DNA of 64,000 nucleotides from Maricaulaceae bacterium (GTDB taxonomy: Bacteria > Pseudomonadota > Alphaproteobacteria > Caulobacterales > Maricaulaceae): positions 368 through 64,367 of the forward strand of contig JBMYWT010000002.1 of assembly GCA_049607665.1 (NCBI GenBank), given 5' to 3'. The position numbers and the translations under genes were made by a program. Below, in pieces: positions 1 to 64,000 of this stretch (position 1 is the first letter of the stretch; each line of letters starts with the position of its first letter). The notes under the pieces were generated by a model, which did no database searches, was not told where the DNA came from, and saw nothing but the letters and a program-made list of their open reading frames with translations.

Positions 1-609
1 GCCCATGCCGCTTTGGCGAAAGGACGCTCTAGCGATACTCTGGCAGATTATGACGCCGAAGTCCGTAGCGGCCCAATTGGGCAAGATTTGAAACCTGTTC
101 GCAACGTTGCGCCGCTTAATGCACGCTTCGGCCCGCTCCTTGGCGGTATGATGATGGGCGGCATGGATATGTGGGCGGCCACAATCGCCAAGTTCAATAT
201 CTTTGGTACTATGAGCCACGGCAAAGACGACGCCAATTCGACAGAAAAAGATAGCGATCATAAACCAATTGACTATCCGAAACCTGACGGCGTGATTTCA
301 TTTGACCGCCTTACGAATGTAAGCTTCTCGGCGACAAATCATTCGGAAGAGCAGCCAAGCCATCTGAAATTACTCGACGCTTCTGTGCCGATTGCGGTGA
401 ATTTGCCGGAATTTGCGGAACCCGCGCAGCGTTATTGCCCCGCTGGTGTTTACGAAGTTTTGACTGATGACGATGGATCCAATCCGCGTTTTAATGTAAA
501 TTCGCAAAACTGCGTTCACTGCAAGACATGCGATATTAAAGACCCGAGCAAAAATATCGTCTGGTGTGTACCTGAAGGTGCGGGTGGCCCAAATTATCCA
601 AATATGTAA
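1..609 (+). CDS. electron-transfer flavoprotein-ubiquinone oxidoreductase (ETF-QO), C-terminal part; the 5' end lies upstream of the window
   Basis: The frame is open from base 1. The translation ends YCPAGVYEV...NCVHCKTCDIKDPSKNIVWCVPEGAGGPNYPNM, the ferredoxin-like 4Fe-4S C-terminus typical of ETF-QO. Confidence 0.85.
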   Translation, partial: AHAALAKGRSSDTLADYDAEVRSGPIGQDLKPVRNVAPLNARFGPLLGGMMMGGMDMWAATIAKFNIFGTMSHGKDDANSTEKDSDHKPIDYPKPDGVISFDRLTNVSFSATNHSEEQPSHLKLLDASVPIAVNLPEFAEPAQRYCPAGVYEVLTDDDGSNPRFNVNSQNCVHCKTCDIKDPSKNIVWCVPEGAGGPNYPNM

Positions 610-645
610 TAGGGATATTCCTAAGTTTTACCTTTAAGGATATTT

Positions 646-2373
646 ATGCCTTTTCGTCATTTTGTTTCATCTTTCCTGCCGCTTGCCGTCATAACTGTTG
701 CGGCCCTTGGGTCGTGCAACACGTCGGCCCAAACAAGCGATGTAGTTGATGGCAGACTTACGGAAGGCAAGCTCTTTGGCGAATATTTGGCGGGCACATA
801 TGCCAATTACCTTGATGATGCTCAGGCCCGTTCGTCCTATTATGCCAAGGCCTATAGCCGGTTGCCTGAGAATGTGAATTTAGGCCGCCGGGCTGTTACC
901 TCCGCTTTGACGGCGGGGGATATAAAACTCGCCTACACGCTTGCGGCGCAAGTAAACAAAGCTGATGAGGATGAACCCATGGCGGATGCTGTTCTCGGCG
1001 CTAAGGCTATGGCAGCGGGTAAATATAAACGCTCCTTGAAATCCCTGGATGTTCAAACGGCTGACTTAACCGTTAGCATTATGATGCACCTGATAAAGGG
1101 GTGGGCGCAAATGGGGGCAAAGGACGTAGAGGCCGCGCGTAAGACATTTAAAAACCTTCCGGGCGGAGGGTATTTTACGCGTTTTGGTCTTTTGCAAACG
1201 GCTGAACTTGAAATTCAACAAGGCGAGTTTGAAGCGGCACATGATGCTTTGGTTGAACTCGAAGCCCAAGGCACACGTACCCTAGATTTGGAAATGCATC
1301 TGACCAAGGCGCGTCTTTTATGTGCAAAAGGCGACTTGGACGGGGCGTTGAAAATGCTTGAAGCTTATTCGGCTGATAACGGGTCTTTCGAAACGGGTCC
1401 TGTGCGCGCCGCGATTGAACAATTGAAAACAGGCAGGCCTCTTGATCATAAGTTTACGCCGCAAGAGCTAGCTTCGCGCGCTCTAACGCAGCCCGCTTAT
1501 GGTTTCTTTGCGCAAAACCGCGCGCTTGACGCTGCCGAAGTATTCCTGCGTATCGCGCTTACGCTCGATCCTAATTATCACAAGGGTAAATTATGGACGG
1601 GTGACGTGCTTGCGGCCTATGACCGTAATGAAGAGGCCTTGGCGTTTTACGACCAAGTGCCGCTGAGCTCGCCTTATTATGTGTCGTCCCGTCTTTCGGA
1701 AGGGTATCTTTATGTCCGTCATGATGAAGACGAAAAAGCGTTGTCCGTTTTTGAAGAGGTCAACGAATCTCATCCCTCTTTCGTAACGCGTGATGCGCTG
1801 GGCCGCGCGCATTTATCCGAAGAAAATTACGAAGCCGCGATCCCGATATATGAAGCATTGGTTGCGAGCCTAACTGAGGACGAACTCTCCGAAGACCCGC
1901 AAGCGCTGTATTTGCGCGGCATATGTTATGAACGTGTTGGCGAATGGGAAAAAGCGGTTGTTGATTTTCAACGTGTCTTGGCCGTTAAGCCAAATGATGC
2001 GGATGCTCTCAATTATCTTGGATATACATGGGTGGACCGGGGCGAAAATTTGGAAAAAGCTTTCGCTATGATCCGAAAAGCCGTCGAGCTTGAGCCATCA
2101 AGCGGGGCGATTGTCGACAGTTTAGGATGGGCGCATTATAAGCTGGGTCAATATGACGAGGCGAAGGAAAATCTTGAAAAAGCCGTCGTGTTATCGCCGT
2201 CTAGCGCCACAATTATCGACCACCTTGGTGATGTGTACTGGAAGCTAGGCCGTAAAAACGAGGCGGGTTATCAATGGGAACGCGCGCTAAACTACGACCC
2301 TACGGATAAAGAACGCGAAGATATTGCCGCCAAATTAAAAGGCGGATTATCCGCCGTGCAGCCTGCGCCGTAA
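646..2373 (+). CDS. tetratricopeptide-repeat (TPR) protein, probably exported or a lipoprotein
   Basis: 575-aa ORF with an N-terminal hydrophobic signal ending LGSCNT. It has repeated TPR-like helices, e.g. ALNYLGYTWVDRGENLEKAFAMIRKAVELEP and GWAHYKLGQYDEAKENLEKAVVLSP. Confidence 0.8.
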   Translation: MPFRHFVSSFLPLAVITVAALGSCNTSAQTSDVVDGRLTEGKLFGEYLAGTYANYLDDAQARSSYYAKAYSRLPENVNLGRRAVTSALTAGDIKLAYTLAAQVNKADEDEPMADAVLGAKAMAAGKYKRSLKSLDVQTADLTVSIMMHLIKGWAQMGAKDVEAARKTFKNLPGGGYFTRFGLLQTAELEIQQGEFEAAHDALVELEAQGTRTLDLEMHLTKARLLCAKGDLDGALKMLEAYSADNGSFETGPVRAAIEQLKTGRPLDHKFTPQELASRALTQPAYGFFAQNRALDAAEVFLRIALTLDPNYHKGKLWTGDVLAAYDRNEEALAFYDQVPLSSPYYVSSRLSEGYLYVRHDEDEKALSVFEEVNESHPSFVTRDALGRAHLSEENYEAAIPIYEALVASLTEDELSEDPQALYLRGICYERVGEWEKAVVDFQRVLAVKPNDADALNYLGYTWVDRGENLEKAFAMIRKAVELEPSSGAIVDSLGWAHYKLGQYDEAKENLEKAVVLSPSSATIIDHLGDVYWKLGRKNEAGYQWERALNYDPTDKEREDIAAKLKGGLSAVQPAP

Positions 2374-2377
2374 ATTT

Positions 2378-3262
2378 GTGCCTCCATCTGCTGTCACAGA
2401 ATATGCGCGCGCGAAAGTAAATCTGACATTACATGTCGGGGCTCTTATTGAAGATAAAGAAGACCGCTTTTATGGCTATCATCCCGTGGATAGCCTTGTT
2501 GTTTTCGCCGATGTGGCTGACAAAATCACTTTGACGCCTGCGCTTGAAACAAGCCTCTCCATATCAGGGCAGCTTGCATCGTCCTTGGAGGTTGCGCCGG
2601 ATAATTTAATCTTGAAGGCAGTTGAACGCGTTAGGGAAAAAGCCAGTATTCCTGAGTTTTCTATCCATCTTGAAAAAAACATTCCCGTGTCAGCGGGCCT
2701 TGGGGGCGGCAGCGCCAATGCGGCGGCCGTGCTGCGGGCGCTAGAAAATTTTTGTGATTTACCAGAAACGCAGTGGCACGAGATAGCGCTTTCACTGGGC
2801 GCGGATGTTCCTGTTTGCCGATTATCTCAAACTGCGCATATGGCGGGTATTGGCGAGCGGGTTACGCCTTGGAAGAATAGCCAAGTTTTATATGCTATTT
2901 TGATTAATCCTCTTGTAGGGGTTTCGACGGGGGCAGTATTCAAGGCCTTTGACAGTCAACCACGTAGTGCTTTGCCGGCAAAACAAATCAATAATCATAC
3001 ATTATTAGGAACAGCTTTGGCTGGGACGAATGATTTACAACGTGTTGCTATGATGCAGCTTCCCCTCATAGACGAAATCATTGCAATTCTTTCCGCCCAA
3101 AAGGGGTGTGAACTAGCGCGCATGTCAGGCTCTGGTGCAAGTTGTTTCGCTATATTTGAAACCCAAAAGTGTAGCCAAATGGCTATGCAATGTATTATAG
3201 AGCATTATCCGCAATGGTGGGTTGTTGCGACTTGTTTCGACGCAAAGATAGAGGGTGAATAA
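2378..3262 (+). CDS. ispE: 4-diphosphocytidyl-2-C-methyl-D-erythritol kinase
   Basis: N-terminal AKVNLTLHV and the GHMP-kinase ATP loop PVSAGLGGGSANAAAVL. The GTG start lies 4 nt after the TPR stop. Confidence 0.9.
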   Translation: MPPSAVTEYARAKVNLTLHVGALIEDKEDRFYGYHPVDSLVVFADVADKITLTPALETSLSISGQLASSLEVAPDNLILKAVERVREKASIPEFSIHLEKNIPVSAGLGGGSANAAAVLRALENFCDLPETQWHEIALSLGADVPVCRLSQTAHMAGIGERVTPWKNSQVLYAILINPLVGVSTGAVFKAFDSQPRSALPAKQINNHTLLGTALAGTNDLQRVAMMQLPLIDEIIAILSAQKGCELARMSGSGASCFAIFETQKCSQMAMQCIIEHYPQWWVVATCFDAKIEGE

Positions 3263-3266
3263 AGCA

Positions 3267-4298
3267 ATGTTTCTAATATCATTTCTTATTGCGCTGGTTG
3301 TGTCCTTGGCCATAACAAGTTTGATGATTAAAGCGGGGGTGAGTGACATCCCCCTCGATCGTTCGAGCCATAAACATGCTACGCCAACTTGTGGAGGCGT
3401 AGCTTTTATTGCGTCAATAGGCGTTGTGGTTGTGAGCTATTATTTTCAGGGCGGGTTTGCAAATGCTATATCTGTGCCTTTATTAGCGCTTATCGTTTCT
3501 GTGGCGATTATGGGGTTAATGGACGATATTATAATCGCAGGTTCAACAGCTAAATTTATTATTATGGCCTTTATGGCAGGGGCTTCAGTGGCTGTGATAG
3601 GGCCAGTTGACAGCCTCGCTTTAGGTATTGGTGAAATTCAAGTGCCAATTTGGTTGGGGTATATTTGTGGCGCCATATGGATTTCTACCGCCATGAATTT
3701 AATCAATTTTATTGATGGAGCCAATGGCATGCAGGCATTGAATATGGGGATATCCTTTGCTGGTTTACTTGTTTTTTCTGTCCTTATGAATGCCAATGGA
3801 GCCGCTTTATTGTCGCTTGCTATGTTGGCAGGTTATCTTGGGTTTGCGCCTTTTAATATAAGAGAACATGCTCGTATATTTTCTGGCGATGTTGGCGCTG
3901 TGACAGCCGGGTATGTTTACGCTATTGCAGTTTTAATTTTAGCCAAGGAAAGTGGAAATTCGAGCGCGATTTATATCGGCCCATTACTAATTCTACCAAC
4001 TCTAACAGATACTGTTCTAACCGTTGTAAGGCGCGTGCAATCGGGAAACAATATTTTCAAAGCTCATAATACGCATTTGTTTCAAAAAATGATCCGCATT
4101 CGTGGCGCGCACTTACCTGTGAGTTTTAAATATGCTGGAGTCACAGCTTTAAACGTATTGATTGTTTTCTGTGCAGCGCAGTTGAATTTTGTGCGAAATC
4201 CGGCTTTTGTGGCGGTTGCGATTATAGTTGCAATAATTATTTATCAAATTTTACATCGGCGCGCAAAAATACTAGATACAGCGCCAAGTATTAATTAA
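3267..4298 (+). CDS. glycosyltransferase family 4 (MraY/WecA-like polyprenyl-phosphate sugar-1-phosphate transferase)
   Basis: Polytopic membrane protein with the GT4 signatures GLMDDI and NLINFIDGANGM. The ATG at 3267 follows AGAGGG; an alternative GTG start at 3255 cannot be excluded. Visibly more AT-rich than its neighbours. Confidence 0.78.
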   Translation: MFLISFLIALVVSLAITSLMIKAGVSDIPLDRSSHKHATPTCGGVAFIASIGVVVVSYYFQGGFANAISVPLLALIVSVAIMGLMDDIIIAGSTAKFIIMAFMAGASVAVIGPVDSLALGIGEIQVPIWLGYICGAIWISTAMNLINFIDGANGMQALNMGISFAGLLVFSVLMNANGAALLSLAMLAGYLGFAPFNIREHARIFSGDVGAVTAGYVYAIAVLILAKESGNSSAIYIGPLLILPTLTDTVLTVVRRVQSGNNIFKAHNTHLFQKMIRIRGAHLPVSFKYAGVTALNVLIVFCAAQLNFVRNPAFVAVAIIVAIIIYQILHRRAKILDTAPSIN

Positions 4299-5307
4299 TG
4301 CGTTCAACTACGTAATCGGCGAGATCCTGCAAAGTTGATCGCCAAGCATTGTCTTCAAAAACAGTGAGAGCTTCACGGGCTTGATGAGCAAAATCTCGTG
4401 CCATATTTAAGGTGTCATCAAGAGCGCCGGCGCTACGCATCAGAGACACAGCGCGCTCTAGGTCGACGTCTTCTTGTTCATTATCAACAATGACGCGCTT
4501 CCAAAACGTAATATCTTCAGGGCTGGCGGCGGCAAAGGCGCGTATCACGGGGAGGGTGACTTTCCCTTCGCGGAAGTCATCACCCACAGATTTACCGAGC
4601 GCGCTTTCAAATCCGCCGTAATCCAATGCGTCATCGACGAGCTGAAAGGCGAGGCCAAGCTTCAGGCCATAATCTCGCATAGCGGCGCGCTCTTCGGTGC
4701 TGCGCCGCGCAATCACGGGCGCGACTTCAGTGGCCGCTGCAAATAGGGCCGCCGTCTTCGCGCCGATCACATCCATATAATCTTGTTCGCTCATATGAAT
4801 ATTGCGGAGCTGCGCGAGTTGCTGCACTTCACCTTCTGCAATCACTGAGGAGGCATTCGATAAAATACCTAGCGCGTCCATATTGCCCGTCTCAACCATC
4901 AGGTTGAAGGCACGCGCGAAGAGGAAATCACCCACTAAAATACTGGCGGAGTTTCCCCAAATCAAATTGGCGGGTTTCTTCCCGCGCCGCAGGGCGCTTT
5001 CATCCACCACATCATCATGCAGGAGTGTCGCGGAGTGAATAAATTCAACAGCCGCCGCGAGCTTATGGTGATCAATGCCCTCATATCCACATAGCGCCGC
5101 GCAAGAGACCGTTAGCAAAGGCCGCAGACGTTTCCCGCCTGCCCCAACCAAATGTTGCGCCAGATCAGGGATCATCCCGACGGGACTGCGCATGCGCTCT
5201 AAAATCAGCGCATCAACTGCCGCCATATCCTCTGCGGCAAGCGAAAAAAGCCGCTCTGCTGGCGTCGAAGTAGATGTTTCTAGCGATATATGTGCGGGAG
5301 CGTTCAC
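4291..5307 (-). CDS. ispB: polyprenyl (octaprenyl) diphosphate synthase
   Basis: Both aspartate-rich motifs of trans-prenyltransferases are present: LLHDDVVDESALRRGK and FQLVDDALDY. Confidence 0.85.
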   Translation of the reverse strand: MNAPAHISLETSTSTPAERLFSLAAEDMAAVDALILERMRSPVGMIPDLAQHLVGAGGKRLRPLLTVSCAALCGYEGIDHHKLAAAVEFIHSATLLHDDVVDESALRRGKKPANLIWGNSASILVGDFLFARAFNLMVETGNMDALGILSNASSVIAEGEVQQLAQLRNIHMSEQDYMDVIGAKTAALFAAATEVAPVIARRSTEERAAMRDYGLKLGLAFQLVDDALDYGGFESALGKSVGDDFREGKVTLPVIRAFAAASPEDITFWKRVIVDNEQEDVDLERAVSLMRSAGALDDTLNMARDFAHQAREALTVFEDNAWRSTLQDLADYVVERIN

Positions 5308-5424
5308 AGGCGTCCTTTTAATACCTATATAAACTAGGACGACTAGCGTGTCGCAGCAAGTCTTTTAAACGAGGCGCGGCGTCGCAGGGCATCACGATTA
5401 AGTTAAAACCGTGGAGATAATGAA

Positions 5425-5652
5425 ATGAAAACAGTTTTGAAAACAACAAATCCAGCGACGTTGAATTTCGCAGAAGCGATTTTAAAAGATGCCGATATTC
5501 CTGCCTTCATTATGGATCAACATATGAGCATGCTTGAAGGGTCTATCGGTATTATTCCGCGCCGTATTATGGTGGTTGATGAAGATGCAGAGGACGCCAA
5601 AGCCGCTTTGACAGCTAACGGTTTGGATGAGGACATCTATCACGGTAAATGA
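5425..5652 (+). CDS. small DUF2007-type (putative signal-transducing) protein
   Basis: 75-aa ORF. The pattern FAEAILKDADIPAFIMDQHMS...GIIPRRIMVVDEDAEDAKAAL matches the DUF2007 fold pattern. Confidence 0.6.
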   Translation: MKTVLKTTNPATLNFAEAILKDADIPAFIMDQHMSMLEGSIGIIPRRIMVVDEDAEDAKAALTANGLDEDIYHGK

Positions 5653-5731
5653 GAGGCCTTGCGACGATAATGTCTCTTGAATTCTGCGCCCCGCGCGATA
5701 GGGTCGCGCCAAATTTACTGCCGGAAACCTC

Positions 5732-6643
5732 ATGGCTAATTCTGATAAAAAACCACTCTCTTTCCAAGACCTCATTCTGACTCTTCAGGCCTATTGGGCC
5801 AAACAAGGTTGCGTGATTTTGCAACCCTTTGACACAGAAGTCGGCGCGGGCACATTGCACCCTGCCACCGTGCTGCGTTCGCTCGGGCCAAAGGAATGGA
5901 ATGTGGCCTACGTGCAGCCATCCCGCCGTCCGGCCGATGGCCGCTACGGGCAAAACCCCAATCGCTTGCAACATTATTATCAATTCCAAGTTATCATGAA
6001 GCCCAATCCGAAAAACTACCAAGAGCTGTACCTCGGCTCGCTCGATGCCATCGGCATTGACCGCGATCTACATGATATTCGCTTCGTTGAGGATGATTGG
6101 GAAAATCCAACCGTGGGCGCATGGGGCCTTGGCTGGGAAGTTTGGTGCGACGGCATGGAAGTCTCGCAATATACTTATTTCCAACAAGTCGGCGGCCTTG
6201 ATCTTGACCTTGTCTCAGGCGAGCTGACCTACGGCCTCGAACGCCTCGCTATGTATGTGCAGGGCGTGGATAATGTTTACGATCTGGCGTTTAACGATAG
6301 CGGCGTGAAATATGGCGATGTCTTCCATGAAAACGAAGTGCAGCAATCGACCTATAATTTCGAACATGCCGACACAGACCGCCTCTTGAAATGGTTCGTG
6401 GATAGCGAAGAAGAGTGTAATTATTTACTAAAGCTTGACGACCCGCTTCCGCTGCCTGCTTATGAGTATGCCCTCAAGGCCTCGCATCTGTTTAACTTGC
6501 TCGACGCGCGCGGTGTGGTGTCGCCAACACAGCGCCAAGAATATATTAAACGCGTTCGCGATCTCGCCAAAGGCTGCGCCGAGGCCCATGTGGCGCGCGA
6601 GAAAAAGCTCATGGACGCGGGCCAAGATCGGGCGTGGGGATAA
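5732..6643 (+). CDS. glyQ: glycine--tRNA ligase alpha subunit
   Basis: Highly conserved GlyQ sequence ([36 protein letters not shown]..., ...[18 protein letters not shown]). Confidence 0.95.
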
Positions 6644-6645
6644 TC

Positions 6646-8880
6646 ATGGCCGAACTTTTATTTGAAATTTTCTGCGAAGAAATTCCTGCGCGTATGCAGA
6701 TTCGGGCGGGCGCTGACTTGTCTAAGGCGATCACGGATGGCCTTAAAAAAGCGGGCCTGAAAGTCGAGAGCGTGCAGACCCTTACGGGGCCGCGTCGTCT
6801 TGTTTACGTGGCTGATGTGCCGCTTCGCAGCCCTGACATTTCCGAGGAACGCAAGGGGCCGCGTGTTGGCTCCCCTGAACAGGCGCTCGCAGGCTTCATG
6901 CGCGGCGCGGGGCTAACCGATATTTCGCAGGCCGAGATTCGCAGTGATAAAAAGAAGGGCGATCACTATGTCGCCGTTATCGAAAAAAACGGCGAAGATA
7001 CGGCGGATATTCTCTCCGCGCTTATCCCCGATGTGCTAAATAATTTCCCATGGCCGAAATCGATGAAATCAGGCGCCGAGAGCTTCCGTTGGGTACGTCC
7101 GCTCCAGCGTATGATCTGCTTGCTCGGCGGGGATGTTGTGCCTGTCACGGCTGGCGGCGTAACGGCAGCGAACATTACCGAAGGTCACCGCCGTCACGGC
7201 GCGGGGCCGTTCACGGTGAAAAATTTCGCCGATTATAAAGACACGCTCGAAGGCGAAGGCCATGTCATTTTGGGCGCGGACGCGCGCAAAGAGTTGATCC
7301 TGACAGATGCGCGCAAAGCCTGCGCTGCCAAAGGTTTGGAACTGGTTGAAGACGAAGGCCTCCTGAATGAAGTCGCGGGTTTGGCCGAATGGCCCGTCGT
7401 GATTCTGGGCGATATGGACCCGTCTTTCCTAGAGCTGCCAGGCGAAGTGATCCGCCTCTCTATGCGCACGCACCAGAAATATTTTGCGGTGCGCGACCCG
7501 AAAACAGGCAGCCTCGCGCCAAACTTCATCGTCGTTGCCAACCAAGCTGCACCCGATGGCGGCAAAGCCATAGCCGAAGGAAACAGCCGCGTTCTCTCCG
7601 CCCGCCTCGGTGACGCGCAATTCTTCCAAGGCGAAGACGCCAAGAAAAAATTGATCGACTATTACGACAAACTCGACACCGTTGTCTTCCATAAAAAACT
7701 TGGCTCTATCAAAGATAAAGCAGAACGTGTTGCGGCTTTGGCAAAAACGATTGCCCCAAAAGTTGGCGCAGATGCCAACAAAGCGGAACAAGCGGCCAAG
7801 CTCGCGAAGTGTGATCTCGTTACTCAAACCGTTATCGAATTTACATCCCTACAAGGCCAAATCGGCCGCTTAATGTATGGACGCGAAGGCGGCGACGCCG
7901 ATATCGCCGAAGCCATTGAAGATCATTACAAACCACAAGGCCCAAGTGATGCTGTGCCAAGCAACCCAGTTGCTGTAGCTGTGGCGCTAGCTGATAAGCT
8001 GGATACGCTTGTCGGTTTTTGGGCGATTGAAGAGAAACCTACAGGGAGTAAGGACCCTTATGCTCTGAGACGTGCTGCTTTGGGGTTAGTGCGGATTATA
8101 TTGGAAAATAAAATCCGTATTAAAATTTTATCGTTGATTAAATTACTTTCACCACGAACAGTTTTTTCAATCGCAAATAATTCTGATCTTAAAAACGATG
8201 CATCAGACAGTTCGGTTCTCAAGGTTATTTTTGATATCAAATCTGAGCTAAGTACAAAAAATAAACAGAATATACTTGAACTAGATTTGAGTGACATTGT
8301 GCGTAGTAATAAAGTTGATCAACATATTGTAGCTTTTTGGGGGTTTGATGTTTTTGAATTCATCCTTGACCGTTTAAAGGTTTACCTTCGTGATAAAAAC
8401 ATTCGGCATGATGTCATTGATGCGGTTTTAAGTAATAAAAAGCATTTTGCTTTAATCGCAAAAGAAGATGATCTCGTCTCTATCGTCAACCGCACTGAAG
8501 CTTTACAAGACTTCCTCACGACGGATGCGGGCGTGAATCTGCTTGCGGGTTATAAACGCGCGGCGAATATCTTGAAGGCCGAAGGCAAGAAAGGCGCTCT
8601 CCCTGAAGGCGCGCCAAGTGCGCCGTCCAATGCGGATGCGGCGAAACTCTTTGCGGCGCTGCAATCGGCGTCGGGCGACATTGACGCCGCACTTGGCAAA
8701 GAATCTTATAGCGACGCGATGACGGCCTTATCTGAACTGCGCGGCCCGATTGACGGCTTCTTTGAGAATGTCATGGTGGTCGATGAAGACGCCGCTGTGC
8801 GCGGTAATAATTTGAAACTCTTACTGCAAATTCGCGAGACGGCTGGGCGGATTGCAGACTTTGAAAAAGTAGACGGTTAA
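6646..8880 (+). CDS. glyS: glycine--tRNA ligase beta subunit
   Basis: Begins MAELLFEIFCEEIPARMQ, the canonical GlyS N-terminus, 2 nt after the glyQ stop. Contains DPYALRRAALG and DRLKVYLRDKNIRHDVIDAV. It carries an AT-rich internal patch (see findings). Confidence 0.93.
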   Translation: MAELLFEIFCEEIPARMQIRAGADLSKAITDGLKKAGLKVESVQTLTGPRRLVYVADVPLRSPDISEERKGPRVGSPEQALAGFMRGAGLTDISQAEIRSDKKKGDHYVAVIEKNGEDTADILSALIPDVLNNFPWPKSMKSGAESFRWVRPLQRMICLLGGDVVPVTAGGVTAANITEGHRRHGAGPFTVKNFADYKDTLEGEGHVILGADARKELILTDARKACAAKGLELVEDEGLLNEVAGLAEWPVVILGDMDPSFLELPGEVIRLSMRTHQKYFAVRDPKTGSLAPNFIVVANQAAPDGGKAIAEGNSRVLSARLGDAQFFQGEDAKKKLIDYYDKLDTVVFHKKLGSIKDKAERVAALAKTIAPKVGADANKAEQAAKLAKCDLVTQTVIEFTSLQGQIGRLMYGREGGDADIAEAIEDHYKPQGPSDAVPSNPVAVAVALADKLDTLVGFWAIEEKPTGSKDPYALRRAALGLVRIILENKIRIKILSLIKLLSPRTVFSIANNSDLKNDASDSSVLKVIFDIKSELSTKNKQNILELDLSDIVRSNKVDQHIVAFWGFDVFEFILDRLKVYLRDKNIRHDVIDAVLSNKKHFALIAKEDDLVSIVNRTEALQDFLTTDAGVNLLAGYKRAANILKAEGKKGALPEGAPSAPSNADAAKLFAALQSASGDIDAALGKESYSDAMTALSELRGPIDGFFENVMVVDEDAAVRGNNLKLLLQIRETAGRIADFEKVDG

Positions 8881-8891
8881 TAGGTATCATC

Positions 8892-11548
<2,657 letters not shown>

Positions 11549-11552
<4 letters not shown>

Positions 11553-11567
11553 CCGGTAATTAACCAT
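11549..11567 (+). promoter_or_regulatory. candidate CtrA-type box TTAA-N7-TTAAC (TTAACCGGTAATTAACCAT)
   Basis: TTAA at 11549-11552, a 7-nt spacer, then TTAACCAT at 11560-11567. It overlaps the ppdK stop codon and lies about 115 bp upstream of the SleB-like gene start. Identified by pattern match only. Confidence 0.35.
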
Positions 11568-11682
11568 AATAACCCCATTTTGTGCTAAATGTGACACATA
11601 TCACGCGAATCCGGCCTGATATATGCAGTGTCGATGTCAGATTAGGTTGCAGACTCTAATCGGTATTCTTATGTGGCAGGGT

Positions 11683-12369
11683 ATGAGACTTATACACGCG
11701 ATTCTTATAGGCTGGACGATTATGTTCGCCGCTATTGGCAGTGCCATAATCGCGTTTCCTGCGATTGCGGACAAGGCTGAGACACGCCGTGAAAGTGCCT
11801 TTTGGCAAGAGCGTGCGCAATCCTATGTGTCTACGGCTGATGCCATAGTGATCGAAGGCCAAGGCGTGACATCTGCGATTAATATGGAAAATATTGCGCC
11901 GATAACGAAACTTAAACAAGCAAAGCATGTTGTGCGAGAACACCGCTGTCTCTCAGAAGCGATTTATTACGAAGCGCGCTCGGAAACACGTGCAGGCCAA
12001 AAGGCCGTTGCCGAAGTTGTGATTAACCGCGCGAAAAGCCGTCACTATCCAGATACGGTTTGCGGCGTTGTCTATGAGGGTGCAGCCCGCACGACAGGTT
12101 GTCAGTTTAGTTTCACGTGCGACGGAGCAACAGCGAAGACGCCTCATGGGAAACATTGGAACCGTGCACAAGAAGTAGCTCGCTTGAGCCTAACGAGCGG
12201 TTATACGCCGTTTATGGGCCGAGCAACGCATTACCATACGCTTGACGTTAATCCGCCTTGGTCAAGTGATTTGCACATGATCGGCCAAGTCGGGGATCAC
12301 AAATTCTACCGCTTCCGGTGGAAAGAACGCAACGCAAGCGCCACGCTAATGGTAGCACCTCCGATTTAG
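11683..12369 (+). CDS. SleB-family cell wall hydrolase
   Basis: CLSEAIYYEARSE...GQKAVAEVVINRAKSRHYPDTVCGVVY...CQFSF is the hydrolase_2/SleB signature. The start was chosen at MRLIHAIL, which has a signal-like N-terminus and GGCAGGG upstream; the ORF is open from 11623. Confidence 0.8.
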   Translation: MRLIHAILIGWTIMFAAIGSAIIAFPAIADKAETRRESAFWQERAQSYVSTADAIVIEGQGVTSAINMENIAPITKLKQAKHVVREHRCLSEAIYYEARSETRAGQKAVAEVVINRAKSRHYPDTVCGVVYEGAARTTGCQFSFTCDGATAKTPHGKHWNRAQEVARLSLTSGYTPFMGRATHYHTLDVNPPWSSDLHMIGQVGDHKFYRFRWKERNASATLMVAPPI

Positions 12370-12379
12370 TCTTGTTTGC

Positions 12380-13237
12380 TTAAGCGTCCAATCCAATATC
12401 AAAATTTGGCGCGCTATGCGTCAGCGCTCCAATAGAAATCACATTAATGCCTGTTGCGGCAAGTCCTGCGACTGTATCCAAATTCACGCCGCCTGAAGCC
12501 TCTAACACGGGGCGGTGTCCGTCATAATTATCGACAATCGTCACGGCTTTACGCAAGGCGTCGGCGTCCATATTATCTAGCAGCACGACATCAGGGCTAT
12601 ATTTCAAAACCTTCTTAAGCTGCGCATGTGTGTCCACTTCGACGCTAACGCGCGCCATGTGATCGGCATTTTTCTTAATCGCCTTGAGGGCTTTATCAAC
12701 GCCGCCCGCCAGAGCGATGTGGTTATCTTTAATCATAATGGCTGCCGCGAGGGATTCGCGGTGCGTAAACCCACCGCCCGCAAGAACGGCTTGTTTTTCA
12801 ACGGCCCGCAGTCCCGGCGTCGTTTTACGCGTTGCTGCAATGCGAACACCTGTGCCGTTGACGGCGGCCACATAACGTGATGTCAACGTTGCCACGCCCG
12901 ACATTCTTCCTAAGAAATTTAGGGCAATGCGTTCCGCGCTAAGGAGGGAGCGAACAGGCCCTTCGACTGTGGCGATGACTGTTCCTTTGGACAGCTTATC
13001 GCCATCTTTTTTCTTTGCTGTGAACTTTACGGTCGGATCAACGAGCGCGTAGGCAATCTTCGCCGCCTGCATTCCCGCCAAAACGCCTGCTTCACGGGAG
13101 CAGATATTCAATTTACCTTTGGCCGTTGCGGGGACGAGCAAGTTAGCTGTAATGTCGCCCGAATTTCCGAAGTCTTCATCAAAGGCTCGGCGGACGATGG
13201 GTTCGATCACAGTTGGGGGGAGCGGAGGCAGGGCCAT
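12380..13237 (-). CDS. nadC: nicotinate-nucleotide diphosphorylase (quinolinate phosphoribosyltransferase)
   Basis: Typical NadC length and motifs (AERIALNFL, TRKTTPGLR, MIKDNH, LDNM). Last gene of a nadA-nadB-nadC string. Confidence 0.9.
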   Translation of the reverse strand: MALPPLPPTVIEPIVRRAFDEDFGNSGDITANLLVPATAKGKLNICSREAGVLAGMQAAKIAYALVDPTVKFTAKKKDGDKLSKGTVIATVEGPVRSLLSAERIALNFLGRMSGVATLTSRYVAAVNGTGVRIAATRKTTPGLRAVEKQAVLAGGGFTHRESLAAAIMIKDNHIALAGGVDKALKAIKKNADHMARVSVEVDTHAQLKKVLKYSPDVVLLDNMDADALRKAVTIVDNYDGHRPVLEASGGVNLDTVAGLAATGINVISIGALTHSAPNFDIGLDA

Positions 13238-13239
13238 AA

Positions 13240-14766
13240 TTAATCCAGAAAATCGTAAGTGATGTAAGAAGACTGCGCGTCCTTATTCGTTTCGGGGAAG
13301 TCGTCACGGAAATGCCCGCCACGACTTTCTTCGCGTGCGAGCGCAGCGGCGGCAATGATACGGGCCGAAACGAGTGGGTTGGCGCGGCCGACTTGCTCAA
13401 TGAGGTCTTCGATGATTTCAATGAGCGTATTTAGCTTGGCCGCACTACGTCGTACGCCGCAATATTTCGTCATGGCATTACGCAGAGTTTGCGTAACGTC
13501 TGGCGTCATGGACAGCCAAGGTTGACTGCGGATTGTGCCTGCGCTTTTCTCGCGGAATTCATTATTCAGAATGTAATCCGCAGCGCGTCCGCCGAAAACT
13601 GTGGCTTCCAGCAGTGAGTTACTCGCAAGGCGATTGGCTCCGTGTACGCCTGTCGCTGAACATTCACCGAGCGCGAACAGGCCTTCCAAATTTGTCTGCC
13701 CATAGCTATCCGTTGCGAGGCCGCCCATATGGTAATGCACGGCGGGGGCAATGGGAATGAGGGCTGTACGCGGATCAATGCCTGCGCTCATGCAGCTCTC
13801 AAATACCGTCGGGAATTCATGCGGGAACTCTGCGCCGACGGCGGCGCGGCAATCCAGATATGGCGAACGCCCCGCTTCGATCTCGGCGAATATCGCGCGG
13901 GCGACGTCATCACGTGGTGCCAGCTCGCCCTGTTCATGATACCGCGGCATAAAGCGAACGCCGTCTGAACCGACCAATGTCGCGCCATGCCCGCGCAAGG
14001 CTTCGGTCGCGAGCGGCGCAGGGTCTCGGCCAATGTGCATGGCGGTCGGGTGAAATTGTACGAACTCCATATCGCGTAGGCGCGCGCCGACGACGGCAGC
14101 CATGCCGAGGGCGTCACCACGTGCAGTACGCGGGTTAGTTGTGACGGCAAATAATCCGCCGACGCCGCCTGTCGCCATGATGGTGATATCGGCTTCGATC
14201 CCCAAAAGTGTACCGTCATTATTACGTGCGAGTGCGCCCGCTACTGCGCCTTGGTTATCCGTCAGAAGGCTTTCCGCTCGCCAACCGATTAGGCCTGTGA
14301 CGTGGTCAGCCGCTTGGACTTGTTTGACCATGACGTTGATGATTTCGCGGCCAGCCGTATCGCCTTTAACGCGGGCGACGCGCGGGAGGCTGTGCGCGGC
14401 TTCGAGCGATAAATACATCTCGCCTTTTTCATTGCGATCAAACGGTACGCCCAGCGCGGCCAAATCATGAACACGGCTCGCGCCTTCGCTCGCGAGGATA
14501 TGGGCGATGTCGTGATCAACGAGCCCGTCACCCGCCGCGATTGTGTCGGCGGCGTGGCTTTCGGCTGTGTCTTCGGGGGCGAGGGCGGCAGCGATACCGC
14601 CTTGCGCCCACGCACTGGCGGCGCCTTCTTTGGAGCGGCGGGATGTTAGAACATAGACTTGGCGCGGCGCGAGTTTTAACGCGGTGTAAAGCCCCGCGAG
14701 CCCTGCGCCGATAACCAAAACCGCCCCAGCGGGCAGGCGCTTGGTTTCAAGATCGCCAAGCGCCAC
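13240..14766 (-). CDS. nadB: L-aspartate oxidase
   Basis: FAD-binding N-terminus VLVIGAGLAGL. Succinate dehydrogenase/fumarate reductase-like flavoprotein motifs (QFHPT, GGLFALGECSATGVHGANRLASNSLLE). Confidence 0.9.
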   Translation of the reverse strand: MALGDLETKRLPAGAVLVIGAGLAGLYTALKLAPRQVYVLTSRRSKEGAASAWAQGGIAAALAPEDTAESHAADTIAAGDGLVDHDIAHILASEGASRVHDLAALGVPFDRNEKGEMYLSLEAAHSLPRVARVKGDTAGREIINVMVKQVQAADHVTGLIGWRAESLLTDNQGAVAGALARNNDGTLLGIEADITIMATGGVGGLFAVTTNPRTARGDALGMAAVVGARLRDMEFVQFHPTAMHIGRDPAPLATEALRGHGATLVGSDGVRFMPRYHEQGELAPRDDVARAIFAEIEAGRSPYLDCRAAVGAEFPHEFPTVFESCMSAGIDPRTALIPIAPAVHYHMGGLATDSYGQTNLEGLFALGECSATGVHGANRLASNSLLEATVFGGRAADYILNNEFREKSAGTIRSQPWLSMTPDVTQTLRNAMTKYCGVRRSAAKLNTLIEIIEDLIEQVGRANPLVSARIIAAAALAREESRGGHFRDDFPETNKDAQSSYITYDFLD

Positions 14767-15914
14767 TATATAACTTTCACGTCAACTTCGGGCGCGTTCG
14801 GATCGAAGTGACCTTTTTCAGGCGCGAAAGAAACGTCGATCATCCGCATCACCGCGTCATAGGCCCTCTGGCGCATATCATCGGGGACGAGAACTTCATT
14901 TGTGCCATTACGTAGGCACTCATAGATATTTTCAAGCGTGATACGTTTCATATGCGGGCAAAGGTTGCAGGGGCGCACGAAGTCAACGGTTGGGTTTGCC
15001 ACGGCCACATTATCCGACATAGAGCATTCCGTCAGGAGGATCACTTTGCCGGGTTTATTGTCGCCAACATAATCTGACATGGCCTTCGTGGAACCCGTAA
15101 AATCGCTCTCAGCCACAACTTCAGGCGGGCATTCAGGGTGAGCCAGCACGACTACGCCTGGGTTGGCTTCGCGCATATCGCGCACGTCTTGGGCGGAGAA
15201 GCGCGCATGAACCTCACAGCGGCCGTGCCATGCGATGACGTCTACGTTGGTTTGCTTGGCCACGTTTTTCGCGAGGAACTCATCAGGGAGCATAATCACG
15301 CGCGGCACATTTAGGCTCTCGACAATGGCAACAGCATTTGAGGAGGTGCAGCAAATATCGCTCTCAGCTTTCACGTCGGCAGACGTATTTACATAAGTCA
15401 CGACTGGCACGCCAGGATAGCGCTGTTTGATCAGTTTCACATCTTCGCCCGTGATAGAACTGGCGAGGGAGCAGCCTGCGCGCATGGACGGAATAAGGAC
15501 CGTTTTATCAGGGCAAAGAATTTTCGACGTTTCCGCCATGAAGTGAACGCCGCCTTGGACGATGATATCGGCTTCGGTTTTTGTCGCCTCAATCGCGAGG
15601 CCGAGGCTGTCGCCTTTATAGTCGCCGATCAGATTGAAAATATCAGGCGTCATATAATTATGCGCGAGGATAACGGCGTTTTTCTCTTTCTTGAGTGTGT
15701 TGATCGCGTGGACGAGCGGCGCGTAAGCGGGCCATTCAAATTCAGGAATGAAGTCAGAGACTTGCTCATAAAGGTGATCCGTCGCCGCCTTTACTTCGTC
15801 GTTATATTCGAGGCCTTGGGCGGGCGTTTCGGGAACGGCGCAGACGCCATTTTCAACTTCAAGGGTTTGCCCAATCCAGCGGCCATTTTCCCAGTTGATA
15901 AGTTCCTTGCCCAT
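14766..15914 (-). CDS. nadA: quinolinate synthase
   Basis: NadA motifs are present ([35 protein letters not shown]). The start was chosen at the ATG preceded by GGAGGG at 6-nt spacing; the ORF is open to 15959. Confidence 0.88.
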
Positions 15915-15999
15915 GTGCATCCCTCCAGAGATCAGATTACCTTCTATATAGGGAGGCAATCGCCGTTAGGCCACACAATAGCTGAAATTTTTAAGCGAT

Positions 16000-16602
16000 T
16001 TAAAGCGCCTTATTTAATGTCTCGAACCGTTCAAGGAAAGCGATCTGGGCTGTGGCGACGGGTAGGGGATTGATGACACGATGGAGCGATTTTGGCGGGG
16101 TGGTAAAAAACTGATCGGCCTCTTCTTCGGAAAACCCCGCGATTTGGATGGCTTCGAAATAGGCACAGTAAATATCGCAAGTTTTGATTTGCTTTTTCAG
16201 GCGAGTCGGGATTTCAGGCGGCAGTCCGAAGCGTAAGTGAATGGCTTCTTCGAGGCGGGCTTCGAAGGATTTATAATCAAGGCCGAGCGCATGTTTAAAC
16301 GGGCTAATCATATCGCCGATGACGTATTCTGCTGCGTCATGGAGCAGGGCAATGAGGTGTTCTGCGGGCGTGGCTTTGGGATAAAGTTGCCCGAAGATAT
16401 CTTCAACGACAACGCTATGTTCTGCGACGCTAAAGGCGTGATCGCCTGAGGTTTGCCCGTTCCACCGCGCCACACGCGCGAGGCCGCGCGCGATGTCTTC
16501 GATTTCTACATCAAAAGGGGAGGGGTCGAGTAGGTCAAGCCTGCGCCCTGAGAGCATACGCTGCCAGGCGCGCGGGGCTTTCTTCGAGGCGGCTTTGCTC
16601 AC
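16000..16602 (-). CDS. HD-domain phosphohydrolase (YfbR-like)
   Basis: Contains AEHS...LLHDAAEYVIGDMISP, the HD-motif metal ligands. The GTG start overlaps the stop of the upstream KAS III gene by 1 nt. Confidence 0.72.
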   Translation of the reverse strand: MSKAASKKAPRAWQRMLSGRRLDLLDPSPFDVEIEDIARGLARVARWNGQTSGDHAFSVAEHSVVVEDIFGQLYPKATPAEHLIALLHDAAEYVIGDMISPFKHALGLDYKSFEARLEEAIHLRFGLPPEIPTRLKKQIKTCDIYCAYFEAIQIAGFSEEEADQFFTTPPKSLHRVINPLPVATAQIAFLERFETLNKAL

Positions 16603-17750
16603 TAAGCGGCAACCCGCCGTACGAAAATAGCGCCCGCTGAATAACCTGCGCCGAAGCTACAGATCAGGCCTGTTTCGCCATCTTCGAAATCATCCGAATG
16701 TTTGTTAAACGCAATGATAGAGCCTGCCGAAGAGGTGTTGGCATATTCATCGAGCACCACAGGCGCTTGGGAAATATCGACGTCTTTACCCAGCACTTTT
16801 TTCGCGATCAGGACATTCATGCTGAGGTTGGCTTGGTGCAGCCACATACGTTTTAAATCATTGGGGTCGAGGTCGAGTTTCCCCGCTTCTTCGGTGATGA
16901 GTTTGGCAACCATTGGCACGACTTCTTTAAATACGCTGCGGCCGTTTTGGGTGAAGAGCTTATCGGTCAGGCCCTTGCGCCCGCGATCGCCCGCCATGCC
17001 GTCATCTTCGGGCGCGGTGTGATTAAGGAAGCCGAAATTGTTGCGGATATTGTTACTAAATTGCGTGATCAGTTTCGCGCCGATGACCTCCCAATGCGCA
17101 GACGGAGCGAAGTCTTTTTCTTCGAGCAATATCGCCGTCGCGACATCGCCGAATATAAAGTGGCTATCGCGGTCTTTGAAATTCAAATGCGCCGTGCAGA
17201 TTTCGGGGCTGCAAACGAGCACGGATTTCGCTTGTCCGCCCATGATGAGGCCGCGCGCGGTTTCAATGCCAAATGTCGCGGAGGAACAGGCGACATTCAT
17301 ATCAAAGGCAAATCCCGACGTGCCAAGGAGGTCTTGAACTTCGACAGCAACAGCAGGGTAGCCGCGTTGTAAGTTTGAACAAGCGACGATAACGGCGTCG
17401 ACGTCTTTGGCGTCACGGCCAGCTTTGGCGAGCGCGTCTTTGGCCGCGTTCACGGCGATCTCCGCGAGGATTGACGGCTCATCATTGGCGCGCGCAGGAA
17501 TGCGCGGAGCCATGTGATTAGGATCAAGGATTGGGTCTTTGGAGATTACATAGCGGGATTTAATGCCTGAGGCTTTTTCGATGAAGGCAGGATCAGAATA
17601 AACGAGCGCGTCTTTCGTGCCTGCTTTGATCTCGGCGGCATTGTCGCTGTTCCATTTATCGACATAGGCGTTGAAGCCAATCACGAGTTCTTCGTTTGAA
17701 ATTGACTGTTCGGGTGTCCAAAGTCCTGTGGCGCTGATAACGGCTTTCAC
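16602..17750 (-). CDS. beta-ketoacyl-ACP synthase III family condensing enzyme (FabH-like)
   Basis: Thiolase-fold condensing enzyme with the active-site cysteine context NVACSSATFG, plus a downstream WLHQAN and a C-terminal GAGYSAGA. The GTG start at 17750 follows AGAGGA; the ORF is open to 17765. Confidence 0.8.
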   Translation of the reverse strand: MKAVISATGLWTPEQSISNEELVIGFNAYVDKWNSDNAAEIKAGTKDALVYSDPAFIEKASGIKSRYVISKDPILDPNHMAPRIPARANDEPSILAEIAVNAAKDALAKAGRDAKDVDAVIVACSNLQRGYPAVAVEVQDLLGTSGFAFDMNVACSSATFGIETARGLIMGGQAKSVLVCSPEICTAHLNFKDRDSHFIFGDVATAILLEEKDFAPSAHWEVIGAKLITQFSNNIRNNFGFLNHTAPEDDGMAGDRGRKGLTDKLFTQNGRSVFKEVVPMVAKLITEEAGKLDLDPNDLKRMWLHQANLSMNVLIAKKVLGKDVDISQAPVVLDEYANTSSAGSIIAFNKHSDDFEDGETGLICSFGAGYSAGAIFVRRVAA

Positions 17751-17820
17751 GTGTGATCCTCTCAAAGTGAACCCGTCTTATGCAACGTCAAAGGTGTTTG
17801 TGACAAGCCCGAAATAGCGC

Positions 17821-18438
17821 TTAGTTTTTCGCGAGATCCGCGCAAGGTTGATAGGCGTGGCAGCCGACGGCGTGGTCGTTGATAATTCCGACGGCCTGCA
17901 TGAAGGCATAAACAATCACGGGGCCGACAAATTTAAAGCCGCGTTTCTTTAGGTCTTTTGACATGGCCTCGGATTCGGCAGTTTTTACAGGGGCGTCTTT
18001 GAAATTATCCCAGTGATTTTGGATAACTTTGCCATCGGTGAAACTCCAAATATACTCACTGAAATCTATGCCCTCTTCGTCGCGCATTTTGATGAAGATT
18101 TGCGAATTGACGATGGCGGCATTAACCTTAAGTTTTGAACGGATGATGCCGGCATTGGCGAGCAGGCGTTCACGGTCGGCCTCGGTGTAATAGGCGACCT
18201 TATCAGGATCGAGGCCGTCGAACGCTTCGAGGATTGTTTCGCGTTTGCGCAGGATTGTAATCCACGCAAGACCCGCCTGCATACCGTCTTGGATGAGTTT
18301 GGAAAACAGCGCCTTGCTGTCGTAAATCGGGCGGCCCCATTCTGTGTCATGGTAATGGCAATAAAAGGCGTCGGTTGGCGATACCCATCCGCAGCGTGGC
18401 AGGTCAGGATCGTGATTTTCGGGGTCGAAATCGCTCAT
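17821..18438 (-). CDS. tag: DNA-3-methyladenine glycosylase I
   Basis: RCGWV...YHDTEWGRPIYD...LFSKLIQDGMQAGLAWITILRKRE is the Tag signature. Confidence 0.9.
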   Translation of the reverse strand: MSDFDPENHDPDLPRCGWVSPTDAFYCHYHDTEWGRPIYDSKALFSKLIQDGMQAGLAWITILRKRETILEAFDGLDPDKVAYYTEADRERLLANAGIIRSKLKVNAAIVNSQIFIKMRDEEGIDFSEYIWSFTDGKVIQNHWDNFKDAPVKTAESEAMSKDLKKRGFKFVGPVIVYAFMQAVGIINDHAVGCHAYQPCADLAKN

Positions 18439-18914
18439 AAATATTTCTCCATACCGATATTGGCGCGGGCGTAAACGGGGTGCGGGCCTTCGTGGAAGAC
18501 TGTCCAGCCTTCGCGTTTATAGAGCCGTATGGCGGCGGCGTTACCCGTGTTGCTAAGGAGGTAAATGTAATCTAGGCCGAGTGTGTTTTTGGCGTAATCT
18601 TCCACGACTTTCATCAACGCTTTGCCAATGCCGTGGCCTTGAAAGGTGGGGTCAACCGCCATTTTTGTCAATTCCCATTTACCTTCTGCGTCTTTCTTGA
18701 GCGCGCAAGCCCCCGCAACGACGCCGTCAATATGGACGCTGAAAACGGAGTTGCCGTCTTGGATATAGCTTTCGGGATGGGCGACCATTTTCTTGTCAGA
18801 CTCTTCGAGGAAATGGAGGTCGGCAATCCACGCGGCGTTCAGGTCCGCAAAACGGCGGAGCGCGCTTTCTTCATTGCGGCGTATGTCTAATGGCGTTTTA
18901 TTATTCGGAGCCAT
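18435..18914 (-). CDS. GNAT-family N-acetyltransferase
   Basis: The acetyl-CoA binding motif QGHGIGKALM sits in a 159-aa ORF. The gene overlaps tag by 4 nt. Confidence 0.75.
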   Translation of the reverse strand: MAPNNKTPLDIRRNEESALRRFADLNAAWIADLHFLEESDKKMVAHPESYIQDGNSVFSVHIDGVVAGACALKKDAEGKWELTKMAVDPTFQGHGIGKALMKVVEDYAKNTLGLDYIYLLSNTGNAAAIRLYKREGWTVFHEGPHPVYARANIGMEKYL

Positions 18915-19683
18915 CGGGCGCTCCCATGATTTTGACGTCAGCTTCGTTTATGGTGGGGGATACGGCAGCGCTTTTCCAGCGGTCTAGCCGCACAAGCCCC
19001 ATCGCCATTTCGCCTTGCACGGATAACACATCGCCAACAACGCGTTCACCCGCCATGATTTTATCACCTGCCGCTGCTCCGCCGCCCAGCACTAGGCCGC
19101 GCATACGTTTCTTAACTGTGGTCATACGTTTCATACGGCTGACGACTTCTTGGCCGATAAAACAGCCCTTTTTGAAATCCACACCATTTATCTGATCCAT
19201 ACAGGCGTCGGCAGGGAACACAGACGCCGTTTCGAAATCTTCCGCGCTATCGGGGATGCCGAGCGAGAGGCGGTGAGCGTTATAATCGCCCGTTGTTTCC
19301 AGCGTGTCTTGTGTAATGAGCCGATACCCTAGGGCAGGCTGGCGCGGATCTGCCATACCAGCTTCGCCTTCGCCGCCCCAAATCGCATAGACTGTGTGAC
19401 TGTCACTAATGTCTGTGATTTCAATCGGTGCGCGCATGCGGTACATTTTGAGGCGTTTAAAGAGGTGGGCTCCAAACTTTTCAGCAGTTTCCAACACGAG
19501 AGAATCATCATCACCGCCATCGGCTTGAATAAAGAAATCAGCAATGATTTTACCTTGCGGGGTAAGTAACGCTGCGAATGTATGTTCGTTTAACAGATTG
19601 TTGGTAATCAGCCCATCGAGCCATTCACGGACGCCTTCACCCGAAAGGCGGAATATGGTGCGGGGTAAGGCAGAAATTGGCAT
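18901..19683 (-). CDS. ygfZ: folate-binding protein YgfZ (GcvT-like, Fe-S cluster repair/tRNA modification)
   Basis: The conserved KGCFIGQEVVSRMK motif (the YgfZ K-G-C-[YF]-x-G-Q-E signature) and a GcvT-like N-terminal half. Confidence 0.8.
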   Translation of the reverse strand: MPISALPRTIFRLSGEGVREWLDGLITNNLLNEHTFAALLTPQGKIIADFFIQADGGDDDSLVLETAEKFGAHLFKRLKMYRMRAPIEITDISDSHTVYAIWGGEGEAGMADPRQPALGYRLITQDTLETTGDYNAHRLSLGIPDSAEDFETASVFPADACMDQINGVDFKKGCFIGQEVVSRMKRMTTVKKRMRGLVLGGGAAAGDKIMAGERVVGDVLSVQGEMAMGLVRLDRWKSAAVSPTINEADVKIMGAPDGSE

Positions 19684-19746
19684 GAAGCCCTCCAGTGATT
19701 GAGAGCTAAAGTAAGAACTTACATTAAAGGTACAAGAGTAAAAAGA

Positions 19747-20214
19747 TTAGAATTTTTTACGCGCGACTGTAGTTTTTTGCTGTGTTAGAGCCATAATTCG
19801 TTTTCCGCTGGGGCTATAAACTTGTAATTCTGACCCAGATAAATTCATCCTCCATACTGTATTGAGGTTATTAAAGAATGTCGTTTCTAAGGCTTGAACT
19901 TTTTCGCAAAGAGCCTTCTTGGTACGAAAGTCGCCAAGTTGCATATGATGATTATCTTGGTAAAAACGTGCTTCAAAATAACTACATCCTCCAAAACCAG
20001 AAACGCCTCCAGTTGTATCGAAAGAGATAATCTGCCCAATCGTATTATCAGGCGCCCATATTGTTCCTGCTAAATTGGGGTAGCTAACTTTAGTGCTAAC
20101 TTCTTTAACGCGATTAACGGAACTTTTGCTTATAAGGGCTTGGCTTTGAGCAAAAGCGGGTGCAGTTATGAAGAGCGCGCAAAGTGATAAGTTTATAGTT
20201 TTTACAAGTTTCAT
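19747..20214 (-). CDS. META-domain (HslJ-like) secreted protein
   Basis: Signal peptide MKLVKTINLSLCALFITAPAFAQ, then the META pattern L.GT.W...I.F......SGFGGCSYF. The gene is AT-rich. The start was set at MKLVK; the ORF is open to 20235. Confidence 0.7.
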   Translation of the reverse strand: MKLVKTINLSLCALFITAPAFAQSQALISKSSVNRVKEVSTKVSYPNLAGTIWAPDNTIGQIISFDTTGGVSGFGGCSYFEARFYQDNHHMQLGDFRTKKALCEKVQALETTFFNNLNTVWRMNLSGSELQVYSPSGKRIMALTQQKTTVARKKF

Positions 20215-20416
20215 ATATTTTGTTCTTTCACACATTGTAAAATAAATGATTAGTTATCAATTCGATGAATGATCATAACAAAATTCTCTTAATAAACTTT
20301 ATAACTGTTCGAATGAATAGTTTAATATAGCTGTGATAATTACTTCATGCTATCTAAGTGTATGAATTTAATGTCTTTATTTGATGGATGTAGTTTGGAG
20401 AAATGTACTTAAAGCG

Positions 20417-20809
20417 TTATTTAACGTCGCGCTGCCTCATGCCCAAGATCCATTTGCCTTTGGCGTTATATACGCGCAAATCCGTCTCGGTCATTTTAAG
20501 TGTATGAGCGTTTTTAAGGCCTTCAATAAAGGCCATTTCTGCGCCCTGCATATCTTCGCAAAGCTTCTTGGTCGCGCCAATTGTCGTGACATCAATCTTG
20601 TCACCCTTTTGCGTATAATTACCTATAAAGGTATTACATCCGCCAAAGCCAAAAACTTCGCCGCCAGATTTGAACTGAATATATTGTCCGAGGCCATTCT
20701 CTGGCCCCCACTCTGTGTCTTCTAATGTCGGAGCGGCGTTTTGGGCATATGAGATAGCAGCGAAACAGAGCGCAGAGATAGATACAGCTATTGATGTCAC
20801 GGCTTTCAT
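20417..20809 (-). CDS. META-domain (HslJ-like) secreted protein, paralogue of the previous gene
   Basis: Signal peptide MKAVTSIAVSISALCFAAISYAQ, then LEDTEWGP...FGFGGCNTFIGNY...GATKKLCE. Confidence 0.75.
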   Translation of the reverse strand: MKAVTSIAVSISALCFAAISYAQNAAPTLEDTEWGPENGLGQYIQFKSGGEVFGFGGCNTFIGNYTQKGDKIDVTTIGATKKLCEDMQGAEMAFIEGLKNAHTLKMTETDLRVYNAKGKWILGMRQRDVK

Positions 20810-20813
20810 GGCT

Positions 20814-21560
20814 CTACTCCGTTTTATAATCCACTCTGACGAGATAAAGCCCCTCAGCTGGTGCTACCTGACCGCAAGATTTGCGATCTTTGGCTTTAAG
20901 CGCCTTATTAACAAAAGAGATGGGGCGATGTCCACGGCCAACATCAGCTAGCGTTCCCACAATAGATCTAACTTGTTTATGTAGGAACGAACGCGCTCGA
21001 AGATGGACGTGAATTTCTGCGCCCGCACGCAGGACGGTAATCTCGTCCATTGTCTTAATCGGGCTTTTGGCTTGGCACTGAGTATCGCGAAAGGTCGAGA
21101 AATCATGCTCCCCAACAAGAGACTGCGCGGCGGCATGCATTGCGTCGGCGTCAAGCTTAACGGGAAGACGCCAGACGCGGCCCTTGTCCAGTGCGAGCTT
21201 CGGGCGGCGGTCGATGATACGGTAGAGATAACTACGCTCGCGCGCGTCAAAGCGTGCGTGAAATTCATCCTCAACCAGTTCCGAATCCAAAATAGACACG
21301 GTTTCTTTCATTAAGTGAAAGTTCATGGCGTCGCGAACTCTGTCGGCGCGCAGGTCTTTGACGAGGTCAACATGCGCGACCTGCCCGAGGGCGTGAACGC
21401 CGCTATCTGTGCGGCCCGCGCCGTAGACTTCGGTAAATTCACCGTTGAGTTTTTCGGCGGCCGCTTCGAGCGCGCCTTGTACGCTCGGCCCGTGATCTTG
21501 CCACTGCCAGCCCTGATAGGGCGCGCCGTCATATTCAATGGTGAGTTTGTAGCGGGGCAT
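20814..21560 (-). CDS. truA: tRNA pseudouridine(38-40) synthase
   Basis: Begins MPRYKLTIEYDGAPYQGWQWQ and contains the catalytic GAGRTDSGVHALGQVAH. Confidence 0.92.
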   Translation of the reverse strand: MPRYKLTIEYDGAPYQGWQWQDHGPSVQGALEAAAEKLNGEFTEVYGAGRTDSGVHALGQVAHVDLVKDLRADRVRDAMNFHLMKETVSILDSELVEDEFHARFDARERSYLYRIIDRRPKLALDKGRVWRLPVKLDADAMHAAAQSLVGEHDFSTFRDTQCQAKSPIKTMDEITVLRAGAEIHVHLRARSFLHKQVRSIVGTLADVGRGHRPISFVNKALKAKDRKSCGQVAPAEGLYLVRVDYKTE

Positions 21561-22471
21561 TATGTGAGCATTTCACCTGTGTTAAGAGGATGACCGCGTA
21601 GAAAGTCTTCGGCGTTCATTTTCGGTTTCCCTGCAGGCTGTACGGTTTTCAGGCGCAGGGCATTTTCCCCGCAAGCGATGAGCAAAGCATCGTCTAAAAC
21701 TTCGCCCGCTTGGCCGCGTCCTGTTTCAGGCGTGGCGGCGTGAATTTTCACGCGCTTGCCGCCGATCTCGCACCACGCGCCGGGGAAGGGCGAGAGGCCG
21801 CGAATGTGGCAATCTAGCTCTGCGGCAGGGCGGTTCCACTCTATGCGGGCTTCGGCCTTGTCAATTTTATGGGCGTAGAGGGCGTCGCCCGTCTGCGGGA
21901 CGGGATTTAATCCGCCGCGTTCCAATGCGCCCAAAACGCGCGGCCACATACCTGCGCCAATACGAGAGAGCCGTTCAGAGAGGCTTGCAGCTGTGTCCGT
22001 CGGCGCAATGTTTGCGATTTCGGAGAGGAGGATATCACCTGTATCCAGTCCCTTGGCCATTTGCATAATCTGCACGCCCGTTTCTTTATCGCCCGCCATA
22101 ATTGCGCGCTGTACGGGGGCCGCCCCGCGCCAACGGGGCAGGAGGGAGGCGTGTAAATTCAAGCAGCCATATTTCGGCGCAGCCAAAGCACGGCTCGTAA
22201 GGATTTGGCCGTAAGCCACAACACAGGCGACATCGGCCTCGGCGGCTTCAAGCGCGTTAATCACCGACGATTTACGAAAGCGCTCAGGCGTATGAACCTC
22301 AAGACCCATAATCTCAGCGAATTGATGAACAGGGGATTTCGTGACTTTTTGCCCTCGCCCTGATTTGCGCGGGGGCTGCGTGTAGACGCGCACAACATCA
22401 TATCCATTGGAAATCAATTCCGCGAGGGACGGCACTGCAAATTCTGGCGTGCCCATGAAAACAACGCGCAT
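21560..22471 (-). CDS. fmt: methionyl-tRNA formyltransferase
   Basis: MRVVFMGTPEFAVPSL..., NLHASLLPRWRGAAPVQRAI. Sits in the def-fmt-truA order. Confidence 0.93.
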   Translation of the reverse strand: MRVVFMGTPEFAVPSLAELISNGYDVVRVYTQPPRKSGRGQKVTKSPVHQFAEIMGLEVHTPERFRKSSVINALEAAEADVACVVAYGQILTSRALAAPKYGCLNLHASLLPRWRGAAPVQRAIMAGDKETGVQIMQMAKGLDTGDILLSEIANIAPTDTAASLSERLSRIGAGMWPRVLGALERGGLNPVPQTGDALYAHKIDKAEARIEWNRPAAELDCHIRGLSPFPGAWCEIGGKRVKIHAATPETGRGQAGEVLDDALLIACGENALRLKTVQPAGKPKMNAEDFLRGHPLNTGEMLT

Positions 22472-22475
22472 TAGC

Positions 22476-22994
22476 TTAGCCTGCTGCTTTCAGCTTCTCG
22501 GCTTTTTGAACTTTTTTCACGGCGCGCTCACGCTTCAAGCGCGAGAGATAATCAATAAAGACGACGCCTTTCAGATGATCCATTTCATGCTGAATACAAA
22601 CGGCATAAAGCCCTTCGGCCCATTCCGTCACGCGCTCGCCGTTATAATCTAGATAGGTCAGCTGCACGCGCTCTGGGCGGTCAATGCTCTCGAACACGTC
22701 GGGGATAGAGAGGCAACCTTCTTCATAGGGTTGTAGCTCTTCAACGGTTTCAAGGATTTCAGGATTGATGAAGTATTTCACCTGCGGCTCTTCACCTTCG
22801 CGCGCGAGGTCCATGACGATAACTTGCAGGGGCTCCCCGATTTGGATGGCGGCAAGGCCAATGCCGGGCGCGTCATACATCGTCTCGACCATGTCATCCA
22901 TGAGCTTGCGCGTGGCATCAGTGACGGCATCCACAGGTTTTGAAACCTGCTTTAAGATTGGGTTCGGAACGGTTAAAATTGGGCGTATTGTCAT
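22476..22994 (-). CDS. def: peptide deformylase
   Basis: All three PDF motifs are present: [17 protein letters not shown] and HEMDHLKG. Confidence 0.93.
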
Positions 22995-23039
22995 AGGGGG
23001 CAGATAGGCGCGCGGCGGCGTCAGGTCAAGAGCGAGAGC

Positions 23040-23741
23040 TTAACTCTTGGCACGTGTGACGGGATGATATTCCCCAAGCCAAGCAGTTAGATTATCTGTG
23101 CTATGATCCACCCAAGGGGCGGTGTCTTGCGCGCTAGCGGGTCTTGCCTCTTCGGGTTCATGGCTGAAATCTGCCTGTGACGTAATCAGCACCGTCGTCA
23201 TCCCCATCGTTTTAGGAACTTCAAGATTACGAAGGTTATCCTCAAAAAAGATAGCGTTTTGCGGATTGATATCAAATCTGTCGCAAAATTTGACGAAAGG
23301 CGCACGTCTGGGTTTGGGAACATAGTCGGCATCTTCAATGGCAAAGCTACCGTCAAATAATCCGGCGAGGCCCAAATGCGCAGAGACATTTTCGGCATGA
23401 CCGCGCGAGCCATTAGTAAAAATAAATTTCCGCCCCGGCAAAGACTGGATGTGATCTCGCAAAAGCGCATCCGGCGTTAGCGCTGAAAGATCTACGTCAT
23501 GCACAAAATGTAAAAAATCTGCCGGATCCATATCATGCTCTGCCATCAGGCCAGAGAGCGTCGTGCCATATTCTGCAAGATATTCTTTTTGCAGATGACG
23601 CGCTGTTGTCGGGTCGAGTTCTAAGTGTTGGCTCACGAACTCTGTGATCTTCACATCGATCTGCGAGAAGAAGTTTCCATCGGCGCGATAGAGAGTGTTG
23701 TCGAGATCAAAGATCCAATTTTCGATATGTGAAAGGGGCAT
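23040..23741 (-). CDS. HAD-superfamily pyrimidine 5'-nucleotidase
   Basis: HAD motif I FDLDNTLY, FTNGS, and a C-terminal FFEDNLRNL. Confidence 0.72.
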   Translation of the reverse strand: MPLSHIENWIFDLDNTLYRADGNFFSQIDVKITEFVSQHLELDPTTARHLQKEYLAEYGTTLSGLMAEHDMDPADFLHFVHDVDLSALTPDALLRDHIQSLPGRKFIFTNGSRGHAENVSAHLGLAGLFDGSFAIEDADYVPKPRRAPFVKFCDRFDINPQNAIFFEDNLRNLEVPKTMGMTTVLITSQADFSHEPEEARPASAQDTAPWVDHSTDNLTAWLGEYHPVTRAKS

Positions 23742-23744
23742 GGG

Positions 23745-24809
23745 TTATCTACGCAATCCAGGGATTGTCGCCTGTACGAAATCAGCATCGGTAAGGTTTA
23801 TATTGATGCCAATCTCTTCGGTTATAATAGGACGAAAACTTTGGGCGGTGTAACCTCTATCTTCACAATATGTATTTCCGAGCGCTGAAAAGACACTTTC
23901 GCCAATACAAAATTCTTCGGGTTTGGAGACCACAGTACGCAGACGTTTGTCTTTTTGGAGTTTATCATCTGTGCTTGGTTGCTCTTGTAAGGCAAAGAAA
24001 TGTGCATCTAAGTCTTTTAAGGATTTGGTTATAGGGCGTTCGCACTCCGTTGGCTTTAAGGGCCACCACCCACGAGATTCCCATTGGCTTTCATTACGCA
24101 TTGCAATTGCAATCCAGGCCGTTTGGCTGGACTTGTTGCAAAGGCGGAGACCAATAGTTTCTTTGTGCTTTGCAGCGGCTGCAATGAGAGCATCGAATTT
24201 TTTATCTTTGGACAAAGATTTAGCAAGGTTATTGTCTTTTAGAAACTTTGAGAGAGTTTGCGTTGTTCGACGTCCTGAAAGGCCATCAACACGTGAAATT
24301 TTATATCCATTGTCTTGGAGTAATCTTTGGAGGCCTGCCGTTTCAGCTTTTTTTCCAAAACCATCTGTTTCTATTAGGCTTGTTATACGTTCAGAAGGGT
24401 CAACCTGTAAATAATCACGTTCTTGGAGGTTTTGTAAAGCGCAGCTAATATCAACGCTTGCTTTGAAGTCTTCATTACCGGTGCAGAGCGTAACATTGCC
24501 TTTCCATTCTCGAATTTTTCCAACATGCACAGTCGAACTCTCAGCATAAAGATACCGAGGCGTGCCTATAGGTAAGCTTTTTGTAAAACAGGCACCTGAT
24601 CGAATTTGTGTCCAACCTTCTGGCGAGACTTTTCCGTTAGAAAGTGATGCTGTTGCTACGCGAAGTACGAAAGAGGTTTCGTTACAAACTTGCCAATCAC
24701 TATTCGCATTTGAGTTTTCTGTACGCGTTTGGGCAGCTGTGGGGCCCACATTCGATATTATTGCAATGATGCCGACTATAAAACCGTGCCGTATTTTGGT
24801 TTTGATCAT
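23745..24809 (-). CDS. exported protein with two DUF1036-like modules flanking a peptidoglycan-binding-like segment
   Basis: Signal peptide. W.VCN.T and LCNKS...WIAIA modules resemble DUF1036. The central LQRLLQDNGYKISRVDGLSGRRTTQTLSKFLKDN resembles PG_binding_1. Confidence 0.6.
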   Translation of the reverse strand: MIKTKIRHGFIVGIIAIISNVGPTAAQTRTENSNANSDWQVCNETSFVLRVATASLSNGKVSPEGWTQIRSGACFTKSLPIGTPRYLYAESSTVHVGKIREWKGNVTLCTGNEDFKASVDISCALQNLQERDYLQVDPSERITSLIETDGFGKKAETAGLQRLLQDNGYKISRVDGLSGRRTTQTLSKFLKDNNLAKSLSKDKKFDALIAAAAKHKETIGLRLCNKSSQTAWIAIAMRNESQWESRGWWPLKPTECERPITKSLKDLDAHFFALQEQPSTDDKLQKDKRLRTVVSKPEEFCIGESVFSALGNTYCEDRGYTAQSFRPIITEEIGININLTDADFVQATIPGLRR

Positions 24810-25669
24810 CGTAAAAGCGTCCCAGCACCGTGATCGGTGAAAAGCTCGACAAGCAATCCATGCGCGCGACGGCCATCCAAAATGACAACGGCCCGAACGC
24901 CGTCTTCTACGGCATTAATAGCGGTTTCAATTTTGGGGATCATACCGCCGGTTGCTGTGCCATCTGCAATAAGATTACGTGCATCATCGAGGCTTAAGTT
25001 GGTAAGGAGGTTGCCTTCTTTGTCTTTCACGCCTTCGATATCGGTCAGAAGCATAAGCCGGGACGCGCCAATCGCAGCGGCAATCACGCCCGCAGCTGTA
25101 TCTGCATTTACATTATAAGAACCGCCTTTGGCTCCGCCGCTAATCGGGGAGATAACAGGAATAAATCCAAGATCTGATGCGACAAGGCCGTCTACAAGGC
25201 TGGTGTCCGTCGCGACAGGTTTACCCGCAAAGCCATGCGTCTCTGAGAGTTTTTGCGCCGTAATCAAATTGGCATCTTTACCAGAAATTCCGACGCCGCG
25301 CCCACCCGCCGCGTTAATCGCTTGGACGAGGGATTTATTAATTGCGCCAGAGAGGACCATTTCGGCCACTTCGACGGTTTCAATATCAGAAACACGCAGG
25401 CCATCGACAAATTCACTTTTGATCGAAAGACGCTTTAGCATTTCCCCGATTTGCGGGCCGCCGCCATGCACGATAACCGGCCGGATACCGAACTGCCGAA
25501 GGAGGACAACATCATTGGCAAATTGCCGCGTAAGCTCTTCGCTGCCCATGGCGTTGCCGCCAAATTTAATGACAATCGTTTGCTCAGCATAGCGCTGAAT
25601 AAAGGGGAGGGCTTCGGAAAGCGTCTTTGCGCTCTCCCAATTTATATCGTCTTTTCGGCGTTGTTCCAT
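24806..25669 (-). CDS. argB: acetylglutamate kinase
   Basis: LSEALPFIQRYAEQTIVIKFGGNAM, VHGGGPQI. The start was set at MEQRRKDD with AAGGGCGG upstream; the ORF is open to 25732. Confidence 0.9.
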   Translation of the reverse strand: MEQRRKDDINWESAKTLSEALPFIQRYAEQTIVIKFGGNAMGSEELTRQFANDVVLLRQFGIRPVIVHGGGPQIGEMLKRLSIKSEFVDGLRVSDIETVEVAEMVLSGAINKSLVQAINAAGGRGVGISGKDANLITAQKLSETHGFAGKPVATDTSLVDGLVASDLGFIPVISPISGGAKGGSYNVNADTAAGVIAAAIGASRLMLLTDIEGVKDKEGNLLTNLSLDDARNLIADGTATGGMIPKIETAINAVEDGVRAVVILDGRRAHGLLVELFTDHGAGTLLR

Positions 25670-25676
25670 GCCGCCC

Positions 25677-26348
25677 TTATAAACGATGATCCGGAAGAGC
25701 CAAGCTAGCAATCTCAGCTTTGAGCACATCAAGGCCGGTTTTTTTCACAGACGATGTTGGAATGATTGTCGGGAAGGCCGCGGGGCGTTTTGCAATCAGC
25801 TTAAGCGCGCGCTCTGTTTCTTTGGCAACAGCGGGCGGTTTGATTTTATCAACCTTTGTCATGACAAGTTGGTAGGTTACAGCGGCTTCATCGAGCATAT
25901 CCATAAGCTCTAGATCGGATTCTTTTACGCCGTGACGACTGTCGATCAGGATAAAGACGCGGCGTAATTGCGCGCGGCCACGTAGGAACGCTCGGGTGAG
26001 TTTTGTCCATTGGGCGATATCAACCTTGGAAGCGCGGGCATATCCATAACCGGGCAAGTCAACGACATAAAGGCGCTCGTCAATGTTAAAGTAATTCAGC
26101 TCTCGTGTGCGGCCCGGTGTGTTCGAGGCGCGGGCAAGTCCATTGCGATTGGTAAGCGCGTTAATCAAGCTTGATTTACCGACATTCGAACGCCCAGCGA
26201 AGCATACTTCCGGTGGCCCTGGGGGTGGTAGCGTTTGAAGGCTGACGGCGGAGCGCATGAAAGTTACGTCGCGCGCGAACAGCAGGCGTCCTTCATCTAA
26301 AAAGGGATGCGGCTCAACTTCGGTATTGTTTTCTGTATCTTCGCTCAT
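25677..26348 (-). CDS. yihA: ribosome-biogenesis GTP-binding protein YihA/EngB
   Basis: G1 GRSNVGKSSLINAL, G3 DLPGYGYA, G4 TKVDK. Confidence 0.9.
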   Translation of the reverse strand: MSEDTENNTEVEPHPFLDEGRLLFARDVTFMRSAVSLQTLPPPGPPEVCFAGRSNVGKSSLINALTNRNGLARASNTPGRTRELNYFNIDERLYVVDLPGYGYARASKVDIAQWTKLTRAFLRGRAQLRRVFILIDSRHGVKESDLELMDMLDEAAVTYQLVMTKVDKIKPPAVAKETERALKLIAKRPAAFPTIIPTSSVKKTGLDVLKAEIASLALPDHRL

Positions 26349-26368
26349 GTGAGACGTGAACCAGGGGC

Positions 26369-28135
26369 TTACGCCGCGTCTGGTTTTTCCTTGCCTGTTA
26401 TCTTGCGCCAGAACTGATCAACGGGCGTGTCGACCTTGAATTTACGCGTGATGTAATATTGCTGAATGAACGATAGGATATTGTTCCATACCCAATAGAC
26501 CAAAAGACCAGCGGCGAATGGCGCGAGGATGAACATAAACATCCACGGCATGAATTTCATCATTTTCGCCATCATTTCGGCTTGCTCTCCGCCACCAGCA
26601 TTTTGCGGCGTTAGCGTGTAAATTAATGACATGGAAATGCCGTAGAGAATCGCGAGCGGACCAATAGCCAAAAAGCTAAGCCCGAGCGGCGCGGCATCCC
26701 ATGGGAATAATCCAAAACCGTTTAATATTGAAAGCGGATCGCGCGCGGATAAATCTTGGATATACCCAAAGAAAGGTGCGTGGCGGAGATCGATATTGAT
26801 AAACACGGTTTTATAAAGTGAGAAGAACACGAAGATCGTTGGAATGATGGGCAGACACCCTGCCATCGGATTAACGCCTTCTTTCTTGTAAAGCGCCATC
26901 ATTTCCTGCTGAAGTTTCATACGGTCATCTTTGTAAAGCGCTTGCAGTTTCTTCTGCTTGGGCTGTACTTTTTTCATCATCGCTTGGCTGGCGTATTGCT
27001 TGTTGAAAAGCGGGAAAAGAACGATCTTGATAATCAATGTAAGCACTAAAATGCCGACGCCGTAATTGCCGATTTTTTCGCCGAGGAAGGTTAGAACCGT
27101 GCTCATAGGACGCGTAAGGATACGCATAGCACCCCAATCAATTGCGCGCTCCATTTGCATAATGCCAACTTCGTTTTCATAATTAAGGAGCGTTGTGCGG
27201 TCTTTCGGACCAGCAAAGACATGGCCGACACTTTCAATGGTTGTGCCCGGCGTGATGGTCATAGGGGTTGTGGAGTAACCCGTTTCATAGACCTCTTGCC
27301 CATTAATTTCGCGGTAAGCGAATTTAGTGGAAATGTTCTTACCTTGCGGCGCGATAGCCGCAGAGAGCCAATATTTATCGGTAAGACCAACCCAGCCGCC
27401 TTCGCCGCTATTGTTATGCTCGCCTGATTTACGCAGCTTTTTATATTTCATATCATCAAGTTTATTGTCGACGACTGAAATCGGGCCCTCTTGAATAATG
27501 AAGAAATTTGTTAATTCGTCAGGCAGGCCATGCTGGCGCGAAACGCCTTTACGCCGAAGGTTAATTTCATTGCCTGATGTGTTGGTGACTTTATCCGTTA
27601 GCGTGATGAGGTATTTATCATCGACTGAAACTGTACGCTCCACAACAAAGCCGTCGCCTTTGTGTTGTAATATGATAGGAGCGGTTTCTGTCAGGGTTGT
27701 TCCTGAGAGGCGCATCCATGGGCTGTTTGAGCCAGATCCACTATCTGCTTTTGTCCAATTATCAAAAATATAGGCAGATTTTTCCGCGCCCTCTGGCGTG
27801 AGCATGATGACCGTTTCGCTATCATCTTCTAAAGTTTGGTTGTAATTTTTAAGGCGGATATCGTCAAAGCGTGACCCAGAGAGGGAAAACGACCCTGATA
27901 GAGAGGCGGTATCGATCGTGATACGGTCGCCATCTGTGATGAGCGTTTCACGCGCAACAGGTTCTTTGATTTCAACAGCTGCCGGCGTCGGCATGGTACT
28001 TTCGGCGCTCGCGATTTCACTGGCGGCATCTACGCGGGCTTGTTCCGCCAAAGGTTTGCCAAAGAAAAACCAATATCCGAGCATAACAAAGCCGGAGAGA
28101 ACAATGGCGAGGATGAAATTCTTTTGATCGTCCAT
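26369..28135 (-). CDS. yidC: membrane protein insertase YidC
   Basis: 588 aa with an N-terminal TM, a large periplasmic domain and the conserved C-terminal core (GCLPIIPTIFVFFSLYK). Sits in the rpmH-rnpA-yidC-yihA order. Confidence 0.93.
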   Translation of the reverse strand: MDDQKNFILAIVLSGFVMLGYWFFFGKPLAEQARVDAASEIASAESTMPTPAAVEIKEPVARETLITDGDRITIDTASLSGSFSLSGSRFDDIRLKNYNQTLEDDSETVIMLTPEGAEKSAYIFDNWTKADSGSGSNSPWMRLSGTTLTETAPIILQHKGDGFVVERTVSVDDKYLITLTDKVTNTSGNEINLRRKGVSRQHGLPDELTNFFIIQEGPISVVDNKLDDMKYKKLRKSGEHNNSGEGGWVGLTDKYWLSAAIAPQGKNISTKFAYREINGQEVYETGYSTTPMTITPGTTIESVGHVFAGPKDRTTLLNYENEVGIMQMERAIDWGAMRILTRPMSTVLTFLGEKIGNYGVGILVLTLIIKIVLFPLFNKQYASQAMMKKVQPKQKKLQALYKDDRMKLQQEMMALYKKEGVNPMAGCLPIIPTIFVFFSLYKTVFINIDLRHAPFFGYIQDLSARDPLSILNGFGLFPWDAAPLGLSFLAIGPLAILYGISMSLIYTLTPQNAGGGEQAEMMAKMMKFMPWMFMFILAPFAAGLLVYWVWNNILSFIQQYYITRKFKVDTPVDQFWRKITGKEKPDAA

Positions 28136-28175
28136 GAGGGCGGCTTTCTATTCGGGCGTAAACTTGACTTTAAAT

Positions 28176-28568
28176 CTATATAGGAACGGTTTGCGCTTTG
28201 CGCGAGAGGCTTAACAGGGCTTTTTGCGTATCGTCAAGAAGCTGTTCGTAGGGGCGGCTGAGCGTACTGTCGCGGGCGATGAAAACATAATCATAACCCA
28301 GAAGGCCGTGATCGGGCAAAAGGGTGCGTGCCACTTCGCGCAAACGGCGTTTGGCGCGGTTACGGATAACCGCATTTCCAACCCGTTTTGTAGCCGTAAA
28401 GCCTACGCGAATGCTGATTTCAGGTTTTTTTTCACAGCCTATGGCGGGGTTTGCGCGCATTTGTACAACGACACCGCCAGAGGGCTTATAGATGCCGTCT
28501 CTGACATGCAAAAACTCGGACCGCTTTGTAAGGCGTCCGAGTTTTAATTTTTTTTCACTCTGGGTCAT
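28176..28568 (-). CDS. rnpA: ribonuclease P protein component
   Basis: Basic 130-aa protein with VGFTATKRVGNAVIRNRAKRRLRE (the RNR motif), directly downstream of rpmH. Confidence 0.85.
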   Translation of the reverse strand: MTQSEKKLKLGRLTKRSEFLHVRDGIYKPSGGVVVQMRANPAIGCEKKPEISIRVGFTATKRVGNAVIRNRAKRRLREVARTLLPDHGLLGYDYVFIARDSTLSRPYEQLLDDTQKALLSLSRKAQTVPI

Positions 28569-28597
28569 AAACGGCAGAGGCCGTTATGAGGCGCGTC

Positions 28598-28732
28598 CTA
28601 AGCGGACAGAACCTTACGGCCTTTTGCGCGGCGACGGGCTAGAACCTGACGACCAGCTTTTGTGGCCATACGTGAACGGAAACCGTGGCGACGCTTGCGA
28701 ACAAGGACGGATGGTTGAAAAGTACGTTTCAT
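28598..28732 (-). CDS. rpmH: 50S ribosomal protein L34
   Basis: Not in the ORF track because it is under 60 aa. My manual reverse-strand translation gives [44 protein letters not shown] followed by TAG, the canonical L34 sequence. Confidence 0.95.
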
Positions 28733-28957
28733 ATCATTACTCCAAGCGGTCAAAACCGCTGTATCTCTAAGCTGCGCCGTTTAAGCGGGGTAAGGGGTGA
28801 AGTCAAGCACTGTTGGGTCGAAAATATTCAATATTTCAGCTGCGCAAACGTGTTTCTTTAATATCGCACATTTTTGTGATCATCAGTGAGGGGACAAGCG
28901 ATAAAACCTGCCCTAAAGCAAGGTTCATAACACGACTATAGCCCATTTGGACAAAAT

Positions 28958-29851
28958 ATGATTAAAAAAGCCGCATACATAAGCGCCGCCCTTGCTGTTT
29001 TTATTACCATATCAACGGGAGTGAAGGCGCAAACCCCTCAGGAGAGCCAAATGAGTGCCACTATAGAGACACAAATGCCGCTCGATTCGGTTGCTGCGCG
29101 TTGGGATGCCGTTTTGGGGCAATATGTGAAAACGCCTGACGACGATGATATTGGTGGACGTAATATGTTTACTGACTACCACGTTGGCGTGGCGCTATTT
29201 GATTATGCGGGCCTACTGGCAAATGACGAAGATCGCGCTGCGCTAACCGATTACATCGCGCATCTGGCGACGCAAACGCCATCTGATATGGAAGACGCCG
29301 ACGCTATTGCCTATTGGGCGAACCTTTATAATGCGTTGACGGTGGATGTTGTTCTTCAAAACTACCCGGTCTCGTCCATTCGAGAAATTGGCGGCGGTCT
29401 GTTCTCTAAAGGCCCTTGGGGGCGTAAAATCATTACCGTGGAAAGCGAACACCTCAGCCTTGATAATATTGAACATGACATTATGCGCAAACAATTCCCG
29501 TCACCGCTTATCCATTATATGGTCAATTGTGCTTCAATCGGTTGTCCGAATTTGAAAGCTGGATTGTGGCGTGCCGAGACATTGGATGCTGATCGGGAGC
29601 TGGCCGCAAAAGCCTTCATTAATTCACCGCGCGGCGTTGGATTGCAAAAGAGAGGGCTAAAACTATCTTCTATCTATAAATGGTTCAAAGAAGATTTCGG
29701 CGGAAGTAAGAAAAACGTGCTGGCACATATAGAAGAATATGCCGAAGGTGATTTGGCGGCCGCTATTGAAAATGGCATGATGATTGGCGACTATTATTAC
29801 GACTGGGCGCTGAATGATATTATCGCCGAAAATGAAGTTGAGGTTGAGTAA
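28958..29851 (+). CDS. DUF547-domain protein, exported
   Basis: Signal peptide MIKKAAYISAALAVFITISTGVKAQ. The DUF547 core is AYWANLYNALTV...YPVSSIREIGG...SLDNIEHDIMR...IHYMVNCASIGCPNL. Confidence 0.75.
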   Translation: MIKKAAYISAALAVFITISTGVKAQTPQESQMSATIETQMPLDSVAARWDAVLGQYVKTPDDDDIGGRNMFTDYHVGVALFDYAGLLANDEDRAALTDYIAHLATQTPSDMEDADAIAYWANLYNALTVDVVLQNYPVSSIREIGGGLFSKGPWGRKIITVESEHLSLDNIEHDIMRKQFPSPLIHYMVNCASIGCPNLKAGLWRAETLDADRELAAKAFINSPRGVGLQKRGLKLSSIYKWFKEDFGGSKKNVLAHIEEYAEGDLAAAIENGMMIGDYYYDWALNDIIAENEVEVE

Positions 29852-30594
29852 TGAGCCCAGAAACTCAAACTGAGACACAAACCCCGCCGAAAAACGCTCT
29901 CAAACGTTTCGCGCCTATCGCGGTGGTTATCATCGCGCTTATCGTGTTTTTTGCTAATGACGGACAGCGGTTTTTCAATATCGAGTCTTTGCGTGAAAAC
30001 CGAGATGTTCTGGCCGCCTTTGTGACCGATAACTTCGCCATAGCCTTACTGGGCTTTATTGCGCTTTATGCCACGCTTGTTGCGATTTCTTTCCCGGGGG
30101 CCAGTATTTTATCTGTGTTCGGGGGCTTTTTGTTTGGAACCCTTGTTGGGGGTTTTGGGATTGTAATTGGCGCAACGATAGGCGCGACATTGATTTTTCT
30201 CGCCGCGCGTTACGCACTGGGGGATAGCCTATCAAAAAAAGCTGGCCCCTATATGCAAAAATTCGAAGCCGGCCTCAAAGAGAACGAATTTTCTTACATG
30301 TTTATTTTACGGCTTATTCCTGCGTTTCCATTTTTTATCGTCAATCTTGTGCCCGCACTTTTTGACGTTAAAATTCGTAATTACGTTATCACAACGTTCC
30401 TCGGTATTATTCCAGGCGCGCTGGTTTACGCGAGCGTCGGTGCGGGCGTTGGCGCAATTTTTGATGCGGGTGGTGACGTAAAGCTCACAGGTTTGATGAC
30501 GAAACCCGCAGTATTGGGGCCGATCCTCGGATTGATCGTGCTCTCCAGCTTGCCGATTATCTATAATAAAATGAAAGCCCGCAAAGCCGCGTAG
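29851..30594 (+). CDS. TVP38/TMEM64 (DedA-superfamily) membrane protein
   Basis: FPGASILSVFGGFLFG and LRLIPAFPFFIVNL motifs. The ATG overlaps the DUF547 stop (TAATG). Confidence 0.8.
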   Translation: MSPETQTETQTPPKNALKRFAPIAVVIIALIVFFANDGQRFFNIESLRENRDVLAAFVTDNFAIALLGFIALYATLVAISFPGASILSVFGGFLFGTLVGGFGIVIGATIGATLIFLAARYALGDSLSKKAGPYMQKFEAGLKENEFSYMFILRLIPAFPFFIVNLVPALFDVKIRNYVITTFLGIIPGALVYASVGAGVGAIFDAGGDVKLTGLMTKPAVLGPILGLIVLSSLPIIYNKMKARKAA

Positions 30595-30619
30595 TCGGCC
30601 TACGCTCGGGGGAGAGATA

Positions 30620-32056
30620 ATGACCACACATTATGATGTTGATCTATGTATTATTGGCGCGGGCTCTGCGGGATTATCCGTGGCGGCGGGCGCGGCGCAA
30701 TTGGGCCGTTCTGTTGTGCTGTTCGAGGCTGAAGAGATGGGCGGTGATTGCCTCAACCATGGCTGCGTACCGTCCAAAGCTATGATTGCTGCGGGCAAAC
30801 ACGCTCACGCCCTCGGCAGCGGTTCTGCTTTCGGGATTATGCCTGCCAAAGCCAAAGTCGATTTTGCCGCTGTGAAAGCCCACGTTCAAGGCGTGATAGA
30901 GCATATCGCCCCTGTCGATAGCCAAGAACGTTTCGAAGGTCTCGGCGCGATTGTGATCCGTGAACGGGCTGCGTTCAAAGACGCGCGCACGGTTGTGTCG
31001 GAAACGACAGAAGTCAAAGCCAAACGCTTTGTTATCGCCACAGGCAGCCGAGCTTCTGCTCCGCCTATCTCTGGGCTATCGGATACACCCTATTTAACCA
31101 ATGAAGATATCTTTTCCGTTCCGGAACTCCCCAAGCATTTACTTGTGATTGGGGCAGGGCCTATTGGAATTGAACTTGGGCAAACCTTTTCGCGTTTAGG
31201 TTCAAAGGTCGAAATTATTGATATTTCGACCCCTCTCACGCGCAGCGAACCTGAACATGCTAAGGTCTTAGCCAAAGCCCTTGAAGACGAAGGTGTTGTT
31301 TTCCACGCGCCCGTAAAAACCAAACATATCAAGAAAACGGATGAAGGTGTCGCGGTTGAACTCGATGACGGACGCACACTTAAGGGGTCTCATTTACTGG
31401 TTGCGGCGGGCCGCCGCCCTATGGTGGATGGCCTGAACCTCGAAGCCGCAGGCGTGACATATGACAGGCGCGGCATAGAGACAGATAAATGTCTGCGTAC
31501 ATCTAATAAGCGTGTCTTTGCAGCAGGTGATATCGCCGCTGGAAAAGGCGGCCTTACCCATGCGGCAGGTTTCCATGCCGGTATATTAATCAAAGCGTTT
31601 TACTTCCTTCCGCCTGTTATCAACCGCCTGTTCGGCAGCGCCGAAACTAACCGTATGCCCGCCGCGATTTATTCCGAGCCTGAATTGGCAAGTATTGGAT
31701 TATCCGAAGCGCAAGCCCGCGAGCAAGGATATGCGGTACGTGTTTTGCGCGCAGAGTTTGAACATAATGACCGCGCTATTGCAGAGCGAGCCGATCAGGG
31801 CGAGGTGAAAATCATCGCGACGAATAAAGGCCGTATCCTTGGGGCGTCGATTGTCGGCGAAAGCGCAGGCGACCTTATACAGATGATATCTGTGGCGATG
31901 ACAAACAAAGTTAAAATCTCTGGCCTCGCGCAAATTATATCACCTTACCCGACGCGCGGCGAAGCAATAAAACGTGCTGCTGGATCATATTATACCGAGG
32001 CTATCTTTGGACCCAAAGCCAAAAAACTAGCGGGGCTTTGGACAAAGTTCCATTAA
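30620..32056 (+). CDS. FAD-dependent pyridine nucleotide-disulfide oxidoreductase (dihydrolipoamide dehydrogenase/mercuric reductase-like)
   Basis: GAGSAG dinucleotide fold, redox-active disulfide GGDCLNHGCVPSK, a second Rossmann fold VIGAGPIGIELGQ, and a C-terminal dimerisation-domain pattern. Confidence 0.85.
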   Translation: MTTHYDVDLCIIGAGSAGLSVAAGAAQLGRSVVLFEAEEMGGDCLNHGCVPSKAMIAAGKHAHALGSGSAFGIMPAKAKVDFAAVKAHVQGVIEHIAPVDSQERFEGLGAIVIRERAAFKDARTVVSETTEVKAKRFVIATGSRASAPPISGLSDTPYLTNEDIFSVPELPKHLLVIGAGPIGIELGQTFSRLGSKVEIIDISTPLTRSEPEHAKVLAKALEDEGVVFHAPVKTKHIKKTDEGVAVELDDGRTLKGSHLLVAAGRRPMVDGLNLEAAGVTYDRRGIETDKCLRTSNKRVFAAGDIAAGKGGLTHAAGFHAGILIKAFYFLPPVINRLFGSAETNRMPAAIYSEPELASIGLSEAQAREQGYAVRVLRAEFEHNDRAIAERADQGEVKIIATNKGRILGASIVGESAGDLIQMISVAMTNKVKISGLAQIISPYPTRGEAIKRAAGSYYTEAIFGPKAKKLAGLWTKFH

Positions 32057-32110
32057 AAGAATGAAACGTCTAATGCGTGACATCACGACTAAGACCGCTT
32101 AGAAAGCCTC

Positions 32111-33532
32111 ATGGTTGACGGTCTTATTTCCCGGCGTCTTTCGGGTAAACTGCTACTCATGACAATTGGTTTTGTCATGCTAGCGGAGCTTTTGCTGTTT
32201 ATCCCATCGGCTACTGTTTTCCGGCAAGATTATATTGAAGAGCGCGCAGAACGGGCGGGCCATCTCGCGCTCGCATTAATGGGCGTGCCAGATTACGAAG
32301 GCAGCGAAATTCTCTCGCAAAAATTCATGAGCGACACGGATGTTATCATGGTGTCATCTAAGCATGACGGCATGTCGGAATTGATATTGGGTATGCCTCC
32401 GCATGACGGAGAATTTGACGTTGTCGATTTAAGAGTAGAGCGCCGCTTGCCAGGGTTTCGTTATGCGTTTGGTTCTTTTTTCGGAAGTGACCAAGGTTAT
32501 TTGCGGGTTTTGGCCAATCCTGTGATTGATACGCATGACGTAATTGAAATTATTTTGCCAAAGTCGTCTTTGAAAGAAGAGATGCGGGCCTATTTTGGAC
32601 GTGTTTTTTGGCTCTCGCTGCTTATTGCGATCGTTACAGGGGGCATGATTTACTTTGCTCTTTCTGCGATGATTGTACGTCCAATTAAACATCTTGCGGA
32701 TGGCCTCGCAGCTTTTCGCGAAGACCCAGAAAAGCGCCGCGCGGCTTTGCTGCCTTCTAGTCGCCGCGATGAAATTGGACGTCTAGAGCGTGAATTTTAC
32801 GATATGAAACAAAGCGTACGGGCCTCGTTCCAACAGCGCGAACGGCTTGCGTCGTTGGGCATGGCTGTTGCCAAAATAAACCATGACTTGAGGAATGTTT
32901 TAACCTCAGCGCAGCTTGTTTCTGATCGTATAGCAATGGATAAAGATGAACGTGTGGCCGTGATGGGTGAGCGCTTAGTCAGAGCCGTCGATCGCGGCAT
33001 TCGCTTGTGTAGTGATGTGCTAAGTTACTCGAAAGGCACGACAGACCCTGTTGAGATAGAGACTATCCGTATTGCGCTCTTAGTTGGCGAAGTTGCGGGT
33101 GATACTTTGGGGCAGTTCCGGCGCAATGATAAGCCCATAGAGTTTATCAATAAAATTCCAAGTGAATTGGCCGTAAGAGCGGATCCAGATGATGTCTACC
33201 GTATCATTCACAATCTTTTTCGGAATTCTGGCCAAGCAATACAAGGACGTTTTGTGGGGGTTGATGATGTTGAGCCGCCGGCAAGAATTATCGTTACGAC
33301 GAGTACGGAAGGCGGCGAAGTGAGACTGTCTGTGATGGATACGGGGCCAGGCCTACCGAAAAAGGCTTTGGATAACCTTTTTCAAGCTTTTACAGGCGGG
33401 ACAAGTCACGATAGTTCTGGACTTGGCCTTACGATATCGCGTGACCTTGCTCGGGATCAAGATGGCGAGCTTTCGCTCGCCCATACGGGGGCTGACGGTA
33501 CCGAATTTATTCTGACATTAAAAGCGGCCTGA
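32111..33532 (+). CDS. membrane sensor histidine kinase (HAMP-HisKA-HATPase); no adjacent response regulator
   Basis: Two TM segments, the HAMP-like IVRPIKHLADGLAAF, the H-box AKINHDLRNVLTSAQL, and the G-boxes DTGPGLP and GLGLTISRDLA. Confidence 0.85.
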   Translation: MVDGLISRRLSGKLLLMTIGFVMLAELLLFIPSATVFRQDYIEERAERAGHLALALMGVPDYEGSEILSQKFMSDTDVIMVSSKHDGMSELILGMPPHDGEFDVVDLRVERRLPGFRYAFGSFFGSDQGYLRVLANPVIDTHDVIEIILPKSSLKEEMRAYFGRVFWLSLLIAIVTGGMIYFALSAMIVRPIKHLADGLAAFREDPEKRRAALLPSSRRDEIGRLEREFYDMKQSVRASFQQRERLASLGMAVAKINHDLRNVLTSAQLVSDRIAMDKDERVAVMGERLVRAVDRGIRLCSDVLSYSKGTTDPVEIETIRIALLVGEVAGDTLGQFRRNDKPIEFINKIPSELAVRADPDDVYRIIHNLFRNSGQAIQGRFVGVDDVEPPARIIVTTSTEGGEVRLSVMDTGPGLPKKALDNLFQAFTGGTSHDSSGLGLTISRDLARDQDGELSLAHTGADGTEFILTLKAA

Positions 33533-33542
33533 GCGTTCAAAA

Positions 33543-34844
33543 CTAGTCTTCGTTTTTATAAACCACGCCACCTTTCATAACAAAATCAACATCAAGAAGT
33601 TCTTCAATATCTGTGAGCGGGTTACCTTTAACCGCGATCATGTCGGCATATTTACCTGCTTCAAGTGTTCCGATTTGATCTTTCATGCCAATATGTTCTG
33701 CGGCTTTTATGGTCGCGGCTTTGATTGAATCTTGCGCGCTCATGCCGGCTTTTTTCATATAAATAAATTCTTGCGCGTTCTCGCCGTGTTTGGACACGCC
33801 CGTGTCTGTACCAAAGGCGACATTGACGCCGTTCTCCCATGCAATACGGAGCATGTCTTGCATTTGCGGCCCAACTTCGAGGGCCTTTTTAGCAGAGGCT
33901 GGCGGAAGAAAGCCGCCCTCTGTGGCCCAATCAACAACGGTCATCCCGGCGAGCACAGTTGGGATCAATGTAGCGTCATGCTTTTTGAACAGGCGTGTTG
34001 TTTCTGTGTCCATATAGGTTCCGTGCTCAATGGATTTTACGCCCGCTTTTAACGCGGCTTCAATGCCGCCTTTACTGTGGGCATGAGCTGTCACTTTGCG
34101 TCCCATAGTGGCGGCGCTTTCGACAATAGCCACAAGCTCGTCTTCGAAAAACTGTTGGCCAGTGCCTGCGGCCGTATTGGATAGCACGCCGCCCGTGGCC
34201 GTAATTTTGACAACGTCAGCACCTGATTTAATCGCAGAGCGGGTGGCCCGTCGACAATCCGATGGCCCGTCGCAAATCGTGGGAGGTTGCATGACCTTTA
34301 AGATATCATGGCGGTAGCCATGCACGTCGCCATGCCCACCCGTCACAGAGACAGCAGGCCCCGAAGCGCGTATGTGTGGCCCCGGAATTTTCCCAGCTGC
34401 AATCGCATCGCGTAACGCAAAAACACTTAAAGGCCCGCCCACATCTTGGACAGCTGTAAATCCGGCTTCAAGCGTTTTACGCGCGTTCATCGCGGCGTCA
34501 TAGGCAACGTCGCCATCAGATTTTGTCGCGCCGTCTAGACGGTTATTTTTGTTCCATTCCCCGCGTAAATGCACGTGGCTGTCGATTAAGCCGGGCAGGA
34601 CAAAGCTATCTTTTAAATCAATGACCTTGGCGCCGGCACTGATGGTATATCCATCTGTTACGGAAACAATTTTACCATCCCGCAACGTAAGGGTTTGCGC
34701 CGTTTTTGGGGCCAAGCCCGGAACTGCTAAAACAGTTCCCGCATGAATAAGCGTGTCTTGTTCTTGGCCTTCGGCGGAGGCAGGCAAGAGGGCAAGGGCG
34801 AGAGCCGTCGCGAGTGAAGCTTTAAGTAAATCTTTGCACGGCAT
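33543..34844 (-). CDS. exported amidohydrolase-family metallo-hydrolase
   Basis: Signal peptide. The LPGLIDSHVHL metal-binding motif, HAHS and GTD motifs fit the amidohydrolase_1 (Xaa-Pro dipeptidase/imidazolonepropionase-like) family. Confidence 0.8.
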   Translation of the reverse strand: MPCKDLLKASLATALALALLPASAEGQEQDTLIHAGTVLAVPGLAPKTAQTLTLRDGKIVSVTDGYTISAGAKVIDLKDSFVLPGLIDSHVHLRGEWNKNNRLDGATKSDGDVAYDAAMNARKTLEAGFTAVQDVGGPLSVFALRDAIAAGKIPGPHIRASGPAVSVTGGHGDVHGYRHDILKVMQPPTICDGPSDCRRATRSAIKSGADVVKITATGGVLSNTAAGTGQQFFEDELVAIVESAATMGRKVTAHAHSKGGIEAALKAGVKSIEHGTYMDTETTRLFKKHDATLIPTVLAGMTVVDWATEGGFLPPASAKKALEVGPQMQDMLRIAWENGVNVAFGTDTGVSKHGENAQEFIYMKKAGMSAQDSIKAATIKAAEHIGMKDQIGTLEAGKYADMIAVKGNPLTDIEELLDVDFVMKGGVVYKNED

Positions 34845-34859
34845 ATATGTCCCCTTAGT

Positions 34860-36131
34860 TTATAATGCGTGATGCGCGATATCTCGGCGGCAAAAACCTT
34901 CGGGCCAGTCAATTGCGTCATCTATCGCTTTATAGCCTAACGAGACTGCGTCCCGAATGGAAGGGGCTTGGGCCGTGATATTTAAAACCCGTCCGCCAGC
35001 CGCGCAAATGTCGCCTTTGTTGTCACGTTTTGTGCCTGCGTGAAATACGACAACACCGTCCATATCATTCGCAGCCTCTAGCCCGCTGATTTTAGAGCCC
35101 TTTGGATAGCTTCCAGGATAGCCTTTAGCTGCGAGCACGATATTGATCACGGGATCATTAAACCAACCAGGCGCTGCGCATTTATCAAGCGTTCCTGCTT
35201 CGGCGTGGATTAAAATATCCATTAGATCAGATTGCAGGCGGCGCATAATAACTTGGCATTCGGGGTCCCCGAAGCGCGCATTATATTCAATTAACTTCGG
35301 CCCGTCCTTGGTCATCATCAGACCCGCAAACAACACGCCCTTAAATGTATTGCCATCTTTGGCCATACCGTAAACCGTGGGCTGGATGATTTTTTCCATC
35401 ACGGTTATCATTTGTTCCTGCGTGAAAACAGGCGCAGGGGAATAAGCGCCCATGCCACCCGTGTTCGGGCCTTTGTCGCCATCAAAAGCGCGTTTGTGGT
35501 CTTGCGCCCCAATCAGCGGGAGCGCGGTTTCGCCGTCAGAAATCGCAAAAAAGCTGACCTCTTGGCCTGTCATAAATTCTTCGATCACGACCTTTGTGCT
35601 GGCTTCGCCAAACTTGCCTGAGAAAAACTCATCGAGTTCACTTTCCGCCTCTTTCAACGTTTCAGGAATGACCACGCCTTTGCCCGCCGCCAATCCGTCG
35701 GCCTTCAAAACGTAAGGGGCTTTCATCGTTTTTAGGAAAGCTTTGGCTTCTTTCAAATCGGTAAAGACGCCGTAATCTGCTGTTGGGATGTCGTATCGCT
35801 TGCAGAAATCCTTGGTAAAGGATTTAGACGATTCGAGCTGCGCAGCGGCTTTGGTTGGGCCAAAGACCTTCACGCCTTTGTCTTGGAGCATATCGACAAG
35901 GCCCATCGCCAGCGGCACTTCGGGGCCGACGACAACAAAATCATATCCGCCGCGATCAATCAGCGCGAGCAAGCCGATAATGTCGTCGGCCTTAACGTCC
36001 ACACAAGCGGCGACTTCGGCGATGCCCGCATTGCCGGGGGCGCAGGTGATGTCTGTGACTTTGTCGCTCTGCGCCATTTTCCACGCCAAAGCATGTTCGC
36101 GTCCGCCTGAGCCGATCAATAAAACGTTCAT
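34860..36131 (-). CDS. purD: phosphoribosylamine--glycine ligase
   Basis: The canonical N-terminus MNVLLIGSGGREHALAWK begins at 36131. The ATP-grasp core and GPNTGGMGAYSP are present. The 59-codon upstream extension in the ORF track looks non-coding. Confidence 0.93.
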   Translation of the reverse strand: MNVLLIGSGGREHALAWKMAQSDKVTDITCAPGNAGIAEVAACVDVKADDIIGLLALIDRGGYDFVVVGPEVPLAMGLVDMLQDKGVKVFGPTKAAAQLESSKSFTKDFCKRYDIPTADYGVFTDLKEAKAFLKTMKAPYVLKADGLAAGKGVVIPETLKEAESELDEFFSGKFGEASTKVVIEEFMTGQEVSFFAISDGETALPLIGAQDHKRAFDGDKGPNTGGMGAYSPAPVFTQEQMITVMEKIIQPTVYGMAKDGNTFKGVLFAGLMMTKDGPKLIEYNARFGDPECQVIMRRLQSDLMDILIHAEAGTLDKCAAPGWFNDPVINIVLAAKGYPGSYPKGSKISGLEAANDMDGVVVFHAGTKRDNKGDICAAGGRVLNITAQAPSIRDAVSLGYKAIDDAIDWPEGFCRRDIAHHAL

Positions 36132-36203
36132 TTTCGTTCCAATCTGTGATTCCTTGCTGCGCCTTTTAGGGTATAAAGACTGCGAATCCAATGAAAGAGA
36201 CCC

Positions 36204-37697
36204 GTGCCTGTAGATTATAATTCCAACGCCGCCACGAATGCTCATGAATATTCGGTCTCCGAATTGGCGCAGACGCTCAAGCGCACAATCGAAGACACAT
36301 TCGGCCATGTCCGCGTGCGCGGGGAACTGGGCCGCGTAACGATTGCTAAATCAGGCCATTGTTATTTGGACGTCAAAGACGACAAAGCGGTAATTAATTC
36401 CATCATCTGGAAAGGCCAAATGAGCCGCCTGTCGATGCTACCCGAAGAAGGCATGGAAGTCATTTGCGAAGGTAAGTTGACGACATATCCTGGGCGGTCG
36501 AACTATCAGCTCGTGATCTCCAAAATGGAACTGGCGGGCGCAGGCGCGCTCATGGCGCTGTTTGAGAAACGCAAAACAATGCTTGCCGCCGAAGGTCTGT
36601 TCGATCAGGCGCGTAAGGTTGAATTGCCTTTCATGCCGAAAACCATCGGTGTTGTTACTTCGCCGACTGGTAGCGTGATCCGCGATATTCTGCACCGCAT
36701 AGAAGACCGCTTCCCGTCGCACGTGCTGGTTTGGCCCGTGTTAGTGCAGGGCGATAAGGCGGCGGCGCAAATTGCGGGCGCGATTACAGGGTTTAATCAT
36801 GCCGAAGGGTTCCCGCGTCCTGATGTTCTCATCGTCGCGCGCGGCGGTGGATCGCTCGAAGATTTATGGTGTTTCAACGAGGAAGTCGTGGTGCGCGCTG
36901 CGGCGGCGTCAAATATTCCGTTAATTGCAGCGGTAGGCCACGAAACCGATTGGACATTAATTGACTATGCCGCCGATTACCGCGCGCCAACACCTACGGG
37001 CGCAGCCGAAGTTGCGGTCCCTGTGCGCGCCGATTGGCTTACGACGCTGGAAGATTACGGCCTGCGCCTGACGCGGGGGTTACAGCGTAATACGCGAGAG
37101 AAAACAGCGCGTTTATCAGGCGCGCGCCTGCCACGATTGGATACAGTCTTGGCCGCGCCGCGTCAGCGTTTGGATTTGGCGGTGTCTAAACTCCCGAGCC
37201 TGACGAATTTGTTTTCCGCCAAGGCCCACAGGTTACAGCTCGCGAAACTCCCGCCCTTGGGCCGCATCACCGAACGTCCCGCACAGCGCCTGCACAACAT
37301 TTCAATGCGTTTACGTCCGACGACGATTCAACACAAACACAGCCACCTTGAAACGGCGCTCTCAGGATTATCCCGCAGAGCCAACACACAAATGAAAACG
37401 CAACTCGAAGGCCGCCAAGCGCGGTTGGAGCGGGCAGGTAAATTGCTCACGGCCTATAGCTACCAAGGCGTCCTCGAACGCGGCTTTGCGATTGTTCAAG
37501 ATGCGGACGGCGGAGTCGTGAAAACAGGCGCTGAATTATCCTCCGGGCAGGGCGTGGAACTTGTGTTTGCGGACGGGCATCGCAGCGCGGTTATTGACGG
37601 CGAAGGCGCGATTGCGCCACTAAAAGTTAAGCCGAAAACCAAACCCAAAAAAGCAAAACCGCCCGCCGCTAATACGGCTCAGGCGGATTTGTTCTAA
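36204..37697 (+). CDS. xseA: exodeoxyribonuclease VII large subunit
   Basis: The OB-fold N-terminus YSVSELAQTLKRTIEDTFGHVRVRGEL, IGVVTSPTGSVIRDIL, and ARGGGSLEDLWCFN. Confidence 0.9.
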   Translation: MPVDYNSNAATNAHEYSVSELAQTLKRTIEDTFGHVRVRGELGRVTIAKSGHCYLDVKDDKAVINSIIWKGQMSRLSMLPEEGMEVICEGKLTTYPGRSNYQLVISKMELAGAGALMALFEKRKTMLAAEGLFDQARKVELPFMPKTIGVVTSPTGSVIRDILHRIEDRFPSHVLVWPVLVQGDKAAAQIAGAITGFNHAEGFPRPDVLIVARGGGSLEDLWCFNEEVVVRAAAASNIPLIAAVGHETDWTLIDYAADYRAPTPTGAAEVAVPVRADWLTTLEDYGLRLTRGLQRNTREKTARLSGARLPRLDTVLAAPRQRLDLAVSKLPSLTNLFSAKAHRLQLAKLPPLGRITERPAQRLHNISMRLRPTTIQHKHSHLETALSGLSRRANTQMKTQLEGRQARLERAGKLLTAYSYQGVLERGFAIVQDADGGVVKTGAELSSGQGVELVFADGHRSAVIDGEGAIAPLKVKPKTKPKKAKPPAANTAQADLF

Positions 37698-37746
37698 ATT
37701 GAAATTCAATCCCTATAAATTGCAATCAATACCCAGTTAAACCGCA

Positions 37747-37920
37747 GGTCATACAGTATTCAACTCTAGGTCATACAGCACAACCCAGAGTCATACAGCA
37801 TTCTTACAGCATCTATACAGCATTGATGCAGTATCTTTACAGCACGCGTACAGCATTGTGAACGCATCCTTGCAGCATGATGAACGCATCTTTACAGTAT
37901 AAAGACAGCATTTGCTGCCA
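37747..37920. repeat. degenerate tandem array: three units of about 21 bp, then eleven 11-bp units (consensus ACAGCATYTTT)
   Basis: The core [AG][AC][AC]G[CT]A sits at 37753, 37775 and 37795, and then at every 11 bp from 37795 to 37905. The region is non-coding, between the xseA stop (37697) and the sahR-like start (38010). Confidence 0.85.
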
Positions 37921-38009
37921 AATCGATTCGTTAAATCAGCATATAAAGAAAATAGCATATAAAAATTTTGTTATATCTTTTTGTGTAAAGTTATGCTACG
38001 TCTCCGCGC

Positions 38010-38972
38010 ATGGAAAATATTGCGCAAATTCTCAAAGTCCTCGGCCATCCAGAACGTCTCCGTATTTTGGCGCTTCTCTCGCGCGGCGAACTTACAGTCA
38101 GCGAGCTTGTCCAAATCATGGAGCTTAGTCAGCCGCGCATGACGCAATATATCAACTCGCTCGAAAAGGCGGGAATCATTGAACGCCTCAAAGAAGGCAG
38201 TTGGGTGTTCTCACGTTTGCGCCGGGGCAATGCTGCTGTTACGGCTCTTGTGGCAACGACGCTTAGCGCTCTGCCGGAAAGTGACGAGATGTTGCAATCC
38301 GATTTGGCCCGCCTTGAAGATGTTCGCGCTGAGCGCTCTAAGGCCGCCGAAGCCTTCTTTGCTAATGTCGCCAATGACCGAGGGCAACTTGGCCATGAAT
38401 ACCTGCCGCAGGATGATATTGAACGCGCCATGACGGCCGCCGTCGGTGATGGCCCATTTGATTTCATGGTCGATTTGGGCACAGGTACGGGCCGCGTACT
38501 TTCTGTGTTTGCGGATAAAATCACGCGCGGGTCGGGCATCGATAATAATACTCAAATGTTAAAAGTCGCGAGGCATAAACTCGCCTCCGAAGGCCATGAC
38601 CATATTTCTGTACGCCAAGGGAATTTGCTGAACGTCCCGCTAGAGACAGGCTGCGCCGATCTTGTGACCATCCACCAAGTGTTGCATTATTTGGATGACC
38701 CAAGCGAGGCCATCACAGAGGCCGCGCGCCTCTTGCGTCCCGGTGGGCAGCTTTTGATTGTCGATTTTGAAACGCATACCCTTGATGAGTTCCGCGAAAC
38801 TTACGCCCATCGCCGCCTTGGTTTTACCGACCAAGATCTGGGGCAATGGCTGGGGGAACATAACCTGCGGCTCGCGCCGTCGACCTTGATACAATCAAGC
38901 GACGCCAAGCGGCCCAATGTTAAAATTTGGTCGGCGCGCCTTCCGCGTTTCCCTGCCTATAAAGAGGCTTAA
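38010..38972 (+). CDS. sahR: ArsR-type wHTH regulator fused to a SAM-dependent-methyltransferase-like domain (SahR-like)
   Basis: The N-terminal ArsR HTH is LKVLGHPERLRILALLSRGELTVSELVQIMELSQPRMTQYINSLEKAGII. The C-terminal MTase fold is VDLGTGTGR...LRPGGQLLIVDF. The gene lies immediately upstream of metF, as in described SahR loci. The gene name is inferred from architecture and context. Confidence 0.72.
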   Translation: MENIAQILKVLGHPERLRILALLSRGELTVSELVQIMELSQPRMTQYINSLEKAGIIERLKEGSWVFSRLRRGNAAVTALVATTLSALPESDEMLQSDLARLEDVRAERSKAAEAFFANVANDRGQLGHEYLPQDDIERAMTAAVGDGPFDFMVDLGTGTGRVLSVFADKITRGSGIDNNTQMLKVARHKLASEGHDHISVRQGNLLNVPLETGCADLVTIHQVLHYLDDPSEAITEAARLLRPGGQLLIVDFETHTLDEFRETYAHRRLGFTDQDLGQWLGEHNLRLAPSTLIQSSDAKRPNVKIWSARLPRFPAYKEA

Positions 38973-38975
38973 GTC

Positions 38976-39932
38976 ATGGGACTACAGGCCCGCACACATA
39001 GCCCCAACAGCCCCGCGTCCTTGCGTAGTCTCGGCCCCGTCGCGCGCATGGCGGGATCGCGTTCTGACCACGTCAAAGTCAGCTATGAGTTCTTCCCCCC
39101 GAAGAATAAAAAGACCGAAGAGACGCTCTGGGATTGCATCACAAAGCTTGAACCGCTCTCGCCCGATTTCGTCTCAGTTACATATGGCGCAGGCGGTTCA
39201 ACGCGCGAACGCACCCACCGCACGGTCACAAGAATTGCAAACGAGACAAACCTCAAACCCGCCTCGCACCTCACTTGCGTCGGCGCGAGCCGAGGTGACA
39301 TTGACGCCATCGCGGATGAATATTGGGCGGCGGGCATTCGCCACATCGTCGCGTTGCGGGGCGACTCGCCAGACGGTATCGACCAAGCCTATACGCCGCA
39401 TGAAACAGGCTATGCTTACGGCTCTGATTTGGTCGCGGGGCTAAAGGCGCGCCACGATTTTGAAGTCTCCGTCGCCGCCTATCCCGACCGCCACCCAGAG
39501 AGCGGGAACTGGAGCGCAGAGATTGACAATTTGAAACGCAAGGTCGATGCGGGCGCCAACCGCGCGATCACGCAGTTTTTCTTCTCTGCGGAAACCTTTC
39601 TGCGCTACCAAGACCGTATCGCGGACGCAGGCATCGACATCACATTAGTGCCGGGATTAATGATGCAGCCCAATTTCGCAGGGCTACAACGCATGAGCAA
39701 AATGTGCGGCGTCACCGTTCCCGATTGGTACGCCGAATTGTTCGAAGGTCTCGACGCGGACACCAACGCACGGCAGCTCCTAACGGCAGCCCTGACATCG
39801 GAACTCACCGCGCAACTCTATGATGAAGGCGTCAATCACTTCCACCTCTACACGCTAAACCGCCCCGACATCGCCGTGGCGGTGAGCCGGGTTGTGGGGT
39901 TGCACACAAGGCGTAAGGCATTAGTGGGTTAG
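38976..39932 (+). CDS. metF: 5,10-methylenetetrahydrofolate reductase
   Basis: VSYEFFPPK, FVSVTYGAGGSTRERT, HLTCVG, ALRGD and the FFFSAETFLRY motifs. AAGAGG lies upstream of the ATG at 38976; an internal start at 39048 is possible. Confidence 0.9.
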   Translation: MGLQARTHSPNSPASLRSLGPVARMAGSRSDHVKVSYEFFPPKNKKTEETLWDCITKLEPLSPDFVSVTYGAGGSTRERTHRTVTRIANETNLKPASHLTCVGASRGDIDAIADEYWAAGIRHIVALRGDSPDGIDQAYTPHETGYAYGSDLVAGLKARHDFEVSVAAYPDRHPESGNWSAEIDNLKRKVDAGANRAITQFFFSAETFLRYQDRIADAGIDITLVPGLMMQPNFAGLQRMSKMCGVTVPDWYAELFEGLDADTNARQLLTAALTSELTAQLYDEGVNHFHLYTLNRPDIAVAVSRVVGLHTRRKALVG

Positions 39933-39943
39933 TTCCAATTTCA

Positions 39944-40064
39944 CCTCATCCTGAGGCGCAGGCGAAGCCTGCGGGACTCGAAGGATTGGTATAGTTCGCG
40001 AGCTTCATTCTCACCATTCGCCCGAACCCTTCGAGACGGCGCAAAGCGCCTCCTCAGGATGAGG
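39944..40064. repeat. REP/MITE-like nested palindromic element
   Basis: The 13-bp perfect arms CCTCATCCTGAGG (39944-39956) and CCTCAGGATGAGG (40052-40064). The inner arms are CTCGAAGG (39977-39984) and CCTTCGAG (40028-40035). Each arm has its own small hairpin (CGCAGGCgaaGCCTGCG, GGCGCaaaGCGCC). Confidence 0.6.
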
Positions 40065-40152
40065 GCTTAGTTTGGTATTAAGTTTGTAACAAACTTTCTA
40101 TCGCCGTTGAGATAAATGCGAGAACGACGGAGCAAAACTAGCATCAAACTCT

Positions 40153-40239
40153 CCCGCTCATCCCAGACTTGATCTGGGATCTCCTTGTGGCGGGCTTTAC
40201 TCTTCCTAAGATCCCAGCTTCTGCAGGGATGAGCGCGGG
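40153..40239. repeat. second REP/MITE-like nested palindromic element
   Basis: The 10-bp arms CGCTCATCCC (40155-40164) and GGGATGAGCG (40226-40235). The inner 8-bp arms are CTGGGATC (40174-40181) and GATCCCAG (40210-40217). There is a hairpin CCCAGActtgaTCTGGG (40162-40178). Confidence 0.55.
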
Positions 40240-40304
40240 GTGGGGAGGTGTCTTGCAACGCATAAAATTTTGGCTTTTTGCGGGGAAGAGTGTAGGCTAT
40301 TTTT

Positions 40305-40886
40305 ATGACAAATTTTTCGCAGGCAAAACATCAGACACATAAAGAAAGCCTGTGGCGGTTTTTGGCTTTGATCGGAATTTTGGCGACTTATTTTTTCTAT
40401 ATGAGCTGGAAGTTTGATGCGGCCACGGGAGCGTGGCTGGCGGTGCTCAGTTGGAGCTTTTTTGTGCTGTGTACGCCCGTCGCGGACGGCGGGTTTATTG
40501 TGGCGTTTCCTGTGCGACTTTTGTTTGGCGCGCGTATGCTTATTACGCAAATTGTGGTGTGGGTTGTCGCGATTGCCGTGAATATCGCGGGGCTTAATCT
40601 CTCACCTGAGAGCTACCAAGATACGGCGCTGACGCGCTTGCTAGCCACGATCCTAACGACGCCGTGGCCCTATTGGAGTATCCTGCTGATATCTGCGGCG
40701 GGGACGGGGCTTTCGATTTGGTTTGGCGATGAAATGATGGATGTGACCACGCATGAAAACAGAGATAAATATCACGCGCATGGGTTCAAACATAAGGGGA
40801 TTGTGATCTTGGCCCTCGGCGTTTTGACGGTACTGGCCTATTATCAATTGCTCCGTGATTTGGGCGTGAAAATCCCAGGCGCATAG
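40305..40886 (+). CDS. hypothetical polytopic membrane protein
   Basis: 193-aa ORF with about 5 hydrophobic helices. I recognise no family. It ends 7 nt before the DUF1704 gene. Confidence 0.55.
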   Translation: MTNFSQAKHQTHKESLWRFLALIGILATYFFYMSWKFDAATGAWLAVLSWSFFVLCTPVADGGFIVAFPVRLLFGARMLITQIVVWVVAIAVNIAGLNLSPESYQDTALTRLLATILTTPWPYWSILLISAAGTGLSIWFGDEMMDVTTHENRDKYHAHGFKHKGIVILALGVLTVLAYYQLLRDLGVKIPGA

Positions 40887-40893
40887 GGCGGCT

Positions 40894-42192
40894 ATGTCGT
40901 TATCTTCTGCTCGTCTCGCGCGCCAAAAAGACGCCGCACAAATATTAAATGGAGTCGCGAAAACGTTGCCGCTACTCCGCTCTGTGGCGTGGAGTGACGA
41001 CTGGCGCGGGGCGTTTTTATCTCGCGGGGCTTTGCCTAAGCCGACTTACGATTCGATAGATGTGACGTCGGCGCGCGAGGGGATTGCGGACGCGCGGGCG
41101 AAACTTGGCGGCGTAAATCCTGACAGTGGTGATGTCGTGGGCGCATGGCTTTTGCGCCTGACAGAGAAGCTCGATGTCATGACGGCGCTGTTGCAATCGC
41201 GCGGCACGGCGGAATTTTTCACCCATTCCAAGACGCTGTTCGGGGAGCCGACGCAGCTTATGATCGATCGCAAAACGCGGGTGATTGATTTGGCGCGCCA
41301 TGTGGACGGAACCCTGGACGGGCTGGATTTTGACAAGCTGGTCATCGAAGGGTTTCAGCGCGAATTCGGCGCGGCGGAATTCGCAGACAGCCTCGCGCCT
41401 TTGCTGGCGGAACACCTGGGCGATGCCGCGCCGCGAATTGAAATCGTCAAAGGATTATCCGCTAAAGCGCTGGCGGGATCAAAGCGCATCCGCGTGCGCG
41501 AAGGGGCGGTCTTCACACCGCGCGACATCGACCAACTGTTGCAGCACGAAGCCCTCGTCCATACGGCCACTACGCTAAACGGACGCGCACAAAAGGGCTT
41601 TCCTGTATTGGGCCGCGCCCATGCAGGGACGACGGAAATCCAAGAAGGCCTCGCCGTGTTTGCCGAGATGATCAGCGGGGCGATGGATCCGCGCCGTTTC
41701 CGCCGCCTTTCTGATCGCGTCCTCGCCGCGCAAATGAGCATTGACGGCGCGGATTTCAAAGAGGTGTTTGATTTCTATTTGCCGCGATCTTTGGGCGCCG
41801 AGGCTGCCTATAACAGTACGCGCCGTATCTTTCGCGGCGGGGTGATTGCGGGCGGCGCGCCGTTCACCAAAGATATCGTATATCTCAACGGATTGCTGCG
41901 GGTGCATAATTTTATGCGCACAGTGGTTAAGCTCGGCCGCGCCGATTTGATCCGCATATTGTTTACGGGGAAAATGGACCTCGAAGACCTTCCCGCCATC
42001 GCCGCCCTCGCAGGCGCAGGGGAGCTAACGCCGCCGAAATATATGCCCGCGTGGGCGAAAGATTTGCGCTTCCTCGTGTCATACTTGGCCTATTCAGGTT
42101 TCCTAAATCAGGTCAAAATGCCAGGCTTCCAAAGCTATTACGAAGACGCGCTGAAAGATGTCCCTGTGGTGTGGGATTTTACGTCATCATGA
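40894..42192 (+). CDS. DUF1704 / QEGLA-motif protein (MATCAP-like putative metallo-carboxypeptidase)
   Basis: Contains HEALVH (HExxH) and EIQEGLAVFAE, the name-giving QEGLA motif of the family annotated as flavohemoglobin expression-modulating QEGLA motif protein. Confidence 0.8.
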   Translation: MSLSSARLARQKDAAQILNGVAKTLPLLRSVAWSDDWRGAFLSRGALPKPTYDSIDVTSAREGIADARAKLGGVNPDSGDVVGAWLLRLTEKLDVMTALLQSRGTAEFFTHSKTLFGEPTQLMIDRKTRVIDLARHVDGTLDGLDFDKLVIEGFQREFGAAEFADSLAPLLAEHLGDAAPRIEIVKGLSAKALAGSKRIRVREGAVFTPRDIDQLLQHEALVHTATTLNGRAQKGFPVLGRAHAGTTEIQEGLAVFAEMISGAMDPRRFRRLSDRVLAAQMSIDGADFKEVFDFYLPRSLGAEAAYNSTRRIFRGGVIAGGAPFTKDIVYLNGLLRVHNFMRTVVKLGRADLIRILFTGKMDLEDLPAIAALAGAGELTPPKYMPAWAKDLRFLVSYLAYSGFLNQVKMPGFQSYYEDALKDVPVVWDFTSS

Positions 42193-42692
42193 GTGGGCAA
42201 ATGATAACGACAGAACGCCTCATCCTTCGTCCGCGAACGCTCGCGGATATCGACGCCTGTATCGCGATGGATTGCGATCCTGAAGTCACGAAATTTATCG
42301 AAGGTCCGTGGAATGGCGGAGTGGAGCATCGCGCTTTCCTGACGGAGCGCATGACGACGGCGTTTGAGTCGCCGCTCGGTTATTGGGCGATTACGCGCAG
42401 GGAAGCGGAGGATGAATTTTTAGGCTGGGTGATGATGCTCCCCGAAGGTGATGACATCGAAATTGGCTGGCGCCTGACGCGCCAAACATGGGGCCAAGGC
42501 ATCGCCACCGAAGCCGTACGCGGCGCGCTAATGCGCCTCACTGAACACCGCCTCAAAGTCGACATCATCGCCGCCATCCATCCCGAAAACACAGGCTCCA
42601 TCCGCGTCGCCGAAAAAGTCGGCATGGGATTTGAGAAGGAAGAGTTAATCGACGGTGTTTTGGAAAAATTCTATCGATTGCGAATAGTTTAA
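42189..42692 (+). CDS. GNAT-family (RimJ/RimL-like) N-acetyltransferase
   Basis: Begins MSGQMITTERLILRPRTLADID and contains WGQGIATEA. The ATG overlaps the DUF1704 stop (ATGA). The 46-codon upstream extension in the ORF track overlaps the previous gene and is rejected. Confidence 0.8.
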   Translation: MSGQMITTERLILRPRTLADIDACIAMDCDPEVTKFIEGPWNGGVEHRAFLTERMTTAFESPLGYWAITRREAEDEFLGWVMMLPEGDDIEIGWRLTRQTWGQGIATEAVRGALMRLTEHRLKVDIIAAIHPENTGSIRVAEKVGMGFEKEELIDGVLEKFYRLRIV

Positions 42693-42767
42693 ACGTAAAG
42701 CTCACGGCCTCCGTCCCGACATTAAAATAGCGATATAGACTTTGTCGGGACAAAATTGTGATTGATT

Positions 42768-42808
42768 TTTGATTTAAATTCGTTCCTCTTAACGTGTGTT
42801 AAATCAAA
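42768..42808. promoter_or_regulatory. 10-bp perfect inverted repeat (candidate operator) just upstream of the RHH gene
   Basis: TTTGATTTAA (42768-42777) and TTAAATCAAA (42799-42808) are separated by 21 nt. The right arm ends 13 nt before the ATG at 42822. Confidence 0.35.
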
Positions 42809-42821
42809 GCGGTGTGTTCCC

Positions 42822-43316
42822 ATGAAGAAAGTGAAATCAAAGAAATCGGAAAACCTTGAAGTTCGGATTTCGTATGAAACGAAACTGGCGCTGCACCGTA
42901 AGGCTAAGGAGGACGGTCGCAGTGTTAGCTCTGTTGTTCGAAGCTTGATTGAGGGCTATCTTGTCGCGCCAGCTGAACGTCCGAAACAAAGAAATTCCAG
43001 CCAGATCTTGTCCCGCCTAAAGGCTTTAATAGGTGCGCCAAAAATTATCCTTACCAGTCTTATTGCGGCGGCGGGAATGAGTTTGGTTTTCATGCCAGCC
43101 GCGACGGCCGATGAAATTGCAATGGATATTTCAGGCGAAATTGTACGACCCGTTGATGGGGGTACAAGAACTAAACGTATGAAGACGTCCCTCATCATAA
43201 CCGAAGGCGTGACCTATTATTTGCCAATGGGGCAGCCAAATTATGATCTTAAAAAACATATGACGCCCAAAAAATTCAGAATGGACAGATCTTTGGCGTC
43301 AGCCTGGAAAATTTAA
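42822..43316 (+). CDS. membrane-anchored ribbon-helix-helix (CopG/MobC-like) protein, possibly truncated by a frameshift
   Basis: The N-terminal LEVRISYETKLALHRKAKEDGRSVSSVVRSLIEGYL fits a beta-strand/helix/helix RHH pattern. A single TM follows (IILTSLIAAAGMSLVFMPAATA), then an extracytoplasmic tail. Confidence 0.55.
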   Translation: MKKVKSKKSENLEVRISYETKLALHRKAKEDGRSVSSVVRSLIEGYLVAPAERPKQRNSSQILSRLKALIGAPKIILTSLIAAAGMSLVFMPAATADEIAMDISGEIVRPVDGGTRTKRMKTSLIITEGVTYYLPMGQPNYDLKKHMTPKKFRMDRSLASAWKI

Positions 43317-43501
43317 AATCAACGAGCCATCAAAAACGCGTCATGATAAATCTTACGGTTATTGATATTAAAGACGGCGTTTCCACCATTATTGCACAAC
43401 CGAAACTACAGACCTCTTTAGATAAACAAGCGAGGTTTCAAATGGGAGTCGAAGGTATCGATATGATCGATTTTACATTTCATCCCAAAACTAAACAGTA
43501 A
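43253..43501 (+). other. 83-codon open frame (-1 relative to the RHH gene) that may be its displaced C-terminal part
   Basis: My manual translation is KTYDAQKIQNGQIFGVSLENLKSTSHQKRVMINLTVIDIKDGVSTIIAQPKLQTSLDKQARFQMGVEGIDMIDFTFHPKTKQ. It overlaps the last 64 nt of the RHH ORF, a zone that contains two A6 runs (43251-43256, 43269-43274). Confidence 0.35.
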
Positions 43502-43527
43502 GGAATAAAATTGAGGCAAGATGGTGC

Positions 43528-43950
43528 CTAATCAATCACCTTGGAATCCCGCTTCCAAAACCCTTTTACCGATATGGCGCGGGGCTTTGAGACTGACGCT
43601 AAAACTAATAGTCCTGCGAAGATGCCTAGGTTCTTGACGAAGTTTTGTGTTTCGCGCGGCGCTCTTAGCTCGTCCATGTTCCAAAAGTCGTGCATCATCA
43701 GATTAATCACGATGACCAAAACCGCGCAGCCTAGGGCGGAGATCCGCACGTAGCTCCCGAGGATGAGGAGGATGCCCGCTATGATTTGCGCGGCCCCCGC
43801 GATGGGTAGCATCAGCTCAGGCGAGGGGATGTCCGTCGCCGCCATAGACGCGACGTGCATATCCCACGCGGCGAATTTCATCACGCCTGGCAATAGGAAA
43901 TAAATTCCGAGCAATGTACGGCCTACGCCCATTAAAATCGTGTTGGTCAT
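43528..43950 (-). CDS. DoxX-family membrane protein
   Basis: Four TM helices and the DoxX-like N-terminus GRTLLGIYFLLPGVMKF. The start was set at MTNTILMG; the ORF is open to 43989. Confidence 0.78.
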   Translation of the reverse strand: MTNTILMGVGRTLLGIYFLLPGVMKFAAWDMHVASMAATDIPSPELMLPIAGAAQIIAGILLILGSYVRISALGCAVLVIVINLMMHDFWNMDELRAPRETQNFVKNLGIFAGLLVLASVSKPRAISVKGFWKRDSKVID

Positions 43951-44097
43951 TGTGTGCCCTTTTTTGACTTTGTCTTCTATTTCGTGCACGAAAAAGAAAG
44001 ACGCTGCAAACGGTTTGACGCTCTTGTAGCCATGCTATAGCTTTTCCTCAAGGCCTGCATTTGGGCGGGCCAAAATCCAACCACACACGGAGACACT

Positions 44098-44478
44098 ATG
44101 TTCAGCCACGTTATGCTCGGCACTGATGATATCAACGCCTCAAAGACTTTTTATGATGCTGCGCTTGCCCCGTTGGGGTGCAGTGAGGGCCGCGTCGACC
44201 CAAAGGGCCGCGCCATGTATATGAATGGCGGCAGTATTTTCCTGCTGACCAACCCCATTGACGGACAGCCGACGAGTAATGCCAATGGCAGTACCATCGG
44301 TTTTGCCGCTGGCTCCCCCGAAGAGGCAGACGCGTTTCACAAAGCAGGTTTGGAGGCCGGCGGTACGGCGATCGAAGATCCACCCGGTTGGCGCGAAGGC
44401 GCGGGCATGAAGCTTTATCTGGCCTATTTGCGTGACCCAGCGGGAAATAAAATTTGCGCGATGCATATCGGTAAATAG
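44098..44478 (+). CDS. VOC-family (glyoxalase/bleomycin-resistance fold) protein
   Basis: 126 aa. MFSHVMLGTDDINASKTFYDAAL...YLRDPAGNKICAM is the typical VOC beta-alpha-beta-beta-beta pattern. Confidence 0.8.
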   Translation: MFSHVMLGTDDINASKTFYDAALAPLGCSEGRVDPKGRAMYMNGGSIFLLTNPIDGQPTSNANGSTIGFAAGSPEEADAFHKAGLEAGGTAIEDPPGWREGAGMKLYLAYLRDPAGNKICAMHIGK

Positions 44479-44518
44479 TAGGGTCGGCAAATAGTACGAT
44501 TTTACTCAGATGACTTTA

Positions 44519-44547
44519 CTTAGGCGATTTCGCCTGAGTAGTTTTTT
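44519..44547 (+). terminator. rho-independent terminator candidate after the VOC gene
   Basis: The stem is CTTAGGCG/CGCCTGAG (8 bp, one G-U), the loop is ATTT, and a T6 run follows at 44542-44547. Confidence 0.55.
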
Positions 44548-44564
44548 AAAAGGCGGAGCGCATA

Positions 44565-45704
44565 ATGCAGACATTCATGAAAGACAGTGACGTCGTCGCG
44601 CGGGTGCTCGGCCATGTCGAAAACCGCACCACCGACCGAGGCACGGATGTCTGGCGGGAGCCCGTGGAGAACTACCGCAGCGAGGCACGCTACGCGGCGG
44701 AGCTAGAGATGATGCGCTCTGTGCCGACGCCGTTTTGTCCGTCTACGGCGCTGACCAAGGCGGGGGATTATATTGCCCGCCGCGCGGCAGGGACGCCTCT
44801 GATTGTGGTGCGCGGCCATGACGGCAAAGTGCGCGCCTTTATCAATGCCTGCCGCCACCGAGGGACGGAGCTTGTCGACGGCAAAGGTTGCGCGGGGGCG
44901 TTTGTGTGCCCCTATCATGGATGGTCATATGGGCTGGATGGGGCGCTGCTGGGGATACCCCACGAAGACGGTTTTCCTGATTTTAATAAGCTCGAAAATG
45001 GCCTCGCCGAAGTCACCGCCATTGAACACGACGGCATCATTTTTATCGTGCAGCAAGACCCGAGCGTGGACGCCTCTGCGGCGAAGGATATGCTGCAGGG
45101 TCTGCCGCAGGTTTTAAAGGACGATCAGATTATTTTTGATGTCTCAGAAATGATCGTTGAGGCGAATTGGAAGCTCCATTTGGAGAGCTTCATTGAGGGC
45201 TACCACATCAAGCCCGCCCATAAGGAAACGTTCTATCCGTTTGGGTATGACAATCTAAATGTGATCGAATTTTGCGGCCCGCATTCGCGCGTGACCTATC
45301 CGTTTCGGCGCATTGAAACCCTGAAAGGCGTGCCGCCCGCCGAGCAAAAGGTCTTTGATAAGTTGACCTATGTGACGCATTTTTTCCCGAATGTAATCCT
45401 CGCTGAACTGACGCATCACCGCACGCTGGGGATCATTGAACCGCTAAGCGTTGGGCGCACGAAAATCACGAGCTACCACATCACAAAATCAACGGATGAG
45501 GCGGGCAAAGACCGCGCCCTCGAAGATGCGAAACGCGACATCGCCTTTGTGAACACCACAGGCCAACAAGAAGACATCGCCGTCGTCACAGGCATCCAAA
45601 ACAGCCTCCACGCCAAAGCCAATGACGTCTTCACCTTCGGCCATTTCGAACCCGCGATTGTGCACTTCCATCAGGAGATGGGGAAGCTGTTGGGAGAGAG
45701 ATAA
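44565..45704 (+). CDS. Rieske [2Fe-2S] ring-hydroxylating oxygenase alpha subunit-like protein
   Basis: The Rieske motif is CRHRGTELV...CPYHGWSY. The mononuclear-iron motif is EGYHIKPAHKETF. No beta subunit or reductase gene is adjacent. Confidence 0.88.
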   Translation: MQTFMKDSDVVARVLGHVENRTTDRGTDVWREPVENYRSEARYAAELEMMRSVPTPFCPSTALTKAGDYIARRAAGTPLIVVRGHDGKVRAFINACRHRGTELVDGKGCAGAFVCPYHGWSYGLDGALLGIPHEDGFPDFNKLENGLAEVTAIEHDGIIFIVQQDPSVDASAAKDMLQGLPQVLKDDQIIFDVSEMIVEANWKLHLESFIEGYHIKPAHKETFYPFGYDNLNVIEFCGPHSRVTYPFRRIETLKGVPPAEQKVFDKLTYVTHFFPNVILAELTHHRTLGIIEPLSVGRTKITSYHITKSTDEAGKDRALEDAKRDIAFVNTTGQQEDIAVVTGIQNSLHAKANDVFTFGHFEPAIVHFHQEMGKLLGER

Positions 45705-45705
45705 T

Positions 45706-46089
45706 ATGAGCAATGTATCTTGCTATGGCTCGTACATAGATGAGAATTGTGTTGCGTTGTTCCCCGAAATGCTCGCGCTTTACGGGCAAAAGTTATTGAG
45801 TGAAGCCAGTAAAATAGGTTCGTATATATTTTTTGAAGATTACTTTAATGAGTTTATCGAAAAGCATAAAGATGATGATCTTTTACTCTCCAGAGCTGCT
45901 GCTTACATAGAGAGCATGGCTAAGTCAGATGATGTGAATGTTCAAAATTTAACTGAAATCGGTGTTTTATCAGGCTTGGTTAATCGAGAAGTTTATGGAA
46001 TGGCAAAATATTTAAAGCCGTATTCCAAAAAACTTCTCAATAAAGCGTCATCGCATACTAAAGTTGATAGAAATATTTGGTTCTCTTGA
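45706..46089 (+). CDS. hypothetical protein (AT-rich orphan ORF)
   Basis: The ATG at 45706 lies 1 nt after the Rieske stop (TAA 45702-45704). The 127-aa ORF is acidic and helical-looking, with no family I recognise. It is markedly more AT-rich than both neighbours. Confidence 0.5.
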   Translation: MSNVSCYGSYIDENCVALFPEMLALYGQKLLSEASKIGSYIFFEDYFNEFIEKHKDDDLLLSRAAAYIESMAKSDDVNVQNLTEIGVLSGLVNREVYGMAKYLKPYSKKLLNKASSHTKVDRNIWFS

Positions 46090-46115
46090 TATCCATCATT
46101 TGCAAGCGATTTTAA

Positions 46116-46958
46116 TTACCCCTCACGCCTCGATAAAAACGCCAGCCGTTCAAACAGATGCACGTCTTGCTCGTTTTTGAGGAGGGCGCCGTGGAGGGGT
46201 GGGATGAGTTTCTTGGGGTCTTTTTCTTTTAAGGACTCCGGGTCGATATCTTCGACGAGGAGGAGCTTGAGCCAATCGAGCAATTCCGATGTGCTTGGTT
46301 TTTTCTTTAGGCCCGGCATATCGCGCACTTCGTAGAAACGCTTCATCGCGGCAGATAAGAGGCGCGATTTAATCCCCGGATAGTGAACCTCAACGATTTT
46401 CGCCATCGTCTCGTCATCGGGGAATTGGATGTAGTGGAAGAAACAGCGGCGCAGAAACGCGTCGGGCAGATCTTTTTCATTATTTGAGGTGATGATGATA
46501 ATCGGGCGCTGCTTGGCGACAATCGTTTCGCCTGTTTCATAGACAAAGAATTGCATTTTATCGAGTTCATGCAGCAAATCATTCGGGAATTCGATATCGG
46601 CTTTGTCGATCTCGTCAATGAGCAAGATTGGACGCTGTTCGGAGGTGAAAGCCTCCCACATTTTCCCGCGCTTAATATAGTTATTGATGTCATGCACGCG
46701 GTCATCACCAAGCTGGCTGTCCCGCAGGCGCGCAACGGCGTCATACTCATAGAGGCCTTGCTGCGCTTTGGTTGTCGATTTGATATTCCATTCAATCAGC
46801 GGCGCGCCGAGGCCCTTGGCGATCTCATGCGCGAGGACGGTTTTACCCGTGCCAGGTTCGCCCTTAATCAAGAGCGGACGCTCTAGGGTGATCGCGGCAT
46901 TGACCGCCATCATCAGGTCTTGGGTGGCGACGTAATCTTTGGTGCCTTCAAATTTCAT
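46116..46958 (-). CDS. MoxR/CoxD-like AAA+ ATPase
   Basis: Walker A GEPGTGKT, Walker B ILLIDEIDKA, and the AAA_5-type sensor region. 280 aa. Confidence 0.85.
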   Translation of the reverse strand: MKFEGTKDYVATQDLMMAVNAAITLERPLLIKGEPGTGKTVLAHEIAKGLGAPLIEWNIKSTTKAQQGLYEYDAVARLRDSQLGDDRVHDINNYIKRGKMWEAFTSEQRPILLIDEIDKADIEFPNDLLHELDKMQFFVYETGETIVAKQRPIIIITSNNEKDLPDAFLRRCFFHYIQFPDDETMAKIVEVHYPGIKSRLLSAAMKRFYEVRDMPGLKKKPSTSELLDWLKLLLVEDIDPESLKEKDPKKLIPPLHGALLKNEQDVHLFERLAFLSRREG

Positions 46959-47153
46959 CGGGGTCTCTTTTCGCGTGCATTGAATATATCTAGGCGCTGT
47001 CTATCTGCGCGCGCACGGCTGTTCAAGAGGGGGGCGGCAATTTAACTTTGCGGGGTGAAATTTTCGTGACTTGCCGAGGTTCGCAACTCACTATATATCG
47101 CCGAAATAATAATGCGCGAATCATGCGCGGCTGAGTTTTTTATGGGGGCCGTT

Positions 47154-47585
47154 ATGGCGACGAAAAAGAAAGCTAAAGCAGTTGTTGTTCCAGACGGCTA
47201 TGCGCCCTCGGATGACGAAGAATTTATGAATCCCGTTCAGACGCTCTATTTTAAAAACAAGCTTTTGGCGTGGAAAGAAGATTTGGTTGAGCAAACCAAA
47301 GAGACGATCAACTACCTTCAGGGCGAGAATGTATCGCATCCTGATCCTGTGGATACGGCGGCGGCCAATGCGGATCGCCAACTGGAGCTACGGTCTCGGG
47401 ATCGCCTGCGTAAGTTGTCCGCTCAGATTGATAAAGCCCTGCGCCGCGTTGAAAACGGCACATATGGCTATTGCGAGGAAACAGGTGATCCGATCCGTGT
47501 TGGCCGTCTTGACGCCCGCCCCATCGCCAAAATGTCCCTCGAAGCGCAAGAGATGCATGAACGCGCTGAGAAAACTCGCAAATAA
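47154..47585 (+). CDS. dksA: RNA polymerase-binding transcription factor DksA (one-cysteine type)
   Basis: A coiled-coil with the DxxDxA tip (PDPVDTAAANADRQLEL) and a C-terminal YGYCEETGDPIRVGRLDARPIAKMSLEAQ. Only the first of the four zinc-finger cysteines is present. The start is uncertain (47112, 47142 or 47154). Confidence 0.86.
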   Translation: MATKKKAKAVVVPDGYAPSDDEEFMNPVQTLYFKNKLLAWKEDLVEQTKETINYLQGENVSHPDPVDTAAANADRQLELRSRDRLRKLSAQIDKALRRVENGTYGYCEETGDPIRVGRLDARPIAKMSLEAQEMHERAEKTRK

Positions 47586-47699
47586 TAGGTAAGTTAAAAT
47601 AGTTTTCTTACGAGAAATATTTTGCGCGCTTTAATCACCGTTCAACAAGATCAACTTTCTGTCTCAACAAAGCAGACGTTAGGACGTTTCCTTTTAAGA

Positions 47700-48380
47700 C
47701 TACACTTCATATCCCAAAAACCTCATTGTTTGAACAAAGGAATTGATGAGGCCATGTGCGAGGATTAAGGGTAAAATATTTTTCCGTCCAAACCAAATAT
47801 AAAAAAACCCAAATGTCAGGCCTATCCCGCCCGTTACGACAGCCCCGTTCAGGCCTTGATAGTAATAATGACGATATCCAAAAAAGATTGCGGCTAGCAT
47901 AACGGCAACGACATCTGTCAATCGATTGCCGCCAAGGAAAAGGCTTGTTTTCGTGATAACGAATGCCCGAAAAAGCAGCTCTTCAAACGTGGAGCCATGT
48001 GTCCAAACAAGAAGCATGATGATTAAGTAAGCGACCGGATTGCCCTCAATATGATCGAAACGACCACTTGTGCCAATGTCCTCAAAAAAATGATCCGCAA
48101 CTGTATTGAAAATGGCGACTGTGCCAAAAAATGCAATTAACGTAAAAAGCGTGAGCCCGAGGGTTTTCGGCCAGCTTACTGGCATCTTTAAACCTAAATT
48201 TTTCCAATTGGCATCTCGCCGCTTAAGTAAAAAGGTTGCGACTATCATGGCAGAGAACGTTGAAATCGGCCCCGCGTAAACCACCGTTATAGGGATCATC
48301 AATTGTTTGATTGAGACAAGAACAAAGAGAACGATTGCAAGGTCGAGAAGAGCGGATTTATCCAAAACTTGTGTCTTCAT
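47700..48380 (-). CDS. CPBP-family (CAAX/Abi) intramembrane glutamic protease
   Basis: Polytopic membrane protein with the three CPBP motifs FEELLFRAF, FGYRH and AHGLINS. Confidence 0.8.
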   Translation of the reverse strand: MKTQVLDKSALLDLAIVLFVLVSIKQLMIPITVVYAGPISTFSAMIVATFLLKRRDANWKNLGLKMPVSWPKTLGLTLFTLIAFFGTVAIFNTVADHFFEDIGTSGRFDHIEGNPVAYLIIMLLVWTHGSTFEELLFRAFVITKTSLFLGGNRLTDVVAVMLAAIFFGYRHYYYQGLNGAVVTGGIGLTFGFFYIWFGRKNILPLILAHGLINSFVQTMRFLGYEV

Positions 48381-48461
48381 TTGTATGTTACTCCAATCGT
48401 AAAGCTAACTATTTAAATACCTTACGCGAATAGGAGCGGAAATTTATAGAACGATCGTGCG

Positions 48462-49250
48462 TTAATTTCGTACGGATGTGAGCCAAGTTTTGGGTGTCAT
48501 GCCATAGGTTTTTTTGAATTGTCGTCCAGAATGACTTTGGTCGGAAAAGCCACAATTTACAGCCGTCCTCGCCAAGGTGTCTCCAGAGAGCAACATTGAG
48601 CGGGCTTGTTCTAATCTTCGTAGGGTTTTGTATCTGTAAGGACTTGTTCCAAACGCGGCTCGAAAGTCTCTGGATAACTGCCATCGATCTTGCCTTGAAA
48701 CATGCTCAAGGTCATCCAATGTTAGATCGTCATCAAGAGTTTCATCTATGTAACGGCGGGCGATTTCGGCCGCTTTATAATTAAAGATCTGCTTCGTGGA
48801 ATGTTGCCCCGATAAAGTGCTCAGGGTTGTTGCCAGATCATAGATCGCATCTTGGCATTGAAGATTGCTCAAAGGCGTTTCAAAGTCACAGAGCAAGGGT
48901 GTCAGTATCGCCCATAGCCGCGTGTCAAAAGATACTCCGCCTTTGATAAAAGGGAGAGCTTGGCCTCTCAAAACCCCCTGTATCGCGGAGGGGCGTATGT
49001 ATAACGTTTTATATCTGAAGCCTTCATTCGTACCAGCGCGGCCATCATGCAATTCGTCCGGGTGTAAAATAACCATTTGACCAGGTTGGGAATGCATAGT
49101 CGCGCCCCGATAATCAAATGTTTGGATGCCATGAAGCGTTACGCCGACGGCATAAGTGTCATGGCGGTGCGGTGTATAGGCCGCCCCATGAAAAGAGCCT
49201 TCCAGACGATCCAGAAATCCTGGAGCTCGTGATACCCAGTTTTTTTCCAT
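48462..49250 (-). CDS. AraC-family transcriptional regulator
   Basis: An N-terminal cupin-like sensor (HRHDTYAVGV...ILHPDELHDG) and a C-terminal double HTH (...IAVNCGFSDQSHSGRQFKKTYGMTP). Confidence 0.85.
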   Translation of the reverse strand: MEKNWVSRAPGFLDRLEGSFHGAAYTPHRHDTYAVGVTLHGIQTFDYRGATMHSQPGQMVILHPDELHDGRAGTNEGFRYKTLYIRPSAIQGVLRGQALPFIKGGVSFDTRLWAILTPLLCDFETPLSNLQCQDAIYDLATTLSTLSGQHSTKQIFNYKAAEIARRYIDETLDDDLTLDDLEHVSRQDRWQLSRDFRAAFGTSPYRYKTLRRLEQARSMLLSGDTLARTAVNCGFSDQSHSGRQFKKTYGMTPKTWLTSVRN

Positions 49251-49410
49251 TTTTTAGACGTGCTCAACGTGACCTATTCAAATCTTATATCTGTGCTTAG
49301 TTTTATTCGCAGTCATTGAGGCGCCGACTTGTTTGATTTGGATGTTCTGCGTCCAATAAATATACCGAGTTTGCTAAATGGCACGCTCAGCCTATCGCGT
49401 TTTTCTAATG

Positions 49411-49434
49411 CCGCCGCCTTAATTAAGGCGGCGG
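49411..49434 (-). terminator. perfect 24-nt GC-rich palindrome downstream of the DUF885 pair (terminator-like hairpin)
   Basis: CCGCCGCCTTAATTAAGGCGGCGG lies 22 nt after the stop at 49456. There is no clear U-tract on the minus strand, so function is uncertain. Confidence 0.35.
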
Positions 49435-49455
49435 TTATTGGGCGGGGCCCAAGTT

Positions 49456-51300
49456 TTATTTGCTCGCGACCCATGCGTCGACGCGTTCTTCTAGGATGCT
49501 AAGCGGGACGGGGCCGGAGGCTAGGACGACTTCGTGATATTCGCCGAGGTCAAACTTTTCGCCAAGCTTTTCTTTGGCTTCTTCGCGAAGGTGCTGAATT
49601 TTGATCATGCCGATCTTATAGGCTGTCGCTTGGCCGGGCATAACGATGTAGCGCTCTGTGGCTTTGACGATATCGGACAGGGCGTTGGGCGTGTTCTCTA
49701 CGTGATAATCAATGACTTGCTCGCGCGTCCATTTTTTATCGTGAAGGCCCGTATCAACGACGAGGCGAACCGCGCGCCAAAGCTCCATGGAAAGTCGTCC
49801 GAAATCGGAATAGGGATTAGAATAAAAACCCATCTCTTTGGGGAGGAATTCTGAGTACAGACCCCAGCCTTCGGTATAGGCCGTCACGCCGCCATATTTG
49901 CGGAATTTAGGCACGTTCTCTAGCTCTTGCGAAATCGAGAGCTGCATGTGGTGGCCCGGAATGCCTTCGTGATAGGCGAGGGCTTCCATTTGGTATTTCG
50001 GCATGGCTTTGATGTCATAGAGATTGGCGTAGTAAATGCCGGGGCGAGAGCCATCGGGCGCGGGGCGATTATAGAACGCTTTGCCCGCAGATTTCTCGCG
50101 GAAGGCCTCAACGCGGCGCACATCAAGCTCGGCTTTAGGTAGGCGCTTGAACACTTCGGGGAGGCGCTCTTTCATCGTGTTAATCATATCGGTGGCATCG
50201 GCCAAATAGGCGTCGCGGCCCGCATCGCTATCTTCATATGTGAACTGCGGATCGGTGAGCAAATATTTGAAAAACTCTTGCAGCGTGCCTTCAAATCCAA
50301 CCTTTGTCATAATGGCGCGCATTTCATTTTGAATGCGTTCAACTTCGGCAAGGCCAAGGTCGTGAATTTCATCCGCGCTCATATCGGTCGTCGTAATCAT
50401 GCCTAGGCGGTATTTATAAAAGGCCTCACCATCAGGAAGTTTCCAAACGCCGTCATCTGTAGTGGACGTTGCTTTTTGTGTTTCCATCACAGAGATAAGG
50501 TTCTCATAGGCCGGAAGCACAGAGGTCATAAGCGCGCTTACCGCGTCGGCCGTAAGCTGTTTTTGTGTTTCCGCATCAAGCTCTAGTGATGCAATTTTTT
50601 TCTGGATGTCGCCCAAGAGCAAGCTTGGCTCTTCCGTGTCTTCAAAGGGCGCGCCTGTGATAATGTTTTGGGCGTCGCGAATAACGTGATCGAAGACAAA
50701 TGTCGGCGGGATTATGCCTTTCTCGGCAGAGACTTTGGCGCGCGCCACATAGCCGTCCATCGCGTCTTTCATGCCTTCGAGGCGGGCAATGTAATCGCGC
50801 GCATCTTGTTCGTCGGCAACGCGGTGGAAGTTAAGCATAAAGGTGGCCATGCCGCTTTGGCGTCCGCCCATTTGGTTGAACGGATAGCCATGGTAAAACC
50901 ACTTGTCGCTATCGATGCCATTTTTCAGGTCACGCTCAAATAAGCGGTAAGAGAGCTGATGATCTTCGTCCATTTTCGCCATGTCAAACGTGCTGCTAAG
51001 CTCAGCAAGGGTGGCTTTGGCGGCCTCAACTTGCGCCAGCGCAAATTCACGGCTGGGATCATTCCATTCTGTCGTGCGCTTTTTAATGCCCAAAAACGCC
51101 ATGGACTCTGGGTAGTTCGCAACTTCGCTTTGGAATTGTTCTTCGAGCCAATTGTCAAAGCGCTTGTTCTCTGCGTCTTGAGAAACTTCGGCGGCGGGCG
51201 CGGCCATCGTCTCTTGCGCGGCTTCCATAGCGGTTTTGCCGTCATTCTGACAGCCGGATAGAATTAACGCCGTGCTGGCGAGTAAAAGAAGTTTTTTCAT
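49456..51300 (-). CDS. DUF885-family lipoprotein (putative metallopeptidase-like)
   Basis: Lipobox MKKLLLLASTALILSGC. Conserved EAFYNRPAPDGSRPGIYYANL and YHEGIPGHHMQ. The start was set at MKKLL (51300); the ORF is open to 51342. Confidence 0.85.
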   Translation of the reverse strand: MKKLLLLASTALILSGCQNDGKTAMEAAQETMAAPAAEVSQDAENKRFDNWLEEQFQSEVANYPESMAFLGIKKRTTEWNDPSREFALAQVEAAKATLAELSSTFDMAKMDEDHQLSYRLFERDLKNGIDSDKWFYHGYPFNQMGGRQSGMATFMLNFHRVADEQDARDYIARLEGMKDAMDGYVARAKVSAEKGIIPPTFVFDHVIRDAQNIITGAPFEDTEEPSLLLGDIQKKIASLELDAETQKQLTADAVSALMTSVLPAYENLISVMETQKATSTTDDGVWKLPDGEAFYKYRLGMITTTDMSADEIHDLGLAEVERIQNEMRAIMTKVGFEGTLQEFFKYLLTDPQFTYEDSDAGRDAYLADATDMINTMKERLPEVFKRLPKAELDVRRVEAFREKSAGKAFYNRPAPDGSRPGIYYANLYDIKAMPKYQMEALAYHEGIPGHHMQLSISQELENVPKFRKYGGVTAYTEGWGLYSEFLPKEMGFYSNPYSDFGRLSMELWRAVRLVVDTGLHDKKWTREQVIDYHVENTPNALSDIVKATERYIVMPGQATAYKIGMIKIQHLREEAKEKLGEKFDLGEYHEVVLASGPVPLSILEERVDAWVASK

Positions 51301-51301
51301 C

Positions 51302-53137
51302 TTATTCCCCTCTGGTCTTGCTGGCGGTCCAATCCGCGACAAGTTCTTCTAAGATAGTGAGCGGAACAGAACCGCTCGCGAGTATAACGTCGTGAAATTC
51401 TCTTATATCGAATTTCTCGCCAAGTTCTAGCTCCGCATTTTTGCGAAGTTCTTGGATTTTAAGCATGCCAATTTTATAGGCCGTAGCCTGACCAGGCCAG
51501 ACGATATAGCGGTCAATTTCCGCGCGGACGTCGCCTTCGGGATTTGGGATATTATCAAGATAATATTGCACGGCCTCTTCGCGCGTCCACTTTTTGGCGT
51601 GAATACCTGTGTCTACGACAAGGCGCGCGGCGCGGAAAATCTCCATAGAGAGTCGCCCGAAATCCATATAGGGATCTGTGTAAAGGCCAAGTTCCTTGGG
51701 CACGCTTTCGGAATAAAGCGCCCAGCCTTCAACATAACTCGTGTGTCCGCCAAGCGTTCGAAATTTGGGAAGGCCTTGAAGCTCCATCGCTATGGCGATC
51801 TGCATATGATGCCCCGGAATGCCTTCATGATAGGCGAGGGCCTGCATGAGATATTTAGGCTGATCTTTAATGTCGCGCAGATTGATATAATATGTACCGG
51901 GGCGGGAGCCATCTAGCGCGGGTTGATCATAAAACGCGCCAAAGGCGGTGTCTTCGCGAAAGGCCTCAACGCGTTTAACGATCATATCGGCTTGGGGCTT
52001 GGTGATAAACAAATCATCAAGCTGCGCTTTCATCTCGTTAATCATCGCCGTGGCATCGGCAATATAGGCGGCGCGTCCGGCGTCATCGTCAGAATAGACA
52101 AATTTGGGATCTGTGCGCAGGTGATCGTAAAAAGCCTTTAAGTCGCCTTCAAAGCCCACTTGGGTCATGATGGCGCGCATTTCGTCTTGGATGCGAGCAA
52201 CCTCTTTTAGGCCAATTTCATGAATTTCATCTGCGGTTAGATCGGTTGTAGTATAGTGCTTCAGGCGGGCTTGATAAAACTCGGCCCCCTTGGGGAGCTT
52301 CCACGCCCCGTCATCTGCGCTGCTGCTTTCTTTGTGGCGCGTGAAGAGATCGATCAGATTTTCATAGGCTGGCCCGACATGTTCGGTTAACGCCGCATTT
52401 GCGTCTTGGATAAGCGCAGTTCTCTCGTCATTACTGAGTTCAATACGTTCAATCTTGGATTTGAAATCTGCCAATAGTGGGCTGTCTTCACCATCGGTAA
52501 ACGGGCGGCCTTTGATGATGTTTTCTGCTGTGGGCGTGATTTTGTCATAAACAAATTTGGGGAGGGAAACGCCGGCTTCAAATTGTGCTTCGGCTTTATC
52601 CGCCATTTGCCCAAGATAGGCATCAAATTCAGATAGGCGGGCAATGTAATCTTCGGCGTCAAATAGGCTGTCGATGGCGTGAAAGTTGATCATGAATGTC
52701 GGCAGATCAGAATGCGGGCCACTCATATGTTCAAAAATATATTGATGATCGCTATAGGCGTGGGACGAAAGCTGATCTTCGGCGTCATGTTCAAACAGGC
52801 GGTAAGAAAGCGCGGTCTGCGCGTCGAGGCGATTGAGGTCAAAACGCTCGCGCATCTCAAACAGCCATTGCTGCGTTAGGGCCGCGTCTTCGTCATTCGC
52901 CATTTGTGAGACGTCGTCAAGAAAACTCGCCGCACCTTTCTCTCCGTAATAAGTTTGGAGCATCGGTGAGCGCGTAAGGTCATCTTGAAATCGTTCTTCA
53001 AGCCAATCGTTAAGTGCGGCGCTCTCATTGACTATTAACTCCGCTTCACTTGTTTGTTGCGCGCTGGGGGCTTCACAGGCTGATAAAAGAAAAGCGGCTG
53101 TTAAGCATGAGGATATCAGGAGAGTTGTGATGCGCAT
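51302..53137 (-). CDS. DUF885-family lipoprotein, tandem paralogue
   Basis: Lipobox LLSAC. It is collinear with the downstream copy (GAFYDQPALDGSRPGTYYINL, YHEGIPGHHMQ). Its stop lies 1 nt from the start of the next copy. Confidence 0.85.
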   Translation of the reverse strand: MRITTLLISSCLTAAFLLSACEAPSAQQTSEAELIVNESAALNDWLEERFQDDLTRSPMLQTYYGEKGAASFLDDVSQMANDEDAALTQQWLFEMRERFDLNRLDAQTALSYRLFEHDAEDQLSSHAYSDHQYIFEHMSGPHSDLPTFMINFHAIDSLFDAEDYIARLSEFDAYLGQMADKAEAQFEAGVSLPKFVYDKITPTAENIIKGRPFTDGEDSPLLADFKSKIERIELSNDERTALIQDANAALTEHVGPAYENLIDLFTRHKESSSADDGAWKLPKGAEFYQARLKHYTTTDLTADEIHEIGLKEVARIQDEMRAIMTQVGFEGDLKAFYDHLRTDPKFVYSDDDAGRAAYIADATAMINEMKAQLDDLFITKPQADMIVKRVEAFREDTAFGAFYDQPALDGSRPGTYYINLRDIKDQPKYLMQALAYHEGIPGHHMQIAIAMELQGLPKFRTLGGHTSYVEGWALYSESVPKELGLYTDPYMDFGRLSMEIFRAARLVVDTGIHAKKWTREEAVQYYLDNIPNPEGDVRAEIDRYIVWPGQATAYKIGMLKIQELRKNAELELGEKFDIREFHDVILASGSVPLTILEELVADWTASKTRGE

Positions 53138-53301
53138 AGTTGTCCCTTTTCTTTATATCTTAAGGGGCAAAACAAAAATTAAAAGCTCAGCTTTTACACA
53201 TATTCAAGAAATTCGGTTCTTTGAGGGGGGATAGATTAGAATATTATGCTGGAAAGTAATTTCTATGAGAATATATTTTCAAATATGCCTAGACTTCGTC
53301 C

Positions 53302-55884
53302 ATGACATCTATGATTCGCGCAGACAAAGAGGAAACGCTTGACGCTATGCCTGAGGGTATTCGTGAAACACGCAGCGTTTATGGTGTTGTTGTTGCATCT
53401 GCTTTTTTTGTAATCGCAGGGTTTGCAGTTCTTGCCTCTTTATATGCCAGAAATTTTGGTCTTCCAATTTTGCTCTTACATATTGCTATCTTGGCAATTT
53501 CGGTATTGTGCATGCTGTTTGTTTTATCACAACAGGCGAAAAGCCAAAATATTCAAGATGATGTGAAGCATTATTATCAAGACGCTTTCGAAAATCTTGC
53601 AGAGGCCAGTTTAATTACGCATGGCGGGCGACCTGTCAAAGCAAATGCTGCCTATATGGCTCTCGCAGAGCATTTTGGCGCGATTGGCGTAAGTGGTAAT
53701 CCGCCTACAGTTGATCGATTATTCGTAAGCCAAAGTGAAGAGGCGGCTCCGGCTATTTTTCGGCTTTCGCATGTATCGGAAAACACGGAACGAACAGAAG
53801 AGACGATAGATGTCATCGACCCGCATCGGCAGCTCCTGCGGTATAAGATCAGCGTTAAATGTCTGGGTGACGCGCAGTTCTGGCAAGTCAGCGCCGTGCA
53901 AGACACAGCCGAACCTAGCGTGCTTACACAGGCGCCTATCGGGTTGTTTACGGCCAATGATGAGGGGCATATCTTGGCGGCCAATTCAACCTTGCTGCGG
54001 TGGATCGGTAATGAGGCCGACACGCCGCCAAAGTTCTTGCAAGAATTTATCGAAAACCCTGAAATGTTATTGGAGACGCCCAAGTCTTCGGGACGGATAA
54101 TGCGCGGGGATACGCGCCTGATTTCCTCCAAAGGGTTGGTTTCGCCGATTGTAATGACGGGTAGCTGGCAAGAGCTGGCGACGGGACGCTTTGTGGTGAA
54201 TGTCGCCCTTTATGGACATACGGGAATTTCTCGCGACAATGCCGCTGCGCAAGAAGAGTCCCAAGCCACGCAAATGCCGTCTGCGCATATGGCCACTGGC
54301 CCCGCCGCCGAAGCCCGCGCCGCCTTTTACGAAGACAGCTTTAACGCTGCGCCTATGGGTATATTGAACTTACGCGGAAATGTGATCGGGCAGTCCATCA
54401 TTCAATATAACAATCCATCATTTGCCAAAATTTGCGGCGGTACGTTGCGCAAGCAAATGCAGTTCTCGGCTGTTTTTGCCTTGCCATCAACGCCGTCTAT
54501 GGGCGGGGAGAGCGGCGGAGATAAAAACTTCCTGAATTTATCCTCAGGGCAATGCGATTCTGGACGGGCCTATGAAGCCATATTGCGGGGCCGCGAAAAT
54601 ATTCCGGTCAATATTTACTTCGTCCAAGATATGCATAATCCAGATATTTGCTGGGCCTATGTACTGGATATCAGCGCGCGTAAATCGCTTGAGGATCAAC
54701 TCGTTCAGAGTCAAAAAATGCAGGCCATCGGGCAGCTCGCGGCGGGCGTGGCACATGACTTTAATAATCTCCTCACCGCGATCCGCCTTAACACGGATGA
54801 GCTATTGGGTCGCCATCCCGTCGGCGATCCATCCTATCCAGAGCTGCAAAAAATCAATGGCACGGTTAGCCGCGCAGCGGGCCTTGTGAAAAAGCTTCTC
54901 GCGTTCTCTCGCCGTCAAACCCGCCGCGCCGAAGTGTTGAACGTTACAGAAACGCTCTCTGATATGGTGGTGACGCTTAAACAAACGATTGGCGAGCGGA
55001 TTAAACTTAATGTTGTCCATGGCCGCGCTTTGCCGTCTATCATGGCCGATAAAACGCAGATTGATACGATCTTGATGAACCTTTGCGTCAACGCCCGCGA
55101 CGCGATGGGCGACCAAGGCGGGGCAATTACGATCTCCAGCACGGATATGTTCTTCCGCGATATGGGCGACGATGAACCTATTGCCGCCCTGCAGCAAACT
55201 GGCCGAGATCATTTCATCCGTATCTCTGTGAAGGATACAGGCACAGGCATGACCGATGAGGTGAAGGCCAAAATCTTTGAACCGTTCTTTACGACCAAAG
55301 ACGTCGGCAAGGGCACAGGTCTTGGCCTTGCCACGGTCTACGGCATTGTCGAGCAGTCTGGCGGCGTCATGGACGTACAAAGCCGGCTAGGGCAGGGCGC
55401 GACCTTCCGCCTTTACTTCCCTGTTGCCGACATCGAGAACATGCCAGAGGCAAGTGCGCCCACGCCTAAGCCGGCCTCCGCGCCGCGTCCGCCGTCTGAT
55501 TTGGCAGGGCAGGGCACGATCTTGTTTGTTGAAGATGAGGCGTCTGTGCGCACTATTGCGGCCAAAACACTTCGCAAGCGGGGTTATAAAGTTATTGAGG
55601 CCGAGGACGGCGAAGAGGCTTATGAAATCCTCGAGGACGGCGAAGAGGTTTTCGATTTGATGATCTCCGATGTTGTCATGCCAGGCATGGACGGGCCGAG
55701 CCTTCTTAAGAAAGGCCGGGCTTTGTTGGGTGATGCGAGAATCGTTTTCATATCGGGATACGCGCAAGAAGAATTTTCTGACCTTCTCTCCGAAGAACCT
55801 GACGTTACCTTCCTCCCCAAGCCCTTCACACTCGCACAATTGGCCGAAAAGGTGAAAGCAGAAATTGGCGAAAGTGAAGCTTAA
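53302..55884 (+). CDS. hybrid sensor histidine kinase/response regulator (CckA-like architecture)
   Basis: Two N-terminal TM helices and a long PAS-like middle region. The H-box is [18 protein letters not shown], with N and G boxes ([23 protein letters not shown]). The C-terminal receiver is ILFVEDE...[12 protein letters not shown]...KPF. The architecture resembles CckA, but I cannot prove orthology. Confidence 0.88.
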
Positions 55885-55916
55885 GTGTCTGTAATTAATA
55901 CATATATGAAATATAT

Positions 55917-55931
55917 GTTCCAATTTTGTTC
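55917..55931 (+). promoter_or_regulatory. alphaproteobacterial SOS (LexA) box GTTC-N7-GTTC upstream of recA
   Basis: GTTCcaattttGTTC at 55917-55931, about 117 bp upstream of the recA ATG. An imperfect second copy GAAC-N7-GTAC sits at 55950-55964. Confidence 0.6.
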
Positions 55932-56047
55932 TTTTTTCTTGATGGATCGGAACAAAAAGAGTACATCATCTTTACGGCAGTCCATTCGCAGCCGTAATTT
56001 CAATGTGATAATCGAAGGGCTCCGATTATCCTCGCTGGAGTTAAATC

Positions 56048-57151
56048 ATGGCCAGAAAATCAAGCACACCTCTTACTGTCGTGGGTAAAGCCACAGATAA
56101 AAATAAATCCGCTGCTCTCGAAGCGGCACTCGGTCAAATCGACCGTGCCTTCGGAAAAGGCTCAGTCATGAAAATGGGCCAAAAGGCTGCAATGGATGTT
56201 GCGGCTGTTTCAACGGGGTCTATTGGCCTTGATATCGCGCTCGGCATAGGCGGCCTGCCCAAAGGCCGTATCATCGAAATTTACGGACCAGAAAGCTCAG
56301 GCAAGACGACATTGTCTTTGCACTGCGTGGCGGAAATTCAAAAAGAAGGCGGCGTTGCGGCCTTTATTGACGCGGAACACGCGCTTGACCCAACTTATGC
56401 GGCCAAGCTCGGCGTAGACGTCAATGAGCTATTGATCGCGCAGCCGGACACGGGTGAGCAGGGGCTTGAAATCGCCGATACATTGGTGCGCTCTGGCGCG
56501 GTTGATGTTCTTGTGATCGATTCGGTTGCGGCGCTAACGCCTCGCGCGGAACTTGAAGGTGATATGGGCGATAGCCTTCCCGGTCTTCAAGCTCGCTTGA
56601 TGAGCCAAGCTTTGCGGAAACTCACGGGTTCGATTTCAAAATCTGGCTGCATGGTGATCTTCATCAACCAAATCCGCATGAAAATCGGTGTGATGTACGG
56701 TTCACCTGAGACAACAACGGGCGGTAACGCGCTTAAGTTCTATTCTTCTGTACGTCTTGATATTCGTCGTATTGGCGCGATTAAATATCGTGACGAAGTT
56801 GTCGGCAATCAAACCCGCGTAAAGGTCGTGAAAAATAAAGTCGCGCCGCCGTTTCGCCAAGTTGAGTTTGATATTATGTATGGCGAAGGCATTTCCAAGA
56901 CAGGCGAACTTATTGATCTGGGTGTTACCGCTGGTATTATCGAAAAGTCTGGCTCTTGGTATTCATATGGCGAAGAACGTATTGGGCAAGGCCGCGAAAA
57001 TGTACGTAAATTCCTTAAAGATAATCCGGATATTGCCGATACGATTGAGCATAATATCCGTGCTGAACGCGGCCTTATCGAAGATGAGCTCCTCGTTGCA
57101 CCAGAAAAAGACGCAGAAGGCGAAGACCCTGAAGCCAAAGCCAGCGCATAA
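56048..57151 (+). CDS. recA: recombinase RecA
   Basis: Unmistakable RecA sequence ([63 protein letters not shown]). Confidence 0.97.
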
Positions 57152-57203
57152 ATCGCTTGCTCACGGCTCGTTTAGAGCTGTTTAAATCAAATATATTTCA
57201 AAT

Positions 57204-57233
57204 GAGCGCTTGGCACTGCCGAGCGCTCTTTCT
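57204..57233 (+). terminator. terminator candidate after recA
   Basis: GAGCGCT (57204-57210) pairs with AGCGCTC (57222-57228) around an 11-nt loop, followed by TTTCT. Confidence 0.4.
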
Positions 57234-57292
57234 ATATCACGCCTATAGAATTTGGCGGATGATGACCTTCCGCCGTTGCAAGGACGTCGGAC

Positions 57293-59938
57293 ATGACCAG
57301 CTTACGCGATATCAGAAAACATTTCCTGACCTATTTCGAAGGTCAAGATCACAAGATCGCGCCATCTAGCGCGCTTGTCCCTGATAATGATCCTACGCTC
57401 CTGTTCACCAATGCGGGTATGGTGCAGTTCAAAGATTATTTCACAGGTTCGACAACGCCGGAGCACCGCCGCGCTGTGACGTCCCAAAAATGCGTACGGG
57501 CTGGCGGGAAACATAATGATTTGGATAATGTCGGTTACACCGCGCGTCACCACACATTTTTTGAAATGCTGGGGAACTTCTCATTCGGGGATTACTTTAA
57601 AGCTGACGCTATTGAATGGGCCTGGAACCTCATCACTAAAGATTTTGCGCTAGAAAAAGATAAGCTCCTCGTAACTGTTTACCATACAGATGACGAAGCT
57701 TTTGATCTTTGGAAAAAAATTGCAGGACTTAGTGATGATAAAATCATCCGTATCCCAACATCTGATAACTTCTGGGCGATGGGCGATACAGGTCCTTGCG
57801 GGCCGTGTTCCGAAATTTTCTTCGATCACGGCGATCATATCCCTGGCGGCCCTCCCGGTAGTCCCGATGAAGACGGCGACCGCTTCATTGAAATCTGGAA
57901 CCTTGTTTTCATGCAGTTCCAAAAATACGCTGACGGCCGTCAAGAAGATTTGCCTAAGCCCTCAATCGATACGGGCATGGGCCTTGAACGTCTAGCGGCT
58001 GTCCTTCAAGGTCAGCACGATAATTACGATATAGATTTGTTCAAAAACCTAATCGGCGCCTCTGTCGATTTGACAGGCGTCAAGGCCGAAGGTGACGCCA
58101 AATTCTCACATCGTGTCATCGCTGATCACCTGCGATCATGTTCGTTCCTCATGGCGGATGGCGTCTCGCCGTCCAATGAAGGACGCGGATATGTGCTTCG
58201 CCGCATTATGCGCCGCGCCATGCGTCACGCGCATATTTTGGGCGCCAAAGATCCGCTCATGCACCGCTTAGTGCCATCTCTGATGTCCGAAATGGGCGAT
58301 GCTTATCCTGAACTCGGCCGCGCGCAAGCCTCCATTGAGGCCACATTTGAGCAAGAAGAGGAACGCTTCCGCCGTACACTCGGGCGCGGTACGGCCTTAC
58401 TGGATGATGCTGTGGCCGATATGAAATCAGGCGATACGCTGGATGGTGAAACCGCGTTTAAACTCTATGATACATATGGTTTCCCGCTTGACCTGACGCA
58501 AGAAGCTTTGCGTTCCAAGGGGATCACAGTCGATCAAGGTGGTTTTGATACGGCAATGGCGCGCCAAAAAGAAATGGCGAAATCTGCCGGTTTTAAATCG
58601 GGCGACATGGGCACAGATGATATCTGGCTCGCTGCGCGAGATCTTCACGGCGCAAACGAATTTACAGGCTATGAGGATTTAGACGAAAGCTCCCTGATCC
58701 ATACGCTTGTTGTAGGCGGAGAAAACGTACCAACCGCGCAAGATTGCGACGTTATGTTCGTAACGCCTAAGACGCCATTTTACGCTGAAAGCGGCGGCCA
58801 AGCAGGCGACAAAGGCCGTGTTACATTTGAAAACGGCGCAGCTATCGCGATCACCGATGTTCAGAAAAAAGCGGGCGATTTGCATGTGCATATTGGGACG
58901 CTAACAGGTAAAATCGGTGTTGGCGACATGGCGAATTTATCTGTCGATGCAGATAACCGTGAACGCACGAAACGCAATCACTCTGCGGCGCATTTGATGC
59001 ACGAAGCTTTGCGCCGCGTACTTGGCCCGCATGTCACGCAAAAGGGGCAAATGGTCGACGGCGAACGCATTCGTTTTGATATTTCCCATGGCGGCGCAGT
59101 GACGCGAGAAGAATTGAAAACTGTCGAAAATCAAGTCAATCAAGTAATTTTGCAAAACGCCTCGACCGGTATGGAAATCATGAGTCCCGACGCGGCGATG
59201 GAAGCGGGCGCGATGGCTTTGTTCGGCGAAAAATATGGCGACGAAGTGCGGGTATTATCGCTCGGTGCGCCGATTGATGATGATCCCAAAGCCTACTCCG
59301 TAGAGCTTTGTGGCGGCACACATGTGGACCGAACAGGAGATATTGCTTTGTTTAAAATTCTCTCAGAAGGTGCGGTTGCGGCGGGTATTCGCCGCGTCGA
59401 GGCGGTCACGGGCGCAGAGGCGCGTACTTACCTTGAGGGACAGGCGAGCATTGCCCGCACGCTCGCGGATACACTGAAAGCCAAACCCGAAGACGTCCCC
59501 GCGCGCGTAAGTGCATTAATTGCAGAGCGCAAACAACTTGAGAAAGATTTATCCGAAGCCAAAAAGCAGCTCGCTATGGGCGGCGGCGGAGGTGCGGCGA
59601 GCGCTGAGGATATTGGCGGCGTACAAGTCATGGCGAAACTACTGGACGGCGTATCAGGCAAAGATTTGCGCTCTATGCTCAATGAGCAGCTCCAAGCGCT
59701 CGGTTCTGGGATTGTGGCATTCGTGGCGACGAATGAAGACAAGGTCGCCGTGGCGGTGGCTGTGTCTGATGATCTGACGGATAAATATTCGGCGGCGACC
59801 ATCGTCAACGCGGGCGCTGAGAAAGTTGGCGGGCGCGGCGGCGGTAAGCCTGGCATGGCGCAAGCGGGCGGCACGAACGTCGCGGGAGCAACGGATGCAC
59901 TCTCTGCGATTAAAGCGGCGATTGAGGCGGCAACCTAA
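57293..59938 (+). CDS. alaS: alanine--tRNA ligase
   Basis: 881 aa with the class II core ([30 protein letters not shown]), the editing-domain HSAAHLMH...CGGTH, and the C-terminal DHHA1 [12 protein letters not shown]. Confidence 0.96.
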
Positions 59939-60300
59939 TGAGCAGCGCGCATCATCACTTCAACTATATAGAATTACCAGCAACAGATGTTGCCGCAATG
60001 AAGGCGTTCTACACGAAAGTTTTCGGCTGGAGCTATGAAGATTACGGTCCGAGCTACGCCGCCATTATAGGCGCAGGCGTAGACGGCGGATTTGACGGCA
60101 ATGCGGGCGCGAGAAAACCCTCAGATCAAGGTGCGTTAGTCGTACTCTATTCCGATGATATCGCAGCCAGCGAGCAGGCTGTGATCGCCGCAGGCGGGCG
60201 GGTCAGTGTTCCTATATTTGATTTTCCGGGCGGGAAGCGGTTTCACTTTGTAGACCCAAGCGGCAATGAACTTGCGATTTGGACGGCTGGTGAAGAATAA
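59938..60300 (+). CDS. VOC-family (glyoxalase fold) protein
   Basis: 120 aa. FNYIELPATDVAAMKAFYTKVFGW...FVDPSGNELAIW. The ATG overlaps the alaS stop (TAATG). Confidence 0.75.
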   Translation: MSSAHHHFNYIELPATDVAAMKAFYTKVFGWSYEDYGPSYAAIIGAGVDGGFDGNAGARKPSDQGALVVLYSDDIAASEQAVIAAGGRVSVPIFDFPGGKRFHFVDPSGNELAIWTAGEE

Positions 60301-60345
60301 TCTCTTCGTCATTGTTTCGCCTTTATAGCGGATTATCTGCGCCTT

Positions 60346-61203
60346 ATGTCTTTCATTCCTTATGATTTCCTTCATGCAAAACGCGCAGAGTGGCATGACA
60401 AATACGTCAACGGGATTGTCTCGCTTTGCGTATTTGAATTCATCAGTTTCGGTATAAAGCAAGCTTGGGCCTGCCTCTTTGGCGGGCTGATGCTGGCGAT
60501 GTTACTGGCGACTTTCCTTTGGTATCCAGAGGGCGCGGCGTTGCACCGCTATGATTTTATTACATTGATGGCAATCTTAATTCAACTAAGTCTTTTGTTG
60601 CTGAAATTGGAAACGTTAGAGGAAGCTCGGATTATTCTGTTATTTCATATTGTCGGCACGGCGATGGAAATTTTTAAAACCCATATGGGGTCGTGGGTTT
60701 ACCCAGAACCCAGCGTGCTAAATATTGCGGGCGTTCCCATGTTTAGTGGGTTTATGTATGCCTGTGTGGGGAGTTATATCGCGCGCGTATGGCGGATATT
60801 TGATTTCCAATTTAACCGCTTTCCGCCATTGAAATGGCAAATTCTCTTAGCTGTATTGGTTTATATAAATTTCTTTTCCCATCATTATTTGCCCGACATC
60901 AGGCTGGCATTATTCGCAGGGTCATTCGCGCTTTATGGCGGCTCTTTCATATGGTTTAAAGCGGATGAGACGCACCGCACCATGCCGCTCGTGTTAGGGC
61001 TTTTCCTTGTGGCAATGTTTATTTGGTTCGCAGAAAACTTGGCGACGTTTGCCCGGGCGTGGACCTATCCCGGACAGCAAGATGGCTGGCATATGGTGTC
61101 GTTTGGGAAATTAGGGGCGTGGTATTTATTAATGTTGATTAGCTTTGTGATGGTCGCCTATATGCATCGTCCGGCTAAAATATATTCTAAAAACAAGGCC
61201 TAG
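60346..61203 (+). CDS. DUF817-family integral membrane protein
   Basis: 285-aa polytopic protein. The pattern GIKQAWACLFGG...FHIVGTAMEIFKTHMGSWVYPE matches my recollection of DUF817. Confidence 0.65.
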   Translation: MSFIPYDFLHAKRAEWHDKYVNGIVSLCVFEFISFGIKQAWACLFGGLMLAMLLATFLWYPEGAALHRYDFITLMAILIQLSLLLLKLETLEEARIILLFHIVGTAMEIFKTHMGSWVYPEPSVLNIAGVPMFSGFMYACVGSYIARVWRIFDFQFNRFPPLKWQILLAVLVYINFFSHHYLPDIRLALFAGSFALYGGSFIWFKADETHRTMPLVLGLFLVAMFIWFAENLATFARAWTYPGQQDGWHMVSFGKLGAWYLLMLISFVMVAYMHRPAKIYSKNKA

Positions 61204-61204
61204 C

Positions 61205-61603
61205 CTAGGTCACGCGCCAGTCGGGAAAACGCCGCGCGTCGCCCGCCGTATAGAGGCGAATACGATTGCCAGACGGATCTAGGATATCAGCCTCTCGCCA
61301 TGCGTAAGATTTCATTTCCGCTGGTGCGAGCGGTTTTAGGTTTTTATCCGCAATAAACCTGTCGATGTCATCAAGTTCGAAATAAACGAGGGGCCAATCT
61401 TGTGGCGCTTGCCAATTTTCATCAACGCTATGGAGGGATAATGTGGCCGGTTCTCCGCCATCAGGCGGCGACGGGAATTCAAAACGCACATAACGCGGCG
61501 CGCTATCGACAATTAGAGTGAGGCCGAGCGCCTCATAAAATAAAACGCTCGCGGCCATATTCGTGGCCCCGAGCGTGATTTGATTTAGGCGAATGCCTGA
61601 CAT
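61205..61603 (-). CDS. VOC-family (glyoxalase fold) protein
   Basis: 132 aa. ITLGATNMAASVLFYEALGL...ILDPSGNRIRLY. Confidence 0.75.
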   Translation of the reverse strand: MSGIRLNQITLGATNMAASVLFYEALGLTLIVDSAPRYVRFEFPSPPDGGEPATLSLHSVDENWQAPQDWPLVYFELDDIDRFIADKNLKPLAPAEMKSYAWREADILDPSGNRIRLYTAGDARRFPDWRVT

Positions 61604-61617
61604 ATTGGGCAGGTGCC

Positions 61618-62829
61618 TTATGCCATTTTACGCTCAAAATTCTCTGCAATGGCTTCGAGGTAACCCGTTGTTGAGAGCCAGCCTTGCTGATCGCCGACAA
61701 GAAGCGCCAAGTCTTTAGTCATCTGACCGCCTTCGACGGTTGAAATAACCGTTTTTTCAAGACCAGTAGCGAAGTTGATAAGCGCTTCATTGTCGTCCAA
61801 ACGGCCACGGTGCGCGAGTCCGCGTGTCCACGCAAAGATAGACGCCGTCGAGTTTGTCGAGGTGCTCTCGCCTTTTTGGTGGTTACGGTAGTGACGTGTC
61901 ACTGTGCCGTGGGCCGCTTCGGCTTCCATTGTTTTCCCGTCTGGCGTCAGAAGGAATGATGTCATCAGGCCGAGTGAGCCAAAACCTTGGGCCACTGTGT
62001 CGGACTGTACGTCGCCGTCATAGTTTTTACAGGCCCAGATATATCCGCCAGACCATTTCATCGCCGCTGCGACCATATCGTCGATTAGACGGTGCTGATA
62101 TTCGCCGCCAAATTCAGCGAATTTCTCGGCATATTCTGTGTCATAAATTTCTTGGAAGATATCTTTGAAACGTCCGTCATAGGCTTTCAGGATTGTGTTT
62201 TTCGTCGACATGTAAACAGGCCATTTGCGCTGTACGCCGTAAGACAGGCAAGCGCGGGCGAAATCACGAATGGATTCGTCGAGATTATACATGCCCATGA
62301 TGACGCCGCTGTCGGGGAAATCGAAGATTTCTTTCTCGATGACGTCGCCGTTTTCGCCTTCCCATTTGATCGTGGCTTTACCTTTGCCAGGGATCAGGAA
62401 GTCTGTGGCTTTATACTGGTCACCAAAGGCGTGACGACCGATAACGATAGGCTGCGTCCAGCCCGGCACAAGGCGCGGCACATTGGAGCAGATGATAGGT
62501 TCACGGAAGACAACGCCGCCGAGAATGTTACGGATTGTGCCGTTGGGCGAACGCCACATTTTCTTCAGGCCAAATTCTTCAACGCGCTGCTCGTCAGGCG
62601 TGATGGTCGCGCATTTAATGCCGACATTATATTTCTTCACGGCATTGGCGGCGTCGATTGTGATTTGGTCATCGGTCGCGTCGCGGCTCTGGATAGAGAG
62701 ATCATAATCGAGAAGTTCGATGTCCAGATAGGGCTCGATGAGACGTTCTTTAATCATATCCCAGATGATGCGGGTCATCTCGTCGCCATTCATATCGACA
62801 ACCGGATTATTTACCTTGATTTTAGCCAT
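61618..62829 (-). CDS. icd: NADP-dependent isocitrate dehydrogenase (homodimeric, eukaryote-like type)
   Basis: 403 aa. [23 protein letters not shown]..., [16 protein letters not shown], and DGDVQSD, the typical IDH1/2-like sequence. Confidence 0.95.
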
Positions 62830-62936
62830 AATTACCTCTGTAACGCGTGTTCATATTGCTGTTTGGGCGGGGTGTAACACCGTCGGCAGCAAAGGAAAAG
62901 GGCTACGGGCCTAAAAGATGAGTGAATTGGCGAGTG

Positions 62937-63764
62937 ATGAGCGACGGTAAGACAACAAAAGACCAACTTGGCAATGTGGCGGTACGCGCGATAGAGCCGG
63001 GGTCGATCCCTGCGGTGATTTTGGTGCGCCCGCAGCTTGGCGAAAATATTGGCGGGGCGTGCCGCGCGATGCTTAATTTCGGACTGACGGATTTACGTCT
63101 GGTGGCCCCGCGCGATGGTTGGCCCAATCCAGCGGCGGATGCCATGGCAGCGGGCGCGCGGCCTGTGCTGGAGAACGCCAAAGTCTTCCCAACCACAGAG
63201 GCGGCGGTGGCGGATTTGAAATATGTACTGGCGGCGACGGCGCGCAGGCGAGAGCTTGAGATTCCCGTCATGGGCACAGGCGAGGCGGGCGGCTCTATGC
63301 GCGCAGCCATCGCCAGCGGACGTCCGAGCGGGATTTTATTCGGCCCAGAGAAAGCGGGCCTGACAAATGATGACGTCACATTGGCGGACGCGATTTTGAC
63401 CTATCCGATCAATCCTGCCTTTCAGTCGCTAAACCTCGCGCAAGCGGTGGGTGTGTTCGCTTATATTTGGGCATCATCCGAATCGACCGCGCCGCCTGCT
63501 CTGTTTGATGACATGGCGCAAATGCCCGCTGACCGCCAAGACCTAACGAATATGTTTGAGCATTTAGAGGATGAGCTGTCCGAGGCGGGGTTCTTTTTCC
63601 CAGAGAGCAAAAAGGCGCTAATGCGGCGCAATATTCGCGCGCCGTTTACGCGGGCAAAAATGACAGAACAAGAAGTGCGCACCATGCGCGGCATCATCAA
63701 AGCGCTCGCGAAAGGGCGTGGTAAAGCGCGCGTAAGCGCAACGGAAGAGGATAAAGGCGAATGA
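62937..63764 (+). CDS. SpoU/TrmH-family RNA 2'-O-methyltransferase (TrmJ-like)
   Basis: VILVRPQLGENIGGACRAMLNFGL, LFGPEKAGLTNDD, and LNLAQAVGVFAY, the SPOUT knot motifs. The start is uncertain (GTG 62922 or ATG 62937). Confidence 0.8.
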   Translation: MSDGKTTKDQLGNVAVRAIEPGSIPAVILVRPQLGENIGGACRAMLNFGLTDLRLVAPRDGWPNPAADAMAAGARPVLENAKVFPTTEAAVADLKYVLAATARRRELEIPVMGTGEAGGSMRAAIASGRPSGILFGPEKAGLTNDDVTLADAILTYPINPAFQSLNLAQAVGVFAYIWASSESTAPPALFDDMAQMPADRQDLTNMFEHLEDELSEAGFFFPESKKALMRRNIRAPFTRAKMTEQEVRTMRGIIKALAKGRGKARVSATEEDKGE

Positions 63765-64000
63765 AATTTATTGGATATATAGGCATATTTTTGGCCATTT
63801 TTGCGGGCTATAATATGATGCACCCCGGACTGATTTTGGTTTTCGCCTTTGTTGTGACGCTCTCTTACGTGAAAGCGCGCCGCAATATTGATAATGAAGC
63901 CGCTCGTGTCGCGAGGCCTAACCCCTTTGTGGATGGGGCTTATTTGTTTGTGGTGCAGCTTTTGGTGATTTTCGTCGCCTATTGCGTTGGCTATTTCGCA
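63761..64000 (+). CDS. hypothetical small membrane protein, 3' end outside the window
   Basis: The ATG at 63761 overlaps the methyltransferase stop (ATGA). My manual translation is MKFIGYIGIFLAIFAGYNMMHPGLILVFAFVVTLSYVKARRNID..., with two hydrophobic helices. The frame is still open at base 64000. Confidence 0.4.
   Translation, partial: MKFIGYIGIFLAIFAGYNMMHPGLILVFAFVVTLSYVKARRNIDNEAARVARPNPFVDGAYLFVVQLLVIFVAYCVGYFA

Follow-up and report, generated by a model that had tools for sequence, protein, structure and literature searches.

Short DNA words repeated in tandem are read by several described bacterial proteins. The direct-repeat units of Streptomyces PhoP are 11 nt long and arranged in tandem, positions 1-7 being conserved and positions 8-11 variable; deletion of 1 nt cripples the binding, and weak units are filled cooperatively from the strong ones (PMC2275107). 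The parC site of plasmid R1 is composed of ten 11-bp iterons, each occupied by one ParR dimer within a cooperative complex; the repeats act also as an operator, and curved DNA is associated with the site (PMC2241845). Direct repeats are likewise read by GntR-family regulators such as NagQ (TGGTATT), NanR (TGGTATAW), and FarR (PMC4494728). MetJ motifs have been treated as tandem repeats, with MetJ orthologues present only in gamma-proteobacteria, and the motif of SahR is a 20-bp palindrome (PMC4239095).

The array described here lies in a Maricaulaceae MAG, between xseA and the operon encoding a SahR-like regulator and metF, within a stretch of 64,000 nt that was analysed as a whole and is referred to as the window. 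The gene context given in a first-pass annotation of this DNA was confirmed, the gene order being purD(-), xseA(+), SahR-type regulator(+), metF(+) (Table 1). The SahR protein encoded in the window matches, at 100% identity, one annotated as coming from a Maricaulaceae bacterium MAG. Downstream of xseA no intrinsic terminator was detected, and a promoter scan of the array region found no promoter-like site.

Table 1. Position of the array relative to the neighbouring genes and sequence elements (window coordinates).
Feature	Position	Strand	Description
xseA, exodeoxyribonuclease VII large subunit	36204..37697	+	upstream neighbour; TIGR00237, E = 1.3e-126
AT-rich stretch	37698..37746		directly 3' of the xseA stop codon; 21-bp-spaced repeat TAAATTGMAAT
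Distal extension	37747..37800	+	three longer units, (G/A)GTCATACAGYA, starting at 37747, 37769 and 37789
Main array	37795..37915	+	eleven contiguous 11-bp units in one orientation and exact register
Direct repeat AAATCAGCATATAAA / AAAATAGCATATAAA	37933..37963	+	copies 16 bp apart, with overlap between the second one and the left half of the SahR palindrome
SahR operator	37957..37976		20-bp palindrome ATATAAAAATTTTGTTATAT (ATATAA-N8-TTATAT), 33 bp before the sahR ATG
sahR-type regulator	38010..38972	+	ArsR/SmtB HTH and SAM-methyltransferase-like domain; first gene of the sahR-metF operon
metF, methylenetetrahydrofolate reductase	38976..39932	+	4 bp after sahR; TIGR00676, 308 bits

The eleven register-perfect 11-bp slots and three further units upstream had been listed at first pass, and all their coordinates agree with the sequence. 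Read in the 11-bp register from 37795, units 1-6 are ACAGCATTCTT, ACAGCATCTAT, ACAGCATTGAT, GCAGTATCTTT, ACAGCACGCGT, and ACAGCATTGTG, followed by units 7-11, AACGCATCCTT, GCAGCATGATG, AACGCATCTTT, ACAGTATAAAG, and ACAGCATTTGC. Three GGTCATACAGYA units (GGTCATACAGTA, GGTCATACAGCA, and AGTCATACAGCA) precede them; their cores start at 37753, 37775, and 37795, giving core spacings of 22 and 20 bp, and the third doubles as unit 1 of the main array. The distal units reach PWM scores of 11.5 and 11.1, the same as the units inside the array. The information content, calculated over 20 units, is 1.25-2.0 bit at core positions 1-7 and falls to 0.07-0.56 bit at spacer positions 8-11, and therefore the real unit is a 7-bp core, ACAGCAT, in which G4 and A6 are invariant in the main array, plus a 4-bp variable spacer with mild T-richness at positions 10-11. 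Thus, of the consensus ACAGCATYTTT proposed earlier, the ACAGCAT part stands and the YTTT part is weak. Matches to the consensus are distributed accordingly, with 68/77 core and 21/44 spacer positions matching in the window and 58/63 and 18/36, respectively, in a second array described below (Fisher p about 3e-6 in both). The word is non-palindromic, always in one orientation, and carries about 11-12 bits per unit, which is typical of a monomer site or a half-site. As far as the literature was searched, the earlier statement that no element with this unit has been described holds.

The array is not a product of chance. The degenerate core RMMGYAY occurs 197 times in the window, counting both strands, and a run of eleven slots is therefore expected about 1e-26 times. 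Tandem Repeats Finder reported periods of 11 and 22 at the array (scores 49, 72, and 70), the only rows in the window scoring >40, and a repeat search returned nine copies there, spaced by 11 or 22. Ten of the eleven spacers are distinct. Units 7 and 9 have the derived variant AACGCAT in common, which indicates that some unit turnover or conversion is occurring, and blocks 6-7 and 8-9 share 82% identity. Beyond 37915 the register is lost, and the AAATCAGCATATAAA/AAAATAGCATATAAA repeat, which may represent a second, partial SahR half-site, does not keep to the register of the array.

An orthologous array was found at L001:3-101, L001 being an independent metagenome contig from another sample, ERR13858653, and encoding a SahR 79% identical to that of the window. 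The presence of the same array in an independent assembly excludes mis-assembly, which the first-pass annotation had named as a possible refutation. The L001 contig ends inside the array, and the comparison covers 63 core and 36 spacer sites, without the distal units. Compared unit by unit, the two arrays differ at 6/63 core sites (9.5%) and 15/36 spacer sites (42%; p = 2.9e-4), and the contrast persists after correction for the choice of frame (p = 0.0026). Per unit position, the differences number 0, 2, 2, 0, 1, 0, and 1 in the core and 5, 4, 3, and 3 in the spacer. Taken as the neutral reference, 4-fold degenerate sites in the adjacent sahR and metF genes differ at 151 of 297 positions (51%). 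Relative to these sites the core diverges about 5 times slower (p = 1.9e-10), and the spacers are neutral (p = 0.38). Inside the array the lengths differ only by one whole 11-bp unit, with no indels of 1-5 bp within its 121 bp, whereas the stretch from the array to the SahR box (36-41 bp) differs in length by 5 bp and is barely alignable.

Taken at the level of sequence, the comparison shows purifying selection on the word and on its spacing, with neutral spacers, in agreement with the selection on phasing suggested earlier. Words and spacing are preserved and the letters between them are not; therefore, the array is most likely a docking track for a DNA-binding protein. Of the roles put forward at first pass, the platform for cooperative protein binding is the one to which these core and spacer data point. 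Together, a conserved word, a neutral spacer, and whole-unit indels provide a purely comparative signature by which functional phased arrays can be told apart from the ordinary 11-bp satellites that abound in metagenomes.

By its layout of 7 conserved and 4 variable positions in 11-bp direct repeats, the array is of a well-known type; its word is new and its length unusual. As in the PHO box, 11-nt units follow one another in a single orientation, each with about 7 positions conserved and about 4 variable, and strong units are mixed with weak ones. The word differs, being ACAGCAT (reverse complement ATGCTGT) and neither the Streptomyces GTTCACC nor CTGTCAT, the PHO word of E. coli and other proteobacteria; ATGCTGT and CTGTCAT have only CTGT in common, with the conserved frame shifted by 3 nt. 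PHO operators contain 2-6 units (at most about 8), in contrast to the eleven contiguous and three distal units found here, and they abut or replace the -35 region of the regulated promoter, whereas the array stops about 40 bp short of the SahR operator and the putative promoter. In addition, the target here is a SAM-cycle operon, and no response regulator is linked to the array. The resemblance to parC lies in the number and length of the iterons, about ten of 11 bp there and eleven here. However, parC is split into two blocks of five flanking the par promoter, beside parM-parR on a plasmid, while the array forms one block in a chromosomal housekeeping context that has no partition genes in the annotated parts of the window and no plasmid similarity.

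Other systems are more remote. Like the metboxes of MetJ, the array consists of tandem short repeats upstream of methionine/SAM genes, of a kind that MetJ reads cooperatively by successive dimers, but a metbox is an 8-bp palindrome (AGACGTCT) that occurs in runs of 2-5, and unit length, word, and number all differ. The operators of GntR-family regulators are also tandem repeats of a non-palindromic word of 7-8 bp; their words are different, they contain two or three repeats as opposed to eleven, and the array has no GntR gene nearby. In the low-affinity DnaA arrays of E. coli oriC, 9-mers 2 bp apart give an 11-bp period, with about 4 sites in each array, and the same-orientation sites guide the growth of a protein oligomer along one DNA face. 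The array described here has neither similarity to DnaA boxes nor an origin context. Replication iterons are 17-22-bp repeats accompanied by a rep gene, an AT-rich unwinding element, and DnaA boxes; the main unit here is 11 bp, with only the three distal units spaced 20-22 bp, no rep gene is found nearby, and there are no plasmid or phage matches. Inspection by eye showed that none of the sigma-54, LexA (GTTC-N7-GTTC), CtrA (TTAA-N7-TTAA), DnaA box, or Tn7-type end repeat motifs fits the array. CcrM GANTC sites do not cluster there (only 2 sites). UzcR, considered as a candidate reader of a CATACA-type direct repeat, was dismissed, as its motif in the literature is CATTAC-N6-TTAA. A Rho-utilisation site was rejected by inference, the conserved word having no YC dinucleotide and C exceeding G only modestly.

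The explanation that we favour, with about even confidence, is that the array is a lineage-specific, head-to-tail, same-face protein-binding cis-element on double-stranded DNA. We infer protein binding, the type of protein, and the regulatory outcome. The element would constitute a track of at least eleven contiguous recognition sites in the same orientation, with three more two turns apart. The putative binder would be a protein that recognises specific DNA sequence and covers at most one helical turn; its protomers would read ACAGCAT in consecutive major grooves along the same helix face. They might polymerise head-to-tail and cooperatively, like the OmpR/PhoB-type winged-helix regulators on 11-nt direct-repeat units, or alternatively assemble like the ribbon-helix-helix ParR dimers on the 11-bp parC iterons. 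The resulting nucleoprotein filament would end about 40 bp upstream of the SahR operator and promoter. Most likely it would serve as a second, steeply cooperative input to the sahR-metF (SAM-cycle) operon besides SahR, or it could insulate this operon from xseA read-through. No OmpR-type regulator, ribbon-helix-helix protein, or partition protein is encoded in the annotated parts of the window, which comprise all but the ORFs at 13240-28568 and a few others. Further observations speak against the docking-track explanation: the word has no second site in the window, two genomes only carry the array and 8 more distant sahR loci manage without it, the distance to the SahR palindrome differs by half a turn between these two genomes, eleven contiguous strong sites far exceed the known response-regulator operators, with up to 6-8 units, and the variant shared by units 7 and 9 points to some unit turnover.

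A more specific version, which we consider possible but unlikely, is that the array is the operator of a previously unrecognised SAM/methionine-cycle input, the filament over more than 11 turns forming an ultrasensitive switch or boundary upstream of the SahR-controlled promoter in a marine alphaproteobacterial lineage. If true, it would be a functional analogue of MetJ and the metbox with a different word, period, and probably protein fold, and the longest contiguous one-turn-phased operator known on a bacterial chromosome.

The columns of the SahR palindrome are invariant in 9/9 sahR upstream regions (alignment A1), and the array, made of direct repeats of an unrelated word, does not contain this conserved 20-bp palindrome. 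The end of the array is separated from the palindrome by 41 bp in the window and by 36 bp in L001. Measured from the last core, the centre of the palindrome lies 61.5 bp away in the window and 56.5 bp away in L001, a half-turn difference, which argues against a rigid face-of-helix contact with the promoter complex. The array and the SahR operator are separate elements.

Among the alternatives, the best surviving one, though rather improbable, is a centromere-, iteron-, or titration-type platform, coated by a ribbon-helix-helix or similar protein for segregation, pairing, handcuffing, or the buffering of free regulator concentration, with the proximity of sahR being incidental. In unit length and number (11 bp, eleven contiguous plus three), the array is closest to plasmid R1 parC, every unit is fairly strong, unlike in the graded operators of transcription factors, and the promoter distance, which differs by half a turn from one species to the other, speaks for the absence of a stereospecific promoter link. 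A wedge model predicts strongly curved DNA next to the array: tiles in 37661-37821 have end-to-end/contour ratios of 0.69-0.73 against a window mean of 0.96, and the AT-rich stretch together with the distal units is tentatively the most curved 121-bp stretch predicted in the window; parC has also been described as curved (PMC2241845). Against such a platform, the array has no parM/parR, parA/parB, tubZ/tubR, or rep gene beside it, its neighbours are housekeeping genes, the other annotated parts of the window are ordinary chromosome, no promoter is flanked by the repeats in the manner of parC, and blastn gave no match among plasmid or phage records.

It is distinctly improbable that the array works as RNA, be it the xseA 3' UTR, a read-through transcript, or its own small RNA, whose CAGCAU or antisense AUGCUGU words would titrate an RNA-binding protein, as had been proposed at first pass. 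With no intrinsic terminator detected from the xseA stop codon to the array, read-through transcription is plausible; the array word is strand-asymmetric, and essentially no structure is predicted for the plus-strand RNA (z = -0.87), which would suit a protein-binding track but is no unusual fold. Rfam 15 gave 0 matches in the window at the gathering threshold and only chance-level ones at E <= 10 in 37600-38100, and a promoter-like site is missing from the scanned region. RNA sponges such as CsrB, and TRAP targets, tolerate variable spacing, whereas here the spacing is held to exactly one DNA helical turn, with a whole unit as the sole indel, and the distal units at two turns (22 and 20 bp) suit same-face DNA binding better. 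Two further candidates in this region were rejected. A terminator-like hairpin on the minus strand (37919-37904) is not kept in L001 and is within the number expected in shuffles. The 55-aa minus-strand ORF over the array is interrupted by stop codons in every L001 frame, and an 11-bp indel would shift its frame.

Very doubtful, and largely refuted by the core-versus-spacer contrast in the aligned sequences, is a functionless old 11-bp minisatellite that arose from slippage at an xseA/sahR rearrangement junction and is decaying, its register surviving only because slippage adds or removes whole units. In favour of this reading, the array occurs in one shallow clade only and sits at a gene junction particular to that lineage, 11-bp satellites of the ordinary kind that include ACAGCAT are frequent in public data, and the 82% identical blocks, the one-unit indel relative to L001, and the AACGCAT pair are signs of unit turnover. 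Nevertheless, neutral decay predicts equal divergence over the 11 positions, and the observed divergence is unequal even after frame correction, with the core slower than 4-fold sites and the spacers at the neutral rate. Gene conversion would homogenise the spacers too, yet they are nearly all distinct. The lack of short indels over 121 bp, next to a 5-bp length difference in the adjacent 40 bp, also speaks against decay. The hallmarks of a neutral minisatellite or VNTR were thus not found: spacers vary, cores are kept, and the core contrasts are significant.

SahR itself, which had been named as a candidate binder, is most unlikely to use the array as an auxiliary low-affinity platform that extends repression upstream. 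The array lies directly upstream of the autoregulated sahR gene, and the repeat at 37933-37963 places CAGCAT/TAGCAT words beside the left half of the palindrome, but SahR recognises a 20-bp palindrome (PMC4239095) that is invariant at all nine loci and distinct from the array located upstream of it, ACAGCAT is unrelated to this palindrome and forms direct, not inverted, repeats, and orthologues 72-78% identical operate with the palindrome alone. A protein-independent upstream promoter element bent by phased T-tracts, another of the earlier proposals, is extremely improbable: the spacers are mildly T-rich and the most curved tiles of the window lie just upstream, but the wedge model predicts no intrinsic curvature of the array, with a ratio of 0.94 (19th percentile of window tiles) inside the range of its within-unit shuffles (0.963 +/- 0.024) and far from a phased A-tract control (0.46-0.69), selection falls on the ACAGCAT word and not on the T-rich spacer, and an 11-bp period drifts out of phase with the 10.5-bp helix over 11 units.

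The distribution of the array is narrow. Among the loci examined, two genomes carry it, that of the window and L001, and it is absent upstream of sahR in 8/8 more distant relatives, so that the conservation in relatives asked about earlier extends to a phased orthologue in L001 and not to these loci. SahR orthologues 72-78% identical have the palindrome without the array; in L005 (SahR 81% identical), from the BBAY77 sample (JGI 3300000948), the contig stops 64 bp upstream of sahR, too short to show it. Relatives of xseA (73% identical or less) are followed by other genes and no array. A PWM scan of the 64-kb window revealed no second site with the array word above shuffled controls, and therefore there is no sign of a regulon; nor do other ACAGCATYTTT arrays, a search for which had been suggested at first pass, occur in it. 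The whole intergenic region found nothing similar by blastn in 72,556 plasmids or 50,697 phage records. Public genome contigs were scanned with RCAGCAY-N4 x3 and metagenome contigs with ACAGCAT-N4-ACAGCAT-N(4-26)-ACAGCAT, both permissive patterns. Among the matches listed, only ordinary homogeneous 11-bp satellites, with 1-3 spacer types each, or chance coding matches were seen, and none was orthologous to the window locus; the matches listed did not include the source genome and are uninformative on paralogous arrays. A scan of viral contigs gave only homogeneous satellites. L221 (eukaryote-like) and L168 (a DnaA-box cluster), variable-spaced in appearance, are unrelated to the array.

The practical impact of the element is limited because it is so far known from two uncultured genomes only. 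If a protein coats the track, as the docking-track explanation holds, the locus would show, in a clean natural case, how a long array of monomer sites with exact phasing arises and is maintained, and the 7-bp word could be used to find the other targets of the regulator. In marine Maricaulaceae-type bacteria, a second regulator would then act on top of SahR in controlling the SAM cycle.

The window stems from a metagenome-assembled genome (MAG), and both its SahR-type protein and its XseA have 100% identical counterparts on an 86.8-kb contig of a MAG annotated as 'Maricaulaceae bacterium'. The intergenic region upstream of the SahR-type regulator gene and metF (methylenetetrahydrofolate reductase) has a G+C content of 37.5%, compared with 51% for the window, and contains an array of 11-bp units. 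Each coordinate given for this array in the first-pass annotation is correct, since its register, repeat detection and chance expectation agree: Tandem Repeats Finder reported periods 11 and 22 there as the only rows scoring above 40 in 64 kb, a repeat search found nine copies, spaced by 11 or 22, and by chance the window should contain only about 1e-26 eleven-match runs of the degenerate core. The consensus proposed in that annotation, ACAGCATYTTT, holds for the 7-bp core ACAGCAT (1.25–2.0 bit per position; G4 and A6 invariant across 20/20 units) but not for the 4-bp spacer, which is almost free (0.07–0.56 bit). Some turnover of units is visible, as blocks 6-7 and 8-9 share 82% identity, with the variant AACGCAT common to units 7 and 9.

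Features of the locus and its surroundings (window positions unless a contig handle is given)
Feature	Position	Details
Gene order		purD(-) / xseA(+) / 312-bp intergenic region / sahR-type regulator(+) / metF(+)
Main array	37795-37915	eleven contiguous 11-bp units, perfect register
Distal units (G/A)GTCATACAGYA	starts 37747, 37769, 37789	three longer units with the array's core, two helical turns apart (22 and 20 bp)
SahR palindrome	37957-37976; L001:138-157	equivalents on contigs L002 (Fretibacter rubidus), L003, L005, L006, L007, L246, L247
Extra half-site-like copy	repeat 37933-47 / 37949-63	16 bp upstream of the window palindrome
Most curved 121-bp stretch of the 64-kb window (wedge model, tentative)	37661-37821	directly upstream of main array; xseA stop codon, AT-rich TAAATTGMAAT repeats, three GGTCATACAGYA units
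XseA C-terminus	37620-37697	lysine/proline-rich tail (…KVKPKTKPKKAKPPAANTAQADLF); relatives have similar yet variable basic tails, e.g. L248:3150-3219
purD/xseA overlap	36204-36308	divergent; longest ORFs overlap by 105 bp
metF-QEGLA/MATCAP gene slot	39933-40893; L001:2109-3040	unrelated DNA in otherwise syntenic loci
ORF in window slot	40305-40886	193 aa, no family match
ORF in L001 slot		264 aa, Cys-rich, minus strand, no Pfam match
Orphan histidine kinase and hybrid histidine kinase/receiver	32111-33532 and 53302-55884	neither adjoins a DNA-binding response regulator
DksA homologue	47112-47585
AraC-family regulator	48462-49250
DUF885 genes	49456-53137	two in tandem
Palindrome directly downstream of xseA	L244:1611-1700	long, perfect, G+C-rich, REP-like; xseA of a 72%-identical relative
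Repeat cluster	L168:10640-10790	metagenome contig Ga0315905_10002826; DnaA-box-like TTGTCCACA/TTATCCACA repeats interleaved with ACAGCAT, beside a homopolymer C run

The purD and xseA starts are probably both over-called, because profile matches begin at residues 60 and 17, respectively; the true divergent promoter region would then lie at the overlap of their ORFs.

The nearest SahR relative with usable DNA is encoded on metagenome contig L001, an independent assembly of run ERR13858653 (SahR 79% and MetF 91% identical), and synteny with the window spans sahR-metF and downstream genes. The segment from metF to the QEGLA/MATCAP gene has the look of a site of variable insertion. The array occupies the corresponding position in L001, where nine units keep an exact 11-bp register up to the contig end within it; this rules out the mis-assembly that the first-pass annotation had considered. 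The units pair one to one (e.g., ACAGCATTGAT-GCAG... and ACAGTATAAA(G/C)-ACAGCAT in both), and the sole length difference is one whole unit, window unit 6, missing in L001.

Consensus was matched at 68/77 core versus 21/44 spacer positions in the window array (Fisher p = 2.7e-6) and at 58/63 versus 18/36 in that of L001 (Fisher p = 3.6e-6). Between orthologous units, 6/63 core positions (9.5%; by position 0, 2, 2, 0, 1, 0, 1) differ versus 15/36 spacer positions (42%; 5, 4, 3, 3; p = 2.9e-4), and the contrast persists after correction for the choice of the best 7-column frame (p = 0.0026). With the 4-fold degenerate sites of the adjacent sahR and metF as the neutral yardstick (151/297, or 51%, differ), spacer divergence does not differ significantly from the neutral level (p = 0.38) and the core evolves about five times slower (p = 1.9e-10). 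The 100–120-bp array changed in length by exactly one unit and nothing else, whereas the 36–41-bp gap between array and SahR box differs by 5 bp and is hardly alignable. Because the core is slow, the spacers are neutral and the array length changes only by a whole unit, both the ACAGCAT word and its one-turn spacing are, on this comparative evidence, under purifying selection, which bears out the earlier suggestion that phasing is selected and rules out a neutrally decaying minisatellite. Simple concerted evolution is disfavoured as well, since it would homogenise the spacers too, yet 10/11 spacers are distinct; ACAGCAT-containing satellites in public data, among the matches listed, each have 1–3 spacer types.

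Given a non-palindromic 7-bp word (~11–12 bits) in constant orientation, eleven one-turn repeats, neutral spacers and three two-turn sites, the array most likely bears the signature of a protein whose protomers each read a single major groove and polymerise head-to-tail along a single face of the duplex. The best-documented precedent is the OmpR/PhoB family, in which PhoP of Streptomyces binds 11-nt direct-repeat units conserved at their first seven positions, needs at least two of them, is crippled in binding when one nucleotide is deleted between them, and occupies weak units cooperatively, starting from strong ones (PMC2275107). Plasmid R1 parC is likewise a close precedent: its ten 11-bp iterons each bind a ParR dimer, and the site doubles as an operator (PMC2241845). 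From the signature and these precedents we infer the binding of a protein, its fold and the sign of its effect; a cooperative nucleoprotein filament may form on the array and end ~40 bp short of the SahR operator and promoter, on their upstream side. Such a filament could supply sahR-metF with a second, switch-like input or, as no terminator was detected after xseA, insulate the operon from xseA read-through.

Three observations speak against a simple activator model and leave room for a less likely architectural, centromere-like or titration role of the array: the last core lies 61.5 bp from the palindrome centre in the window and 56.5 bp from it in L001, distances that differ by half a turn; each of the eleven sites is fairly strong; and the annotated parts of the window contain no candidate regulator gene.

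The first-pass annotation also named the SahR-like regulator as a possible binder of the array. SahR recognises a 20-bp palindrome (PMC4239095), and ATATAA-N8-TTATAT, invariant in nine aligned sahR upstream regions ~33 bp before the ATG, is evidently, from this alignment, the SahR operator of this family. The array word bears no relation to this palindrome, and SahR orthologues at 72–78% identity, from Fretibacter rubidus and from seven metagenomic loci, keep the palindrome without the array, so the array is rejected as a SahR operator. An intrinsic bend from T-rich spacers appears improbable in a wedge model, the curvature results of which are tentative: the array's end-to-end/contour ratio of 0.94 falls at the 19th percentile among window tiles and within the range of within-unit shuffles (0.963 ± 0.024), compared with 0.46–0.69 for phased A-tract controls. 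The suggested RNA role gained no support, as Rfam gave 0 matches at gathering score in the window, only chance-level ones around the array at E <= 10, and the predicted folds are unremarkable, with z-scores of -0.87 (plus strand) and -2.24 (minus strand). A coding function is rejected, since the 55-aa minus-strand ORF is closed in L001 and an 11-bp indel would shift the frame. Blastn against plasmid and phage collections gave no meaningful match to the array region.

The array is present at both closest-clade loci with upstream DNA and absent from 8/8 of the more distant sahR loci that were examined, all with a different gene upstream (DUF885, glycoside hydrolase, acyl-CoA dehydrogenase, rplU or YHS protein); nor was it found downstream of xseA in 5/5 relatives. 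Its conservation among relatives, as compared here, is thus confined to one lineage's xseA/sahR junction, to which it is tied as a young element. A PWM scan of the 64-kb window revealed no further unit pair or triplet above shuffled controls. Two independent short-read assemblies of the closest relatives break at or beside the array: L001 inside it, and L005, a third member of this clade (81% identical), 64 bp before sahR and ~45 bp past the expected end of the array, too short to show it; the repeat may fragment assemblies, explaining the few copies visible in public data. As a DUF885 gene lies directly upstream of sahR in Fretibacter rubidus and tandem DUF885 genes lie elsewhere in the window, gene order suggests that this neighbourhood was rearranged in the window lineage at the time xseA became the neighbour of sahR. 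At the same position downstream of xseA, the lineage of L244 has another kind of intergenic repeat, the REP-like palindrome. The L168 cluster is probably a plasmid or phage replication origin unrelated to the array.

The architecture of the array is of a known kind, and each specific family fails at least one tested defining feature: it resembles OmpR/PhoB-type operators, but its word is not a PHO word; unlike parC/iteron systems, it has neither partition or rep genes nor a promoter-flanking layout; and it differs from the palindrome of SahR. Although the general principle is already established and only two genomes carry the element, its length is exceptional and evolutionary comparison gives strong evidence that it has a function. 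It departs from known cases in its new word, the unusually long uninterrupted run, the proposed SAM-cycle target and the restriction to one uncultured marine lineage.
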